Below are positions 1-64,000 of a stretch of 64,000 bases of DNA, piece after piece (within the stretch, counting starts at the first letter, position 1; every line of letters starts with the position of its first letter). The notes under the pieces are model-generated. The model was not told the origin of the DNA. It worked only from the letters and a program-made list of their open reading frames with translations, and ran no database searches. The translations under genes were made by a program, and so were the position numbers. The DNA comes from an uncultured bacterium (GTDB lineage: Bacteria > Krumholzibacteriota > Krumholzibacteriia > Krumholzibacteriales > Krumholzibacteriaceae): NCBI GenBank assembly GCA_963813815.1, contig CAWFAD010000012.1, forward strand, positions 32,001 to 96,000, read 5' to 3'.

Positions 1-289
1 TATCCTTGCCGAGCGTCTGAAAATCGGGCGTGCGGGCGACGAAATCCGTTTCGCAGTTGAGCTCGAGCAGGACCCCGATCCTCGCCCCCGGATGTATGTA
101 CGAGAAAACGCATCCCTGGTTCGCCGTGCGCGACGCCTTCTTCGCGGCTACCGAGAGCCCCTTCTCGCGCAACAGCTTGATGGCCTTCTCCATGTCCCCC
201 TGCGCGTCCTCGAGGGCGCGCTTGCAATCCATCATGCCGGCGCCCGTCTTCGCGCGAAGGTCGCTCACCTGCTTCGGTGTGATGCTCAT
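1..289 (-). CDS. tsf: Translation elongation factor Ts (5' part; runs off the window edge)
   Basis: Manual translation from ATG at 289: [26 protein letters not shown]...[13 protein letters not shown] (EF-Ts signatures); directly downstream of rpsB. Confidence 0.97.
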
Positions 290-338
290 CGACTATCCTC
301 CCGTATGCGTCGTATGTGAAAGCGCCGAAGGTTCGGCG

Positions 339-1166
339 CTACGATTGCTTCTCGCCTTCCGCTTCCTCGCCGGGCCTGCGGGGCGGGCGGCGCCGGGCGT
401 TCGGCCCCCGATCGGAATGATCGTCCTTCGCGGCGGCCGCGTCCGACTGCTTCGCCTTCTCGTCGAGGAAATCCTTGTTCTTGAGGAACCGGGCGCGCCC
501 CTCGATGACCGCGTCCGCGACGAGGCTCGTGAAGAGCTTGATCGAGCGGATCGCGTCGTCGTTCGCCGGTATGGGGATGTCGACCTCGTCGGGATCGGCG
601 TTCGTATCGACGAGACCGATGATCGTGAGACCGAGCTTGCGCGCCTCCTTGACCGCGATCTCCTCCTTCTTCGTGTCGATGACGACGAGGCAGGAGGGGA
701 TCTGCGTCATGCCGCGGATACCCGAGAGCACCTTGAGAAGCTTCGCCTTCTGCTTCTCCATATCGAGCTTTTCCTTCTTGGAGAGCTGGTTGATCCGGCC
801 GTCGCGCTCCATCGCATCGAGGTTGTCGAGACGATCCATGCTCTGCTTGATGGTGCGGAAATTCGTGAGAATGCCGCCGAGCCATCGCTCGTTGATGTAA
901 TACATGCCGCAGCGAGAGGCGTCCTCCTGGACGCTCTCCTTGGCCTGCCGTTTCGTGCCGACGAAGATGACGGTCTTGCCCTCGGCCGCCATGGCCTCGA
1001 CCACGGTGGCGGCCTTTTCCATCTGCGTGACCGTTTGGCGGAGATCGATGATGTAGATGCCGTTTTGCTCTTTGTAGATGTAGGGCTTCATTTTCGGATT
1101 CCAGCGCCTCGTCTGGTGCCCGAAATGTGCGCCCGCCTCGAGCATGTCCTTGATGGTGACGTTCAC
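339..1166 (-). CDS. rpsB: 30S ribosomal protein S2
   Basis: LEAGAHFGHQTRRWNPKM, IPANDDAIRSI motifs; SD GGAGG before GTG start. Confidence 0.99.
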   Translation of the reverse strand: MNVTIKDMLEAGAHFGHQTRRWNPKMKPYIYKEQNGIYIIDLRQTVTQMEKAATVVEAMAAEGKTVIFVGTKRQAKESVQEDASRCGMYYINERWLGGILTNFRTIKQSMDRLDNLDAMERDGRINQLSKKEKLDMEKQKAKLLKVLSGIRGMTQIPSCLVVIDTKKEEIAVKEARKLGLTIIGLVDTNADPDEVDIPIPANDDAIRSIKLFTSLVADAVIEGRARFLKNKDFLDEKAKQSDAAAAKDDHSDRGPNARRRPPRRPGEEAEGEKQS

Positions 1167-1174
1167 CGCGTGGC

Positions 1175-1262
1175 CTCCTTCGGTTGTGCCGCCATCCCCC
1201 TCGAGCGCGCCCCATTCTCATCCGGGGAGAACACCCGGGGCCGGTACGGGGGATGTGTGAAT
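1175..1262 (-). promoter_or_regulatory. rpsB leader (S2 autoregulatory/t44-like structured 5' UTR)
   Basis: Minus strand CACACATCCCCC...GGGTG...GGGGGATG...AACC: long stem CATCCCCC/GGGGGATG with CACAC and AACC flanks, in the expected position before rpsB. Confidence 0.55.
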
Positions 1263-1273
1263 TCTTCGCGATC

Positions 1274-1666
1274 CTAGCGCTTCGAGAACTGGAACTTTTT
1301 CCGCCGCCCCGCCTGCCCGTACTTCTTCCGTTCCTTCTCGCGCGGGTCTCTCGTGAGGAACCCTCCCGACTTGAGCACCTTCTTTTGCGTTTCGTCGTGC
1401 ATCATGATCGCGCGCGAGATGCCGAGGCGGAGCGCCCCAGCCTGACCGGCCGTGCCACCGCCGCGCACCGTCGCCTTCACGTCGTACTTGCCGAGCGTAT
1501 TCGTCACGTCGAACGGCTGCCTCACGATAATCGAGAGCGCCTCGCGCTTGAGGTACTCCTCGACCTCGCGGCCGTTCACGAAGAACTTGCCCGTGCCCAC
1601 CGAAAGGTACACGCGCGCGATGGAGGATTTGCGCCTGCCGACCGCATGAAACGTTTCTTTCGCCAC
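1274..1666 (-). CDS. rpsI: 30S ribosomal protein S9
   Basis: GRRKSSIARV, GGGTAGQAGA, TRDPREKERKKYG...FQFSKR. Confidence 0.99.
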   Translation of the reverse strand: MAKETFHAVGRRKSSIARVYLSVGTGKFFVNGREVEEYLKREALSIIVRQPFDVTNTLGKYDVKATVRGGGTAGQAGALRLGISRAIMMHDETQKKVLKSGGFLTRDPREKERKKYGQAGRRKKFQFSKR

Positions 1667-1729
1667 CTGCTCACCTCCTTTGGCCGTGGTTGTGTCGTCC
1701 GATTCGCGCGAGACCGGCGCCCGCGGGCG

Positions 1730-2161
1730 CTAGAGCTCGAGCGATCGCGGCATCTGCGCCGCGTGCGGATGTTCCGGTCCCGCGTACACCTTGAGCTTCT
1801 TGAGGAGCCGTCTGCCGAGCCGGTTGTGCGGGAGCATTCCCTTGACGGCGTGCTCGATCACGAACTCGGGGCGCTTCGCGAGCGCATCCTTGTACTTCGT
1901 GATCCGCAGCCCGCCCGGATATCCCGTGTACCGCCAGTACGTTTTCATCTCCGGTTTGCGGCCGGAGAGGAAGACATTCGAGGCGTTCACGACGACGACG
2001 AAATCCCCCCCGTCGAGAAACGGCGAGTAGGTCGGTTTCGCCTTGCCGCGGAGCACCTGGGCCACCTTCGATGCGAGCCTGCCGAGCGGCATGCCGCTCG
2101 CGTCGACGATGTACCAATCCCGCTGGATATCCTTCCCTTTGATCGTAAACGTCTTCTGCAT
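1730..2161 (-). CDS. rplM: 50S ribosomal protein L13
   Basis: WYIVDASGMPLGRLAS, AVKGMLP, LKVYAGPEHPHAAQ; start placed at ATG 2161 (GTG 2164 possible). Confidence 0.98.
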   Translation of the reverse strand: MQKTFTIKGKDIQRDWYIVDASGMPLGRLASKVAQVLRGKAKPTYSPFLDGGDFVVVVNASNVFLSGRKPEMKTYWRYTGYPGGLRITKYKDALAKRPEFVIEHAVKGMLPHNRLGRRLLKKLKVYAGPEHPHAAQMPRSLEL

Positions 2162-2205
2162 CACATTCCTCCGAAATGCGATCAAGTGATCCCTGAAAAC
2201 AACCA

Positions 2206-2234
2206 AATATATACGCGGCAAGGAATTATGTCAA
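2206..2234 (-). promoter_or_regulatory. Sigma70-type promoter of rplM-rpsI-rpsB-tsf
   Basis: TTGACA-17 nt-TATATT on the minus strand. Confidence 0.75.
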
Positions 2235-2309
2235 GCGTCAAACGGCCGGTGGACGGCGCCCCCCGCCGGAGAAGCGTATTCCCGAAGACGGATGCCGCGA
2301 ACGATCAAC

Positions 2310-3419
2310 CTAACCCATTGCAATCAAAGAAATTTGCTTCCTATCGGGGCGGCGGATCACGCCGCGCTCGGTGACGATGGCGCGGATGAGCCGGGCCGGC
2401 GTCACGTCGAAGGCCGGGTTGTACGCCCTCGTTCCGTCGGGAGCGATGCTCACGCCCCGAATCGTCGTCACCTCGGAACCGGAACGCTCCTCGATCGGGA
2501 TATCGCGCCCCGTGGCGGTCCTAAAGTCGAAAGTGGACGCCGGCGCCGCGACGTAGAAAGGCTTCTTGAATTTCTCGCACAGAACGGCGAGCCCGAGGGT
2601 TCCGACTTTGTTCGCCGTGTCGCCGTTCGCCGCGATGCGGTCGGCGCCCACGATGACCGCGTCGACCTTCCCCGCCGCCAGCAGGGACGCCGCGGCGCCG
2701 TCGCAGAGAAGCGTGTGCGGGATGCGCCGCCGGTCGAGCTCCCACGCGGTGAGGCGCGCGCCCTGGAGCAGGGGCCGCGTTTCGTCGACGTACACGTGAA
2801 AACGCTTCCCCCTCTCCCACGCCTCGTAGAGGACACCGAGCGCCGTGCCGTAACCGGCCGTCGCGAGCCCTCCGGCGTTGCAATGCGTGAGCACGTTCAT
2901 GCCCTCGCGGACGAGACGGGCGCCGTTCCGCCCGATCGCCCGCTCGATCTCGAGCTCCTCGTAATGGATCCAGAAGGCCTCCGCCGCCACCGAGCAGCAT
3001 ATCTCGAAGGGATCCCGTCCGCCGTGCCTCGCCGCGCGCATGACGCGGTCGAGCGCCTGGAAGAGATTCGCCGCCGTCGGTCGCGTCGACGCGATCCGCT
3101 TTCGCGCGGCGTCGAGCACGCTCCGCAGGAGACGGGGATCGAGCCCCTCGTCGGAGAAGGGCGTCACGAACGAGGCGCGGTCAAAGAAATACGCCGGAGC
3201 CCTCTCGACGCGCGCGCGCAGGTGCTCCTCGACGGCCAGCAGCAGGCCGTACGCCGCGGCGATTCCGATCGCGGGGGCGCCTCTCACGCGGAGCGACCTG
3301 ATCGCCTCCTCGAGATCCTCGGGCGCGCGGAGACGGAGCGTTCGCGTCTTCCCCGGCAGGAGCGTCTGGTCGAGGATCTCGACGGCGCCCCTGCGATAAT
3401 CGATCGTCGGGAATATCAT
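2310..3419 (-). CDS. mtnA: S-methyl-5-thioribose-1-phosphate isomerase
   Basis: ILDQTLLP, VRGAPAIG, TRPTAANL, LTHCNAGGLAT, DETRPLLQGARLTAWEL, NPAFDVTP. Confidence 0.95.
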   Translation of the reverse strand: MIFPTIDYRRGAVEILDQTLLPGKTRTLRLRAPEDLEEAIRSLRVRGAPAIGIAAAYGLLLAVEEHLRARVERAPAYFFDRASFVTPFSDEGLDPRLLRSVLDAARKRIASTRPTAANLFQALDRVMRAARHGGRDPFEICCSVAAEAFWIHYEELEIERAIGRNGARLVREGMNVLTHCNAGGLATAGYGTALGVLYEAWERGKRFHVYVDETRPLLQGARLTAWELDRRRIPHTLLCDGAAASLLAAGKVDAVIVGADRIAANGDTANKVGTLGLAVLCEKFKKPFYVAAPASTFDFRTATGRDIPIEERSGSEVTTIRGVSIAPDGTRAYNPAFDVTPARLIRAIVTERGVIRRPDRKQISLIAMG

Positions 3420-4015
3420 GCGGTGCTCCTTTCGAGCTCCGAAAACAGCCTAAAGAGGAGCGAAACGGGGAGACCGACGACGTTGAAATAGCATCCCTCG
3501 ATCCTCTCGATGAACGGCGCCGCGTGTCCCTGAATCGCGTACGCCCCGGCCTTGCCGAAGGGCTCGCCCGTCGCGACGTACCGCGCGATATCCGCCGGGG
3601 ACAGCTCGCGGACGAAGACCCTCGTTCGCTCGCCGGCCGCGAGGACGGGGGCCGATTCGCCGAGCACGGCGATCCCCGTGATCACCTCGTGCATCCTCCC
3701 CGAGAGGAGCCCGAGCATCGCGGAGGCGTCCTCCGCTCCGGCCGGCTTGCCGAGCCTGCGCCCCGCGCACGCGACGATCGTATCGGCGGCGATGATCACC
3801 CCGCCGGGCCTGAGGGCCCGCGCCGCCGCGGCCTTCCGCTCGGCGACCGCCACGGCGAAACGCAGATCGTCCGCGCATTCGACGCCGTTTTCCTCGATCC
3901 CCGTCGCGAGCGTCTCGAACTCGAAACCGAGGCGCTCCAGTATCTCGCGCCGCCGCGGCGAGGCGCTCGCGAGAACGAGGCCGCGCTGGAGACTCGCGGG
4001 CACGAATGGATTCAT
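3416..4015 (-). CDS. maf: Maf-family nucleoside triphosphate pyrophosphatase
   Basis: LVLASASPRRREIL, ADTIV, GKP, KAGAYAIQG, NVVGLP. Confidence 0.95.
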   Translation of the reverse strand: MNPFVPASLQRGLVLASASPRRREILERLGFEFETLATGIEENGVECADDLRFAVAVAERKAAAARALRPGGVIIAADTIVACAGRRLGKPAGAEDASAMLGLLSGRMHEVITGIAVLGESAPVLAAGERTRVFVRELSPADIARYVATGEPFGKAGAYAIQGHAAPFIERIEGCYFNVVGLPVSLLFRLFSELERSTA

Positions 4016-4482
4016 CGGGGTGTCTCCCCCCTCCCCGCCTCGCCGCCGCGGTCGATGACGAGCGTCACGGGGCCGTCGTTCACGATTCGTACGGCCATCT
4101 TCGCCCCGAAGATCCCTTCCGACACCTTCGGGTAGTATCCGCTCAGCAGGTCGAGAAAGCTCCGGTAGAGCCGCATCGCTTCTTCGGCCGGGGCGCTCCC
4201 GAGAAAATCGGGCCTCCGCCCCCGGCGGCAGTCGCCGTAGAGGGTGAACTGCGAGACGACGAGCACCGCTCCCTCCGTTTCGAGGACGGAGCGGTTCATC
4301 TTGCCCTCGCCGTCATCGAAGATCCTGAGCTCGAGACATTTGCGCGCCATCCAGTCGAGATCGGCGCCCGTGTCGGAGCTCCCGAAAGCGGCGAGCACGA
4401 GGATGCCGGGGCCGATCGAGGATACGACCTTTCCGTCGACCTCGACGCTCGCCTCCCGGACGCGCTGGACGACGACGCGCAT
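4012..4482 (-). CDS. dtd: D-aminoacyl-tRNA deacylase
   Basis: MRVVVQRVREASV, LRIF, SQFTL, NDGPVT; C-terminal part of ORF 4012..5481. Confidence 0.96.
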   Translation of the reverse strand: MRVVVQRVREASVEVDGKVVSSIGPGILVLAAFGSSDTGADLDWMARKCLELRIFDDGEGKMNRSVLETEGAVLVVSQFTLYGDCRRGRRPDFLGSAPAEEAMRLYRSFLDLLSGYYPKVSEGIFGAKMAVRIVNDGPVTLVIDRGGEAGRGETPR

Positions 4483-4487
4483 GGCAA

Positions 4488-6233
4488 TCACGCCGCCCCG
4501 GCCGGGGCGGCGTCCGCGCCGGGGCCGGGCGCCGTCTCGGAGAGCCGCATCTCGTCGATCTGGAGCTGCGCCTCCGTTTTCCCCTGATACGTGTTCTTGC
4601 GCACGTGCACGAGGGCATCGACCGTTTTTCCAGCGATCTCCCCGGGCTTCCACGCCGCCGCGATCGAAAAGCCTATGAGATCCCTCGTCTCGCCCTCGCG
4701 GTCGGCGGCCTCGAGCTTGAGATGGCCGTCCCCGACGACCCTCGTGCGGTCGAGCACGCGCAGCCCGCGAAGCATGAGCACCGGCTCGGGATTTCCCATG
4801 CCGAAGGGGCCGAGGCGCTCGATGAACGATTGGAGCTCGAGCGTGCAATCTCCGAGGGCCGCCTCCGCGTCGGCGTGCAGGACGCACTGCTCCGCGGGGC
4901 ACGCCATGAGCTCGCCCACGACCTCCTCGAACATCCTTTGAAAATCGGGAATGTCCTGCTCGCGGATGCTGAATCCACCCGCCTCCTTGTGCCCGCCGTG
5001 ATCGACGAGGTATCGCCCGCAACGCTCGAGGGCCGCCTTGACGTTGACCTTGCCCGCCGAACGCGCCGATCCTTTTCCCATGCCGTCGCGGACGGCGATA
5101 AGCACGGCGGGCATATCGTACCGCTCGGCGAGGCGCGAGGCGGCGATGCCGACGACCCCCTCGTGCCAGTGCGAGCCGGAGAACACGAGCGCCTTCGGCT
5201 CGTGGTGCCAGACGCGATACTCGGCGTATTTGATGGCGTCGTTGATGACGCCTTCTCCGAGCCCCTTTCGCTGCTCGTTCTCCGCGTTGATCCGGCCGGC
5301 GATCCGCTCCGCCTCGCCCTCGTCCTTGCTGATGAGCAGATCCACGGCCGAGCGCGCGCTTCCGATGCGGCCCGGCGAGTTGAGCCGCGGAATGATAGTG
5401 AAGCTCACCTGCCGCGCCGAAAAATTCTTCGCCGCAAGCCCGCTCTCGCGGCGGAGCGCCGCGAGCCCCGGCCGGCGCCACTCCCGGAGCGCCGCGAGCC
5501 CCCGCGTCACGAGCACGCGGTTCTCGCCGTACATGGCGCCGCTGTCGCCGAGCGTCCCGAGGGCCACGAGGTCGAGATGGTCGCCGAGCGAAAGATCGAC
5601 GCCCATGACGCGCTCGAGCCCCTGCAGGAGCTTGAAGGCGACTCCCGTGCCGGTGAGCTCCTTGAAGGGATACCGCTCGCCGGGGAGCTTCGGGTTGACG
5701 AAGGCGTGCGCCTCGGGAACACGGGTCCGCGTTTCGTGATGGTCGGTGACCAGCACCTTGACCCCGCGCTCGGCGAGCCCCGCGATGACCTCGCGATCGC
5801 TCGATCCGCAGTCGACCGACACCACGAGCCCGAGGCCGATTTCGAAACCGCGGTCCATGACGCGCCGGGCGAGGCCGTAGCCGTCCTTGGCGCGATCGGG
5901 CACGAAGAAATGCACGTTCGCCCCGAGCCGCGAGAGGGCCTCGTGGAGCAGGGCCGTGCCGCAGACGCCGTCCGCGTCGTAATCGCCGTGAACGAGGATC
6001 GGCGTCTTGTCCGCGATCGCGTCCCGGAGCAGACGCGCGGCGGGCTCCATCTCGTTGAAGAGAAAGGGATCGTGCAGGTGTTCGAGGGACGGGTTCAGGA
6101 AGCGATGGGCTTCATCGGCGCCCCCCACTCCGCGCGCGGCCAGCAGCCGCGCCTCGAGAGGACGCAGCGCGAGAGCGAGCTCGAGCTCGCACAGGACTCG
6201 CTCATCGACCGGCCGCAGACGCCAGATGTCCAT
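4488..6233 (-). CDS. recJ: Single-stranded-DNA-specific exonuclease RecJ
   Basis: GDYDADG, DCG, TDHH, PRLNSPGR, GSARS, GGHKEAGG, PFGMGNPEP; start at MDIWRL. Confidence 0.95.
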   Translation of the reverse strand: MDIWRLRPVDERVLCELELALALRPLEARLLAARGVGGADEAHRFLNPSLEHLHDPFLFNEMEPAARLLRDAIADKTPILVHGDYDADGVCGTALLHEALSRLGANVHFFVPDRAKDGYGLARRVMDRGFEIGLGLVVSVDCGSSDREVIAGLAERGVKVLVTDHHETRTRVPEAHAFVNPKLPGERYPFKELTGTGVAFKLLQGLERVMGVDLSLGDHLDLVALGTLGDSGAMYGENRVLVTRGLAALREWRRPGLAALRRESGLAAKNFSARQVSFTIIPRLNSPGRIGSARSAVDLLISKDEGEAERIAGRINAENEQRKGLGEGVINDAIKYAEYRVWHHEPKALVFSGSHWHEGVVGIAASRLAERYDMPAVLIAVRDGMGKGSARSAGKVNVKAALERCGRYLVDHGGHKEAGGFSIREQDIPDFQRMFEEVVGELMACPAEQCVLHADAEAALGDCTLELQSFIERLGPFGMGNPEPVLMLRGLRVLDRTRVVGDGHLKLEAADREGETRDLIGFSIAAAWKPGEIAGKTVDALVHVRKNTYQGKTEAQLQIDEMRLSETAPGPGADAAPAGAA

Positions 6234-6291
6234 AGAATCTCCGTGGAATACCGCTGTTCGCCATGATCCCGGCGGGGTCCGGACGGCGAAG

Positions 6292-6656
6292 GGCGGCGGA
6301 GCAGACTTGTAAGCCGGGTTCTGTTCCTTTCCATGACGGGCGGTGATCATTCATCTGGGACTGCCGTTACCGGCAGCCTCAAGCGACCAACCCGGAGGAA
6401 CGGGCGGGCCGCCTCTCCTCTCCTATTTGGTCTTGCTCCGGGTGGGGTTTACCTTGCATCCGCCGTCACCGCCGGCCCGGTGAGCTCTTACCTCACCTTT
6501 TCACCCTTACCTGCCGCGAACGGAGGCGGTATCTTTTCTGTGGCACTTTCCCTGGGGTCACCCCCGCTGGACGTTATCCAGCACCCTGCCCTGTGGAGCC
6601 CGGACTTTCCTCGTGCGTCGCGAGGACGCCGCGATCACCCCGTCTGCTCCGCCGCC
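6292..6656 (-). ncRNA. rnpB: RNase P RNA (type A)
   Basis: Minus strand has GAGGAAAGTCCGGGCTCC, AGTGCCACAGAAAA, GGGTGAAAAGGTGAGGTAAGAGC, GAGCAAG and AACAGAACCCGGCTTA; terminal helix GGCGGCGGAGCAGAC/GTCTGCTCCGCCGCC; upstream promoter TTTACC-17-TATATT (6716-6688). Confidence 0.98.
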
Positions 6657-6877
6657 GTCCGCCGATACCGGACGCCGGCGCGGCTGGAATATAGCACCGG
6701 CGCGGGGCGAGGTAAAGAAAAGACGCCGCCCACCCTCTCGCGCCATGAGACCGAGCTCGACGAGATCGCGGCGAAGGCGCGCCGCGGCGCGGGATGATGA
6801 ATCCTTGACACCGCCCCGCATTTGCCGTAATCAATGTGGACGTGCGATTTCGTTCCGCGCGAGATCGAAGGAGAATC

Positions 6878-8224
6878 ATGGTGAATGGCCATGCCACATC
6901 CGCCGCCACGAGAATCCTCGCGCGCATTCTGCCCGTGCTGCTCCCCCTCCAGATGTCGGCCGCCCGCGTCAACGCGGACGAGGGTTCGCGCCCGGCGTTC
7001 GACTGGGGCGCGAACCTTCGCCTCCGCCAGGAATACCTCGCGAACGTCTACGACTTTTCCGAGGCGGCCGAGGACGATTACAACTCGATCCGCGTGCGCT
7101 CGCAGCTGTGGGGCTCGTGGACGCCGGGCGAACGCTGGAAGCTCTTCGCGATGATCGCGAACGAGCACCGCCACTGGCTCAAGTCGAACAAGGGTCTCGA
7201 GGACGCCGATTTCGAGATCCACGAGCTTCTCGTTGAGAATCTCTACCTCGAGGGGAAGCAGATCCGCGGCACGCCGTTCGGATTCGTCCTCGGCCGTCAG
7301 AATCTGTTCTACGGCGAGGGCTTCGTCTGCTGGGACGGGGGGCCGCTCGACGGATCGAGGACCGCCTATTTCAACGCCCTCCGCCTCACGGCGGCCTTCG
7401 AGAAACGCCGTTTCGAAATCCACCTCATCTCGGACCCCGAGCGCGACCGGTATCTCACGCCCGTCAACGACCAGCGGCAGCGGCTCATCGAATGGGACGA
7501 GACGGGCGCCGGGCTCTACTATATCGACGAATCGATGGAAAAACGGAAAATCGAGGCCTACTACTTCTACAAGAACGAGCGAGACGACGGCGGAGAATAT
7601 CCGGAGAGCGACATTCACACGATCGGCGTCCGCGCCTCGGGGGAGGCCGCCGAGAACCTCACGTTCTCGGCCGAGGGCGCCGCGCAGATGGGCGACCGCG
7701 GATCGAGCAACCGCCTCGCCTACGGAGGCCACGCGACGCTGAAGCGGGCGTTCCGCCCCTTCGCGCTGAGCGGCGGGGGAATCTATCTCTCGGGCGATGA
7801 TTGCTCCCTCGACCGCTACGAGGGCTGGGATCCGCTCTACGGCCGCTGGCCGAAATGGAGCGATCTCTACATATACGCGCTCGCCGGCGAGCGGGGAGCC
7901 GCATACTGGGAAAACATCGCCTCGCTCTGGCTCGGCGGCGATTACGCGCCGATCGACCGGCTCTCCCTCGAGCTTCGGCTGCGCTTCCTCTGGGCGCCGG
8001 AGGCGCGATGGGAGGATTGGCCCGAGCCCTGCTCGAATCCGCCGACCGGAACGTTCGGCGAGTTCGCCTATCGCGGCACCATGTCGATCGTGAAGCTCAA
8101 CTGGACCGTGAACGAGTATCTCGCCGGCCACCTCCTCTGGGAGGCGTTCCGGCCGGGCGACTACTACACCATGAGCGAGGACACGGCGCATTTTCTCCGA
8201 TGGGAGATCCTCGCGAAATACTAG
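6878..8224 (+). CDS. Outer-membrane beta-barrel channel, alginate-export (AlgE)-like family
   Basis: Signal-peptide-like N-terminus, LRLRQE, LGRQNLFYGEG, YLSGDD motifs, amphipathic strands, terminal aromatic residue; SD GAAGGAG; TTGACA-17-TAATCA at 6805-6833. Confidence 0.7.
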   Translation: MVNGHATSAATRILARILPVLLPLQMSAARVNADEGSRPAFDWGANLRLRQEYLANVYDFSEAAEDDYNSIRVRSQLWGSWTPGERWKLFAMIANEHRHWLKSNKGLEDADFEIHELLVENLYLEGKQIRGTPFGFVLGRQNLFYGEGFVCWDGGPLDGSRTAYFNALRLTAAFEKRRFEIHLISDPERDRYLTPVNDQRQRLIEWDETGAGLYYIDESMEKRKIEAYYFYKNERDDGGEYPESDIHTIGVRASGEAAENLTFSAEGAAQMGDRGSSNRLAYGGHATLKRAFRPFALSGGGIYLSGDDCSLDRYEGWDPLYGRWPKWSDLYIYALAGERGAAYWENIASLWLGGDYAPIDRLSLELRLRFLWAPEARWEDWPEPCSNPPTGTFGEFAYRGTMSIVKLNWTVNEYLAGHLLWEAFRPGDYYTMSEDTAHFLRWEILAKY

Positions 8225-8247
8225 ACGTATTCGAAAGGCGCTCGAGC

Positions 8248-8364
8248 ATGGGACCGTTTCGTTTTCCGTGGCCGACCTTCATGGCCTTCGTCGTGACCGC
8301 CGCGAGCGTCGTCGTGGCGCTCGTCTGGGCGCTCCGCGACCGCGCCCGCGACCGCAGACCCTAG
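8248..8364 (+). CDS. Small single-TM membrane protein (38 aa), probable symporter accessory subunit
   Basis: MGPFRFPWPTFMAFVVTAASVVVALVWALRDRARDRRP; immediately upstream of an SSS symporter, a common arrangement. Confidence 0.6.
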   Translation: MGPFRFPWPTFMAFVVTAASVVVALVWALRDRARDRRP

Positions 8365-8388
8365 GCCATTCACAGAGGGGGTACGCGA

Positions 8389-9807
8389 GTGACGCTCCTG
8401 CAGGCGTGCATCGCCGTTTTGTTCCTCTACATCGCCGTTCTCATGGGGGTGGGCATCTGGAGCGCCCGCCGGACGCAGTCGGCCGGCGATTTCATTCTCG
8501 GCGGGCGTACGATCGGCCCGTGGGTGACCTCGCTCTCCTACATCGCCGTCTACTTCAGCTCGGTCCTCATCATCGGAGGCGGCGCGTTCGGCTACAAATA
8601 CGGCATGGCGACGATCTGGATCGGCGCGATCAATGTGATCGTCGGCTGCACGCTCTGCTGGATCGTTCTCGGGCGGCGCGTGCGCGAGATGACGGAGCGC
8701 CTCGGGGTGCGGACGATCTCGGGGTTCTTCGCCCGGCGCTTCAACTCCCCGGCGGCGGGGATCTATTCGGCCGCGGTGGCCTTTCTCTTCCTCATCATCT
8801 ACAACGTGAGCGTCGTGAAGGGGATGGCGAACGCATTCGAGGTCCTCATGGATCTCCCCTACTGGGGGGGCGTGCTCATCTCGGGGCTCGTCATCATTTT
8901 CTACGTGGTGCTCGGCGGGTACATGGCCGTCGTCTGGACAGGATTCCTGCAGGCGTGGGTGATGATCTTTTCGCTTCTCCTCCTTCTCTTCAAGACCGTC
9001 GGAGCGGTCGGCGGCCTCGGCGCCGGCATGGAGAGGCTCGCCGCCCTCGGACCGCAGTACGTCGAAACGCCGGGCGTGTGGGGATGGGCGGGGCTCTTCA
9101 GCTTCTCCCTCGTCGTGAGCCTCGGCGTTTGGGGCATGCCGCAGCTCGTCATACGCTTCTACAGCGTCAAGGACACGAAGACGCTCCGGCTCGGCACGGT
9201 CATCGTGACGATCGGGGCCGCGATCGCCGTCATCCCCTACCTCGTCGGCGCCCTCACGCGCGTGCTCATCCCCGGCCTCGAGCACCCCGATCTCGCGATC
9301 CCGAAGCTCGTCGCCCTCGTGCTCTCCCCCTGGGAAGCCGCCGTGCTGCTCGCCGGCGTCGTCGCGGCCGGTATGTCCACCTTCGCCGGCGTGCTCATCA
9401 TCATCTCGAGCTCGCTCGTGAGCGACATCTACCAGCACGGCCTCCATCGCAAGCTCACGAACGCGCAGGAGGTCTTCGCCAACCGCATCGTGAGCGCCTC
9501 CGTGGGGCTCATCTCTCTCGCGATCGCGCTGCGTCCCCCCGCGCTCATTCTCGTCCTCACGGGGTTCGCGTGGGCCGTCATAGCGAGCACGACCCTCTGG
9601 CCGCTGCTGTTCGGGCTGTACTGGAAAGGGGCGAGCGCCGCCGGAGTCGTCGCGTCGATGATCGCCGGATCGCTCACGGCGATCGTCTGGACGTGGCTCA
9701 AGAAACCGTGGGGTGTGGACGGCTTCATCGCGGGATCGCTCGCGAGTCTCGCCGTTCTCGTGCTGATAACGGCCGCCGTTCGACGGCGCTCGCGTGAAGC
9801 CAGTTGA
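8389..9807 (+). CDS. Sodium:solute symporter (SSS; PutP/PanF-like)
   Basis: DFILGGRTIGPW, GGYMAVVWT, GMPQLVIRFY, AAGMST; about 13 hydrophobic segments. Confidence 0.92.
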   Translation: MTLLQACIAVLFLYIAVLMGVGIWSARRTQSAGDFILGGRTIGPWVTSLSYIAVYFSSVLIIGGGAFGYKYGMATIWIGAINVIVGCTLCWIVLGRRVREMTERLGVRTISGFFARRFNSPAAGIYSAAVAFLFLIIYNVSVVKGMANAFEVLMDLPYWGGVLISGLVIIFYVVLGGYMAVVWTGFLQAWVMIFSLLLLLFKTVGAVGGLGAGMERLAALGPQYVETPGVWGWAGLFSFSLVVSLGVWGMPQLVIRFYSVKDTKTLRLGTVIVTIGAAIAVIPYLVGALTRVLIPGLEHPDLAIPKLVALVLSPWEAAVLLAGVVAAGMSTFAGVLIIISSSLVSDIYQHGLHRKLTNAQEVFANRIVSASVGLISLAIALRPPALILVLTGFAWAVIASTTLWPLLFGLYWKGASAAGVVASMIAGSLTAIVWTWLKKPWGVDGFIAGSLASLAVLVLITAAVRRRSREAS

Positions 9808-9834
9808 CGGCCGCGGCTGCCCGCCTCGCCGCCG

Positions 9835-11046
9835 CTACCTTCTCCGTCTCTTCAAACGGTTCACCGGACGCGGATAGCGCCCGAAATCCGGCTTTTTCTG
9901 CGCCTCTTTCGGTTCCGGCATGTCGACCGAGATGCCGGGGTGCCTCGAAACCGGAATCGCGGAGCGTATGAAGCGCTCGATCGCCTCCACGTCCTTCCGT
10001 TGATCCGGGGTCGCGAGCGTGATCGCGTGCCCCTTCACGCCCGCGCGCCCCGTGCGGCCGATGCGGTGCACGTAGTTCCCGGTGTCGTCGGGGAGGTCGT
10101 AGTTGACGACGAGCTCGATCGCCTTGACGTCGATGCCGCGCGAGGCGATGTCGGTAGCCACGAGAATGCGGCATTCCCCCGTCTTGAATCTGCGTAGAGC
10201 GTCCTTGCGTTGCCCCTGCGTGCGGTCGGCGTGGATCTCCCCCGCGGCGTGCCCCCTACCGCGCAGCAGTCTCGCCACCCGGCTCGCGGAGCGTTTCGTG
10301 CGCACGAAGATGAGCACGGAGCCGCCGTACTGACCGAGGAGCTGGCTCAGGAGCTCCGCCTTCATATCCTTCAGGACGAAGAATATCTCCTGCGTCACGA
10401 GCTCCGCCGCCGTGCCCGACGGTGCGATCTCGGTGCGCACCGGCAGGTGCATGTACTTCGACGCGATCCCGAGAATATCCGACTCCATGGTGGCGGAAAA
10501 GAGCATCGTCTGCCGCTGCTTCGGAATCAGCCTGATGATGCGCTCGATCTGCGGCAGAAAGCCCATGTCGAGCATCCGGTCCGCCTCGTCGAGAACGAGA
10601 ATCGTAACGTCCCTGAGCCTCAATCCGCGCTGCTCGATGTGGTCGTTCAGCCGCCCGGGGGTGGCGACGATGATCTGCGGGCGATCCTTGAGCGCCCTGA
10701 TCTGCTGCGGCATCGACTCGCCGCCGATCACGACCGCGATCCGAAGCTTGAAGGCCCGGACGAACCTCGTGAGGTCCTCGCTCACTTGCAGCGCGAGCTC
10801 GCGCGTCGGGACGAGCACGAGCCCCCTGCCCTTGCCTTGCGCGAGGCGCTGAACCATGGGAATACCGAAGGCGAGCGTCTTCCCCGTCCCCGTCTGGGCG
10901 ACTCCGATGACGTCCTTGCCCTCGATCGCGATCGGAATCGCCTTGGCCTGGATGAGCGTCGGAACGGTGAACTCGAGCGCGTCGAGCACGGCGAGGAGCC
11001 CCGGCGCGATGCCGAGCCCGAAAAAGTTTTCCTGTGTCTGATTCAT
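9835..11046 (-). CDS. DEAD-box ATP-dependent RNA helicase (RhlE-like)
   Basis: AQTGTGKT, PTRELA, TPGRL, DEAD, SAT, HRIGRTGR. Confidence 0.95.
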   Translation of the reverse strand: MNQTQENFFGLGIAPGLLAVLDALEFTVPTLIQAKAIPIAIEGKDVIGVAQTGTGKTLAFGIPMVQRLAQGKGRGLVLVPTRELALQVSEDLTRFVRAFKLRIAVVIGGESMPQQIRALKDRPQIIVATPGRLNDHIEQRGLRLRDVTILVLDEADRMLDMGFLPQIERIIRLIPKQRQTMLFSATMESDILGIASKYMHLPVRTEIAPSGTAAELVTQEIFFVLKDMKAELLSQLLGQYGGSVLIFVRTKRSASRVARLLRGRGHAAGEIHADRTQGQRKDALRRFKTGECRILVATDIASRGIDVKAIELVVNYDLPDDTGNYVHRIGRTGRAGVKGHAITLATPDQRKDVEAIERFIRSAIPVSRHPGISVDMPEPKEAQKKPDFGRYPRPVNRLKRRRR

Positions 11047-11110
11047 GAAACGATTCTGTCCTTTCCGCCCGAACCGAAGCGGCCGCGGCACGACGCCGCC
11101 GCGGCGGGGT

Positions 11111-11494
11111 TCAAGCAAACGCGCGCCAGCCGGCGAATCCCGCCGCCGCGAGGAGCGCGAGCCATAGAGCGACGATGACCGCCGCGGCCTTTTTGTTGCG
11201 GGGCAGGCCGTTCGCGAGCTCGGCGGAGGCCTGCTCGCGGCATTCCCGCCACACATCCCCGGGAATCGTCCTCAGCGCGAGCGCCACGCCGAGGGGAACG
11301 ATCAGCAGGTCGTCGAGCGCGCCGAGGATCGGAATGAAATCCGGAATGAGATCGACGGGGCTCAGCAGGTAGGCGACGACTCCCGCTATGATGATTTTCG
11401 AGACGCGCGGCACCCGCGGATGGCGCGAGGCGACGTACAGGGCGTACACGTCCCGGTTCATCCGCTCCGCGCGATTCTTCCAACGTTCGAACAT
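11111..11494 (-). CDS. YkvA/DUF1232 family membrane protein
   Basis: YLLSPVDLIPDFIPILGALDD signature. Confidence 0.9.
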   Translation of the reverse strand: MFERWKNRAERMNRDVYALYVASRHPRVPRVSKIIIAGVVAYLLSPVDLIPDFIPILGALDDLLIVPLGVALALRTIPGDVWRECREQASAELANGLPRNKKAAAVIVALWLALLAAAGFAGWRAFA

Positions 11495-11543
11495 GCCGAG
11501 TCTCCGGCCGCCCCGGCGCGGAGAAACGCCGGCCGCAGGAGCC

Positions 11544-12116
11544 CTAGAGCGGGCTGTTGAGCGCCTCGTTCGCGGCGCGGTCGGCCTCGCGGTTCTCCTC
11601 GCGAGGAATCTGCTGAAAACCATACTTCTCGAACCCGCCGACCGCCCGGCGGACCTCCTCGCCGAGGCGCTGCAATTCCGGATTCTTGATCCGGTAGACG
11701 CCGAGGAGCTGGCGGTACACGAGCTCGCTGTCGAGCCGGATCGTCACCTCGCTCGCTCCGAGCTCGCGCGCGACGGCGAGCCCCTCGATCACCGCGCGGT
11801 ACTCGGCGACGTTGTTCGTCGCCTCGCCGATCTTTTTCCCCCGCGAGTAGAGCTCGTCTCCCTCCGCCGTGTACACGGCCGCGCCGACCGCCGCCGGACC
11901 GGGATTTCCGCGGGACGCGCCGTCGACGTAGACGACGACGGAGAGCCCTCCGCGCCGCTCGGCCCCATCCTCCCCCCTCGCCGCCCCGACGGAGCGGGCG
12001 AGCTCGAGCAGGGCGCCCGCGGCCTCTTCCGCCGACGCGAACCCCGCCTCCCGCCAGCAATCGTTCAATCCGCCGCCGGCGGCGAAGAGCTTCAGCAATC
12101 GGACGAGTTTATCCAT
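11544..12116 (-). CDS. rnhA: Ribonuclease HI with N-terminal extension
   Basis: YVDGASRGNPG, TNNVAEY, DSELV, PREENREADRAAN. Confidence 0.9.
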   Translation of the reverse strand: MDKLVRLLKLFAAGGGLNDCWREAGFASAEEAAGALLELARSVGAARGEDGAERRGGLSVVVYVDGASRGNPGPAAVGAAVYTAEGDELYSRGKKIGEATNNVAEYRAVIEGLAVARELGASEVTIRLDSELVYRQLLGVYRIKNPELQRLGEEVRRAVGGFEKYGFQQIPREENREADRAANEALNSPL

Positions 12117-12160
12117 AGGACTCGGCGGCGCGCCTCCGCGCCCGTTTTCCGGCGCGCGGC

Positions 12161-12883
12161 CTACGCGCGCTCCTCGAAATAGACGAGGATCCTGCCGCAG
12201 GTCTCGCACGCCATGATCTCGTTGTTCCGTCTCACCTCGTGCGCGGTCTGCGGCGGCACGCGCGAGTAGCATCCCTGGCAGATGTCCGCCACGATATTGG
12301 CGACTCCCGAATCCCCCTTCGCCCTGAGGATGCGCTCGTAGAGCCGGCGGATCTCGGGCGAAAGATGCGGGAGGATCCGCAGCTTTTCGTCCTCGATGAT
12401 CTTGAGAGAATCTTCCGCTTCCTTCTGCCGCGCGACGAGTTGTTCCTTCTCCTGGACAAGCGCGCTCTTCCCTCGATCGATGCGTTCCTGGATCGCCTTC
12501 AACGATTTCCTGTGCGCCTCGGTCTCGTCGAGAATGACGAGAATCCGCTCCTCCCCCTTGTCGATTTGGGTGCCGAGGTACTGCATCTCCGCGAGAAGCG
12601 CCTGGAACTCCTTGTTCGATCCGACCTGGCGCTGTTCGGCGCGCTTGTGCTCGAGCTCGGCCTTCTGGCTATCGATGAGGCTCGTGATGTGGCTCTTCTC
12701 CCGCTCGAGCCTCTCGATGTGCTTGCTCTCCTCGACGAGATCCTCGTCCATGCGGCTGATCTCCTTGTCGATCACCCTGACGCGGCCGGGAACGCCGTCG
12801 GAGAGCTTGCGCAGATCCCTGATTTCCCTGTCCTTCTGAACGATCCGAATGAGATGCTGAATATCCTCCTCGACCGTCGGCAT
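12161..12883 (-). CDS. Coiled-coil protein with C4 zinc ribbon (CT398/HP0958-like)
   Basis: Long coiled coil then CQGC...CETCGRIL; conserved adjacency to RNase H. Confidence 0.9.
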   Translation of the reverse strand: MPTVEEDIQHLIRIVQKDREIRDLRKLSDGVPGRVRVIDKEISRMDEDLVEESKHIERLEREKSHITSLIDSQKAELEHKRAEQRQVGSNKEFQALLAEMQYLGTQIDKGEERILVILDETEAHRKSLKAIQERIDRGKSALVQEKEQLVARQKEAEDSLKIIEDEKLRILPHLSPEIRRLYERILRAKGDSGVANIVADICQGCYSRVPPQTAHEVRRNNEIMACETCGRILVYFEERA

Positions 12884-12902
12884 GCCCCTTCCTTTCCTTC
12901 CT

Positions 12903-12935
12903 AAAAAAAGAATGCTTCCCGGGGGGAAGCATTCT
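12903..12935 (-). terminator. Intrinsic terminator just upstream of the zinc-ribbon gene RBS
   Basis: Minus strand AGAATGCTTCCC-loop-GGGAAGCATTCT followed by a T run. Confidence 0.8.
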
Positions 12936-13054
12936 GGAGATTCCGTCGCGAGGAACCGCCCGTCGTGCGACCGGGTCCTCGATCCCTACCTCTACAGGCG
13001 TCGTTTCGAGCCATACGTCCCTCGGCGAAAGATCCTTTCATCCGTTCCAGAGAA
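12903..13054 (-). ncRNA. Candidate structured leader RNA or sRNA (family not recognised)
   Basis: Promoter TTGACT-18-TACCCT (13090-13061), several hairpins, a closing helix and a terminator; see findings. Confidence 0.5.
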
Positions 13055-13121
13055 GGGAATAGGGTATACGAGGAGTCGAGGGGCAGTCAAGATGTTTCTG
13101 AGAGATGTCTATAGCCCGGAA

Positions 13122-14297
13122 TCAGTCTCCGGCGATCTCCGTCTCGCTCGCGAAAGGCGTGTAGTCGAAGAGAAACTCGCGCACCTTCCAGCTCGCGCCG
13201 CCGTCCGCGGTGACGAGAAGGAGGGAGCGCTTGTAGATCATGTCCCCCACGATCTCGTCGGCCCCGCGCCCGACGACCCAGCCATCCAGCGCGCCGGAGA
13301 AGCAGATTCCGCGGAGGTCGACGATGCGGTCGTCTGGAGGCGTGATGTTCACCCACGTGGCGCCGCCGTCCTGCGTTCGAAGAATCGTCCTGCCTCCCGC
13401 CGCGAAACCGCGGGAGGAATCGAGAAAGAAAAACTCGCGCACGGTCGCCGAAGGCACCTGCGTCATCCAGCTCGCGCCTCCGTCCACGGTCTTCATGATG
13501 ACCCCGCCGCCCGCCCATCCCGTCAGATCGTCGGCGAACCATATGGTCATTACGGTGCGGAGCACGGACGCCCGCGATCCCTCGACGGGCTCCCATTCCT
13601 CGCCGCCGTTCCCCGTGCGATAGAGAAAAACCGGATCGCTCTCGAGATAGCGGCCTCCGAGGAGATACGCGGTGCGATCGTCCACGAAGCTCACGTCGAG
13701 CGCTGCCCGGTCGGGCGCCTCCTCCAGCCAGTCGTTCCGCCAGCTCGCGCCGGCGTCGCCCGTGCGGTAGAGGCCGCGATAGCCGAGCAGGTAACCGATG
13801 CTTTGGCCGAAAAACTGCACCTTGTAGAAATCCTCGTCCGGCGGGCAGCCCTCACAATCGTTCTTCGTCCAGCTCCCGCCACCGTCGAGCGTTGAATGGA
13901 GCGAGCCGTCCTTCCCCGCCACCCATCCCAGCGATCGATCGATGAAGTACACGTCGTTCAGATTTCCCGCCTCGAGCGTCGAGCCGCTCCAGGTCTCGGC
14001 GCAGTCGACCGTCGTCATGAGCGTGCCGAGGTTTCCGGAGACACAGCCGAACTGGCGATCCACGGCGAAGACGTCGCTCGCCGCGCAGATGGTGTTGTCC
14101 GGAACCGGCCCGGGGGGTTCGGGAGACACGACGGCGTCCCTTGAGCACGAGTGGATCTCGAAATAGATGAACGCGATGATGGCGAGCGCCAGAGCGGCGC
14201 TCCTCGCGAGTTGCAATTTTCCACGCCTGTTGCAATTCGGCGATGAGCTGTTGACGTCACCCATTTCAGCTGCGCTCCAGATGTTAATGTAACCCAT
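13122..14297 (-). CDS. YCF48/BNR-repeat beta-propeller protein, probably exported
   Basis: Repeated xTxDGGxSW Asp-box motifs (STLDGGGSW, KTVDGGASW, RTQDGGATW); hydrophobic N-region ending HSC; true start may be downstream. Confidence 0.8.
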   Translation of the reverse strand: MGYINIWSAAEMGDVNSSSPNCNRRGKLQLARSAALALAIIAFIYFEIHSCSRDAVVSPEPPGPVPDNTICAASDVFAVDRQFGCVSGNLGTLMTTVDCAETWSGSTLEAGNLNDVYFIDRSLGWVAGKDGSLHSTLDGGGSWTKNDCEGCPPDEDFYKVQFFGQSIGYLLGYRGLYRTGDAGASWRNDWLEEAPDRAALDVSFVDDRTAYLLGGRYLESDPVFLYRTGNGGEEWEPVEGSRASVLRTVMTIWFADDLTGWAGGGVIMKTVDGGASWMTQVPSATVREFFFLDSSRGFAAGGRTILRTQDGGATWVNITPPDDRIVDLRGICFSGALDGWVVGRGADEIVGDMIYKRSLLLVTADGGASWKVREFLFDYTPFASETEIAGD

Positions 14298-14412
14298 CTA
14301 TTAGCAAAGGATTACGGATATTCCTCAACGGCGGCCGCCCGCGTCGTCCGTCTTCGATGCCGGACGCAAGGACCCAGCGCAAGCATCGCGCCCATCCGAC
14401 TCAGGACCATTC

Positions 14413-14880
14413 CTAGCGCAGCTTGAGCTCCATGAATATTGGATGCTCGAGAGGATTGCGGCGATAACGCTTGCACGGAACGAATCCGAGCGAGCGGTAG
14501 AGCGCGTTCGCCTCCGTCATCGACTCCAGCGTGTCGAGACACATCCGCTCGTACCCGGCGGCCGTCGCGAACGCCACCGCCTCGAGCGCGAGGGATCGGC
14601 CGATGCCGCGGCCGCGACAGGCGGGTTTCACGTAGAGGCGCTTCATTTCGCAGACGCCCTCCCCGAAGGGACGCACGCCGATGCAGCCGCAGGTCTCGCC
14701 GCCGGAGAAAGCCGCGACGATCGTCCCGAGCGGCGGCGCGTAGCAACCGGGAAGCGAGGCGAGCTCCTCGTCGAAGTTCTGGAAGCAGAGGTTGAAACCG
14801 AGCGAGGCGCCGTACTCCTCGAAGAGCGCCCGCACTCGCGGCATGTCGGCGCTTTCGCAAAGGTGTCGAAGCTCGATCAT
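14413..14880 (-). CDS. GNAT-family N-acetyltransferase
   Basis: LCFQNFDEEL, CEMKRLYV, RGRGIG, LDTL, LYRSLGF. Confidence 0.92.
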   Translation of the reverse strand: MIELRHLCESADMPRVRALFEEYGASLGFNLCFQNFDEELASLPGCYAPPLGTIVAAFSGGETCGCIGVRPFGEGVCEMKRLYVKPACRGRGIGRSLALEAVAFATAAGYERMCLDTLESMTEANALYRSLGFVPCKRYRRNPLEHPIFMELKLR

Positions 14881-14892
14881 CGCGCCCCTTTC

Positions 14893-14931
14893 AAAAAGAC
14901 GGGCGCGAGCGTCGTCGACGCCCGCGCCCGC
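14893..14931 (-). terminator. Intrinsic terminator after the porin gene
   Basis: CGGGCGCG...CGCGCCCG hairpin followed by TCTTTTT on the minus strand. Confidence 0.65.
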
Positions 14932-14957
14932 AAGAAAACGAATCGGCCGGCAAGACT

Positions 14958-15581
14958 CTAGAACGCGAAGCCGTAGCCGACGAGGATCGAGACGACGCTG
15001 TTCTTCACGTCGACCTCATCGACGCCCTCGGCGGGTTCGTCGATCGTCGTCATGCCGACTTCATAGCGAACCTCGGCGCAGAGCATGCCCTTTTCCATCT
15101 GATAGCCGAGACCGGCGCCGGCGATGATGCCGATGTCGGTGCTCTTCGTAACGTCCTTCATGTCCGCGCTATAGTCCCCGACCTCCACATCCGCCGACAT
15201 GAGAATGCCGAGAGCCGGGCCGGCGTAGAGATTCGGCTTGATCTTGCCTTCGGTCGGCAGATTGACCTTGAAGAGGAGCGGAATCTCGAAGTAGTTGACC
15301 TTGTACGAACCATCGACATCGCCTTCCGTGAACTCCGCGCCCTTCATCGAGAAGAGGAGCTCGGGCTGAATCGCGAAGATGTCGGTGAGCTTGTAGCACA
15401 TGAAGACGCCGCCGGCCATTCCGATCTTCATGGAGGTGTCTTCGACGTCCTCGCCGGAGAGATTCGCAAGGTTGAGGCCGCCCTTGACGCCGAACATCAT
15501 TTTGCCGTCCTGCGCGAAAAGCGGCGAGGAGAACGCGACGAGCGCCGCGAGCGCCACGATTGCCAACGTATACTTCTTCAT
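14958..15581 (-). CDS. Outer-membrane beta-barrel protein (PorT/porin family)
   Basis: Signal peptide MKKYTLAIVALA...A-Q, FGVKGGLNLANL, IQPELLFSMKG, YFEIPLL, C-terminal GYGFAF. Confidence 0.85.
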   Translation of the reverse strand: MKKYTLAIVALAALVAFSSPLFAQDGKMMFGVKGGLNLANLSGEDVEDTSMKIGMAGGVFMCYKLTDIFAIQPELLFSMKGAEFTEGDVDGSYKVNYFEIPLLFKVNLPTEGKIKPNLYAGPALGILMSADVEVGDYSADMKDVTKSTDIGIIAGAGLGYQMEKGMLCAEVRYEVGMTTIDEPAEGVDEVDVKNSVVSILVGYGFAF

Positions 15582-15802
15582 TTCTCGAACCTCCGTCTTT
15601 GATTGAGATTGCTGTTGCATCCGCCGTTCATATCTACGCGAGGCATCGCTCGTTCAGATCGATTCACCTCCTCGCGGGACGTGCCTCGAGAGCGCGCGCG
15701 ATATTTCGCACACATATACAACCATACGCACCGGTCGTGCAAATGTTTTTTACAATTTCGGCCCGCGGCGTTCCCGCCCGCGGGCCGTTTCACCATGATG
15801 CT

Positions 15803-15877
15803 TGGTGGGCCCACCAGGGTTCGAACCTGGGACCGACCGGTTATGAGCCGGGAGCTCTACCACTGAGCTATGGGCCC
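15803..15877 (-). tRNA. tRNA with CAU anticodon (most likely lysidine-modified tRNA-Ile2)
   Basis: GGGCCCATAGCTCAGTGGTAGAGC...CTCATAA...GGTTCGAACC...GGGCCCACCA cloverleaf with encoded CCA; follows rpoD. Confidence 0.93.
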
Positions 15878-15883
15878 GAGAGA

Positions 15884-17635
15884 TCAGTAATCGATGTACC
15901 CTTTGAGCTTTCGGCTGCGGCTCGGATGCATGAGCTTGCGGAGCGCCTTCGCCTCGATCTGCCGCACGCGCTCGCGCGTCACGTTGAAGATCGTGCCGAC
16001 CTCCTCGAGGGTGCGGGGCGTTCCGTCGCCGAGGCCGAAACGAAGGCGCACGACCTTCTCCTCGCGCTTCGTGAGCGTCGCGAGCACGCGAGAGACCTGA
16101 TCGCGGAGCATCGCGTGCGCCGCCGACTGGTCCGGCGCGGAGGCGGAGGTGTCCTCGATGAAATCGCTCAGGTTGCTGTCGTCGTCCTCGCCGATCGGGC
16201 GGTCGAGCGAAATCGGTTCGATGCTCGCCTTCATGACGCTCTTCACCTTGCCCACCGGATAGTTGAGCTTGCGCGCGACTTCCTCCGGCGTCGGCTCCCG
16301 CCCGAACTCCTGCACGAGCTTTCGCTGCGTGCGCGACACTTTGTTGATCGCCTCGATCATGTGGACCGGCACGCGGATCGTGCGCGCCTGATCGGCGATC
16401 GCGCGCGTGATGGCCTGGCGGATCCACCAGGTGGCGTACGTGCTGAACTTATACCCCTTGCGGTAATCGAACTTGTCGACCGCCCGCATGAGCCCGCTGT
16501 TCCCCTCCTGAATGAGATCGAGGAACTCGAGGCCCCGGTTCGTGTAGCGCTTGGCGATGGAGATGACGAGTCGCACGTTCGCCTCGATCATCTCCTGCTT
16601 CGCCTTCTGCGATCCCCGCTCTCCGTCGCGGATATCCTGGACGATGCGCCGGAGATCCTCGTACTTGATGTTCTCCTTGCTCTCGATCTGGCGCATGCCC
16701 CGCTCGAGCTCGCGGAATCGCTCGTGAAAACCCTTGAGCTCGCCGGGCGACCACTTGATCTTCCTCTTGAGCGCCGCCTTGTCCTTAGCGTTTCCCCGCT
16801 GGAGCGTTTTAATGGCGGGTTCGATGTCGTCGCGCTTCACCCCGATGAACTTCTCGTATTCGTTCATCTGCTTCTTGAAATGCTCGGCGCGCTTGAGGAC
16901 GTCCTTGATCTTTTCGACGAGCCGCTCGAGCTGGAGCGGGTTGAGCTTGATCTTGCGGTACTCGTCCTGAAGCTTCTTGTTGCGCGCATCGCACTGCCGC
17001 TGCGCCTGCGTCGCCGCGGCCGCGGGGATTTTCTTTCGAAGCTTCGTCTCGAGCACCACGATCTCTTCGCGGAGCTTGATGACGCGCTTGAGTATGCCGA
17101 CGTACTTCTTGAGCTCCTTGCGGCCCGAAAGATGCGGATGCAGCCCGCCCGTCTCGACCTGCACGAGATCCTCGAGGCGCATCGTGCCCTTCTCGAGACG
17201 CTCGACGTAGCGCCGGAGCTCGCGGGTGGTGGCGTTCAGCTTGAACACCGCCTGAAAAACCTTGAGGTGCCCGTTTTCGATGCGTTTGGCGATCTCGATC
17301 TCGCCCTCGCGGTTCAGCAGAGGCACCTTGCCCATCTCGCGCAGGTACATCCGCACCGGATCGTCGAACCGCACGCCCGTCGTGAGAATGTCCTCCGATT
17401 TCTTCGCTTCCTTCTGCTCGCGCTTCTTGCGCGCCTCGATCTTGAGGATCGCCTTCTCGCGCGTGTCGAAAAACTCTATATTCTCGTCGCTCAGACGGTC
17501 GTACAGCTCGATGATGTCGTCCGGGTCGAATCCCTCCCCGACGAGCCCCTCGATCTCCTCGTTCAGGACGTAGCCCTTTTCGCCGGAGAGCTTCTTGATG
17601 CCGAGCAGAATTTCGTCGATCCGATCGAGATCCAT
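15884..17635 (-). CDS. rpoD: Primary RNA polymerase sigma factor RpoD
   Basis: [51 protein letters not shown]...[14 protein letters not shown]. Confidence 0.98.
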
Positions 17636-19419
17636 CAGTTCGAATCTCCTCCCTCGCTTTTGAGCACCCTCAGCCGCCGCGAAAGGTCTTCGTACGCCTT
17701 GGTGAGGGCGCGCATCTCCACGTTCGCCTCGGGAGTGCCGGAGGCTTCGAGGGCGCGCACCCGCTCTTTCATCTTCTCGAGATCTTCCTTGAGCGCTTCT
17801 TTTCTGAGCCACACGATCGAGTCTTTGAGAAATTCCTCGTGGGGACCCGGCGGAAGCTCCCAGAGCGCGATCTCCGAGGCGAGCTTCGCGAGCTCCGCGT
17901 CCTCGATCCCCGCTATGAACGCCGAGCCCCGGACGTCGACTCCTTCCCGCACCGCCGCGTCGAGCGCGGCGAGATAGTCCATGAAGAGCGTTCCCTCGAG
18001 ATCGCTCACGGCGAGCCTCTCCACGATCATGCGCGAGAAGCGCTCGTCCTCGAGGCCGAGCCTGAAAAGCGTCTTCTGTATCTCCTGCCGTCTGCTCTGC
18101 CGCGCGGGAACGGCCGCTGGAACGGCCGGAGCGCTCTCCCTGCGACCCTTCGCCGAGAGCCCCGTGCGAAGGGTTTCGACCGGGACCTCAAAAAGGCCCG
18201 CGATCTCCTGGAGGAGCAGCTCGCGCCTCACGCTGTCCGTCACGGACGAAACGGCCTCGAGCAGGTGTCCTATGACCCGGCCTTTGCGGTACGTCGTCCG
18301 TTCGCCGCTCAGGGCCTCCTGCTTGAGAAAGGCAAAATAAGGAGGAGCAGAACGCATGAGTGCCCGCAATTCGTCTGCTCCCTTTTTCCTTACGTAGCTA
18401 TCAGGATCTTCGCCCTCGGGAAGCGCCACGACGCTGGATTCGAGCCCGACGACGAGAAGCTCGTCGGCGGCCCTCACCGACGCCCTCATTCCGGCCTGGT
18501 CTCCATCATTGATAATATATACACGATTCGCATATCGTGCAAGCAAGCGACCCTGATCTCGCGTAAAAGATGTCCCACATACGGCACAGACATTGCGGAA
18601 ACCATTCTTCCACAACATCAAATAATCCATGTAACCTTCTACAATTACAGCAGATGAAGATTGTCGAATAGCGTCTTTCGAATGATTGAGGCCGTAAAGT
18701 ATTTTCCCCTTGTAATATATGGGACTCTCGGCCGTGTTGAGGTATTTCGGCTCCGAGCTGTCGAGCACCCTTCCGGCGAGCCCGATATACCGGTCCGAAA
18801 GCGCTTCTATGGGAAAAATAACCCGGTTTCTGAAGTAATCCCGGTAACCGCTCCCGCCGCGGCTCTTCACGATGAGCGAGAGGTCGAGCAGAATCTCCCG
18901 GGGGATACCGGCCTCCATCGCCGCCCGGTAGAGGCCGTCCCAGCTCGAGGGCGCGCACCCGAGGGTGAACTCCTCCTGCTCGCCGGCGCCGATCTCGCGC
19001 CGGGCGAGATAGTCCCTGGCGGGTTGAGCCTCCTTCGACTCGATCAGGGCCTTCCGGTAGAAGCGCGCGGCGAACTCCATGGCGCGGTAGTACGGCTCGA
19101 GCTTTTCCTTCCTGTCCCCCCCGGTCGAGTACTTGTCCACGTCGACGCCGAGCGAGCGGCCGAGCTTTTCCACCGCCTCGATGAAGCCGATCCCCTCGTA
19201 CTCCATCAGGAACCGAAAAACGTTCCCGCCCTTGCCGCAGCCGAAGCAGTGGTAGATCTGCTTCTCGGGGTGCACCATGAAGCTCGGCGTCTTCTCCCCG
19301 TGGAAGGGGCACAGCGCCTTGAAATTGCGCCCCGCCCTCTTGAGGTCGAGAAACTGGCCGATGAGCTGCACGATGTCGGTGCGCTCGCGGATATCGTCTA
19401 TGACGCTCTGCGGAATCAT
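17635..19419 (-). CDS. dnaG: DNA primase
   Basis: [15 protein letters not shown] zinc finger, [24 protein letters not shown]; start at MIPQSVID. Confidence 0.97.
18514..18542 (-). promoter_or_regulatory. Candidate internal promoter inside dnaG (for rpoD)
   Basis: TTGCAC-17-TATATT within an AT-rich patch; same -10 hexamer as other promoters in this window. Confidence 0.5.
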
Positions 19420-19427
19420 ACGCTCCG

Positions 19428-21806
19428 TTACTTGAGATCGACGACGACGACGCCGTCTCCCCCGCGCGAGGGCTCTCCCGGGCGCACGGCGGCGATGCGC
19501 GGGTCCTTGCGCAGCATGTCGTAGAGGGCCCTCTTCAGGATGCCTTTGCCGATGCCGTGGATGATCACGACGGTCTCGAGCCCCTGAAGAACCGCGCGGT
19601 CGAGGAAGACATCGACGCGTTCGAGCGCCTCGGCGCGCTCGAGCCCGCGCACGCTGATCTCCGCGGACACCTCCTCGCGCGGCTCCATGCTCCACGAGAC
19701 GGACGGTCCGGCCCTTTTCTTCCCCGTTCGATCCGAACGGAAGAGATCGGCCCGGCCCGTCTCGACTCTGAGGCCGCCCTCGAGCTCGAGAACGACCCTC
19801 GACTCGCCGGCGGAGAGCACCTTTCCATCCTTGCCGAGACTCCCGATGAGCGCCCACTCGCCGGGGCGAATATCCCCGCCGGGGAGCGGCGCCGCCGGCG
19901 GCCGTTTCTTCGCCGCGGCGAGCGATCGCTCGAGATGCCGGCGGCGCTCGGCGACGAGCTCGTGCGCGCCGCGGACGGCGGAGGGCCCCGCCTGCGCGGT
20001 CCGGATCTCCCGAATGAGGGTCTCCATGTCCCGGCGGGCCGAGGTCACGATATCGAGCGCCTCCCGCCGCGATCGCGTCAGAAGGTCATCGCGGTCCTGT
20101 TCGATGCGATCGAGATGATCGCGGTAGCTTTCGATGAGCCCGGAGAGGATCCCTTCCTTCCGAACGAGCTCGCGGCGCTCCGCCTCGGCGAAGCGCTCGG
20201 CCTTTTCGAGATGCGCGAGAAGCTCCTCGAGATGGAGGGCCTCCGCCCCTATCATCGAGCGGGCCCGCTCGATGATGCCGGGCGGAAGGCCGAGTCTGCC
20301 CGCCGTTTCGATCCCCCAGCTGCGTCCCGGCACGCCCATCCGGAGCACGAAAAGCGGCTCGAGACTCGCGGGATCGAACTCGAGCGTTGCGTTCATCGCT
20401 CCCGCCGTGTCGTGCGCCCATCCCTTGAGCGAGGTGAGATGCGTCGTCACGATGACGCGCCCGCACCGGCTCATGAGATGCTCGAGAACCGCCTGCGCGA
20501 GAGCGGCGCCCTCCTCGGGATCGGTGCCGTCCCCGATCTCGTCGATGAGCACGAGCGAGCGCTCGTTCGCCCGCTCGACGATGCCGCGCAGGCACGCAAC
20601 GCGCGAGGAAAAGGTGCTGAGCGAAGCTTCGATCGACTGGTCGTCGCCGATATCGACGAAGACGTCGTCGTACCGCGGAACCGTCGAGCCCTCCGCGCAT
20701 GGAACGAGAAGCCCGGCGCGATCCATGACGACGATGAGGCCGATCGTCTTGAGGGCCACCGTCTTGCCTCCGGCGTTCGGCCCCGAGATCACGAGGATCC
20801 GCAGATCCTCGCCGCAGCGGACGTCGAGAGGCCTGGCCGCCCGCCCCGTGCCTTCCTCGGCGAACCGCTTCTCGAGGAGCGGGTGGCGCGCCCCGACGAG
20901 CGCGAGCGCGGCGCCTCGGCCGTGCTCGGGCGCCGTGCAGCGGAACCGCCTCGCGAACTGCGCCTTCGCCGACGCGCAGTCGAGATCCCGGAGAACGTCC
21001 TGATTGCCGAGGAAAGCGTCTCTCTCCGCGAATACCTCCGAGGAGAGCTCGAGGAGGATCCTCGTCACCTCGCCCCGCTCGTCCTCGAGGATGGATTCGA
21101 GACGATTGTTTCCGTCGACGAACTCGAGCGGCTCCACGAAGAGCGATGCGCCGCTCCCGCTCGCCTGATGCACGACACCCCGCACGCGCCCCGCTTCTCC
21201 GCGCGGCAGCGACACGACGTACCGTTCGCCGCGAATCGTCACGAACTCGTACCCCTTGCCGCCGCCGGCACGTCCGGCGTACTCGGCGAGGCGGCGTCGC
21301 AGCTCGGCCCGGAGCGACGACGCTTCCCCGCGCAGGCGAGCGAGTTTCGGGCTCGCCTCGTCGAGCACTTCGAAATCGCGGCCGATCGCGCGTTCGACGC
21401 GCCGGATGAACTCGCGCCGAATCCGGAATGCGCCCCCGCGTTCGGAGACGAGCGGAATCTCCGCGCGACAGCGCTCGAGAAATACGCTCGCTTCCGCCGC
21501 TTTCGCCTCCCCCGCCGCGATCGCGGCAAGCTCGGCGCCGGCGTAGAGGTGACCTTCCGCCTTCGCGAGATCGAGGAGGGAGTAAGTATCCTGCCAGCCG
21601 CCGAGGGGGACGGCCTCCCCCGCTTCCTCGAAGGCGGCGAGCTCTCGAATCTCCCGCCGGCTGCGCTCGGCCTCCTCCGTCGATTCGATCGGCGCGAGCG
21701 CGCGCAGCAGAGCCTTGGAACGATCGCCGCGCGCGAACGCGGCGATCATCTCGAGCACCTGGCCGAACTCGAGCTTCTCGGCGGCATGTGTAAAATCAGA
21801 ATGCAT
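19428..21806 (-). CDS. mutS2: Endonuclease MutS2 (Smr domain)
   Basis: KLEF, ARHPLL, ISGPNAGGKT, DIGDDQSIEASLSTFS, GTDPEEG, C-terminal IHGIGKG Smr domain. Confidence 0.95.
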   Translation of the reverse strand: MHSDFTHAAEKLEFGQVLEMIAAFARGDRSKALLRALAPIESTEEAERSRREIRELAAFEEAGEAVPLGGWQDTYSLLDLAKAEGHLYAGAELAAIAAGEAKAAEASVFLERCRAEIPLVSERGGAFRIRREFIRRVERAIGRDFEVLDEASPKLARLRGEASSLRAELRRRLAEYAGRAGGGKGYEFVTIRGERYVVSLPRGEAGRVRGVVHQASGSGASLFVEPLEFVDGNNRLESILEDERGEVTRILLELSSEVFAERDAFLGNQDVLRDLDCASAKAQFARRFRCTAPEHGRGAALALVGARHPLLEKRFAEEGTGRAARPLDVRCGEDLRILVISGPNAGGKTVALKTIGLIVVMDRAGLLVPCAEGSTVPRYDDVFVDIGDDQSIEASLSTFSSRVACLRGIVERANERSLVLIDEIGDGTDPEEGAALAQAVLEHLMSRCGRVIVTTHLTSLKGWAHDTAGAMNATLEFDPASLEPLFVLRMGVPGRSWGIETAGRLGLPPGIIERARSMIGAEALHLEELLAHLEKAERFAEAERRELVRKEGILSGLIESYRDHLDRIEQDRDDLLTRSRREALDIVTSARRDMETLIREIRTAQAGPSAVRGAHELVAERRRHLERSLAAAKKRPPAAPLPGGDIRPGEWALIGSLGKDGKVLSAGESRVVLELEGGLRVETGRADLFRSDRTGKKRAGPSVSWSMEPREEVSAEISVRGLERAEALERVDVFLDRAVLQGLETVVIIHGIGKGILKRALYDMLRKDPRIAAVRPGEPSRGGDGVVVVDLK

Positions 21807-21858
21807 CGGCGTTACCGCGGGCACAGGGCCGTTCGGACTGCCATTGACTGAAGGAAGA

Positions 21859-22422
21859 CTACGCGGTTCTCCCCTGCCGGGTTTCCTGGGAATCCTCGCG
21901 CCGCTCCTCCATGCGATCGATCGTCTCCTCCGGTTTGACGGGAGCGTTCCGGATGATGAGGCGGTACGTATTGGGCAGCACGGGCTCTATCCTCGCGGCG
22001 ATGGGATTCTCGCGAACGGCGTCCTTGAAAACCCTCGGAAGGGGAAGCCACTCGAGAATGACGAGCAGCAGACTCGCGATGAGCACCCCCTTGAGGGCGC
22101 CGAACGCCGCTCCGCCGATCCGGTCCAGCGGCCCGAGAGCGGTGGCGTTCACGATCTTCTGCAGCGCATGTCCTACGAGGGAAAAGATCACGAGGACCGC
22201 GACGAACACCGCGAACGAGAAGAAATAGAGGAGCGCGGAATGCGAAACCTTGAGCGATCCGGCCAGCGCCTCGGCGATGGCGTGGCCGTAGTAGTAGGCG
22301 CAGACAAAGGCCGCGATGAGCCCGGCGATCTCGAAGATGGCGCGAAAAAGACCCCGCCGGCCGCCGTCGAAGAGAAAGAAGAGGATGACGACACCGATAC
22401 CGACGCTGATGCCGATGTTCAT
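21859..22422 (-). CDS. cvpA: CvpA family membrane protein
   Basis: G-RRGL, four TM segments, LDRIGGAAFGALKG. Confidence 0.88.
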   Translation of the reverse strand: MNIGISVGIGVVILFFLFDGGRRGLFRAIFEIAGLIAAFVCAYYYGHAIAEALAGSLKVSHSALLYFFSFAVFVAVLVIFSLVGHALQKIVNATALGPLDRIGGAAFGALKGVLIASLLLVILEWLPLPRVFKDAVRENPIAARIEPVLPNTYRLIIRNAPVKPEETIDRMEERREDSQETRQGRTA

Positions 22423-22429
22423 ATCGCGC

Positions 22430-22888
22430 CTACGCTTTCCTCAGCAGCTCCGACACGATCCGGTTCACCGCGCCGCCGTCGACGCGGCCCTTGTATCGCT
22501 TCATCATTTCCCCCATCACGCGCCCCATGTCGCGCGGGGTCGCGGCGTTGATTTCGGCGATGACCACGGCCGCCTCGCGGCGTATGTCGTCGTCGCTCAT
22601 CTGCGCCGGAAGGTAGGGCATGACGATCGCGAGCTCGCGCTCTTCCTTCTCGACGAGATCCGGGCGATCGCCTTTCCTGAACTCCTCGATCGATTCCCTG
22701 ATGCGGCGCGCGTAGCTCGCGATGAGGGCGAGCTCGGTCTCCTCCGAAAGCTCCTCGCGCTCCTCGAGCTCCGCGTTCTTGAGGACGTTCAGGATCATCC
22801 TGAGAACGCCGATGCGATCCCTGTCCTGCGCCTTGACGGCGACCTTGAGATCCGCCGCGAGACGCTTGGCCATCTCGTTTCCCGCCAT
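22430..22888 (-). CDS. GatB/YqeY domain protein
   Basis: DLKVAVKAQD, ESIEEF..GDRPDL, YLPAQMS, DMGRVMG; own promoter TTGACA-18-TATAGT upstream. Confidence 0.92.
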   Translation of the reverse strand: MAGNEMAKRLAADLKVAVKAQDRDRIGVLRMILNVLKNAELEEREELSEETELALIASYARRIRESIEEFRKGDRPDLVEKEERELAIVMPYLPAQMSDDDIRREAAVVIAEINAATPRDMGRVMGEMMKRYKGRVDGGAVNRIVSELLRKA

Positions 22889-22998
22889 TGAAACCTCCCC
22901 CTGCGCGGTTATCCGCCGGGCCGCTCGGCTCACTATACTCGCGGCGGGCGCGGGATGTCAAGAAAGCGGCTCTCCTCCGCCGAACGTTGGGAACGGCC

Positions 22999-23721
22999 TC
23001 ACGCGCGCGAGGCGTCCCCGAGCAGCCGGTAGAGGAGGCATATGGCCGCGGTCTCCGCGCGGAGCCTCGTCGGGCCGAGGCCGAGAGGCTCGGCTCCCGC
23101 CTTCACGAGAAGGTCCCGCTCGGCGGGCGAGAACCCTCCTTCGGGGCCCACGATGCCGAGCGCGCCCCTCGAGCCGCCGGCGGCGCGCCCGCCCTCTTCC
23201 CCGCCGGGATCGGCGAGAAACACCCTCCCGTACGCCGGAAAGCGCCCCACGAGGCCGTCGAGGCCCTCGACCCGCTCGATCCCGGGAATATGCGCCCGGC
23301 CCGATTGCTTGCACGAGGCGACGACCTTGCGCCGCAGCCGCTCGATCCTGAGCGCCCCCGTCTCCTCCCCTCCCCGCGGAACGCACCGCTGCGAGAGGAA
23401 GAGAATAATCGTTCGCGCGCCGAGCTCCGTGCATTTCTCCACGGCGATTTCGAGCCTCGGCGTCTTGATCACGCTGAGGGCGATATCCACGGGCGGCAGA
23501 GCCGGGGCGCGCTCGAACGACAGGACGCGCATGACCGCGCGGTCGCTCTCGATGCGCTCGACGCGCGCCTCGTACAGCCCGCCCTTCCCGTCGATGAGGC
23601 GAACGATCTCGCCGGCGCGCACGCGCGAGACGCGCGCGCTGTGATGAAACTCCGGCCCGTCGAGGACGATGAGACCGTCCTTCGATGCGTCCGGCGAAAC
23701 GATGAAATATCTCGTTTTCAA
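22999..23721 (-). CDS. rsmE: 16S rRNA m3U1498 methyltransferase
   Basis: [39 protein letters not shown]. Confidence 0.94.
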
Positions 23722-24863
23722 TGATTCTCGCCGGACGATCTCCCGGCGGCGGGAGGCTTGTCGCGGGTCGCGCGATCGAGGCGTTCAAAGGCCTCGCGCT
23801 CTTCCTTGCCGATGTTCTGCGGCGTATAGGCCACGAGGCGCACGAGCTGGTCCCCCTTGCCGTACGCGTTCAAATGCGGCAGGCCCTTCCCCTTGAGGCG
23901 CAGAATCTTGTGCGATTGCGTTCCCGCGGGTATCTTCACGGCGGCCATCCCCTCGAGTGTGGGGATCTCGATGCGCGCGCCGAGGGCGAGCTGTGAGAAG
24001 CTCACCGGAAGATCGTAGAGAATGTCGTAGCCGTGGCGCTCGAATATCTCGTCCTCGGCCTCCTCGATGATGATGATGAGATCCCCCGCCTGCCCCCCGC
24101 GCGGGCCCTGATCGCCCTGACCCTCGAGGCGTATGTAGTTGCCGGAGGCGACCCCCGCCGGGATCTTGACCTCGACGCTCTTCGACCCCTCGCTGCGCCC
24201 TTCGCCGCGGCACGCGGGACACGGATCGGTGACGATCGCGCCCTCGCCCCCGCAGGCCGGGCAGGTTTGGATGTTGACGAATTGCCCGAATATCGAGCGT
24301 GACGTCTGTCGGATCTCGCCCGTACCGCGGCAGGTCGAGCACTGCTGCCGCGTGGCGCCGTCCTTGACGCCCTTCCCCTTGCAGCGGCCGCACGGCGTCA
24401 TCCGCGAGACCTTGATCTTCTTCGTGACGCCGGCCGCTATTTCCTTGAGGGTCAGGCGCAGATGTATCTGCAGATCGTTGCCCCGCAGCGACGCCGAGCC
24501 CCGCCGTCTCGAGGAGCGCTCGCCCCCGAGAAAGTCGTCGAAGCCGAAGCCGCCGAAGTCGCGCATGAAGGCGCGGAGCGCGTCGCTGAGGTCGAAGCCG
24601 CCCGAGAAGCCCTCGAAACCGCCCGCGCCCCCCGGACCCGACACGCCGCTGTGCCCGAACTGATCGTAGCGTCCGCGCTTCTCCTGATCGCGGAGCACCT
24701 CGTACGCCTCGGTCGCTTCCTTGAATTGCTCCTCGGCGTCCTTGTTGCCGGGATTGCGGTCGGGATGGAATTTGAGCGCGAGCTTCCGGTAGGCCTTCTT
24801 GATGTCATCGAGGGTTGCGTCCCGACTGACGCCGAGCACCTCGTAGTAATCCCGCTTTGTCAT
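23718..24863 (-). CDS. dnaJ: Chaperone DnaJ
   Basis: J-domain HPD, G/F region, four CxxCxGxG repeats. Confidence 0.98.
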
Positions 24864-24910
24864 GCCTCCCCAAACTCACCGTAGAGAATCGAACACGCCG
24901 AAAACCGTCG

Positions 24911-26743
24911 TCAGCCGCCGATGTTGAAATCCTTTCCAGCGGAGGTATTATACATGCTCTCGGCGATCTTATACACCGCAATCGACAGCCGCTCGCTGGC
25001 GCGCTTCAAATCGCTGAGATCGGCGGCCGGTTCGGCCATAAGCTCCTTGAGCTGGCGAAGCGACTGCTCGATCGTCTCGCGGTCGGCGCCGGAGACGCTG
25101 CCCCCGTGGTCGCGGAGCGTCTGTTCCGACGAATAGATGAGCACCTCGGCGTCGTTGCGGACCTTGATGGCGGAGCGTTTGTTCTCGTCCTCCATCGCGT
25201 GGGTCTCGGCGTCCTTGACCATGCGGTCGATCTCTTCCTGATGGAGACCGCTCGCGACCTTGAGCTGAATCTTCTGCTCCTTGCAGGTGCCGAGATCCTT
25301 GGCCGACACGTGCACGATGCCGTTCGCGTCGATGTCGAACGAAACCTCGATCTGCGGAACGCCGCGCGGCGCCGCCGGCAGGCCGACGAGATCGAACCGC
25401 GCGAGCGTGCGATTGTCCTTGGCCATCTCCCGCTCGCCCTGCAGCACGTGGATGCTCACGGCGGGCTGGTTATCGGTCGCAGTCGAGAAGATCTGGCCCT
25501 TGCGGCACGGAATGGCCGTGTTGCGATCGATGAGCTTCGTCATGAGCCCGCCGAGCGTTTCGATGCCGAGGGAAAGCGGCGTGACGTCGAGCAGAAGCAT
25601 CTCCTCCACGTCTCCGGTCAGCACTCCCCCCTGGATCGCCGCGCCCATCGCCACGACCTCGTCCGGATTGACACCTCTGTGCGGCTCCTTCTTGAAAAAC
25701 TCCTTCACGATCTTGCGCACGAGCGGCGTGCGGGTCGAGCCGCCGACGAGAATAACCTCGTCGATGTCGGCCACCGAAAGGCCCGCGTCGCGGACCGCCT
25801 GCTCGCACGGAACGAGCGTGCGCTGGGCGAGCGGATGGACGAGCTTCTCCATCGTCGCGCGGGTCAGCACCATGTCGAGGTGCTTCGGTCCGTCCTTGTC
25901 CGCGTGAATGAAAGGCAGGTTGATGTTCGTCTCCTGAACGCTCGATAGCTCGCACTTGGCCTTCTCCGCCGCCTCGCGGATGCGCTGCATCGCCATCCGG
26001 TCGCCGGCGAGATCGATCCCGTTCTTCATCTTGAAGTCGCCCACGATCCAGTCCTGAATGACGCGATCGAAGTCGTCGCCGCCGAGGAGCGTGTCGCCGC
26101 TCGTCGACTTCACCTGAAAAACGCCGTCCGAGAGCTCGAGAATCGAGATATCGAACGTGCCTCCGCCGAGGTCGTATACGGCTATCTTGCCCGACTTTTG
26201 CTTGTCGAGGCCGTACGCGAGCGCCGCCGCCGTCGGCTCGTTCACGATGCGCAGCACCTCGAGCCCGGCGATCCGTCCGGCGTCCTTCGTCGCCTGCCGC
26301 TGCGCGTCGTTGAAGTACGCGGGCACCGTAATGACGGCCTGCGTGACATCTCCGCCGAGATAATCCTGGGCGGACTGCTTGAGCGCCCTCAGAATCATCG
26401 CCGATATTTCGGGGGGCTGGTAGCTGCGATCCTTGAGCTGGACGAGAATTTCGTCGCTCTTGCCCTTGGCGATCGGGTAGGAAATGCGCTTGATCTCTTC
26501 CCCCGCCTCCGAGAAGCGGCGTCCCATGAAGCGCTTGATCGAATACACGGTGTTATCGGGATTGGTGATGGACTGGCGTTTCGCCAGCTGGCCGACGAGG
26601 CGCTCGTTGTTCTTCGCGATCGCGATCACGGAGGGCGTCGTTCTGGCTCCCTCCGAGTTCGGAATGATGACCGGCTCTCCGCCCTCGATCACGGCAACGC
26701 ACGAATAGGTCGTTCCGAGATCTATTCCGATTACCTTCGCCAT
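24911..26743 (-). CDS. dnaK: Chaperone DnaK (Hsp70)
   Basis: [42 protein letters not shown]. Confidence 0.98.
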
Positions 26744-26785
26744 GGTGAGAACCCCTTTAATTCGAGATATTCCCCTAGATACATC

Positions 26786-27478
26786 TCACGACTTTTTTCT
26801 CGAGATCATGACGCGTGCCGGCCGTAGCGCTTCGCCGTGGAGCAGATATCCCTTTCGTACGACCTGCGCGACGCATCCATCCTCCAGAGTGTCGTCGTCG
26901 ATCTCACCGACCGCCTCGTGGTATTTCGGATCGAACTTCGCGCCGAGAGCGGCCATCTCAGTCACGCCCGCCCTTCCCAGTATTTCCATGAACCCCGCGC
27001 GAATGAGCCGCAAACCTTCCCGGTGCGCCTCGTCCATGCCTTCTAGTGCTGCGATGGCACGGTCGAAATTGTCGATCCCCCCGATGATTTCCTTGATGAG
27101 ATCGGCATTCGCACGCTTTTGAAGCAATTCCCATTCCCGATGAGTACGTTTACGGAAGTTCTCGAAATCGGCGGCAATGCGAAGCATCCTATCTTCTTTA
27201 ATTTTAAGCTGTTGAACCGCTTCTTTCGCCGTCCTATCGAGCTCCATGAGCTGTGTGTTCTTCTTCTGCAGGTGCTCGAGCAACTCCTTGCGACTCGCGC
27301 GTTTCATGCGCTTTTGCACGTGTTCCTCGCCGTCGGCTTGAGCCTCCCTTTCGAGCACGATCTCCGGGGACTCGGCGAGTTCGTCCGCCTTCTCCGCGTC
27401 GGGCCGCGCTTCCTGTCCACCCTCCGTCTCCGGCGCCGCCTTGGGTTCTTCCTGCTCCACGTCATCCTCCTCGAGCAT
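26786..27478 (-). CDS. grpE: Nucleotide exchange factor GrpE
   Basis: AADFENFRKR, DNFDRA, FDPKYHEAV, KGY...LRPARV. Confidence 0.96.
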   Translation of the reverse strand: MLEEDDVEQEEPKAAPETEGGQEARPDAEKADELAESPEIVLEREAQADGEEHVQKRMKRASRKELLEHLQKKNTQLMELDRTAKEAVQQLKIKEDRMLRIAADFENFRKRTHREWELLQKRANADLIKEIIGGIDNFDRAIAALEGMDEAHREGLRLIRAGFMEILGRAGVTEMAALGAKFDPKYHEAVGEIDDDTLEDGCVAQVVRKGYLLHGEALRPARVMISRKKS

Positions 27479-27485
27479 CCTGCCG

Positions 27486-28520
27486 CTATTCTCCTATTTG
27501 GATATGCGTGAGCTCCTCGACGGTCGTATCGAGGAGCGACAGCACCTGCCGGTAGGACATTCTCATCGGGCCGAGCACGCCGAGAATGCCGTCGCAATCC
27601 GACGTCCGAAACCGCCGGGTGACGATGGCGAAATCCTCGAGCTCGGCGATGCGATTCTCGCGCCCGATCGTCACCGAGAGATCCGTGTCGAGCCGGTTCT
27701 TGAGCACGCCGAGCATGATCGTCCGCTCGCCCATGAGCCGCACGAGACTCTGCAGAATCCTCGGATTGCTCAGCTCGTAGCTGTCCGCCTGGCGCTCGAT
27801 TCCCCGATACGAGTATTCGAGATCGTACGGCGAATCGAAGAGGAACGCCGCCTCGCGAAACACCGCCGAGACTATTTCGCGCTCGGTGCCCGCGCCCTCC
27901 CGCAGAAAGCTCTCGAGGCGCTCCGGCGCTCGCTCCAGAGCGTGTCCGGCGATCCGCTCGTTGATCATCCTGCCGGCGCCCTCGACGACGTGCGAAGGGT
28001 AGTCGCGATCGAATCGCACGAAGACCTTTCTCGCATCGCCGGGGGCCAGCGTGAGGATGACGAGTCCGCCGCGGCTCTCGAGGAGCACGATCTCGAAGCG
28101 CTCGACGACGCGGCTTGCCTGCACGACGCCCATCGTGAGCCCCATGTAATCGGTGATCTCGCTGAGAAGCCTCGACGTCGCCGCCATGAGCTCGCGCACG
28201 TCGCGCCAGTCCTGGCCGATTTTCGTGCGAATCCGTTCCGCGAGAACGCGGTTCGGCGGACCGAGCGCCCGGATGCCGTCGACGTAGAGACGATAGCCGC
28301 TGTCGCTCGGCACCCTCCCCGCCGAAACGTGCGGTTTGTGGATGAGCCCGAGATCCTCGAGACGATGAAGGATCTTTCGTATGTTCGCCGTGCTCTCCTC
28401 GAGCCTGAAGTGCGATTTTATCATCCGGCTGCTCACCGGTTCGCCCGTCGCGACGAATATGTCGATGACATTGCGTAATATTCTTATTTCGTCTTGAGTT
28501 ATGAGAATTTTATCGCCCAT
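27486..28520 (-). CDS. hrcA: Heat-inducible transcription repressor HrcA
   Basis: TGEPVSS, PHVSAGRVPSDSGYRLYVD, GVLGPMRMSY. Confidence 0.95.
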   Translation of the reverse strand: MGDKILITQDEIRILRNVIDIFVATGEPVSSRMIKSHFRLEESTANIRKILHRLEDLGLIHKPHVSAGRVPSDSGYRLYVDGIRALGPPNRVLAERIRTKIGQDWRDVRELMAATSRLLSEITDYMGLTMGVVQASRVVERFEIVLLESRGGLVILTLAPGDARKVFVRFDRDYPSHVVEGAGRMINERIAGHALERAPERLESFLREGAGTEREIVSAVFREAAFLFDSPYDLEYSYRGIERQADSYELSNPRILQSLVRLMGERTIMLGVLKNRLDTDLSVTIGRENRIAELEDFAIVTRRFRTSDCDGILGVLGPMRMSYRQVLSLLDTTVEELTHIQIGE

Positions 28521-28523
28521 GGA

Positions 28524-28550
28524 ATAGCACTCTCCTAGACGGACTGCTAC
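28524..28550. promoter_or_regulatory. CIRCE operator (HrcA binding site)
   Basis: ATAGCACTC-N9-GACTGCTAC versus consensus TTAGCACTC-N9-GAGTGCTAA, 4 nt before the hrcA ATG; promoter TTGACA-17-TACATT at 28589-28561. Confidence 0.88.
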
Positions 28551-28626
28551 ATTTCATAAGAATGTACGGAGTTCGGTCGCGATTGTCAAGAAAGAGGTCG
28601 AACCGGCGCCGGGAAAACGCGGAAGA

Positions 28627-29238
28627 TCAGCGAATTATATCCCCGATGCGCGAGAAACGGATCCAGTGCTTCCCGTAATCCAGAGAAAAATAGATGAAAA
28701 GCGCCTTGCCGCGCAGAAGCTTCCGGTTCACGGGGCCCCAGTAGCGGCTGTCGGAGCTGTTGTCTCGATTGTCGCCGAAAACGAGGATGTGATCCTCCGG
28801 CACGGTGTACGGACCGAAGGTGGGACGCTCGACGTCCCCATAGAGGTATTTCACGTACTTCTCTTGCTTCTCCACGCCGTCGACGAAGAGACGGCTGTCG
28901 CGAAACTCAACCGTCTGTCCGGCGACCGCGACGCAGCGCTTGATGTAGTCGGTTTTGCCGTCGCCGGGCCATTTGAAGATCACGATGTCCCCCGCACGAG
29001 GATCGCGCACCGCCGGCAGGAAAAGGTCCACGAAGGGCACCTTGGCCCCGTAGAGAAACTTGTTCGCGAAGAGAAAGTCCCCCTTGAGGAGCGTGTCCTC
29101 CATGGATTCGGAGGGAATGTGATAGCTCTGGATGATGAGGGCGCGCACGATGAGGGCGAGGATGACGGCCGTCGCGACTATCTCGACATACTCGCGCAGC
29201 TTCGATTTCGGTTTCTTGTCCTTGGTATCGGACTTCAT
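28627..29238 (-). CDS. lepB: Signal peptidase I
   Basis: IPSESMEDTL, DYIKRCV, GDNRDNSSDSRYWG. Confidence 0.96.
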   Translation of the reverse strand: MKSDTKDKKPKSKLREYVEIVATAVILALIVRALIIQSYHIPSESMEDTLLKGDFLFANKFLYGAKVPFVDLFLPAVRDPRAGDIVIFKWPGDGKTDYIKRCVAVAGQTVEFRDSRLFVDGVEKQEKYVKYLYGDVERPTFGPYTVPEDHILVFGDNRDNSSDSRYWGPVNRKLLRGKALFIYFSLDYGKHWIRFSRIGDIIR

Positions 29239-29384
29239 CGCGGCCTCCCGTGAATGTTGACGCCCGCTCTCCCATACGTGATCGCGGGCGCGTATGTTCC
29301 AGTAATACTAACCGTTTCGGTCGTCCCGCGCAAATGCCGATTTGCCGCTGAGCCCGGCGCGACGCGGCGTCCGCCGCCGGGCGA

Positions 29385-30128
29385 TCAGTAACGCAGGACG
29401 ATCTGCAGTCCCACGCGGTCGGCGGAGGCCGCCGGGGCGACCTGGAAACGCATATCGTCGAGATGCGCGTCGACGTAGGCGTCGATCACGATCACGAGCA
29501 CGGCGGCCGCCGACCACCAGATCCAATCCACGGAGCGGTCCCAGTACTCCGTCACCCACGAATCGTGAAATCGCCATTCGCTCGAGCTCACCGGATAGGT
29601 GTCGCGCACCGCTTTCTCGCGGCTCCAGAGACGCCGATTCTGATAGATCATGAGCGTGTAAAAGGTTTCGACGCCCATACCGATCGCCGCTTTGAGCGGC
29701 TTCTCGTTGTACATCTGGCCGAGCCCCGGGAAGGTGAGCGCGCAGAGCATGGCGACCCGCCCGCTGCGTCTCTGCCGATACTCCTTGCCCGCGAACCCCG
29801 CCGTCTCGCCCCCGAGGATCGATTTGAGCTCGTCCATCGTCCAAACGCCGCCCTCGGGAGGCGCGAACGCCGTATCCGGCCGCGCGGCGCGGACGGAATC
29901 GGAGCCGCTCGCCGACGCCGTGTCCTCCGGAGCGACCCACGCCGTATCCGCAACCGGCGAGGCGGCCGAATCCGCGGCGGCCCGGACGGCGTCGGCCGGA
30001 ACCGCGGCGATCGATCCCTCAGGCCACAGCGGGCCGCCGGCCGCCACAGGGTTCGCGGCCGCGAGGACGCCGAGCATCGCCAGCGCGACGGCTATGGTTT
30101 TCCCGTAAAATGCAGGTTTCAGAGGCAT
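29385..30128 (-). CDS. Exported/membrane protein, DUF5683-like
   Basis: Signal-like N-terminus, AMLCALTFPGLGQMYN and IDAYVDAHL motifs. Confidence 0.7.
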   Translation of the reverse strand: MPLKPAFYGKTIAVALAMLGVLAAANPVAAGGPLWPEGSIAAVPADAVRAAADSAASPVADTAWVAPEDTASASGSDSVRAARPDTAFAPPEGGVWTMDELKSILGGETAGFAGKEYRQRRSGRVAMLCALTFPGLGQMYNEKPLKAAIGMGVETFYTLMIYQNRRLWSREKAVRDTYPVSSSEWRFHDSWVTEYWDRSVDWIWWSAAAVLVIVIDAYVDAHLDDMRFQVAPAASADRVGLQIVLRY

Positions 30129-30137
30129 ATATGAATC

Positions 30138-30235
30138 TGGCGGGAATGTGTGGGAATCGAACCCACCCCGGATGGTTTTAGCACCCGGCGGAAGGATTTG
30201 AAGTCCTCGAGGTCCACCAGAACCCATCCATTCCC
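30138..30235 (-). tRNA. selC: tRNA-Sec (anticodon UCA)
   Basis: 98 nt, GGACTTCAAATCC anticodon arm, 6-bp D stem with TGGT loop, long variable arm, GGTTCGATTCC T arm, G discriminator plus CCA. Confidence 0.95.
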
Positions 30236-30276
30236 GCAACGCCGCAACACGTCCCCCCGCGATCCCCGGCGCCGGC

Positions 30277-30660
30277 TCACCGTCCGATGCGCGCGATCGC
30301 TTCGATCTCCACGAGCGCGCCGAGCGGGAGCCGTCCCACCTGGTACGTGGCCCGCGCCGGAGGAGCCTCGCCGAAGAAGGTCGCATAGACCTCGTTCAGA
30401 ACTGCGAAATCGTCCATCGACTGGAGCAGCACCGTCGTCTTCACGACCGCGGCCATCGTCGTCCCGGCGGCCTCGCAGATCGCGGCGACATTTTTGAGCG
30501 CCCGCCGCGCCTCGGCCTCGATCCCTCCGTCGACGAGCTTCTTCGTCTCCGGATCGATCCCGAGCTGCCCCGATACGAAGAGAAATTCCCCCGCGAGGAT
30601 GCCCTGACTGTACGGTCCGATGGCGGCGGGGGCCGCCTTCGTGCGGATCACCTGTTTCAC
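30277..30660 (-). CDS. ridA: RidA/YjgF enamine deaminase
   Basis: APAAIGPYSQ, FVSGQLG, VVKTTV, PPAR, LVEIEAIA; GTG start after GGAGG. Confidence 0.93.
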   Translation of the reverse strand: MKQVIRTKAAPAAIGPYSQGILAGEFLFVSGQLGIDPETKKLVDGGIEAEARRALKNVAAICEAAGTTMAAVVKTTVLLQSMDDFAVLNEVYATFFGEAPPARATYQVGRLPLGALVEIEAIARIGR

Positions 30661-30695
30661 CGTGCCTCCTCCGAGAACGGTCGTCGCACCGAAGA

Positions 30696-32528
30696 TCACT
30701 CGACCGTGACGCTTTTCGCGAGGTTGCGGGGTTGATCGACGTTGCACCCCCGCAGCACCGCGATGTGGTACGCCAGCAACTGCAGCGGAATCACCGAGAG
30801 AATCGGATAGAGGAAGTCGAGCGTGCGCGGAATGTAGATCACGTGATCCGCCATCTCGACGACCTCGGTGTTCCCTTCGTTCGTGATCGCGATGATCCTG
30901 CCCTTGCGCGCCTTTACCTCGGCAATGTTGCCGACGATCTTCTGGTACGCCGCGTCGCGCGGGCAGATGAACACGACCGGCATGTTCTCGTCGATGAGGG
31001 CGATCGGGCCGTGCTTCATCTCCGCCGCGGGATACCCCTCGGCGTGCACGTAGGAGATTTCCTTGAGCTTGAGCGCTCCCTCGAGGGCGACCGGATAGTT
31101 GGCGCCGCGGCCGAGATAGAGGAAATTGTTGTGCTGAGCGAGCTGCTCGGCGATGCCGCGGATCGACTCGCTCGTATCGAGAATGGAGGCGACCTGCCCG
31201 GGGACCGCCTGAATCGCCTTCACGATTTTCTGGCCCTCGGCCTCGGAGATCGTGCGCAGGCGGCCGAAGATGAGCGCGATGAGGCTCAACACCGTGATCT
31301 GGGAGGTAAAGGCCTTCGTCGACGCGACGCCGATCTCCGGACCCGCGTGAATGTAGACGCCCGCGTGCGACTCGCGGGCGATCGTGCTGCCGACGACGTT
31401 GCAGATGCCGAGGCAGCGCGCCCCGCGCCGCCCGGCCTCTCGGAGCGCCGCGAGCGTGTCGACCGTCTCTCCGGACTGGCTGATCGCGAAGACGATCGTG
31501 CCGTCCTCGATGACGGGATTGCGGTAGCGGAACTCGCTCGCGTACTCGACCTCGACGGGAATGCGCGCCTTCTCCTCGATCATGTACTCGCCGATGAGCC
31601 CCGCGTGCCAGCTCGTGCCGCACCCGATGAGCAGGATGCGCTTCACGTTCCGGAGCTCCTCCTCCGTCATGTTGAGACCGCCGAGATGCGCCTCCCCCGT
31701 CGCCGCGATGAGGCGCCCGCGCATGGCGTTCGTGATCGTTTCCGGCTGCTCGCGAATCTCCTTGATCATGAAGTGCGGATGGCCGCCGCGCTCGATCATA
31801 TCGAGATCCCAGTCGATTTTCTGGACGTCGTGGCTCACGTATTCGTTCTGGACCGTCATGGTTGTGAAGCCGTCGCGGGTCGCCACGATCATTTCGTGAT
31901 CCTCGAGATAGATCACCTGGCGCGTGTGCTTGAGGATCGCCGCGACGTCGCTCGCGATGATGTACTCGCTCTCGCCGATGCCCATGACAACGGGCGAGCC
32001 GTTGCGGGCCGCGACGAGCTTGTCCGGCTCGCTCGCCGACACGACGAGGATGCCGTACGTTCCCTCGACCTTCTCGAGCGCCTTCCGCACGGCGACCTCG
32101 AGATCGCAGCCGGTGTAGTACTTCTCGATGAGGTGCACGAGCGTTTCCGTATCCGTCTCCGTGACGAACCGGTGATTCTCCGCGATGAGGGATTTCTTGA
32201 GCGTCGAGTAGTTCTCGATGATGCCGTTGTGAATGAGCGCGATCCGGCCGCTGCAATCGAAATGCGGATGGGCGTTCGTGCGGTTCGGCTCGCCGTGCGT
32301 GGCCCAGCGGGTATGCGCTATGCCCACGCTGCCCGAGAGATCCATTCCCCGGAGCTTCTCCTCGAGCTGGCTGATCTTACCCGCCGTTTTCTCGTACACG
32401 AGCCCGCCGTCGCGCGCGATCGCGATCCCGGCGGAGTCGTATCCCCGGTACTCGAGCCGCTTGAGCCCCTCGATGAGAATCGCGCCGACGTTCTTGCTCT
32501 TTCCGATGTACCCGATAATTCCGCACAT
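30696..32528 (-). CDS. glmS: Glutamine--fructose-6-phosphate aminotransferase
   Basis: MCGIIG, LEYRGYDSAG, HTRWATHG, SQSGET, PRNLAKSVTVE. Confidence 0.98.
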   Translation of the reverse strand: MCGIIGYIGKSKNVGAILIEGLKRLEYRGYDSAGIAIARDGGLVYEKTAGKISQLEEKLRGMDLSGSVGIAHTRWATHGEPNRTNAHPHFDCSGRIALIHNGIIENYSTLKKSLIAENHRFVTETDTETLVHLIEKYYTGCDLEVAVRKALEKVEGTYGILVVSASEPDKLVAARNGSPVVMGIGESEYIIASDVAAILKHTRQVIYLEDHEMIVATRDGFTTMTVQNEYVSHDVQKIDWDLDMIERGGHPHFMIKEIREQPETITNAMRGRLIAATGEAHLGGLNMTEEELRNVKRILLIGCGTSWHAGLIGEYMIEEKARIPVEVEYASEFRYRNPVIEDGTIVFAISQSGETVDTLAALREAGRRGARCLGICNVVGSTIARESHAGVYIHAGPEIGVASTKAFTSQITVLSLIALIFGRLRTISEAEGQKIVKAIQAVPGQVASILDTSESIRGIAEQLAQHNNFLYLGRGANYPVALEGALKLKEISYVHAEGYPAAEMKHGPIALIDENMPVVFICPRDAAYQKIVGNIAEVKARKGRIIAITNEGNTEVVEMADHVIYIPRTLDFLYPILSVIPLQLLAYHIAVLRGCNVDQPRNLAKSVTVE

Positions 32529-32601
32529 CTCGACACCTCGAATCGAATATCGCCGGCAAGGCCGGCGCCGACCTACCAACGCGATTGCCGCCCGCGCGGC
32601 G

Positions 32602-33942
32602 TCACGACAGAAGCTTTCCCGCTTCCCTCGCGAGCCGCTCCGCCTCCTCGGCGGATGCCGCCTCCGCGATGACCCTCACCACGGGCTCCGTATTCGACCT
32701 GCGCAGATGTATCCACCCCATGGGCATATCAATTCTTATACCATCCGACGCGCAGGCCTCTCCCGGGAAACGCTTTTCCGCTTCTTTTTTCACCCGCTCG
32801 AAATCGCCGGCGAACGAGAACTTGTCCTTGACGATGTGGTAGCGCGGGTAGGAGGCGACCTTGTCGGCGAGCGAGACTCCCTCCTCCGCCAGCGCCTGCA
32901 GCGCGAGGGCGGCTCCGAGCATCGCGTCGCGGCCGTAGTGGAGGGGCGGATAGATGACCCCACCGTTCCCCTCGCCCCCGATCGCCGCGCTCCGCTCCTT
33001 CATGAGGGCGATGACGTTCGCCTCCCCCACTTTCGACCGAAACACGGGAACGCCGTGCCGCTTTCCCAGATCGTCGATGATGCGCGAGGTCGAGAGGTTC
33101 GCGACGAGCGGTCCCTTTTCCCTCGAGAGCACGAAATCCGCCGCCACGGCGAGCGTGAGCTCCTCGCTGCACACAAACCCCGTCCCGTCGACGAGCACGA
33201 GGCGGTCGGCGTCCGGATCGCACGCGAAGCCGATGTCGGCCCGCTCGCGAACGACCGCGCGAGACAGATCGACGAGGTTCGCCGGACGCGGCTCGGGCTC
33301 GTGTGGGAACGGCTCATCGACGCTCGTGAAGAGCTCCACGACCGTGACGCCGAGCTCCCGGAGCAACGCCGGCAGGATGACGCTCCCCGCGCCGTTCACG
33401 CAGTCGACCACGGCCTTGAAACCCCGCTTCGCGACGCGATCGCGGTCCATGCGTCCGAGCGCGAGAATCCGCCCCACGTGGACGGCGTTTCCCGCCTCGT
33501 TCGCCGCATACCCGCCGAAGGACCGCCTCGCCTCGTACACCGGCGACGCCGCGGCGGAGGTCAGGTCGTCCATCTCCGCGGCCGAGAGAAACTCCCCGCG
33601 GCGGTCCAGAAACTTGAGCGCGTTCCACTCGATGCCGTTGTGGCTCGCCGTGATGATGATCCCGCCCTCGGCCTTGAGCTCGTCGACCATGATCTCGACG
33701 GTCGGGGTCGACGCGATGCCCAGATCGACGGCCGAGCATCCCTCGAAGCGCAGCGCCGAAAACACCGCCGAGGCGAGCGCCGGACCGGAGGGACGGGTGT
33801 CCCGCCCCACGACGACGACGCCGCCGCGGAGCCGCGCGGCGAATGCGGCCGCGTAGCGCAGCGCCGTCCCGGGGTTCATTCCGGGCCCCACGATCCCCCG
33901 CACGCCCGAGACGCCGGCCATGAGATTCGGATTCTGAGCCAT
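32602..33942 (-). CDS. glmM: Phosphoglucosamine mutase / phosphohexomutase
   Basis: SGVRG, ITASHN, DPDADR, GGEGNGG, RRSNTEP; upstream of glmS. Confidence 0.85.
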   Translation of the reverse strand: MAQNPNLMAGVSGVRGIVGPGMNPGTALRYAAAFAARLRGGVVVVGRDTRPSGPALASAVFSALRFEGCSAVDLGIASTPTVEIMVDELKAEGGIIITASHNGIEWNALKFLDRRGEFLSAAEMDDLTSAAASPVYEARRSFGGYAANEAGNAVHVGRILALGRMDRDRVAKRGFKAVVDCVNGAGSVILPALLRELGVTVVELFTSVDEPFPHEPEPRPANLVDLSRAVVRERADIGFACDPDADRLVLVDGTGFVCSEELTLAVAADFVLSREKGPLVANLSTSRIIDDLGKRHGVPVFRSKVGEANVIALMKERSAAIGGEGNGGVIYPPLHYGRDAMLGAALALQALAEEGVSLADKVASYPRYHIVKDKFSFAGDFERVKKEAEKRFPGEACASDGIRIDMPMGWIHLRRSNTEPVVRVIAEAASAEEAERLAREAGKLLS

Positions 33943-34020
33943 CGACACGCTCCGTCCCGCCACCGCGCCCGCGGCGCCGGGCGGTTTGCATTATACGACA
34001 GCCGCCGCCGAGCCGCATAA

Positions 34021-34050
34021 GAAAAATCCCGGCCGCCGGGCGGCCGGGAC
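34021..34050 (-). terminator. Intrinsic terminator ending the por operon
   Basis: TCCCGGCCGC...GCGGCCGGGA hairpin followed by TTTTT on the minus strand. Confidence 0.7.
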
Positions 34051-34076
34051 GATTCGCGGACCCTTCGCGGCGGAGC

Positions 34077-34622
34077 CTATTCCCGCACTTCGGCGTACGC
34101 GCGCATGAACGATTTGAGGTTTCGCGGCCCGACGCGCCCAAAACGCTTCGTGAGGGGTTCCTCGATCGATTCGGGCTTGATGACGCCCGTCATCTTGACC
34201 GCCGCGCCGAGCATCGTCGTGTTCGTAATGGGGCGCCCGAGCTCCTCGACCGCGATTTTCGTCGCGTCGACCGTTGCGACCCGGATATCGGCGTAGCCGA
34301 ACTGTTTCTTGATCTCCTCGGGGCTCTTCGCCGTGTTGACGACGAGAACGCCGCCGGATTTCAGGCCCTTTCGGGGATTCGCGATCCGGAGGAGGCTCTG
34401 GTCGAGCACGATGACGACGTCCGGTTCGTTCACGGCGAACCGGGTCCGGAGAGGCGCATCGTCGACGCGGGAGAACGCGACGACCGGCGCGCCGCGCCGC
34501 TCCGGCCCGAAGCTCGGAAAGCTCTGCGCGTATCTGCCCTCGTTGATGACGGCGACGGCGAGCAACTCGGCGCTCGTCACCGCTCCCTGTCCGCCGCGTC
34601 CGTGAAATCTGATCTCCAGCAT
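34077..34622 (-). CDS. porC: Pyruvate:ferredoxin oxidoreductase gamma subunit
   Basis: EIRFHGRGGQGAVT, FPSFGPERRGAPV, NTTMLGA. Confidence 0.93.
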   Translation of the reverse strand: MLEIRFHGRGGQGAVTSAELLAVAVINEGRYAQSFPSFGPERRGAPVVAFSRVDDAPLRTRFAVNEPDVVIVLDQSLLRIANPRKGLKSGGVLVVNTAKSPEEIKKQFGYADIRVATVDATKIAVEELGRPITNTTMLGAAVKMTGVIKPESIEEPLTKRFGRVGPRNLKSFMRAYAEVRE

Positions 34623-34629
34623 GTTCGTC

Positions 34630-35355
34630 CTACTTTTTTGTCGAACGGCAATCGACGCACGTGTCGAAATGATCTTCCGGAAGGTTCGCGATCTTCCGGA
34701 AATACTCGAGCTGTTTCACCGGGGCGAAATGCTTTCCGCAGACCTTGCATGCGGCCATCGGAAAATCCGTCTTCCAGATGCGCCGCACACCGTCGCGCTC
34801 CTCCATCGGAATGACGCCCACCGGACAGATATAGTGGCACGAGCCGCACGCGATGCAATCCTCCGGCGCCTCCTCGAACGGCGTCGCGACGGCGCGCGTG
34901 TCGCCGCGGCTCTTGAATCCGATCGCCGATACCCCCACGACCTCCCGGCAGACGCGAACGCACTGGCCGCAGAGGATGCACCCCTTGAAGTCGACCGGGA
35001 ACATGCTCTTCTCGATCCCGAGGCTCGAGGCGAGCTCGCGGAGGCGCGGATGCGTCGAGTTCCGCGAGAGGAGCAGGTGCAGAACGAGCCGCCGCACGTT
35101 CAGAACGCGCTCGGTCGAGGTATTCACCTCGAGCCCCTCGGCCACCTCGTGGATGCACGAAACGACGAGGCGCTGGCGCTTCTTGTGCGTAACCTCGACC
35201 ATGCAGAGCCGGCAGGCGCCGTACGGATGGAGCTCCTCGTTGCTGCAGAGGTTGGGGATGTCGATGTTGGCGTCGCGCGCGGCGTCGAGAATCGTCGTCC
35301 CCGCCGCGGCCGTCACCCGCCGTCCGTCGATCGTCAGTGTCACCTTGTCCGCCAT
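34630..35355 (-). CDS. Fe-S subunit, HydA/NuoG N-terminal-like (BfuA-like), no catalytic domain
   Basis: 2Fe-2S (IPNLC...GACRLC...SC), 2x4Fe-4S (CILCGQCVRVC, CIACGSCHYIC), C-terminal CKVC...CVDC; 241 aa, no H-cluster or Mo/W domain. Confidence 0.88.
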   Translation of the reverse strand: MADKVTLTIDGRRVTAAAGTTILDAARDANIDIPNLCSNEELHPYGACRLCMVEVTHKKRQRLVVSCIHEVAEGLEVNTSTERVLNVRRLVLHLLLSRNSTHPRLRELASSLGIEKSMFPVDFKGCILCGQCVRVCREVVGVSAIGFKSRGDTRAVATPFEEAPEDCIACGSCHYICPVGVIPMEERDGVRRIWKTDFPMAACKVCGKHFAPVKQLEYFRKIANLPEDHFDTCVDCRSTKK

Positions 35356-35399
35356 GTCGGTTCCTTTGCCGGGGGCGGCGCGTCCCCGCGCCGCCATCG

Positions 35400-37250
35400 C
35401 TACGAAATGAGTATCGCGTCGAACTTGCAGGCCTCGAAACAGGCCCCGCACTTGATACACGTTTTCTGATCGATCGTATGAGCCTTTTTCTTCTCCCCCG
35501 TTGCCGCCTTCGTCGGGCATACTCGCGCGCACGCCGTGCATCCGGTGCAGGCGTCCGCCGCGACCGTGAAGGCGATGAGCTCCTTGCAGACGCCGGCCGG
35601 GCACTTCCGGTCGCGGATATGCGCGAGGTACTCGTCCTTGAAATGCTTGATGGTGCTCAGCACGGGGAACGGCGCCGTGCCCCCGAGGGCGCAGAGCGAG
35701 CCGTCGATGACCCCCTTGCCGATCCATTCGAGCAGATCGATATCGCTCTCCACTCCCTTGCCCGCGCAGATCCGGTCGAGAATGGCGCGCATCTGGTAGA
35801 CGCCCTCGCGGCACGGCGTGCACTTGCCGCAAGACTCCTGCTCGAGAAACTTGAGGAAATACCTGGCGACGTCCACCATGCAGGTGCGATCGTCCATGAC
35901 GATCATGCCGCCCGAGCCCATCATCGAGCCCACCTTCGAGAGCTCGTCGAAATCGACCGGCATGTCGAGATGCTGCTCGGGGATGCAGCCGCCCGAGGGA
36001 CCGCCCGTTTGTATCGCCTTGAACTTCCGGCCCTTCGGGATGCCGCCGCCGATGCCGAACACGATCTCGCGGAGGGTGATTCCCATGGGGACCTCAACGA
36101 GACCGGTGTTGTTGATCTTGCCGACGAGCGAGAAGATCTTCGTTCCCGTGCTCCCCGCGGTGCCGATCGAGGCGTACCAGTCGGCGCCCTTGCTGATGAT
36201 CGGCGGCACGTTCGCCCACGTTTCGACGTTGTTGAGGCAGGTCGGTTTGTCGTAGAGGCCCCGGTCGGTGGCGTGCACGTACTTCTGACGCGGCTCGCCG
36301 GCCCGCCCTTCGATCGAGGCGAAGAGCGCGGAGGATTCGCCGCAGACGAAGGCGCCGCCGCCGCGGTTGATCTTGATATCGAAGCTGAAATCCGTTCCGA
36401 GGATCCTTTCGCCGAGCAGCCCGTACGCGCGGGCGTTCTCGATCGCAGAGGTGATGTTCGTCACGGCGAGCGGATACTCGTTGCGCACGTAGATGTACCC
36501 GTTGCTCGAGCCGATCGCGAAGGCGCCGATGATCATCCCCTCGAGCACGCTGTGCGGATTGCCCTCGAGGAGGCTTCGATCCATGTAGGCGCCCGGATCC
36601 CCCTCGTCGGCGTTGCAGATGACGTACTTCGGCTCGCCCTCCGCCTTGGCGGTCGATTCCCATTTCCAGCCCGTCATGAAGCCGCCGCCGCCCCGTCCGC
36701 GAAGCTTCGCCCTCGTCACCTCGTTGATGATGTCCCCGGGCTTCATCGCGAGCGCCTTGGCGAGCGCCGCGTAGCCTCCGATGGCGACGTAGTCGTCGAT
36801 GCTCCGCGGATCGATCTGCCCGTTCATGCCGAAGATAAGCCGCATCTGCTTCCGGTAGAAGGGAACGTCGTGCTCGTGGAGGATTTTCTCCTTCGTCACC
36901 GGATCGCGGTACACGAGGCGGTCGATGATTTCGTCCTTGAGCACCGATTTCTCGATGATCTCGCCCGCGTCCTCGGTTTTCACGTGCTGGTAGAATATCT
37001 TCTTCGGCTGGATCACGACAAGCGGTCCGCGCTCGCAGAATCCGTGACAGCCGCTCGTGCGAATCTCGACCTTGTTTCCGAGCCCGCGCTTCTCGATCTC
37101 CGCGCGGAAGTTGTCGATGAGCTTCTGCGTACCGTACGCGAGGCATCCCGTGCCGGCGCATATCACGATGGTCGGCTTTCTCGGGTCGCGCGCGGACGCG
37201 AGCTTCTGCTGGAGCGTCGCGAGCTCTTTCGCCGATTTAAGCTTCTTCAT
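35400..37250 (-). CDS. NAD(H)/FMN-binding subunit, HydB/NuoF-like (BfuB-like)
   Basis: N-terminal thioredoxin-like 2Fe-2S (CAGTGC, GCHGFC), LRGRGGGGF, CNADEGDPGAYMD, GGPSGG, ESCGKCTPCREG, C-terminal 2x4Fe-4S. Confidence 0.93.
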   Translation of the reverse strand: MKKLKSAKELATLQQKLASARDPRKPTIVICAGTGCLAYGTQKLIDNFRAEIEKRGLGNKVEIRTSGCHGFCERGPLVVIQPKKIFYQHVKTEDAGEIIEKSVLKDEIIDRLVYRDPVTKEKILHEHDVPFYRKQMRLIFGMNGQIDPRSIDDYVAIGGYAALAKALAMKPGDIINEVTRAKLRGRGGGGFMTGWKWESTAKAEGEPKYVICNADEGDPGAYMDRSLLEGNPHSVLEGMIIGAFAIGSSNGYIYVRNEYPLAVTNITSAIENARAYGLLGERILGTDFSFDIKINRGGGAFVCGESSALFASIEGRAGEPRQKYVHATDRGLYDKPTCLNNVETWANVPPIISKGADWYASIGTAGSTGTKIFSLVGKINNTGLVEVPMGITLREIVFGIGGGIPKGRKFKAIQTGGPSGGCIPEQHLDMPVDFDELSKVGSMMGSGGMIVMDDRTCMVDVARYFLKFLEQESCGKCTPCREGVYQMRAILDRICAGKGVESDIDLLEWIGKGVIDGSLCALGGTAPFPVLSTIKHFKDEYLAHIRDRKCPAGVCKELIAFTVAADACTGCTACARVCPTKAATGEKKKAHTIDQKTCIKCGACFEACKFDAILIS

Positions 37251-37746
37251 CGGTTTCTACCTTTTTCCCGAGGGCGGCGAGCACCTTGTTCGTCTTGGCG
37301 ATCGTGATTTGGCCGTGATACTCGTCGTTCACGACGAGTATGGGGCCGAGCGCACAGGCGCCGAGGCAGTTCACCGTCTCAAAGCTGAACTCTCGATCGC
37401 TCGTCGTTTCGCCCGAAGCGATGCCGAGCGTGCGTGCGATGTGGTCAGCGATCTGCGGGGCCCCGCGAACGTGGCACGCCGTTCCGAGACAGAGGCTCAG
37501 GCGGTAGCGGCCTTTCGGCGCGAGACTGAACGCGCGGTAGAAGGTCGCGAGGTGGTACACGAGACTCCGCGTCACGCCGAGACTCTCGACGAGAGCGTCG
37601 AGCGCCTCTCTCGGGAGGTAATTGAACTCCCGCTGGATATCCTGCATGATGGGGATCACGAAGCTCTTGTCGCGCCCGTACCGCGCGACGATCTCGTCGA
37701 CCTTCGCTCCCACGGCATCGTTTCGTTTCGATCGGCTCGCTTCCAT
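37237..37746 (-). CDS. 2Fe-2S subunit, HydC/NuoE-like (BfuC-like)
   Basis: LATFY, CLGTACHVRG, CLGACALGP. Confidence 0.93.
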   Translation of the reverse strand: MEASRSKRNDAVGAKVDEIVARYGRDKSFVIPIMQDIQREFNYLPREALDALVESLGVTRSLVYHLATFYRAFSLAPKGRYRLSLCLGTACHVRGAPQIADHIARTLGIASGETTSDREFSFETVNCLGACALGPILVVNDEYHGQITIAKTNKVLAALGKKVETDEEA

Positions 37747-37795
37747 GGCTCGCTCTTTCCTGAGGTCGTCCTCTCTGCATCGACTCCCGCGCGCG

Positions 37796-38719
37796 CTAGA
37801 GCTCGGCTCTCGCGCGGAGCTTCTCCCATTCCCCCGTGACGCGACTCTGTATCTTCTCGATGAGCTCGGGCGTCAGATGGCGGAACCGCCCCTGAGGCTT
37901 GAGGTAGTCCGCGACCGGCCGCAGCGCGGGAACGTCGACCGTGATTCGGTACCGCCCCTTCTCGACTTCGTAGAGCGGGAACACACCCGTCTCGACGGCC
38001 AGCCGCCCGATCCAGATCGCCTTTTCGCTCGGAAGCCCCCATCCCGTCGGACACACGGAGAGTATATGAATGTAGGCGGGGCCGCCGGCCTTCGCCGCCT
38101 TCTCGACCTTCTTCATGAGATCGAAGGGGTAGCTCGAGCACGCCGTCGCGACGTAGGGGATGCCGTGCGCGGCCGCGATCTCCGGCATGTTCTTCTTCCA
38201 CGTGACCTGCCCGGCCTTTATCTTGCCCGCCGGCGAGGTGGTCGTCGAGGCGCCGAACGGCGTTCCCGAGGATCGCTGCACGCCGGTGTTCATGTAGGCC
38301 TCGTTGTCGTAGCAGACATAGATGAAGCGATGCCCTCGCTCGAATGCGCCCGAAAGCGCCTGCAACCCGATGTCGCTCGTTGCGCCGTCGCCGCCCATGC
38401 CGAGGAAGATCGTCCCCTTCTCGGGGATCGCGCCCTTGCGCACGAGCGCGCGGTAGGCGCCCTCGGCCCCCGTCGCGACCGCCGCGGCGTTTTCGAACGC
38501 GACGTGAATCCAGGGCACTCGCCAGTTGGTGAAGGGGAACGGCGAGGAGATGATCTCCATGCACCCCGTGGCCGAAGCGACGACGACGTTCTGCCCGAGC
38601 GCCTTTGCGACGAGCCGGACGGCGAGCGCTTCCGCGCACCCCTGACAGGCGCGATGTCCCGGGGCGAAGTACTCGCGCTTCGTGACGAGCCTCGAGGCGT
38701 ATACGTTGAGCGATTCCAT
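37796..38719 (-). CDS. porB: Pyruvate:ferredoxin oxidoreductase beta subunit (TPP-binding)
   Basis: [41 protein letters not shown]. Confidence 0.93.
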
Positions 38720-39903
38720 TACTCTCTCACCCCGTAGAAGATATAATCTTCCTGCCGGATCGGCGCGCCGGAAGCGACGAGCTCCTCCGTTTTCGCGTAC
38801 ATCTTGATGAAGTCTTCCGGCGTAACGTCGCGGCCGGCGAATCCCGCGAGGAAATTGGTGATCGCCGGCTTCTGCTTCTGCTCATAGAGCGCCGCGCGGA
38901 TCTCGCTCGCCACCGGCCCGCCGGGACCGCCGTACGATATCGCCCGGTCGATAACGATGAGCTTTTTCACGCCCTTCACCGCGTCGCGGAGCTCGTCGAA
39001 CGGAAACGGGCGCCAGAGGCGAAGCCGTATCTGCCCGACCGGCTTTCCCTGCTCGCGAAGGCGGTCGACCGCGATCGACGCGGTCTCCCCGAAGCTTCCC
39101 ATCGTGACGATCGCCGTCTCGGCTCCGTCCATCTTGTAGGTTTCAACCGACTTGTACGCGCGACCGGTGATCTTCGCGATCTCGTCCCACGCCTTCATGA
39201 TGACCGGCCTCGCGGCGAGGAGCGCCGCGTCCTGCGCCTTTTTCGTTTCGGCAAAAATGTTCGGAATGCCGAAGGCGCCCAGCGTGACGGGAGCGTCGGG
39301 AGTGAGCACGTTGACCGGTTTGAAGGGAGGAAGGTAACGCGCGGCCTGCTCCTTGTCCCAGTACTCGATGGCCTCGATGACGTGCGTCACGATGAACCCG
39401 TCGATGTTGATCATGACCGGTATCGAGACCGCCGGATCTTCGGCGACGCGAAAGGCGTAGAGCACGTGGTCGAAGAGCTCCTGCCCGTTGTCGGCGAACA
39501 CCTGTATCCAGCCGCAGTCGCGCACCGACATCACGTCGGTGTGATCGTTCCAGATGCTCAGGGGTCCCGAAAGCGAGCGGTTCGCGAGGATCATCACGAT
39601 CGGGAGCCGCAGGCTCGCCGCGATGAACACGATCTCGTTCATGAGGGCGAGCCCCTGCGCGCTCGTGCAGGTGAAGGTGCGCGCCCCCATCGCGGAGGAG
39701 CCGCAGCACACGCTCATCGCCGAATGTTCCGATTCGACCGGTATGAACTCGGCGTCGAGCTCTCCCTCGGCGACGAGCTCGGCGAGGTGCTCGACGATGT
39801 GCGTCTGCGGGGTGATCGGATACGCCGCGACGACGTCGACGTTCGCCAGGGCGACCGCCTCCGCCGCGGCGATCGAGTTTTCGATTCCGACGCGTTTCGG
39901 CAT
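38719..39903 (-). CDS. porA: Pyruvate:ferredoxin oxidoreductase alpha subunit
   Basis: [38 protein letters not shown]. Confidence 0.93.
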
Positions 39904-40209
39904 TTATTCCTCCGCCTCCTCCGCCATCGAGATGCAGCCCGTGATGCATTCCTGCGCGCAGATGCCGCAACCCTTGCAGTAGTAGAGGTCGGCCTCGAAG
40001 TAGCCTTCCTCATTCTTGCGGACCGCCGCGTCGGGACAGAAGAGGTAACAGACGCCGCACTTGACGCAGCGGGAATGATCCCACAGGGGCCGGATGGAGC
40101 GCCAGTCGCCGGTCCTATACTGCGCGGCGTTGCCGGCGTCGGAGACCGCGCAGCCGATCTCGATGTCTTTCCACCCGAGTTCTTCTTCCGATTTGACCGG
40201 CTTTTTCAT
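39904..40209 (-). CDS. porD: Pyruvate:ferredoxin oxidoreductase delta subunit
   Basis: TGDWRSIRP, CVKCGVCYLFCPD, YCKGCGICAQEC. Confidence 0.93.
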   Translation of the reverse strand: MKKPVKSEEELGWKDIEIGCAVSDAGNAAQYRTGDWRSIRPLWDHSRCVKCGVCYLFCPDAAVRKNEEGYFEADLYYCKGCGICAQECITGCISMAEEAEE

Positions 40210-40284
40210 GTCACTCCCCCGCGCTTCAGGGACGAAAAGCCCTCCCGACCCGATTCCCCGCCGTGAACGAAAAAAATTAGGCGA

Positions 40285-40313
40285 AATATACTCTCTTCGC
40301 CGCGCACCTTCAA
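40285..40313 (-). promoter_or_regulatory. Sigma70-type promoter of the por-bfu operon
   Basis: TTGAAG-17-TATATT. Confidence 0.6.
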
Positions 40314-40356
40314 GCGGAAACGGCGGGGGCCGCGCCCCCGCCGTCCGCCTGCGAGC

Positions 40357-42315
40357 CTACTGGCGTTCCTCGAGGAGATGCTCGACGACGTGCGGGTCGG
40401 CGAGCGTCGTCGTATCGCCGACCTCGGTGCTGCCGGTCGCGATGACTTTGAGGATGCGACGCATGATCTTGCCGCTGCGCGTCTTCGGGAGCGCGTCGGC
40501 GAACTGTATCTTGTCGGGCTTCGCGATGGGCCCGATCATTTTCGAGACGTGGTTGCGAAGCTCTTCCTTGAGCTTGTCGCTCTTGTCGAACCCGCCGGTG
40601 AGCGTGACGAACGCGTAGAGCCCCTCGCCCTTGATCTCGTGCGGCATCGGCACGACCGCCGCCTCGGCGACCGCCTCGTGGCTCACGAGGGCGCTCTCGA
40701 CTTCCATCGTTCCGATCCGGTGGCCCGAGACGTTGATCACGTCGTCGACGCGGCCCATGAGCCAGAAATAGCCGTCCTCGTCCTTGCGCGCGCCGTCGCC
40801 CGTGAAGTACACGCCCTTGTAGCGGCTGTAGTACTGATCCTGGTACCGCTGGTCGTCGCCCCACACCGTGCGGAGCTGTCCCGGCCACGGCTTCTCGATG
40901 ATGAGATAGCCGCCTTCGTTCGTGTCGCACGGCGAGCCGTCCTCGCGGACGACCTTGGGGAACACGCCCGGGAACGGCAGCGTCGCTGAGCCCGGCTTCA
41001 GCGGGAACGCGCCGGGAAGCGGCGTGATGAGGATGCCGCCCGTTTCCGTCTGCCACCACGTGTCGACGATCGGGCAGCGTTCCTTGCCGATCACCCGGTA
41101 GTACCACATCCAGGCCTCGGGATTGATCGGCTCGCCGACCGAGCCGAGGAGGCGCAGGCTCGAGAGGTCGTTCTTCGCCGGCCATTCGTCGCCGTCGCGC
41201 GCGATCGCGCGGATGGCGGTCGGCGCGGTGTAGAAGACCGACACTTTGTACTTCGAAACAACCTTCCAGAAACGATCCGGCTCGGGATAGCTCGGAACGC
41301 CCTCGAACATGACGGTCGTCGCGCCGTTCGAGAGCGGCCCGTACACGATGTACGAGTGGCCGGTGATCCAGCCGATATCGGCGGTGCACCAGTAGATGTC
41401 TTCCTCGCGCAGATCGAAGATGAGCTTGTTCGTCATGGTCACGTACACGAGATAGCCGCCCGTCGTGTGGACGACGCCCTTCGGCTTGCCCGTCGTGCCG
41501 CTCGTGTAGAGAATGAACGAGAGGTCCTCGGCTTCGACGTGCGTCGGCTCGCAGGTTTCGGAGACCTTCGCCATCTCCTCGTGCCACCAGAAGTCTTTGC
41601 CCTTGTTCATCGTGACATCGAGCCCCGTGCGCTTGACGACGATCACGTGCTCGATCGTCGGGCAGGCGCCGAGAACGGAATCGGCTCCGGTCTTGAGCGG
41701 CACAGCCTTGCCCCGGCGGTAGCTCCCGTCGCTCGTGATGAGCATCTTGGCGCCCGCGTCGATGATGCGGTCCTTGAGCGATTCGGCGCTGAAGCCGCCG
41801 AACACGATCGAGTGGATCGCGCCGATGCGCGTGCAGGCGAGCATCGCGATCGCGAGCTCGGGGATCATCGGAAGGTACAGGTTGACCCGATCGCCCTTCT
41901 TGATCCCGTGCGCCTTGAGGACGTTCGCGAACTTGCTGACCTCGCGATGGAGCTCCTTGTACGTGTACTTTTTCGAATCGGTGAGCGGCTCGCCTTCCCA
42001 GATGAGGGCGATCTTGTCGCCCTTCGTCTTGAGGTGCCGGTCGAGGCAGTTATAAGAGATGTTGGTCGTGCCGCCGGAGAACCATTTCACGAAGGGGGCT
42101 TTGCCGTAGTCGAGCACCTTGTCCCACTTCTTGAACCAGTGAATACAGTTCGCCTGCTCGGCCCAGAAACCCTCGAGATCCTTCTCGGATTTGCCGTAGA
42201 GCTTCTTGTACTCATCCATGCTCTTGATGTGAGCCTTCTCGACGAAGCTCTTCGGGGGATTGAAAACCCGGCGCTCATCGAGCATCGAAGTGATGGTTTT
42301 CCTCTCCGCTGCCAT
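40357..42315 (-). CDS. acs: Acetyl-CoA synthetase (AMP-forming)
   Basis: [42 protein letters not shown]. Confidence 0.97.
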
Positions 42316-42404
42316 CTGCTACCTCCTGTAGGGTTTCCGTTCGCTCGCAGGATTATCGTTTCAGTCGGATACATGGTCGCGCAAAACGCGGCACTAAACG
42401 CTTG

Positions 42405-42433
42405 AATTTATTGAGATACTCCGCAAATGTCAA
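42405..42433 (-). promoter_or_regulatory. Sigma70-type promoter of acs
   Basis: TTGACA-17-TAAATT. Confidence 0.7.
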
Positions 42434-42580
42434 GACAAAATCGGTTTGGCGAATGGGGGTTCCGCAAACCTCTGGAAACGAATCCCCAGCCGGTATATAC
42501 TCTCACACTGCGGCGTTCGAGCGGCCCGTACCGGGCATGCAACGCCCTCCGCGAAACGGGACGCCGCGCCGCGAACGACC

Positions 42581-45500
42581 ATGCCGAAAAAGAGCGCATT
42601 ACGCCTTCCGCTCGCGGCCGCGATCCGGCCCTGCGCCGCCGTCGCCGCTCTGGCCATCGCCGCCGCGCCGGGGCCGCTTTTCGCCGTGGGCCACGCGCGG
42701 GATATCCGTTTCACGCAGATCTCCATCGAACAGGGGCTCTCGCAGAGCATCGTCGAGTGCATCATCCAGGACCGGCGCGGATTCATATGGATGGCCACCG
42801 AGGACGGGCTCAACAAGTTCGACGGGTACGATTTCACGATTCTCCGCCACGATCCCGACGATCCGAACAGCCTCGTCTACAACCAGCTCCTCTCCCTCTG
42901 CGAGGACCGCGACGGCCGCATATGGATCGGAACGTTCCAGGGCGGCCTCAACCGCTACGATCCCGCGACGAGGCGCTTTACCCTCTACACGCACGCGATC
43001 GGCGATTCCACGAGCATCAGCCACAATTCGATAAACGCGATCGTCGATACGAAGGCCGGGGACCTCTGGATCGGCACCGATAACGGGCTCAACCGCTACG
43101 AGCGCCGAACGGATTCCTTCACCCGCTTTTACGGCGACTCGACCGGCGAGAACGGACCCGGCCACAGCGGAATCCGCTGCATCCTCGAGGATCGCGGCGG
43201 CGGGGTCTGGATCGGCACGAACGGCGGCGGCCTCAGCCGTTACGACCCGGCGAGCGGCCGATGGAGGCGCTACGCGCACGATCCCGGCGATCCCGGAAGC
43301 CTCAGCCACAACACGGTGCGCGCGATCCGCGAGGACCATGAGGGCGCGCTCTGGGTCGGCACCGTCGGCGGCGGACTCAACCGGCTCGACCGCCGGACGG
43401 ATCGCTTCACCCGCTACCGGCACGACCAGGACGATCCGAAGAGTCTCGCTCACGATCAGGTGTTCGATATCCTCGAGGACCGCACAGGCGCCCTTTGGAT
43501 CGGCACCAACGGCGGAGGGCTCGACCTCTTCGATCGCGAGACCGGCGGTTTCATTCACTATCGGAACGATCCGAACGATCCGAACAGCTTGAGCTTCGAC
43601 GAGATTCACGACATCTTCGAGGATCGATCGGGGATTCTGTGGCTCGGCACCTACGGGGGCGGGGCGAACAAGTTCGACACGAAGCGAAAGAGCTTCGTTC
43701 TCTACCGCCCGAATCCGGCGGATCCGGCGAGCGGGCTCAGCGCCGAGATCGTGTGGTCGATCAGCGAGGACGAGCGGGGAATCCTGTGGATCGGCACGCA
43801 CGGAGGCGGGCTCAACCGCCTCGACCGCGCAACCGGGCGCTACCGGCACTACCGCCACGATCCGGGCGATCCAACGAGCCTGAGCTCCGACATTGTGCGG
43901 ATCGTGTACCGGGACCGTTCCGGAGCCTTCTGGATCGGCACGCACGGAGGCGGCCTCTGCAGGTTCGACCGCTCGAGCGGCCGCTTCACCGCCTATCGTC
44001 ACGACCCATCCGATCCGTCGAGCCTGAGCCATGACGAGATCAGATCGATATACGAGGATCGGCAGGGCGCGCTCTGGCTCGGCACGAACGGCGGCGGTCT
44101 CAACCGCATGGACCGCGCGACCGGCGTTTTCCGCCGCTACCGGTCCGATCCCAATGATTCAACGAGCCTCAGCAACGATTTCGTGCGCGCGATCTACGAG
44201 GACGACTCGGGGGGCTTCTGGATCGGCACGCAGGGGGGAGGGCTCAACCGCCTCGACCGCTCGACGGGCGTATTCACGCCGTTCCGGGCGAACCGGCTCG
44301 ACGCGGGCGGCATCAGCAACGATTACATCTTCTCCATCTTCGAGGATTCGCGGCGAGGTATGTGGATCGCCACCTGGGGCGGCGGGTTCAACAGGTTCGA
44401 CCGGCAGACGGGGACCTTCAGGCACTATACGATGAAGGACGGCCTCCCCAACAACTCCGTCTACGGCATGCTCGAGGACGAGGACGGCAACCTCTGGCTC
44501 AGCACGAACCGCGGGATATCGAGATTCGACCCACGGACGGAAACCTTCAAGAACTACACCGACGAGGACGGGCTCCAGAGCAACGAGTTCAACGGAGGGG
44601 CGTTCTTCAAGAGCCCCGCCGGGGAGATGTTCTTCGGCGGGATCCACGGCTTCAACTCTTTCTTTCCGGGGGACATCAGGGACAATTCCTTCATCCCTCC
44701 CGTCATCATCACCTCGCTCTCGGTGCTGAACCGGCCGGCGGAGCTCGACACGCCGATCACGGATATTCATACGCTCCGGCTCTCGTATCGCGATTACCTT
44801 TTTTCGTTCGAGTTCGCCGCGCTCGATTTCACGGCGCCGGACAAGAATCAATACGCCTACCTGATGGAGGGCCTCGATCGCGATTGGATAGCGACCCCCG
44901 CGGGAAGGCGCCACGCGAGCTACACGACCCTGCCCCCGGCCGCTACGTCTTCAAGGTGAAGGGCTCGAACAACGACGGCGTATGGAACGAGACGCCCGCG
45001 ACGATATCGATCGTCATCACGCCTCCCTACTGGCGAACGCTCTGGTTTCGAAAAATGATATACTTTTTTTGCTGAAAGGCTGGCGCCGTTGTACCTGTAC
45101 CTTCGGTACCATGTCGAATGTGGCATGCTGTTGGCCGGTTACAGTGCTTCAAATTCAATGATGATTCATACCACGATCATCAGACATGACCGCGCTGCAT
45201 AGCCTAGCCACACGTGGTCTGCAGCGGCGTAAGGTCACGCGAATCAAAAGCACAAAAAATGTGCAACTTTTAGCATCCAGAGGTTTGGATATTTCCACAG
45301 TACATAATTGAGGGGATCATCTTCATGCACCACTCTTGGCAGCCGCAAGGTCATCCCGGGTGGTATCACGCTGCAGTGTGGTACTTATATGATATTACTT
45401 TTTTTTGGCTGAAAGGCTGGCGCCGTTGTACCCCTGTACCCTTTCAGGTACCATGTCCGAATGTGGCATGCTGTTGGCCCGGTTAACCAGTGCTTCAAAT

Positions 45501-46535
45501 TCAATGATGATTCATACCACGATCATCAGACATGACCGCGCTGCATAGCCTAGCCACACGTGGTGCTGCAGCGGCGTAAGGTCACGCGAATCAACTGCAC
45601 AAAAAATGTGCAACTTTTGCAGCACCAGAGGTTTGGATATTTGAGTATAATTAATATTAGAATTAGATATTTTATATTTATATTTATAATTATATTTATC
45701 TATTTAATATATTTTTTTTTTTTATACCTCGCCGCCGGCTTCATGGTCGCCGGGGTCGCGACCGTCTTTTACCGTCGCCGGCTCACCGGCGTCCGGCTCG
45801 CCGCCGAGCTCAGGGCGGCGCACAAGGCGCAGATGTCGATCATGCCCCAGTCGGATCCGGCGATCGAGGGGTTCGAAATCTCCGGAACCTGCATCCCCGC
45901 CTACGAGGTCGGAGGCGATTTCTACGATTACTTCTGGCTCGGGAAGGATCGCCGCCGCTTCGGCATCGCCGTCGGCGACGTCGCGGGGAAGGCCATGAAC
46001 GCCGCGATGATATCGGTCATGTCGAGCGGCATGCTCTCCTCGAAGGTCGATAACGCCGTTTCGGTCGCCGGCCTCATGCGCGACCTCAACGGGCCGCTCT
46101 TCAACAAGACCGACGATTACGTGTTCACGGCGCTCTGTCTTCTCTCGCTCGACGCCGGAGCGAAATCTGGCGTCTTACAGCGTCGCCGGATTCAACAACC
46201 CCATTCTCAAATCCCGCGCGGGCGTGCGTTCGCTCCCCGGACGGGGACCGCAGTTCCCCCTCGGGAGCCTCGAGAACATCGCCTACGAGGAGACGGCCCT
46301 GCGGCTCGAACGTGGAGACGTTCTCCTTGTGTTTTCGGACGGACTCATCGAGGAGCGGAACAAGGCGGGCGAATTCTTCGGCCTCGAGCGCCTGCGCGCG
46401 CTTCTCGAGACCCTCGACACGGCGGGCATGACGGCGCGCGGGATCAAGGAGTCGATCGTCTCGGAGGTGCTCGCCTTCGCCGGAAAGCGGCGCCATGACG
46501 ACGACATCACGCTCGTCGTCGTGAAGGCCGCCTAA
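42581..46535 (+). pseudogene. Sensor phosphatase (Reg_prop beta-propellers + Y_Y_Y + TM + SpoIIE/PP2C), apparently disrupted by two frameshifts and an insert
   Basis: About 14 D..G.lWiGT.ggGLnr repeats, SNEFNGGA, LDFTAPDKNQYAY, (frameshift ~44938) GRYVFKVKGSN...PPYWRTLWFR; after the insert LAAGFMV...EVGGDFYD, GDVAGK; (frameshift ~46170) FSDGLIE, DDITL. The disruptions may be assembly errors. Confidence 0.8.
45051..45725. other. Foreign low-GC insert: two imperfect direct copies (45055-45294, 45389-45642) plus an almost pure A/T tract (45643-45725)
   Basis: Direct comparison; the second copy differs mainly by extra single bases; composition unlike the flanks. Confidence 0.85.
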
Positions 46536-47299
46536 GACGCTTTCTTGATCGCGCGGACGATGACGCTTTCGGCGGGGCTCCGCGGAGCCCCCTGAAACGG
46601 ATACGGAACCTCTTCGATCACCCGGACATCCTCGAATCCCGCCCCGCGGATGAGCGCGAGATAATCGTTCTTGAGCGACGCGTTCGCGATGCAGCCGACG
46701 AGAAGCTCTTCGGATTCGCGCAGCTCCTCCGGCAGTGGCTCGAGAAGAACGATATCGGAGACGACGAGACGTCCGCCGGGCCGGAGCACCCGCAGCGCTT
46801 CGTCGAAAACCCGCGCCTTGTCCGGCGAAAGATTCACGACGCAGTTCGAGATGACGATATCGACCGAGGCGTCCGCCGCGGGCAGGTTCTCGATCTCCCC
46901 GAGCCTGAACTCGACGTTGTCGAGGCGGCCGTCCGACGCCGCGCGACGGGCCCGGTCGATCATTTCGGGTGTCATATCGACGCCGATGACGCGGCCCGAC
47001 GGACCCACCGCCTTCGCGGCTATGAAGCAGTCGAGCCCCGGCCCCGAGCCGAGGTCGAGGACGGTCTCCCCCTTCCGTGGCTTCGCGTGCGCGATCGGGT
47101 TGCCGCAGGAGAGACCGGCGATGGGGACTCCGGGCGCGCCCGCGAGATCCCCCGCCGCGTACCCCATCCCCTCGAAGAACGACTCCGCCGACTCGTTCCC
47201 TCCGCAGCACGAGCTACCGCCCGGCCTGCACGAGCAGGAGGTGCGGGCTATTTTCGCGTACCCTTCCCGAACCGTCTTTCTCATCCGATCCTTTTCCAT
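46532..47299 (-). CDS. arsM: Arsenite S-adenosylmethionine methyltransferase
   Basis: Cys-rich N-terminus (SCSC, SSCC), GLSCGNP, LDLGSGPGLD, GVDMTPEM, ISNCVVNL, VGCIANA. Confidence 0.9.
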   Translation of the reverse strand: MEKDRMRKTVREGYAKIARTSCSCRPGGSSCCGGNESAESFFEGMGYAAGDLAGAPGVPIAGLSCGNPIAHAKPRKGETVLDLGSGPGLDCFIAAKAVGPSGRVIGVDMTPEMIDRARRAASDGRLDNVEFRLGEIENLPAADASVDIVISNCVVNLSPDKARVFDEALRVLRPGGRLVVSDIVLLEPLPEELRESEELLVGCIANASLKNDYLALIRGAGFEDVRVIEEVPYPFQGAPRSPAESVIVRAIKKAS

Positions 47300-47339
47300 A
47301 GCGCCTCCTTGACGCCCCGCCGTGCGGCGCGCCGCCCGA

Positions 47340-47720
47340 CTATGCGCCGCAACCGTGACCGTGTCCGTGGTGCCCGCACGAGTTGTCCGCGGTGAGCTCC
47401 TCGAGCGCTCCCCTCTTCAACGCCTCGACGTTGTCGCGGACCGTGCCGGGCATCGAGCGGTACACGCGAATCCCCGCGTCGTTCAGCCGCTCGACCGCCC
47501 GCGCGCCGATCCCGCCAACGATGATCGCTTCGACATTCGCGCCTTCGAGCCCCTGCAGCGGCCGGCACGCGCCGTGGGCGTGGTGCTGGTCGCCGTTATC
47601 GACGACGCGCGACTCGCCGGAATCTCCGTCGACGATCAGGAACCGCTCGGCCGAGCCGAAATGCCCGTAGGGCTCCCCTTCCATGCCGCGCACGTCGTTC
47701 ACCGGAATGCAGATCCGCAT
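47340..47720 (-). CDS. NifB/NifX-family metal-cluster-binding protein
   Basis: HFGSAERF, HHAHGAC, IIVGGIG, His/Cys tail CGHHGHGHGC. Confidence 0.85.
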   Translation of the reverse strand: MRICIPVNDVRGMEGEPYGHFGSAERFLIVDGDSGESRVVDNGDQHHAHGACRPLQGLEGANVEAIIVGGIGARAVERLNDAGIRVYRSMPGTVRDNVEALKRGALEELTADNSCGHHGHGHGCGA

Positions 47721-47730
47721 CGTGTTTCTC

Positions 47731-48072
47731 CTATTCGTTTTTGCCGAGGTCCAGCATTTCCTTCATCATGGGGCCGAGCATCGCTCGCACGCCGCCGGCG
47801 AGGCTCTCGGCCTTGACGAGCGTGAGGCAGCACGTCTTTCCGCGCCCCCCGCGCCCACCGTGCCCGCCGTGGAAGATGATGGCGAGCTTTTCCCCCGCGC
47901 CGATTCCGGCGCGCTCCCGCACGTCCTTCGGCAGGACGACTTGGCCGCGCTCGTCGACCGACACGACGGCCTCTATCCGGCAGCAGCCCCCGAGGGCTCC
48001 CCGGCCACCCCCGCGCATCCCTCTCTGCCCGCAGCAGCCGTCCCCGCCGATTCCAGATCGCTTTCCGCTCAC
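47731..48072 (-). CDS. AbrB-fold protein with CC motifs (HgcC-like)
   Basis: CCRIEAVVSVDERGQVVLPKDVRERAGIGAGEKL...CCLTLVKA; SD GAAGGAGG before GTG. Confidence 0.75.
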   Translation of the reverse strand: MSGKRSGIGGDGCCGQRGMRGGGRGALGGCCRIEAVVSVDERGQVVLPKDVRERAGIGAGEKLAIIFHGGHGGRGGRGKTCCLTLVKAESLAGGVRAMLGPMMKEMLDLGKNE

Positions 48073-48121
48073 GTAGCCTCCTTCATGTTCGGCGCACACG
48101 GACGCCATAAACGCACAATAT

Positions 48122-48152
48122 TCAGAATATTATGATTTATCTGATTTGTCAA
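48122..48152 (-). promoter_or_regulatory. Promoter with overlapping inverted-repeat operator for the AbrB-NifX-arsM operon
   Basis: TTGACA-17-TATTCT; TCAGA...TCTGA inverted repeat (48122-48144) spans the spacer and -10. Confidence 0.6.
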
Positions 48153-48420
48153 TGGTCAATGATTGAGCGTTATCCCTCGCCGCGGGAATCATAACGCGGA
48201 TGCGCGGCTCCGCCGTAGCTCTCTCAAAGGCATGGCATTCGACGCAATTATTCCATCAATAGATATTTATGATGACTTTAACTCTAGCTTATGCTACCCT
48301 AGCTGTGACTGGGGGATTCTTAATTCATTTCTAAATGGGTCTAGCCGTATTGAGGGAACTCTTTCCGAAACCTCAATCCGCCTTCCGCGGGTTGAGTGGT
48401 TATCCAAGGGGGGATCGTTG

Positions 48421-51400
48421 ATGAAAAAGGTGTTAGCCCTCGTGATCGGCGTCGGCCTCATTGCCCTGCTCATCGGCTCGGTCGCAGCCCGCGAAATTGC
48501 GAATCCCGGCAAGCGTCCCGTGAGAGATTGGTCGAGCGATGAGTCGCTCGATCTCGTCGATCCGGGTCTGCGCGGCCTCTACGAGACCGCCGCCGCGGAT
48601 ACGTACTGCATGGTCTGGTACACCTTTGAGACCAACAACTGGATGGGTTGGACCCCGATCGACAACACGGCTCAGGTGGATACGTTTTTCCACGTGGACG
48701 ACTTCGCCGGCCTCGGCACCTCCTGGACTCCGCTCGAGGGCTTGAAGTCGATGTGGTGCGGAGCCGAAGAGGACCTTGATGATCCGTACATGTGCTCGTG
48801 GGAGTACGCCCCTGGCTACGGCAACTACTGGAACCAGATGCTGACGAGCGATCCGTTCGCCTTCCAAGGCACGATCAGCTTCACGTATACGATCAGGTGG
48901 GATTCGGAGCCCGGATACGATTACACTCGGATCGAGTACGACGCTGGCGGCGGCAGCTGGGTGGAGCTTGCTGAGTTCGACGACCTCGGCGACAGCACGG
49001 GAACCGTTCTCGTGTACACGACGCAGGCTCGGACGAAGCTTCGCTTCCACTTCACGGCCGACGGCGCCTGGAGCGATCAGGACGGCCTGTGGAACACGAA
49101 CGGCGCGTGCGTCGTCGACGCTCTGCGCATTCAGGACGCCGCGACGCTCAACCTGTACGAGAACTTCGAGACCGCGGCCGTCGACGCGAAAGACGCGGGG
49201 ATCTGGCACGCGCGTCCGGAGACTCCATACGGCAGCTTCGCCGGCCTGTACACCGGCCTGACCGACAAGGATCCGTGCGGCGACAACTTCGGCACGCAGG
49301 TCGTGTTCTTCGTCGGGTCGAGCGAGATCAGCACGAGCTACCCGGGTCTCTTCGACACTCCGTTCTGCACGGGCCCCGGCGGCACCAGCGCACCGTGCCA
49401 GGATGAGGGCATCGTGTCTCCGATCATCGACATGACGATGTACTCGACGCTCTGCAACAACGTTCAGGACGGCACCATCCCGTCTACCGATCTGAACCTG
49501 CTCGGAGGCGCCATTCTCCGGTTCACCTCGTACCGCGATCTGCCGCTCTCGAACCTCGTGTTCTACACGTGGTCCGTCCGGTCGATCATCGACGGGTGCC
49601 CCGGCCAGTGGGTGGACGATAACTTCGTTTACTACGGCGCCGACATGGATTACATCTATGGAGGAGCCGGCGACGTGAGCAAGTTCATCGGCGGCAACGA
49701 TCCGGTGCAGATCAGAATCGGTTGCACGGACATGTGCGACGCCTGGTACAACACGTACGGCAACTGCGCGGCGCACACTCCGTCGCCCTGGGTCGACAAC
49801 GTGCGCCTGTACCGGTACAAAACCGCCGGTCCGCAGTGGGGATCGCGCGACCTGGATTTCTTCCAGGACAACTTCCCCGAGGCTGAGTACAACATCGAGA
49901 GCTACGTCCGCTGCGACGCGGCGAACGACATCTTCGCGGGCGACAACCCGGTCATCCATCCGGGCGACTCGCTCGTGGTCGATTGCACGTCGATTATCGC
50001 GGACGGGCTCAAAGAGGACAACACCTTCGGCGGCGCCTCCGTGTACATCAACGTGAGAGCCAGCTACATCGGCCCCGCGCCGACGAAACCGGCTCTCAGC
50101 GGCGCCGCGCTCGCCGGATCGGTTCTCGTCAACGACGATCCGGAGACGTACGTGAACTTCAACTACGTGAGCACGAGCGGTGCCTGGACGAAGATTCAGT
50201 GCGACACCGCCCGGACGGGCGCCGGCATCGTCGACGGCAAGTACATGGTCGACCTCAACGACGAGCTCTTCACCCGCGGCTACAAGATCGACTACTACTT
50301 CACGGCCACGGACAAGAAGAACGTCACTTCGGCGTACCCGCGCTACTCGCGCTCGGGCCCGCCGTACTTCGAGTGGACCTGTCTCCCGACGCTCAACACC
50401 GACGTGCTCTTCGTAGATGACGGCTACGTCGAGCTGTACTGGCTGCCGGTCTTCGACGCCGTGCTGGCTCTGCCGGACGCCAAGATCGACATCTACGACG
50501 TGAACGCCCCGAGCTCGGGCGTCTCCAACGGTCCGGGAAGCCGTGCGAAGAACTACCAGCTGAGAAGCACGTACGAGACGATCGTGTGGGATTGCGGCGC
50601 CTACGAGTCCGTGACGATCAGCGAGGGCACGGCCCACAGCGACAAGTCGAACGACTGCCAGATGCTCGTCGACTGGATGAGCCTCTCGGAGCACCAGTGC
50701 GGCCTCTGGGTCTGCGGCGACGACATCGCCTTCGACCTGGACGGCGCGGCCGGCGGCTCCGCGCTTCTCCTCATGAGCTCCTGGTGCGGCGTTGACTACG
50801 TCGCGACGAGCTACTTCGAAGAGACGGGCGGCCGGTTGAGCGGCGGCGTCGTGACGCCGCTTCTCACGGGCAACACCGACTCGGGCATCTTCGTTCACAG
50901 CGGCGTGCCCGACAAGCTGTACGCCTCCGGCGCCTGCTTCATCATCAACCAGTTCGACTGCCTCGAGAAGACGGCCGGCGGCAAGTACGCTCTGAGCTAC
51001 CCTGCGTATCTCGGAACGAACTACTACGGCGCCATCTCGAAGGCGACCACGAACACGAGCGGGTTCCCGGTCCGCACCATGTGGTTCGGATTCAGCTACG
51101 CGTTTGTTCGTGACGACGTCAACACGGCTCCGATGGACAAGTTCGAGATCGCGAACGACGTTCTCGTCTGGATGCAGAACGAGACGAACCTCGTGATTTC
51201 GGGCAACGAGACTCCGTCGGCCTACGCGCTCGCGCAGAACTTCCCGAACCCCTTCAACCCGTCGACGACCATCCGGATCGACATGCGGGAGAAGGGCTTT
51301 GTGACGTTGAAGATCTACAACGTCGCCGGGCAGCTCGTGCGCACGCTCGTTGACGGCGTGAAGGATGCGGGTTCCTACAACATCGCCTGGGACGGCATGA

Positions 51401-51495
51401 ACGACCGTGGCGGCGCTGTGGCGAGCGGCATCTACTTCTACAAGATGGAGACCAAGGACTTCAGCCAGACGAAGAAGATGGTCATGCTGCGGTAG
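48421..51495 (+). CDS. Large secreted Cys-rich protein with C-terminal FlgD-Ig/T9SS-type sorting domain
   Basis: Signal peptide MKKVLALVIGVGLIALLIGSVAA; jelly-roll-like SEPGYDY/RFHFTADGAWSDQDG; C-terminal LAQNFPNPFNPST...IYNVAGQLVRTL...WDG...SGIYFY...KKMVMLR. Confidence 0.85.
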   Translation: MKKVLALVIGVGLIALLIGSVAAREIANPGKRPVRDWSSDESLDLVDPGLRGLYETAAADTYCMVWYTFETNNWMGWTPIDNTAQVDTFFHVDDFAGLGTSWTPLEGLKSMWCGAEEDLDDPYMCSWEYAPGYGNYWNQMLTSDPFAFQGTISFTYTIRWDSEPGYDYTRIEYDAGGGSWVELAEFDDLGDSTGTVLVYTTQARTKLRFHFTADGAWSDQDGLWNTNGACVVDALRIQDAATLNLYENFETAAVDAKDAGIWHARPETPYGSFAGLYTGLTDKDPCGDNFGTQVVFFVGSSEISTSYPGLFDTPFCTGPGGTSAPCQDEGIVSPIIDMTMYSTLCNNVQDGTIPSTDLNLLGGAILRFTSYRDLPLSNLVFYTWSVRSIIDGCPGQWVDDNFVYYGADMDYIYGGAGDVSKFIGGNDPVQIRIGCTDMCDAWYNTYGNCAAHTPSPWVDNVRLYRYKTAGPQWGSRDLDFFQDNFPEAEYNIESYVRCDAANDIFAGDNPVIHPGDSLVVDCTSIIADGLKEDNTFGGASVYINVRASYIGPAPTKPALSGAALAGSVLVNDDPETYVNFNYVSTSGAWTKIQCDTARTGAGIVDGKYMVDLNDELFTRGYKIDYYFTATDKKNVTSAYPRYSRSGPPYFEWTCLPTLNTDVLFVDDGYVELYWLPVFDAVLALPDAKIDIYDVNAPSSGVSNGPGSRAKNYQLRSTYETIVWDCGAYESVTISEGTAHSDKSNDCQMLVDWMSLSEHQCGLWVCGDDIAFDLDGAAGGSALLLMSSWCGVDYVATSYFEETGGRLSGGVVTPLLTGNTDSGIFVHSGVPDKLYASGACFIINQFDCLEKTAGGKYALSYPAYLGTNYYGAISKATTNTSGFPVRTMWFGFSYAFVRDDVNTAPMDKFEIANDVLVWMQNETNLVISGNETPSAYALAQNFPNPFNPSTTIRIDMREKGFVTLKIYNVAGQLVRTLVDGVKDAGSYNIAWDGMNDRGGAVASGIYFYKMETKDFSQTKKMVMLR

Positions 51496-51521
51496 CGGCA
51501 GACTCCGGCCATCGATACGCA

Positions 51522-51558
51522 TGAAAACGGCAGCCCATTCACTGGGCTGCCGTTTTCA
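51522..51558. terminator. Bidirectional terminator between convergent genes
   Basis: Perfect 16-bp stem TGAAAACGGCAGCCCA/TGGGCTGCCGTTTTCA, 5-nt loop. Confidence 0.8.
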
Positions 51559-53914
51559 CATCCGCTTCTGCTCCGGGGAAACCGATGCGGCTCAAAATCT
51601 CCCACCAGCGCGGATCGGAACGCAGGCTGTCGAAGTACGGCTCGCTGTTCATGGACATTATTTGTATTGAGCGCGCCTGCAACGACTTTCTCAGGCAGGC
51701 AAATGCATTATCCCTATCGCCGAGCCCTGCGTACACCATGGCGGCTCCGTAAGGGTCGACGAACGCCTCCGCGGACTCCTTCTCGTACTCACGGAGCTCA
51801 CGGCGCGCGATCTCGCGCTTCCCGGCGACGGCGTACACGAATCCCGTCTGGCCGTCGAAACGGCCGGAGTATTTCGTCTCCAGAGTGTCGCATTGGGCCA
51901 ATGCCTCGTCGAACTTTCCCTGCGCCGCAAGGCTCGTGGCGAGAAATATTCGCGAGACGTCGGCCAGCGTCGCCTTCGGCTCCATGGCGATATGCCGCCG
52001 CAGAGTGGCGTTGGCGTCGTCGTATCGTTTCGCATAAAAATACGTCCATCCGAGAAAGCTGATCGAATAGGCGGAAGATGCGTCGAGCTCGCACTGACGC
52101 TGCGCGAGATCGAGAGCCTCGTCGGTTCTCAACGCGGCCGCGAGATAGAGGATATAGTTTTTGAGCACCGGGATACTGCTTGGATTGAGCTCCAGGGCCC
52201 GTTTGTATTCGGCGTCCGCCGTCGACCAATTCCATTCGAAGAGGAATTTCGCGAGGGCGAGCGCCCCATGCGCTTCCGCGGACCGCCCGTCGAGCTGCAC
52301 CGCTTTCTCCGCCGCGCGCAGGGCGTCGGTCGCGATCTCCCCCGGCGCGGCCTGTCCGTAGACGCATAGCATGCTGAGCGCATCGGCAAGCCCGGCGTTC
52401 GCGGGAGCGAAAGCAGGATCTATCTCGATTGCCCGTTGAAACAGATCCGCGGCGGCGCGGTTCTTGGCACCGAGCAGCTCCGCGATTCCCCTCAAGTAAG
52501 CTTCCATGGCCTCGGGATCGGAGGATCCGACGCCTGCAAGAATTTGCCGCTGCTCCGGCGTGAGCTTCGCCTTGATCTCGCGGGCGATCGATTCGGCTAT
52601 TTCGTTCATCACGATCAGCGCGTCCTGCAGATCCCGGCGATAGCTGTTCTGCCAGATCACCCGGTCCCGTTGAGCGCTGTAGAGCTTCGCCGTTATGACC
52701 ATCCTCCTTCCATCGACGGTCAGCTCCGCCTCGACGAGTCCCTTCGCTTTGCTTTTTCTGCCGATTTCCTTGAGAGACTCGGCGCTTGCTTCGAATCGCC
52801 TCATGGTTCGATTCGAAATGACATTTACGCCGATCGATCCGAGGCTCACCGCGAGGCGATCGGTGAGACTGGCAGCCAGAAACGCCTTGTCGGGATCCTC
52901 CGAGCGATACTCGATGGGCAGCACGCCGATCGAATCTATCCTTTCGACCTTCGGGGCGAGGAGCGCGAGGCTACCCACTATGATCCCCGAGATGACAACC
53001 GCAGCCGCCGCGATGACCGCCGCGCGCTGCCAGGGACGGGCGCGGCGCCAGACTCGCTTGAGCCCTTTCGCGGGCGCAGCCTTCCCGGCGGGAAGCGCCT
53101 CCCGGTCTTTGGCCAGCGCATCGAGGTCGGCAACGAGCTCCTCCGCCTTCTGATACCTCCGCGCCGGGTCCCTCGCCAGCGCCTTGGCGACGATCCCATC
53201 GAGACCGGCGGGGATATCTCCGCCCTCTTTCGCAAGCGACGGCGCATCCTCGTTCAGAATCGAATACAGCAGCGCCGCTTCGTAGTCCGCCCCAAACGGC
53301 ATCCGCCCCGACACCATCTCGTACAGCACCACGCCCAACGCCCAGATGTCGCTTCGATGATCCGCCTCCCTCCCCTGCACCTGCTCCGGCGACATATAGG
53401 CCACCGTCCCCATCGTCGTCCCCGTCCGCGTGAGCTTCGTCGCGCCCGAGACCTTCGCCAAACCAAAGTCCATGAGCATCGGCCTGCCCTCGGCCGTCAG
53501 CATCACGTTCGCGGGCTTGATGTCTCGGTGAACGATGCCTTTGGCGTGGGCAGCGGCGAGGCCATCCCCGATCTGCCGGGCGATCGAGAGCGCCTCATCG
53601 AGGGGGAGCGCGCCTTCACCGATACGATCCTTGAGGCTCCGCCCCTCGATGTGAGCCATAGCAATGAATGTCCGGCCTTCCGCCTCGGCGATCTCGTAGA
53701 CGGGGCAAATGTTGGGGTGAAGGAGCGCCGCGGCCGCCCGGGCCTCGTGCACGAGCCGGGCGCGGTCTTCATCGCGAGCTATAGAGTCAGGAGGAAGAAA
53801 CTTGAGCGCCACGGTCCGGCCGAGGGTGAGATCTTCCGCCCGATAGACCACGCCCATCCCCCCCTCGCCGAGCTTCGAGAGAACGCGATAGTGTCCTATG
53901 GTCCGCCCGATCAT
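51539..53914 (-). CDS. Membrane Ser/Thr protein kinase with TolB-like and TPR C-terminal region (copy 1)
   Basis: GEGGMG, VALK, HRDIKPAN, DFG, YMSPEQ; TM; SIGVLP; TPRs. Confidence 0.93.
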   Translation of the reverse strand: MIGRTIGHYRVLSKLGEGGMGVVYRAEDLTLGRTVALKFLPPDSIARDEDRARLVHEARAAAALLHPNICPVYEIAEAEGRTFIAMAHIEGRSLKDRIGEGALPLDEALSIARQIGDGLAAAHAKGIVHRDIKPANVMLTAEGRPMLMDFGLAKVSGATKLTRTGTTMGTVAYMSPEQVQGREADHRSDIWALGVVLYEMVSGRMPFGADYEAALLYSILNEDAPSLAKEGGDIPAGLDGIVAKALARDPARRYQKAEELVADLDALAKDREALPAGKAAPAKGLKRVWRRARPWQRAAVIAAAAVVISGIIVGSLALLAPKVERIDSIGVLPIEYRSEDPDKAFLAASLTDRLAVSLGSIGVNVISNRTMRRFEASAESLKEIGRKSKAKGLVEAELTVDGRRMVITAKLYSAQRDRVIWQNSYRRDLQDALIVMNEIAESIAREIKAKLTPEQRQILAGVGSSDPEAMEAYLRGIAELLGAKNRAAADLFQRAIEIDPAFAPANAGLADALSMLCVYGQAAPGEIATDALRAAEKAVQLDGRSAEAHGALALAKFLFEWNWSTADAEYKRALELNPSSIPVLKNYILYLAAALRTDEALDLAQRQCELDASSAYSISFLGWTYFYAKRYDDANATLRRHIAMEPKATLADVSRIFLATSLAAQGKFDEALAQCDTLETKYSGRFDGQTGFVYAVAGKREIARRELREYEKESAEAFVDPYGAAMVYAGLGDRDNAFACLRKSLQARSIQIMSMNSEPYFDSLRSDPRWWEILSRIGFPGAEADVKTAAQ

Positions 53915-53950
53915 TTCGCTTGTCCCGCGGCAGAGTGATCGATCGCCCTT

Positions 53951-56377
53951 CTACTGTTCCATAATGCCGGCTCTCGCCAGCAACCCTTTGTAGCGCGGAT
54001 CTCTTTTGAGGAAGACGAGCCAGGGCGTATTGATTCGCCTCGCAAGATCACGAGGACGATCTGCGTATTCTATCTCGAGAGATGTATACGCTTCAGTGAT
54101 CCTTCCGAGACAGCAATATGCGAATGCCTTTTTGCCGGCAACCTTCTCATGGGCGAGCGCCGATTCTACGTGCGCTCCCTCGCCGAGCCAATAGGAGGCG
54201 GCAGCGAGCGTCGATGGACTCCAGTAGCCTCGCGGCGCCAGAGCGACCACCTCGCGGAAGCATTTCCTCGCCTGGACCGTATCGCCGACATTCACGTACC
54301 AGGCTGCCAGAAGGGCCCTGTGATTTTCGTTTACTGCGGCCGCTATCTCAACATCTCTGAGAGCCTCGCGATACCTGCCTCTTGTCGCGTACACCGAGCT
54401 CCGATAGAGGCGGCTGTACACCTCGGCGCTGTCTTCCGCGATCGCCCGGGTCAGGTAGACGATCGCGCTGTCCATCATGAAGCAATCGAGAAATATGATC
54501 CCGACGCCGCCCGCATACCCGGTGTTCAAGGGATCAAGCATCTGCGCGAGCTTCGCTTCGCTCACCGCCTTGTCGCAATCGCCCTCCATCGAGAGGAAAA
54601 ACGCATAGCTGTTGTGAAACGCCGCCAGGTTCGGATCGAGAGCGAACGTCCGCTGGAAAAGCTCTTCCGCTGCCGCGGAATCGGCCTCGAAGGAATACTT
54701 GTAATCGGCGAGAGCTCCGAGCGCCTCGGGCAGGTTCGGATCGAGCGCGAGCGCGCGGTCGATGTTGAGCTTCGCCTTGGGAACGGCCTCCTCGGCCGGG
54801 AGGATATCAACCCAGGCATAGACGCTGTAGGCGAATGCGAGCCCGGCATATGCCTCGGCGAACGTGGAATCGATCGCGACCGCTCTTTCGAGATACTCTA
54901 TCGCCTTCGATGCACTGTCGACATCCGTCCTGGAACGATAACCCATTCCCAACAGGTAGGCTTGCATGGCTTTGGGATTCACGGGGCGCCTCGCCGCAAG
55001 CGATGCCCGGCTTCCCGCTCGCATCTCGACGCCAAGCGCAGTCGCCACCTCACGCGCCACTTCATCGAGACGCTGGTGCAGATTTTGCATGTCACAGCTG
55101 AGGGTGCGAGCGTAAAGCTGCCTATCCTTCGCTGCTTCGTAAACCTGGATGCTCAGCCGCACGGCGTTCCCCGAAAATATGCACGAGCCCGTGATCAACG
55201 CTCTTGCATCCACCTTCCGGGAAATCTTGTCCATCGGCAGGTCGCTCCCCTTGAATTCCATCATCGTCTGCGGTGATCGAATCTGAACTCCTTCGAGGGA
55301 TCCGAGCGCGCCTGAGAGAACGATTTCGAGCCCATTGATCATTTCATCCTTCGATAAATCTCCCGTGAGGTTCTTGAGGGGCAGGATGCCGATCGAGTCG
55401 ATCGACTCCGCCCCCGGCGATGATATCTTCATAATCCCGAAGGCGAGGGCCCCCGCGACGATGCAGAGCGCGCCGATAACGGCCGCCCTCTGCCATGGCC
55501 GCGACCGGCGCCAGACTCGCTTGAGCCCTTTCGCGGGCGCAGCCTTCCCGGCGGGAAGCGCCTCCCGGTCTTTGGCCAGCGCATCGAGATCCGCAACAAG
55601 CTCCTCCGCCTTCTGATACCTCCGCACCGGGTCCTTCGCGAGCGCCTTGGCGATGATCCCATCGAGGCCGGCAGGAATGTCTCCGCCCTCCACCGCAAGC
55701 GGCTCCGGATCCTCGTTCAATATCGAATACAGCAGCGCCGCCTCGTAGTCCGCCCCGAACGGCATCCGCCCCGACACCATCTCGTACAGCGCCACGCCCA
55801 ACGCCCAGATGTCGCTTCGATGATCCGCCTCCCTCCCCTGTACCTGCTCCGGCGACATATAGGCCACCGTCCCCATCGTCGTCCCCGTCCGCGTGAGCTT
55901 CGTCGCTCCGGAGACCTTCGCCAAACCGAAGTCCATGAGCATCGGCCGGCCATCGGCCGTCAGCATCACGTTCGCAGGCTTGATGTCGCGGTGCACGATC
56001 CCCTTGGCGTGGGCGGCGGCGAGCGCGTCGGCCGTCTGTCGGGCGATCGAGAGTGCTTCGTCGAGCGGCATCGGACCCTCGGCGATGCGATCCTTGAGGC
56101 TCCGCCCCTCGATGTGGGCCATCGAAATGAACGTGCGCCCATCCGCTTCAGCTATCTCGTGAATCGGGCAGATGTTCGGATGAAGAAGCGCCGCGGCGGC
56201 CCTCGCCTCGTGCACGAGGCGGGCGCGGTCTTCCTCTCGGGCCACCGAATCAGGCGGGAGAAACTTGAGCGCCACGGTCCGACCGAGGGTGAGGTCCTCG
56301 GCCCGGTAGACCACGCCCATCCCCCCCTCGCCGAGCTTCGAGAGAATGCGATAGTGGGAGATCTTCTGTCCGATCAT
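53951..56377 (-). CDS. Membrane Ser/Thr protein kinase with TolB-like and TPR C-terminal region (copy 2)
   Basis: Same kinase motifs; TM; SIGILPLKNL; TPRs; start MIGQKISHY. Confidence 0.93.
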   Translation of the reverse strand: MIGQKISHYRILSKLGEGGMGVVYRAEDLTLGRTVALKFLPPDSVAREEDRARLVHEARAAAALLHPNICPIHEIAEADGRTFISMAHIEGRSLKDRIAEGPMPLDEALSIARQTADALAAAHAKGIVHRDIKPANVMLTADGRPMLMDFGLAKVSGATKLTRTGTTMGTVAYMSPEQVQGREADHRSDIWALGVALYEMVSGRMPFGADYEAALLYSILNEDPEPLAVEGGDIPAGLDGIIAKALAKDPVRRYQKAEELVADLDALAKDREALPAGKAAPAKGLKRVWRRSRPWQRAAVIGALCIVAGALAFGIMKISSPGAESIDSIGILPLKNLTGDLSKDEMINGLEIVLSGALGSLEGVQIRSPQTMMEFKGSDLPMDKISRKVDARALITGSCIFSGNAVRLSIQVYEAAKDRQLYARTLSCDMQNLHQRLDEVAREVATALGVEMRAGSRASLAARRPVNPKAMQAYLLGMGYRSRTDVDSASKAIEYLERAVAIDSTFAEAYAGLAFAYSVYAWVDILPAEEAVPKAKLNIDRALALDPNLPEALGALADYKYSFEADSAAAEELFQRTFALDPNLAAFHNSYAFFLSMEGDCDKAVSEAKLAQMLDPLNTGYAGGVGIIFLDCFMMDSAIVYLTRAIAEDSAEVYSRLYRSSVYATRGRYREALRDVEIAAAVNENHRALLAAWYVNVGDTVQARKCFREVVALAPRGYWSPSTLAAASYWLGEGAHVESALAHEKVAGKKAFAYCCLGRITEAYTSLEIEYADRPRDLARRINTPWLVFLKRDPRYKGLLARAGIMEQ

Positions 56378-56388
56378 TCCAAGCGCCT

Positions 56389-59262
56389 TTAGAGCTCGGC
56401 CACCCTCTTCTTCGCATCGATGAGCTGCGGCCGGTCCCCATCCGCTTCGGACCACATCTCGAGGAACCTGGCGTATTCCTTTTTCGCCTCCGCCGGACGT
56501 TTCATCTCTTCGTAGAGCTTGCCGAGCTCGTAGTGCGACAGAGCGTGCCCGCCGTAGATCCGCAACAATTCCTTGTGCACTTTCGCGGCCTCATCGAAAC
56601 GTCTCTGCATCGCGTAAACGCGCGCCCGCGCGGTTCGGTAATCGATATCGATGTATCCTCCGAATGGAATGCCTCCCCGCTGAAGCTGGTCGAGGAACTT
56701 TAGGGCTGTTTTAGGATCGTGGTCCGCCAGCGCGGCGTAGGCCTCGATCTCGAGCGCATCGTATTGAGCAATTCCACCTTGTTTGCCGGTTTGGCCGGCG
56801 AGATTTTTCGCCGCCTCTCGCGCTCCCTTCACATCGCCGAGCATGGCCAGAGCCCTGCCGAGTGGCCGAGGGTAATCGTTCATCGTGTCGGACGACGCCC
56901 ATTGCCGATACAGGTCGCAAACCTCCTGAGGCCGCTCCATGGCGATCAGCATGCGAAACTCGGGCATGTCCATATCGGGCAAAACGGTGTATTCCCGAAT
57001 CAAGTCGCGGGCCTTTCGATATTGGCCCTTTTCAACGTAAAGGGACGCGAGACACATATCGAAAGGACTCAGAACGATCAGTTCCCATCGTCTGCGCGGA
57101 CCAATATTGCTCTGGCCGAGGATCTCTTCGAGAATATGGATTGCTTCAGCTACGTCGCCTCGCTGATACGCGCAGTAGCTCAAAACCGCACGGTTCCACT
57201 TGGGATCCAGCTCCAGGGCCTTTTGAAACGCCGCTTCTGCGCTATCCGGCTTCCCGAGGGCGAGATATCTACGCCCCAGCTCATCCCAGTTATTCGGAAC
57301 TTCCGGATGTCGTTCCGCCAGCAATCGCGTCGCCCGTAGCGCTTCCTCCGTTCGCCCCATGCACACAAGCGAAGATACGTACATAGGACCTCCGAAAATC
57401 GGATCATCCGGATACAGGCGCAATCCCGTTTCGCAAACCGCCAGCGCTTCGCCGAATTCCCAAACCATAAACATGTCTGTGAACATATCCCGCATGACTT
57501 GGCGATAATCAGGCCAACGAGCGAGAAGCCTCCGGTACGCTGCAATAATGGCCGTATGCGAGGTCTCGCGCCAGGCTTCCAGCCTCATCCGATCCTTCAC
57601 GCCAAGATTTTCCCTCAGCATCCACGCTTTATCCGAATATTCCTTGGACTTTCCCCTTGTGGTGGGCGAAATACCCCCGAACATTTGGTAGGCGTTTGCG
57701 AGCTCCATATATGCCAGGGCAAACGTCGAATCCTCTGTGACAGCTTTCTCCAACTCAGCGATCGCATCATCTCCACGGTACTCTTCGCACGCGAGCAAAC
57801 CAGATATATAGTGCTGGTAGGCTCTCAGAGAATTAGTCGTGATACTCTCCACCGGCTTCGGCGCGATGGTCGCCTTGACCCCGCAGGCGCTCGCAATCCG
57901 CGGAATCGCCTTCGCGATGATCTCATCCGCTATACCCTGAAGTCCCGATCCCTCCGCATCTCCCGCGCCGACGTTCTGCCCGTTTCGTACATCGACCAGC
58001 CTCCAGCTCACGATTCGATTCGGTCCCGTCCGCCCGATCTTGGCAACGAGGAAGAGCGTCGCCTTGACCTGCCGGGCGAGGTCGAATATCTGGCTGTCAT
58101 CGATCGCGCCCCGGGGGGAGCCGTAGAGACGGCGGCGAAAATCGTGGATCAGCTCGGAGCTTATCACCCGGATGACATCCGCCTCCGTAAGACTGGTGCT
58201 CACGAGCTCGGTGAGGGCCGCCGATGTGATGAGACTGTCGGGAGCATCGATGTCCCGAAAATCCATTACCGCTATCGAAAACGAAGCGGCTTCGGGCTCC
58301 CCGTGCCGCATCTGGACTATCGACAGTGCGGCAATGGCTCCCATGACTATGAGCGATGCGACCGCCGCCGCGCGCTGCCAGGGCCGGGCGCGGCGCCAGA
58401 CCCGCTTGAGCCCCTTCGCGGGGATCGCCTTGCCCGCGGGCAGCGCTTCACTGTCCCGCGCCAGGGCCTCAAGATCCGCAACAAGCTCCTCGGCCTTCTG
58501 GTATCTCCTCGCCGGATCCTTCGCCAATGCCTTCGCGATGATCCCGTCAAGGCCGGCGGGGATGTCGCTCCCCTCTCCCGCAAGGGGCGCGGGATCTTCG
58601 TTCAATATCGAGTACAGCAGCGCCGCCTCGTAGTCCGCCCCGAACGGCAGCTTCCCCGACGTCATCTCGTAGAGCACCACGCCCAACGCCCAGATGTCGC
58701 TCCGGTGATCCGCCTCCCTCCCCTGCACCTGCTCCGGCGACATGTACGCCACCGTCCCCATCGTCGTCCCCGTGCGCGTCAGCTTCGTCGTCCCCGAGAC
58801 CTTCGCCAGCCCGAAGTCCATCAGCATCGGTCGGCCGTCGGTCGTGAGCATGACGTTGGCGGGCTTTATATCCCGGTGGATGATCCCCTTGGCGTGGGCG
58901 GCAGCCAGACCATCTCCTATCTGACGAGCGATCGAGAGCGCCCCATCCAGGGGAAGCGGTCCCTCTGCGACGCGATCCTTGAGGCTCCGCCCCTCGATGT
59001 GGGCCATCGATATGAACGTGCGGCCCTCGGCTTCAGCGATCTCGTAGATGGGGCAAATGTTGGGGTGAAGGAGCGCCGCGGCCGCCCGGGCCTCGTGCAC
59101 GAGCCGGGCGCGGTCTTCCTCGCAAGCCACGGAGTCGGGCGGAAGGAACTTCAGCGCCACCGTCCGGCCGAGGGTGAGATCCTCGGCCCGATAGACCACA
59201 CCCATCCCCCCCTCGCCGAGCTTCGAGAGAATGCGGTAGTGGGAAATCGTATTTCCTATCAT
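56389..59262 (-). CDS. Membrane Ser/Thr protein kinase with TolB-like and long TPR C-terminal region (copy 3)
   Basis: Same kinase motifs; TM; SIAVMDF; TPRs ending FLEMWSEADGD; start MIGNTISHY. Confidence 0.93.
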   Translation of the reverse strand: MIGNTISHYRILSKLGEGGMGVVYRAEDLTLGRTVALKFLPPDSVACEEDRARLVHEARAAAALLHPNICPIYEIAEAEGRTFISMAHIEGRSLKDRVAEGPLPLDGALSIARQIGDGLAAAHAKGIIHRDIKPANVMLTTDGRPMLMDFGLAKVSGTTKLTRTGTTMGTVAYMSPEQVQGREADHRSDIWALGVVLYEMTSGKLPFGADYEAALLYSILNEDPAPLAGEGSDIPAGLDGIIAKALAKDPARRYQKAEELVADLEALARDSEALPAGKAIPAKGLKRVWRRARPWQRAAAVASLIVMGAIAALSIVQMRHGEPEAASFSIAVMDFRDIDAPDSLITSAALTELVSTSLTEADVIRVISSELIHDFRRRLYGSPRGAIDDSQIFDLARQVKATLFLVAKIGRTGPNRIVSWRLVDVRNGQNVGAGDAEGSGLQGIADEIIAKAIPRIASACGVKATIAPKPVESITTNSLRAYQHYISGLLACEEYRGDDAIAELEKAVTEDSTFALAYMELANAYQMFGGISPTTRGKSKEYSDKAWMLRENLGVKDRMRLEAWRETSHTAIIAAYRRLLARWPDYRQVMRDMFTDMFMVWEFGEALAVCETGLRLYPDDPIFGGPMYVSSLVCMGRTEEALRATRLLAERHPEVPNNWDELGRRYLALGKPDSAEAAFQKALELDPKWNRAVLSYCAYQRGDVAEAIHILEEILGQSNIGPRRRWELIVLSPFDMCLASLYVEKGQYRKARDLIREYTVLPDMDMPEFRMLIAMERPQEVCDLYRQWASSDTMNDYPRPLGRALAMLGDVKGAREAAKNLAGQTGKQGGIAQYDALEIEAYAALADHDPKTALKFLDQLQRGGIPFGGYIDIDYRTARARVYAMQRRFDEAAKVHKELLRIYGGHALSHYELGKLYEEMKRPAEAKKEYARFLEMWSEADGDRPQLIDAKKRVAEL

Positions 59263-59334
59263 GCGATAAACCCGAAATGAAAGCCGCTTCACATCGAAAA
59301 AAGCGCTGCCGCCGAAATCGGCCCCCGAGCTCCC

Positions 59335-59667
59335 CTAGGTGTCTCTTCGGGCCGCGTACGCAAACTGCGAAAAGTACCGACGCCAGACGGCATCGGTCGA
59401 CTTGAGCTCGTTTTCTCCGTAAAAATAATCGACGAGCGCTTCTCTCATCCGGGCAATTTCTCTTAGATGCGAGGAACGAATCGGGTATTGCAGCGAAAGA
59501 TCGATCAATTCGAGGGCCCGTTCGATCGCCTTTTCGCTGTACGTGGCGTTTCCCCTCTCCCGCCAGGAAATCGCGCGCTCCACCTCGCTCCCGATGTTCG
59601 CCATGCGCTCGAGAAGCGGCATATCCTTCCATCGTCCCGCGGCCAGATTCTTGTGCTGATAGCTCAT
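59335..59667 (-). CDS. Conserved hypothetical helical protein (110 aa)
   Basis: MSYQHKNLAAGRW...MANIGSEVERA...REIARMREALVDYF; promoter TTGCCA-16-TATAAT ends 6 nt before the ATG. Confidence 0.8.
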   Translation of the reverse strand: MSYQHKNLAAGRWKDMPLLERMANIGSEVERAISWRERGNATYSEKAIERALELIDLSLQYPIRSSHLREIARMREALVDYFYGENELKSTDAVWRRYFSQFAYAARRDT

Positions 59668-59741
59668 TGCACCATTATAAACGAACCTCCCGCACTGGCA
59701 AGACGCATTCTCGTTGGCAGCTCTGGGCCGAGGCAACGAAC

Positions 59742-59773
59742 GAAACGGCAGCCCTGAGGGGAGCTGCCGTTTC
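59742..59773 (-). terminator. Terminator after the malic enzyme gene
   Basis: GAAACGGCAGC...GCTGCCGTTTC hairpin. Confidence 0.7.
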
Positions 59774-59825
59774 CGTGTCGATCACAGGACGCCGCGAGGC
59801 GCTGTCGTCCCGCGGCGAACCGCCG

Positions 59826-61334
59826 CTATTTCATCTTCGGAAGCTTCACGAGCCCCTTCTTCTGCAGGAGCTGGAACTTGCTGCGGGACTCCGTGATCAT
59901 CCTGTCGGCCTTGCTGATGAGCTGGTCCCAGGTGAGGTCGATGCGCGCCACGCCCTGCTCGACCGCCTTGCGGCCCACGGCCGCCGCCTCGCGCGGATAG
60001 ACCTCCACTTCGTCCATCGTCGGGATGAGGTAATCCTCGCGAAGCCCCTTGTCCTCGGCGACGCGCGCGAGCTCGCGGGCGGCCGCGATGCACATCTCGT
60101 CGGTGATCGTGCGGGCCATAACGTCGAGCGTTCCGCGGAAGATGCCCGGGAAACCGAGGGAGTTGTTGACCTGGTTCGGGAAGTCGCTACGGCCGGTGGC
60201 GACGACCCTCGCGCCCGCCTCCTTCGCCTCCCACGGCCAGATCTCGGGGATCGGGTTGGCGCAGACGAACACGATCGCGTCCTTCGCCATCCGCGCGATC
60301 CATTCCTTTTTGATCGTGTCGGGGCCCTGCTTCGAAAGGGCGATGAGCACGTCGGCCCCCTCGATCGCGCGCGGCACGTCTCCCGTTCTCCCCTCGCCGT
60401 TCGTCTTCTGCGCCATCTCCCATTTCTCTTTCCAATCCTGCTTGAGCTCCTCCTCGCGGCCGAGGTGGAGGATCCCCTTGCTGTCGCACATGATGACGTT
60501 CTTCGGCGAAACGCCGGCGAGCATGATCATGCGGGCGATGCAGATGTTCGCGGCCCCCGCGCCCACCATCGTCACCTTGACCTTCGAGATATCCTTGCCG
60601 ACGATCTTCACCGCGTTGATGAGACCCGCTACGGTAACTGCGGCCGTGCCCTGCTGGTCGTCGTGCCACACGGGGATGCGGCATTCGCGCCGGAGCGTAT
60701 CGAGAACGCGGAAGCACTTGGGCTGCGAAATATCCTCGAGGTTGATGCCGCCGAAGGAGGGCTGCAGGAGCTTCACGAACTCGATGAGCTTGTCCGGGTC
60801 CTTCGTATCGACGCAGATCGGGAAGGCGTCGACCCCGCCGAGATACTTGAAGAGCATCCCCTTGCCCTCCATGACCGGCAGGCCCGCCTCGGGACCGATG
60901 TCGCCGAGTCCGAGAACGCGCGTGCCGTCCGAGACCACGGCGACGAAGTTCCCCTTGTTCGTGTGCTCGAAAACCTTTTCGGGGTTATCGCGGATATCGA
61001 GGCACGGCTTCGCGACTCCGGGGGTGTACCAGATCGCGAAATCGTCGAAGCTGCGGATGCAGGCCTTCGGCATGATCTCGATCTTCCCCTTGTAGAAGGG
61101 GTGCATGATCATGGCGTCGATCCCGGGCTGCTTGGCCTTCTCGACGAGCTCTTCCTTCGTGACTGGTTTCATGATCTTCGGAGCGGGCTTTTTCGGCGCC
61201 GCTTTCCGCGGGGCCGGTTTCTTGGCGGGCTTCGCCGCCTTTTTCGCGGCCTTCTTCGGGGACTTCTTCACGGCCTTTTTCGGCGTTTTCTTCGCCGGCT
61301 TTTTCTTCGAGGCCTTCGCCTTCTTCGGGCTCAT
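59826..61334 (-). CDS. NAD(P)-dependent malic enzyme with N-terminal Lys/Ala/Pro-rich extension
   Basis: WYTPGVA, VSDGTRVLGLGDIG, VMEGK, INLEDI, HDDQQGTA, GAGAA, ATGRSDFPNQVNNSLGFPG. Confidence 0.94.
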   Translation of the reverse strand: MSPKKAKASKKKPAKKTPKKAVKKSPKKAAKKAAKPAKKPAPRKAAPKKPAPKIMKPVTKEELVEKAKQPGIDAMIMHPFYKGKIEIMPKACIRSFDDFAIWYTPGVAKPCLDIRDNPEKVFEHTNKGNFVAVVSDGTRVLGLGDIGPEAGLPVMEGKGMLFKYLGGVDAFPICVDTKDPDKLIEFVKLLQPSFGGINLEDISQPKCFRVLDTLRRECRIPVWHDDQQGTAAVTVAGLINAVKIVGKDISKVKVTMVGAGAANICIARMIMLAGVSPKNVIMCDSKGILHLGREEELKQDWKEKWEMAQKTNGEGRTGDVPRAIEGADVLIALSKQGPDTIKKEWIARMAKDAIVFVCANPIPEIWPWEAKEAGARVVATGRSDFPNQVNNSLGFPGIFRGTLDVMARTITDEMCIAAARELARVAEDKGLREDYLIPTMDEVEVYPREAAAVGRKAVEQGVARIDLTWDQLISKADRMITESRSKFQLLQKKGLVKLPKMK

Positions 61335-61401
61335 CGATCTACCTCCCGGGGTCAATCCCGACTTCGGAACGCTCGCCGCTCCATATCCGATTCGAACGCT
61401 A

Positions 61402-61950
61402 TTATTTCTCGAGGAGCTCCGCCGCGGCCTTCAGCCCCTCGTCGAACGCCTTCATGTTGAGCTCTTCGGTCCCTTTCGGCACGCGGGCGAGAATGGCCTT
61501 GCGGACCGATTCCTCGGACGCGGCCTGCGAGATTTTCGTGAGAATCCCGAGGGCAACGATGTTCGTCACGACCGCCTTGCCGACCTTCTTCAGCGCGATC
61601 TCGGTGATCGGCGCCTCGTAGAGCCGGTAGTCTCCCTTCGGCAGCTCCTTGACGAGCCCCGAATCGACGATGAGAACGCCGCCGGCCTTGAGGTCCCCGC
61701 TGTACTTCGTGCACGAGACCTGCGTGAGCGCGAGCAGCAGATCGAGGTTCAGCACCTTCGGATAATCGATGTCGCCGTCGCTCGTGACGACCTCGGCCTT
61801 GCTCGCCCCGCCGCGCGCCTCGGGGCCGTAGCTCTGCGTCTGCACGGCGTTGCGCCCGTCGTATATCACGACCGCCTCCGCCAGGATCTTGCCCGCGAGG
61901 ATGAGCCCCTGCCCGCCGGAGCCGCTCAGCCTCATTTCATATCTGTCCAT
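61402..61950 (-). CDS. korC: 2-oxoacid (2-oxoglutarate-type):ferredoxin oxidoreductase gamma subunit
   Basis: SGSGGQGLI, QSYGPEARGGAS, NIVALG. Confidence 0.85.
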   Translation of the reverse strand: MDRYEMRLSGSGGQGLILAGKILAEAVVIYDGRNAVQTQSYGPEARGGASKAEVVTSDGDIDYPKVLNLDLLLALTQVSCTKYSGDLKAGGVLIVDSGLVKELPKGDYRLYEAPITEIALKKVGKAVVTNIVALGILTKISQAASEESVRKAILARVPKGTEELNMKAFDEGLKAAAELLEK

Positions 61951-61968
61951 GCGAAGCTCCTGTTTCCG

Positions 61969-62793
61969 TCAGTCCTTCGATTTCTCGGTTTTCAGCCTTT
62001 GGATGAGCTTGTCGTACTCGGCGCAGAACTCCGGTTTCTCGACGTCCCACAGGACTCCGGACGCGATCTTGCCCACGCGCTCGTCCTCGGCCATCTTGTC
62101 GAGCTTGTCCTTCGTAACGACGTTGTCCTTGAGCCAGTTCATGAGATCGACGGGGTTGGCGAGCTTGTTCCGCCGCCCGTACGCCGTCGGACACGGCGAG
62201 AGGATCTCGACCACGGAGAATCCCTTCTTCGAGAGCGCCGCCGTGATGAGCTTGTCGAGCTGCTGGACGTGGTACACGTCGCCGAGCGCCACGAACGAGG
62301 CCCCCGCCGCCTGCGCGAGCCCCGCGATGTTGAACGACGGCTCGAGGTTCCCGAACGGCGCCGTCGAAGCGTTCTTGCCGCGCGGGGTCGTCGGGGACAC
62401 CTGCCCTCCCGTCATCCCGTAGATGAAGTTGTTGTAGAGGAGCACCGTGAGATCGATGTTGCGTCTCGCCGCATGGATGTAATGGTTCCCGCCGATGGCG
62501 GTCGCGTCCCCGTCCCCCGTCACGACGATCACGTGGAGCTTCGGGCTGGCGAGCTTTACCCCCGTGGCGAAGGCGATCGCGCGCCCGTGCGTCGTATGCA
62601 GCGTGTTGATATCGATGTATCCGGGAGTGCGGCTCGAGCATCCGATCCCCGACACCATCGCGGTCTCGTCCTTCGGGATCCCGAGCTTCTTGAGGGAGCG
62701 GATGAGCGACTTGAGGACGATCCCGTCCCCGCACCCCGAGCACCAGATATGAGGCAGGTTCCGCTCGCGCACGTATTCGAGGTAGTTGAACAT
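61969..62793 (-). CDS. korB: 2-oxoacid:ferredoxin oxidoreductase beta subunit
   Basis: PHIWCSGCG, SGIGCS, HTTHGRA, GDGDATAIGGNH, YGMTGGQ. Confidence 0.88.
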   Translation of the reverse strand: MFNYLEYVRERNLPHIWCSGCGDGIVLKSLIRSLKKLGIPKDETAMVSGIGCSSRTPGYIDINTLHTTHGRAIAFATGVKLASPKLHVIVVTGDGDATAIGGNHYIHAARRNIDLTVLLYNNFIYGMTGGQVSPTTPRGKNASTAPFGNLEPSFNIAGLAQAAGASFVALGDVYHVQQLDKLITAALSKKGFSVVEILSPCPTAYGRRNKLANPVDLMNWLKDNVVTKDKLDKMAEDERVGKIASGVLWDVEKPEFCAEYDKLIQRLKTEKSKD

Positions 62794-62795
62794 CG

Positions 62796-63942
62796 TCAGA
62801 ACGCCTCCTTGACGGCGTCGACGATCTGTTTCGGGGTGATCGGGTCTCCATCGACGCGGTTCACCCGCCTGATTTCGGCGCGGCATTTCGCCGCGAGCTC
62901 GACCTCGCGCGCCATCTGCCCGAGGTTCATTTCGGCGCAGATGAACGCCTTGACCTTCCCCGCGATATCGAGTATCTCCTCCGCCGGGAACGGCCAGATC
63001 GTCGTCGGCTCGAAGAGACCGACCTTGATTCCCGCCTCGCGGCACTCCTTGACGGCACGCTTCGCGGACCGGGCGACCCCGCCGTACGCGAAGACGCAGA
63101 TCTTCGCGTCATCGAGCTCGAACGTCTTCCAGCGCATGATCTTCGCGCGGTGCCGCTCGATCTTGTCGGTGAGGTGCAGGATGTTCGCCTCGATCTTCTT
63201 CGCGTCGTTCGTCGGGAAGCCCGTTTCGTCATGGCAGAGACCGGTCACGTTGTACCGGTATCCCGTGCCGAAATTCGCGAGAACCGGGATGCCGTCCTCG
63301 TTCTTCGCGTACGGGAGATACTTGCCGGGGAGGAACGGACGGCTGCTTGCGATTGACGATCCGGACGCTCGAGTGGTCAGGGAGGTACATCCGCTCCGTC
63401 ATGTGGCCGACGATCTCGTCGAAGAGCAGTATGACGGGGGTCATGTACGTCTCGGCGAGGTTGAACGCCTCGATCGTCTGCTCGAACATCTCTTGCGCCG
63501 AGGATGCGGTGAGGGCGATGACGCCGTGGTCCCCGTGGCTTCCCCACCGGGCCTGCTGCATGTCCATCTGGGCGGGAAGGGTCGGCGTGCCGGTGTCGGG
63601 CCGCCCCGCTGCACGTCGACGACGACGCACGGCACCTCCGCCATGACCGGCGTGCCCGAGATTCTCCTGCTTGAGGCTGAAGCCGGGACCCGAGGTCGCC
63701 GTGAGCGCCTTGGCCCCGGTGAGCGAGGCTCCGATGACGGCGCCCATCGCCGCGATCTCGTCCTCCATCTGGATGAATTTCCCCCCGACCCGCGGAAGCT
63801 TCCTCACGAGGTACTCCGCGATCTCGGAGCTCGGGGTGATCGGATACCCGGCGAAGAAGCGGCAGCCGGCCCAGATCGCCCCTTCGGCGCAGGCGTCGTT
63901 CCCCTGCATCATGACCACCGTGCCGGTCGGACTCTTTGACAA
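62796..63942 (-). CDS. korA: 2-oxoacid:ferredoxin oxidoreductase alpha subunit (three apparent single-base indels)
   Basis: GYPITPSSE, QMEDE, ATSGPGFSL, [MAEVPCVVVDVQRGGP in another frame], ARWGSHGDH, [YNVTGLCHDE...WPFP...EMNLGQ in another frame]; indels near 63649, 63596 and 63328; TTG start after AAGGAG. Confidence 0.85.
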
Positions 63943-64000
63943 CGCCGTCGTCTCCTTTTTCGGGTCGCCCCGCCGCGGGGACGCCCCCATACCCGTCTCG

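Follow-up and report, generated by a model that had tools for sequence, protein, structure and literature searches.

A seven-gene por-bfu operon in Krumholzibacteriota as a candidate electron-bifurcating pyruvate oxidoreductase

Genes and signals of the operon

The window, a stretch of 64,000 nucleotides from an uncultured bacterium of the phylum Krumholzibacteriota, carries on its minus strand (34077-40209) seven tightly packed ORFs in the order porD-porA-porB-bfuC-bfuB-bfuA-porC (Table 1), as described in an initial annotation made from the sequence alone. Pfam and NCBIfam searches confirmed the identity of each of the seven, and the intergenic gaps measure, from porD to porC, 0, -1, 49, -14, 44 and 7 nt, the last reproducing the spacing originally given for bfuA and porC. 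The promoter proposed for the unit was found at 40313-40285 but by itself is at chance level (1 found versus 0.9 ± 1.1 expected); it gains support from the TTG...17 nt...TATATT arrangement, which, with a variable spacer, is kept in 9/9 aligned sequences of the genus, and from which a tenth, taken from the sister genus, deviates. At 34050-34026, where a terminator had also been proposed, the hairpin is the strongest of 7 sites found (5.0 ± 2.2 expected).

Table 1. Features of the por-bfu operon and its flanks, in window coordinates
Feature	Position	Strand	Remark
sigma70-like promoter, TTGAAG-17-TATATT	40285..40313	-	found; arrangement conserved in genus
porD, delta subunit, 101 aa, 2x[4Fe-4S]	39904..40209	-	TIGR02179 above cut-off
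porA, alpha subunit, 394 aa, YPITP motif of POR/VOR	38719..39903	-	best solved relative 9BT4_B
porB, beta subunit, 307 aa, TPP/Mg motif, proximal [4Fe-4S] cysteines	37796..38719	-	NF008819
bfuC, NuoE/HydC-like, 169 aa, C1 [2Fe-2S] C86, C91, C127, C131	37237..37746	-	
bfuB, NuoF/HydB-like, 616 aa, B5 2Fe-2S, FMN/NAD site, B1, B2, B3/B4	35400..37250	-	
bfuA, short NuoG/HydA-like, 241 aa, clusters A1, A2, A4	34630..35355	-	start 35355
BfuA C-terminal CxxC...CxxC, predicted Wor-type zinc finger	34648..34749	-	C203, C206, C233, C236
porC, gamma subunit, 181 aa, final operon gene	34077..34622	-	phylogeny discordant with other six
intrinsic-terminator-like hairpin, 11 pairs, then TTTTTCTT	34026..34050	-	directly 3' of porC
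acs, AMP-forming acetyl-CoA synthetase, resident flank outside cassette	40357..42315	-	upstream edge of insertion site
phosphoglucosamine-mutase-type gene (glmM-like), resident flank	32602..33963	-	downstream edge of insertion site

Cofactor sites of the Bfu subunits

Pfam searches and motif mapping of BfuB revealed an N-terminal 2Fe-2S motif, the FMN-binding, SLBB and NADH_4Fe-4S domains typical of the BfuABC family and two C-terminal 4Fe-4S ferredoxin motifs (PF01512, PF10589 and two copies of PF00037 above cut-off; SLBB, PF10531, slightly below it at E 4.5e-05). The mapped motifs bear out the earlier claim of a full cluster set of the bifurcating type: sites for B1-B5 in BfuB and C1 in BfuC are predicted, including a His-ligated B2 site with C457, C495, H544, C550 and C555 as putative ligands. 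The Losey criteria for bifurcation (A/E-x-M, a Phe near FMN and GGPSG), which are correlations drawn from few enzymes, all have their counterparts in BfuB (A221-x-M223, F301 and GGPSG 416-420). The initial annotation needs one correction, concerning TKIF, as the published diagnostic Phe is that of GAFVCGE (F301, equivalent to NiFe-HydB F282), a position at which this BfuB also has Phe. Among 65 POR-linked BfuB sequences, A-x-M and the two terminal ferredoxin motifs occur in all 65, GGPSG in 63, the His/Cys B2 site in 62 and the diagnostic Phe in 61, the remaining 4 not having been parsed. The best solved match of BfuB is WorB (9MQX_B), which PMC9304861 puts in clade 45, with Por-Bfu BfuB in clades 35, 44 or 45; our BfuB tree, built without the reference sequences of that study, is not diagnostic, since the genome's second Bfu module and locus L051, neither with por genes alongside, fall inside the POR-linked radiation.

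BfuA consists of Fe-S domains only (2Fe-2S and 2x4Fe-4S), and motif mapping and Pfam searches found neither an A3 motif nor a catalytic domain in it. It differs in this from Type 1 enzymes, in which a catalytic domain is fused to BfuA (HydABC hydrogenase, Fdh-Bfu and Nfn-Bfu), and agrees with Type 2, in which BfuA lacks A3, A5 and the catalytic domain and extra subunits carry out the third reaction. Its terminal CxxC...CxxC is predicted to be a Wor-type zinc finger, and because only 5 residues follow the last CxxC (C236) there is no docking helix of the WorA type. Both traits are general: A3 is missing in 67/67 POR-linked BfuA, and 65 of the 67 have ≤5 residues after the final CxxC, in agreement with published Por-Bfu, whose BfuA is already described as having an extra Cys motif forming a zinc finger without a C-terminal helix (PMC12318220). 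The features first noted in this subunit are therefore real, but their oddness was overstated. WorA (9MQX_A) is the best match of BfuA in both sequence and fold; the AlphaFold2 model (pLDDT 81.7, with low confidence where the clusters bind) contributed only the fold match.

With four POR subunits encoded in one cluster with bfuABC, and with this zinc-finger motif without a helix, the operon is, by its sequence features, a member of the Por-Bfu kind (Por-BfuABCDEFG). Schut et al. 2022 had predicted this Type 2 BfuABC enzyme on the basis of 12 sequences from Chloroflexi and syntrophic Proteobacteria (PMC9304861). The original reading of the locus, a seven-subunit complex of POR and BfuABC that would link pyruvate to NAD and ferredoxin, matches that prediction, and its statement that pyruvate-linked members were known from genomes and not from biochemistry agrees with the literature searched, in which no purified or biochemically characterized Por-Bfu enzyme was found. 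The passages covered of PMC6129605 and PMC5736913 mention no POR-NuoEFG linkage.

Gene order, NifJ distribution and proposed transfer history

Synteny, checked in other genomes as the initial annotation had proposed, is widely conserved, and the gamma gene does usually lead: the common order, porCDAB-bfuCBA, was present in 54/150 loci. The seven genes occur together in three orders (54 loci porC-first, 8 complete and 10 partial loci porC-last and one, L108, porB-last), which implies that the POR genes came to bracket the Bfu module twice. The porC-last order, seen in 12/12 informative genomes of the host genus, marks the host lineage; the nesting of the redox module among the por genes is thus real, but it is a lineage-specific reordering of porCDAB-bfuCBA rather than a new architecture. 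In Desulfobacterota, the donor-type phylum, the full operon was present in 31/40 fetched loci, making it far commoner than reported.

In gene trees, PorA, PorB, PorD, BfuA, BfuB and BfuC group with the same Desulfobacterota-type operons, and this agreement argues for joint transfer of the POR and the Bfu genes. PorC does not join them, a discordance that is borderline in the AU test (P = 0.043; quick tree, with groups picked after the identities had been seen), and its identity to the Desulfobacterota-type operons is 60% (63-80% for the other six genes) compared with 59% to distant operons. Given this departure from the grouping of the other six, porC was probably either replaced or diverged fast. 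The idea that the porC-last order arose when one intact operon was circularly permuted is weakened, because PorC is no nearer to the donor-type operons and lies outside the grouping of six of the seven gene trees; derivation of porC from the family's own second OFOR was ruled out, those genes being merely 42-55% identical.

The cassette lies between acs and glmM. In 6/6 informative genomes of the genus acs is directly upstream of it, whereas in 15/26 genomes of other genera acs adjoins glmM without an insert, so the adjacency of these two genes is older than the cassette; acs is a resident gene, and its position was dismissed as a sign of acetate assimilation. Single-chain NifJ PFOR is encoded in 26/26 genomes of 14 other genera, in 3 genomes between acs and glmM, but was found in 0/16 genomes of the host genus and 0/1 of the sister genus; this mutual exclusion counts as one evolutionary event among related genomes that are 61-96% complete. 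An earlier view of the cassette as confined to one genus (8/9 in the genus, 0/141 others) was amended by the sister-genus genome, G019, in which acs-porD-porA-porB reaches a contig end. We propose that the cassette reached the ancestor of the two genera from a Desulfobacterota-type donor and settled between acs and glmM, displacing the NifJ PFOR of the family, and that porC, probably derived from another por lineage, ended up last.

POR and BfuABC might nevertheless be co-transcribed yet separate enzymes, the POR reducing free ferredoxin and BfuABC serving a catalytic module elsewhere, since operon linkage does not equal a complex and BfuB proteins of the POR-linked radiation also have non-POR neighbours (L002 and L051). 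We consider this unlikely: the BfuA described above has neither a catalytic domain nor a WorA-type helix, two separate rearrangements have placed por genes on both sides of the module, and the trees give six of the genes a common history. In this genome (91% complete), moreover, the NiFe hydrogenase sits with MvhD/HdrABC, the membrane complex has Fe-S/flavin genes of its own, both molybdopterin-family matches lie in their own clusters and no FeFe hydrogenase was found.

Proposed reaction and comparison with known systems

The reading that we favour, and regard as somewhat probable, is that the seven genes encode one Por-Bfu complex of Desulfobacterota-type origin that would convert pyruvate to acetyl-CoA and CO2 and split the electrons between NAD+ and ferredoxin. 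The four-subunit TPP-dependent oxidoreductase and the Type 2 BfuABC module likely assemble together, the zinc-finger end of BfuA likely docking on PorD/PorB, where ferredoxin binds in an ordinary POR. Electrons would pass from TPP through the PorB proximal cluster, the two PorD clusters, BfuA A4-A2-A1 and BfuB B1 to FMN, from which one pair would reduce NAD+ and the second would travel over C1/B5/B2-B3-B4 to ferredoxin, with the predicted net reaction 2 pyruvate + 2 CoA + NAD+ + 2 Fd-ox -> 2 acetyl-CoA + 2 CO2 + NADH + 2 Fd-red.

Oxidation is the likelier direction, at about -21 kJ per pyruvate by arithmetic from published potentials (PMC9304861, Table 1). Pyruvate, at -500 mV, is able to reduce either acceptor alone (PMC9304861), and since it reduces ferredoxin unaided, the advantage of bifurcation is not obvious. 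Together with the narrow enzymatic base of the sequence correlations, this allows for a complex that does not bifurcate, either a pyruvate:NAD+ oxidoreductase resembling Pad, the NAD-linked phenylglyoxylate enzyme, or an enzyme whose NAD and ferredoxin exits are only loosely coupled. This, too, seems unlikely: B2-B5 and the three motifs are missing from non-bifurcating homologues, whereas the window protein keeps them all, as do most POR-linked BfuB (motif counts 61-65/65), and Wor-Bfu, with an equally low-potential donor, requires both acceptors (PMC9304861).

The four-subunit forms of POR and VOR are closely related paralogues that share the YPITP motif and that NCBIfam scores separate imperfectly; only PorB passes a pyruvate-specific cut-off, and that narrowly (NF008819, 414 bits, cut-off 405), while PorA, PorC and PorD pass none. 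The complex could accordingly bifurcate with another, VOR-like 2-oxoacid and leave pyruvate to the second four-gene POR/VOR-type enzyme encoded in the genome (L003, on C7), but we judge this improbable, because the window PorB favours the PorB over the VorB profile (414 vs 342) and the L003 beta subunit the reverse (346 vs 396), and because a gamma gene at the identity level of L003 (42-55% to the window PorC) occurs throughout the order irrespective of NifJ, whereas the cassette replaces NifJ. The presence of NifJ in other genera and its absence from the cassette-bearing ones points to pyruvate as the substrate. Genome searches found no PDH E1, and the sole glycyl-radical enzyme is without the PFL Cys-Cys pair. 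The genome also encodes Rnf and a free 2[4Fe-4S] ferredoxin, the latter a 57-aa protein at G000:C10:174182-174352. A mainly confurcating pyruvate synthase, fed with acetate through Acs and with NADH and ferredoxin, is suggested by the upstream acs and by the direction that Schut et al. proposed for Dehalococcoides (PMC9304861), but is very unlikely, given that acs is resident, that NADH in the donor pool would make carboxylation ~21 kJ per pyruvate harder than ferredoxin alone (arithmetic) and that no acetyl-CoA synthase was found in the genome search.

A more far-reaching version of the Por-Bfu reading is advanced only tentatively: that an obligately bifurcating seven-subunit enzyme is the lineage's only pyruvate-to-acetyl-CoA route, having displaced NifJ in place; that the BfuA zinc finger docks PorD/PorB, with PorC exchangeable; and that a separate, POR-less Bfu family, combining PorD, a dead PorB, Bfu and a flavoprotein (L130 and L138), has put the same PorD/PorB plug to use purely as an electron adaptor. 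If obligate bifurcation holds, the enzyme would be the first electron bifurcator that depends on TPP, and bifurcation would here have replaced a canonical step of central metabolism. Metabolic models of these anaerobes would be off if the enzyme bifurcates, because pyruvate oxidation would then give half NADH and half reduced ferredoxin.

That Por-Bfu is a published concept limits the surprise. It has so far been a genome-only prediction, backed by the 12 sequences and by co-expression data from one organism. Three further kinds of evidence come from this locus, namely the bracketing of the Bfu module by por genes and the signs that POR and Bfu genes moved together between phyla and that the cassette replaced NifJ, the ordinary PFOR, at the same site. 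It shares with the Por-Bfu of PMC9304861 the seven subunits (four POR plus BfuABC) and a BfuA with A1, A2 and A4 only, but its host belongs to a phylum outside the two listed there, its porC is last and PorC discordant where the 54 usual loci have porC first, and its genomic evidence favours oxidation with NifJ displacement rather than the gluconeogenic synthesis proposed in that study. Among solved structures, PorA and PorB come closest to a four-subunit PFOR (PDB 9BT4) and oxalate oxidoreductase (5C4I); these are stand-alone, ferredoxin-dependent enzymes without the Bfu module present here, and oxalate oxidoreductase has YPIRP in place of the YPITP of PorA. WorABCSL of Acetomicrobium mobile (PDB 9MQX), for which bifurcation has been shown, similarly has no A3, a zinc finger and a low-potential donor, but its catalytic module is the tungstopterin WorSL instead of a TPP-dependent POR, its docking helix and WorS nanowire have no equivalent in the window operon, and its semi-conserved B2 ligand is Thr in WorB as against Cys (C495) in BfuB. 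The HydABC and NiFe-HydABCSL hydrogenases (8A6T, 7Q4V and 7T2R) have the BfuBC core in common with the window operon, including all five NiFe-HydB B2 ligands conserved in BfuB, and differ in possessing an H-cluster, A3/A5 or a hydrogenase subunit.

A candidate Por-Bfu operon

Seven minus-strand ORFs lie in the order proposed by the initial annotation (porD-porA-porB-bfuC-bfuB-bfuA-porC), are spaced successively by 0, -1, 49, -14, 44 and 7 nt, and share the GC content of the window. The annotated promoter was at chance in a scan alone (1 found versus 0.9 expected), yet 9/9 aligned sequences of the genus share its -35/-10 arrangement, a tenth, from the sister genus, differing; the annotated terminator stood up as the strongest of 7 hairpins detected (5.0 expected). 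A GC-rich hairpin with a tail of only three Ts lies 3' of acs and may be a weak terminator allowing read-through, and a G-rich/T-run element in the porD leader is conserved across the genus. Operon copies of four relatives (L039, L046, L064 and L072) carry frameshifts, probably assembly errors.

Coordinates of the operon and of other loci discussed (window positions unless a fetched locus, L, is named; G000, host genome; C, its contigs)
Feature	Coordinates	Strand	Remarks
porD	40209-39904	minus	Pfam and NCBIfam identity
porA	39903-38719	minus	Pfam and NCBIfam identity
porB	38719-37796	minus	Pfam and NCBIfam identity
bfuC	37746-37237	minus	Pfam and NCBIfam identity
bfuB	37250-35400	minus	Pfam and NCBIfam identity
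bfuA	35355-34630	minus	Pfam and NCBIfam identity
porC	34622-34077	minus	Pfam and NCBIfam identity
porD leader element	40215-40260		
acs hairpin	40320-40344		
Tandem Ser/Thr-kinase genes	51542-56377		near-identical N-termini; more copies at L001:3-1262 and L076:1-831
Two divergent KOR-type OFOR clusters	59829-64000; L001:1829-9108		alpha gene L001:4799-5915 not called as a single ORF
Second Bfu module	L002:797-9613		G000:C12, about 104.8-113.6 kb
Second four-gene POR/VOR-type operon	L003:5744-10096		G000:C7:338744-343096
Third Bfu module, Nfn/Stn-type	L004:6292-12333		G000:C16, about 478-484 kb
HdrCBA-MvhD-G-A cluster	L075:8446-14834		G000:C5
Mbh/Mbx-like membrane complex	L076:2074-16614		G000:C16
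Operon with porB last	L108:2592-8668		trigger factor- and clpP-like genes downstream
PorD/PorB-like Bfu family	L130:3355-9291; L138:3436-9466; L139; L142; L155; L194		among 19 loci

PMC9304861, which defines the Bfu family, predicts a Type 2 enzyme, Por-BfuA-G, with neither A3 nor A5 in its BfuA, on the basis of 12 sequences from Chloroflexi and syntrophic Proteobacteria. BfuA of the window has the A1, A2 and A4 ligands, lacks the A3 motif, and ends in C203/206/233/236 followed by 5 residues, which fits the Por-Bfu BfuA described in PMC12318220, according to which the last four cysteines of WorA make up a zinc finger that Por-Bfu BfuA shares without the subsequent helix. Its best match by sequence and by fold is WorA (9MQX_A), and that of BfuB is WorB. 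BfuB retains the complete set of five B2 ligands known from NiFe-HydB (C457, C495, H544, C550 and C555; ligands as in PMC8880783) and all three motifs given in PMC7311640 (A221-x-M223, F301 and GGPSG); the TKIF that the initial annotation listed among bifurcation-associated residues differs from the published Phe, equivalent to F301. Among 65 POR-linked BfuB sequences, A-x-M is found in 65, the Phe in 61 (4 unparsed), GGPSG in 63 and the B2 His/Cys site in 62. For PorA and PorB the nearest solved relative is the four-subunit PFOR 9BT4, and PorB alone among the Por subunits passes a pyruvate-specific NCBIfam cut-off. We regard the cassette as a real feature and, from its sequence, as a new instance of the predicted Por-Bfu kind that usefully adds to the evidence. 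The literature searched, mostly open-access papers, yielded two papers naming Por-Bfu, both of them predictive on the enzyme, no biochemical characterisation and nothing on it in Krumholzibacteriota.

Distribution, gene order and substrate

The closest database relatives are Candidatus Krumholzibacteriota/-ia or unclassified, the next tier being mostly deltaproteobacterial or Desulfobacterota-type. A BfuA orthologue occurs in 13/15 other genomes of the host genus, the remaining two having cassette pieces at contig ends, and porC follows bfuA in all 12 genus genomes with sequence past bfuA. In a phylum sample (E <= 1e-60), matches were found in 8/9 genus genomes and 0/141 others; acs-porD-porA-porB lies at the end of a contig in one genome (61% complete) of a sister genus. 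A BfuA profile matched 107/301 genomes in the phylum of a donor-type genome, and among 40 of these that were fetched (20 top-ranked, 20 spread lower) 31 have the full porC-D-A-B-bfuC-B-A. Among 150 loci picked by BfuA similarity, with ten duplicates removed beforehand and some near-duplicates left, 54 are porC-first, 8 complete and 10 partial porC-last, 19 of a PorD/PorB-like type and one porC-D-A-bfuC-B-A-porB (L108, where another gene closes an independent nesting); the other 58 are truncated or incomplete or lack por genes. On this tally, the nesting of Bfu genes within por genes is a rearrangement, particular to this lineage, of a widespread operon.

In single-gene trees the genus joins the same 15 donor-type operons (support: PorA 100, PorB 99, BfuA 100, BfuC 99, PorD 84), an agreement that is a consistency check across genes, these operons having been picked by identity. 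BfuB, proposed initially for phylogenetic placement, joins them with support of 99, one non-POR row included; this placement alone is not diagnostic of POR linkage, because L002 and L051, without por genes, fall in the same radiation as POR-linked BfuB. PorC of the genus falls outside the donor-type group, with 60% identity to donor-type operons and 59% to distant ones (donor-type PorC among themselves, 78%); constraining the two together was narrowly rejected (p-AU 0.043), and database matches drop from at least 73% for the porC-last type to at most 66%. Replacement of porC from another por lineage seems likelier than simple relocation; fast evolution on the stem may also account for the discordance.

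The acs-glmM site is resident, because the two genes are directly adjacent, with no insert, in 15/26 genomes of other genera. A single-chain NifJ-type PFOR lies between them in 3 genomes and adjoins one of them in 3 more. NifJ is present in 26/26 genomes of 14 other genera and 0/17 of the two cassette-bearing genera; this exclusion, a single event among related, partly incomplete genomes, is the strongest argument for pyruvate as the substrate. Ambiguous substrate profiles and a second POR/VOR-type enzyme in the host genome both count against that assignment. In this second operon the delta subunit forms one chain with a GltD-like NAD(P)H flavoprotein (559 aa, scoring above the NF009410 cut-off), which makes it a further OFOR tied directly to a pyridine-nucleotide module; gamma genes resembling its own are found across the order.

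Other redox modules of the host genome

The initial annotation had allowed that the BfuABC trio might partner a hydrogenase or formate dehydrogenase encoded elsewhere; no orphan candidate needing it was seen in the host genome, which is 91% complete and in which FeFe hydrogenase, PDH E1 and acetyl-CoA synthase were also sought and not found. The genome encodes two further Bfu modules in separate gene neighbourhoods, three further OFOR clusters, a NiFe hydrogenase beside Mvh/Hdr genes, an Mbh/Mbx-like membrane complex, Rnf, aldehyde oxidoreductase, free ferredoxin, and a glycyl-radical enzyme without the Cys-Cys pair of PFL.

The second Bfu module is ordered bfuB-bfuC-bfuA, as in L048, L053 and L054; downstream are genes for a GltD-like/ferredoxin/MvhD fusion, for a CCG-domain protein and for Fe-S flavoproteins of sarcosine-oxidase-like type. 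The third has a 1229-aa BfuA with GltD-like and molybdopterin-family domains and lies close to an ADP-forming acyl-CoA ligase pair. In the HdrCBA-MvhD-G-A cluster, the reading frame of the hydrogenase large subunit is crossed close to the N-terminus by a TGA codon, possibly for selenocysteine. Sulfhydrogenase beta/gamma-like genes and an Fdh-alpha-like Fe-S protein lie 5' of the membrane complex, and one KOR-type cluster ends with a malic enzyme gene, whose product has a histone-like N-terminal tail rich in Lys, Ala and Pro.

Proposed electron path

At 19/150 loci, all that is kept of POR beside the Bfu module is a PorD-like ferredoxin and a PorB-like protein that has lost its TPP-binding parts, which suggests that PorD and PorB may be what couples POR to Bfu. 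The L130/L138-type order is PorD-like 2x[4Fe-4S], PorB-like (~228 aa, with CxxCG and CPxxW retained and TPP-binding regions lost), extended bfuC, bfuB, bfuA (312 aa, with a zinc finger and an additional C-terminal ferredoxin) and an FAD oxidoreductase (~440 aa); the flanks retrieved with them showed neither porA nor porC. These loci make up a separate Bfu family, which looks like a decayed POR that persists to feed electrons between Bfu and a new third reaction.

With the potentials given in PMC9304861 (pyruvate -500, NAD -280, Fd -500 mV), oxidation is calculated to be favoured, because it yields about -21 kJ per pyruvate, with an equal penalty for synthesis. The gain from bifurcation is likely flux that continues under highly reduced ferredoxin, at the cost of half of the low-potential output. 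Electrons would pass from TPP through the PorB cluster, the PorD clusters, BfuA A4-A2-A1 and B1 to FMN, from which one branch would reach NAD+ and the other, via C1/B5/B2-B4, ferredoxin, a path modelled on the S4-A4-A2-A1 route of the bifurcating enzyme WorABCSL.
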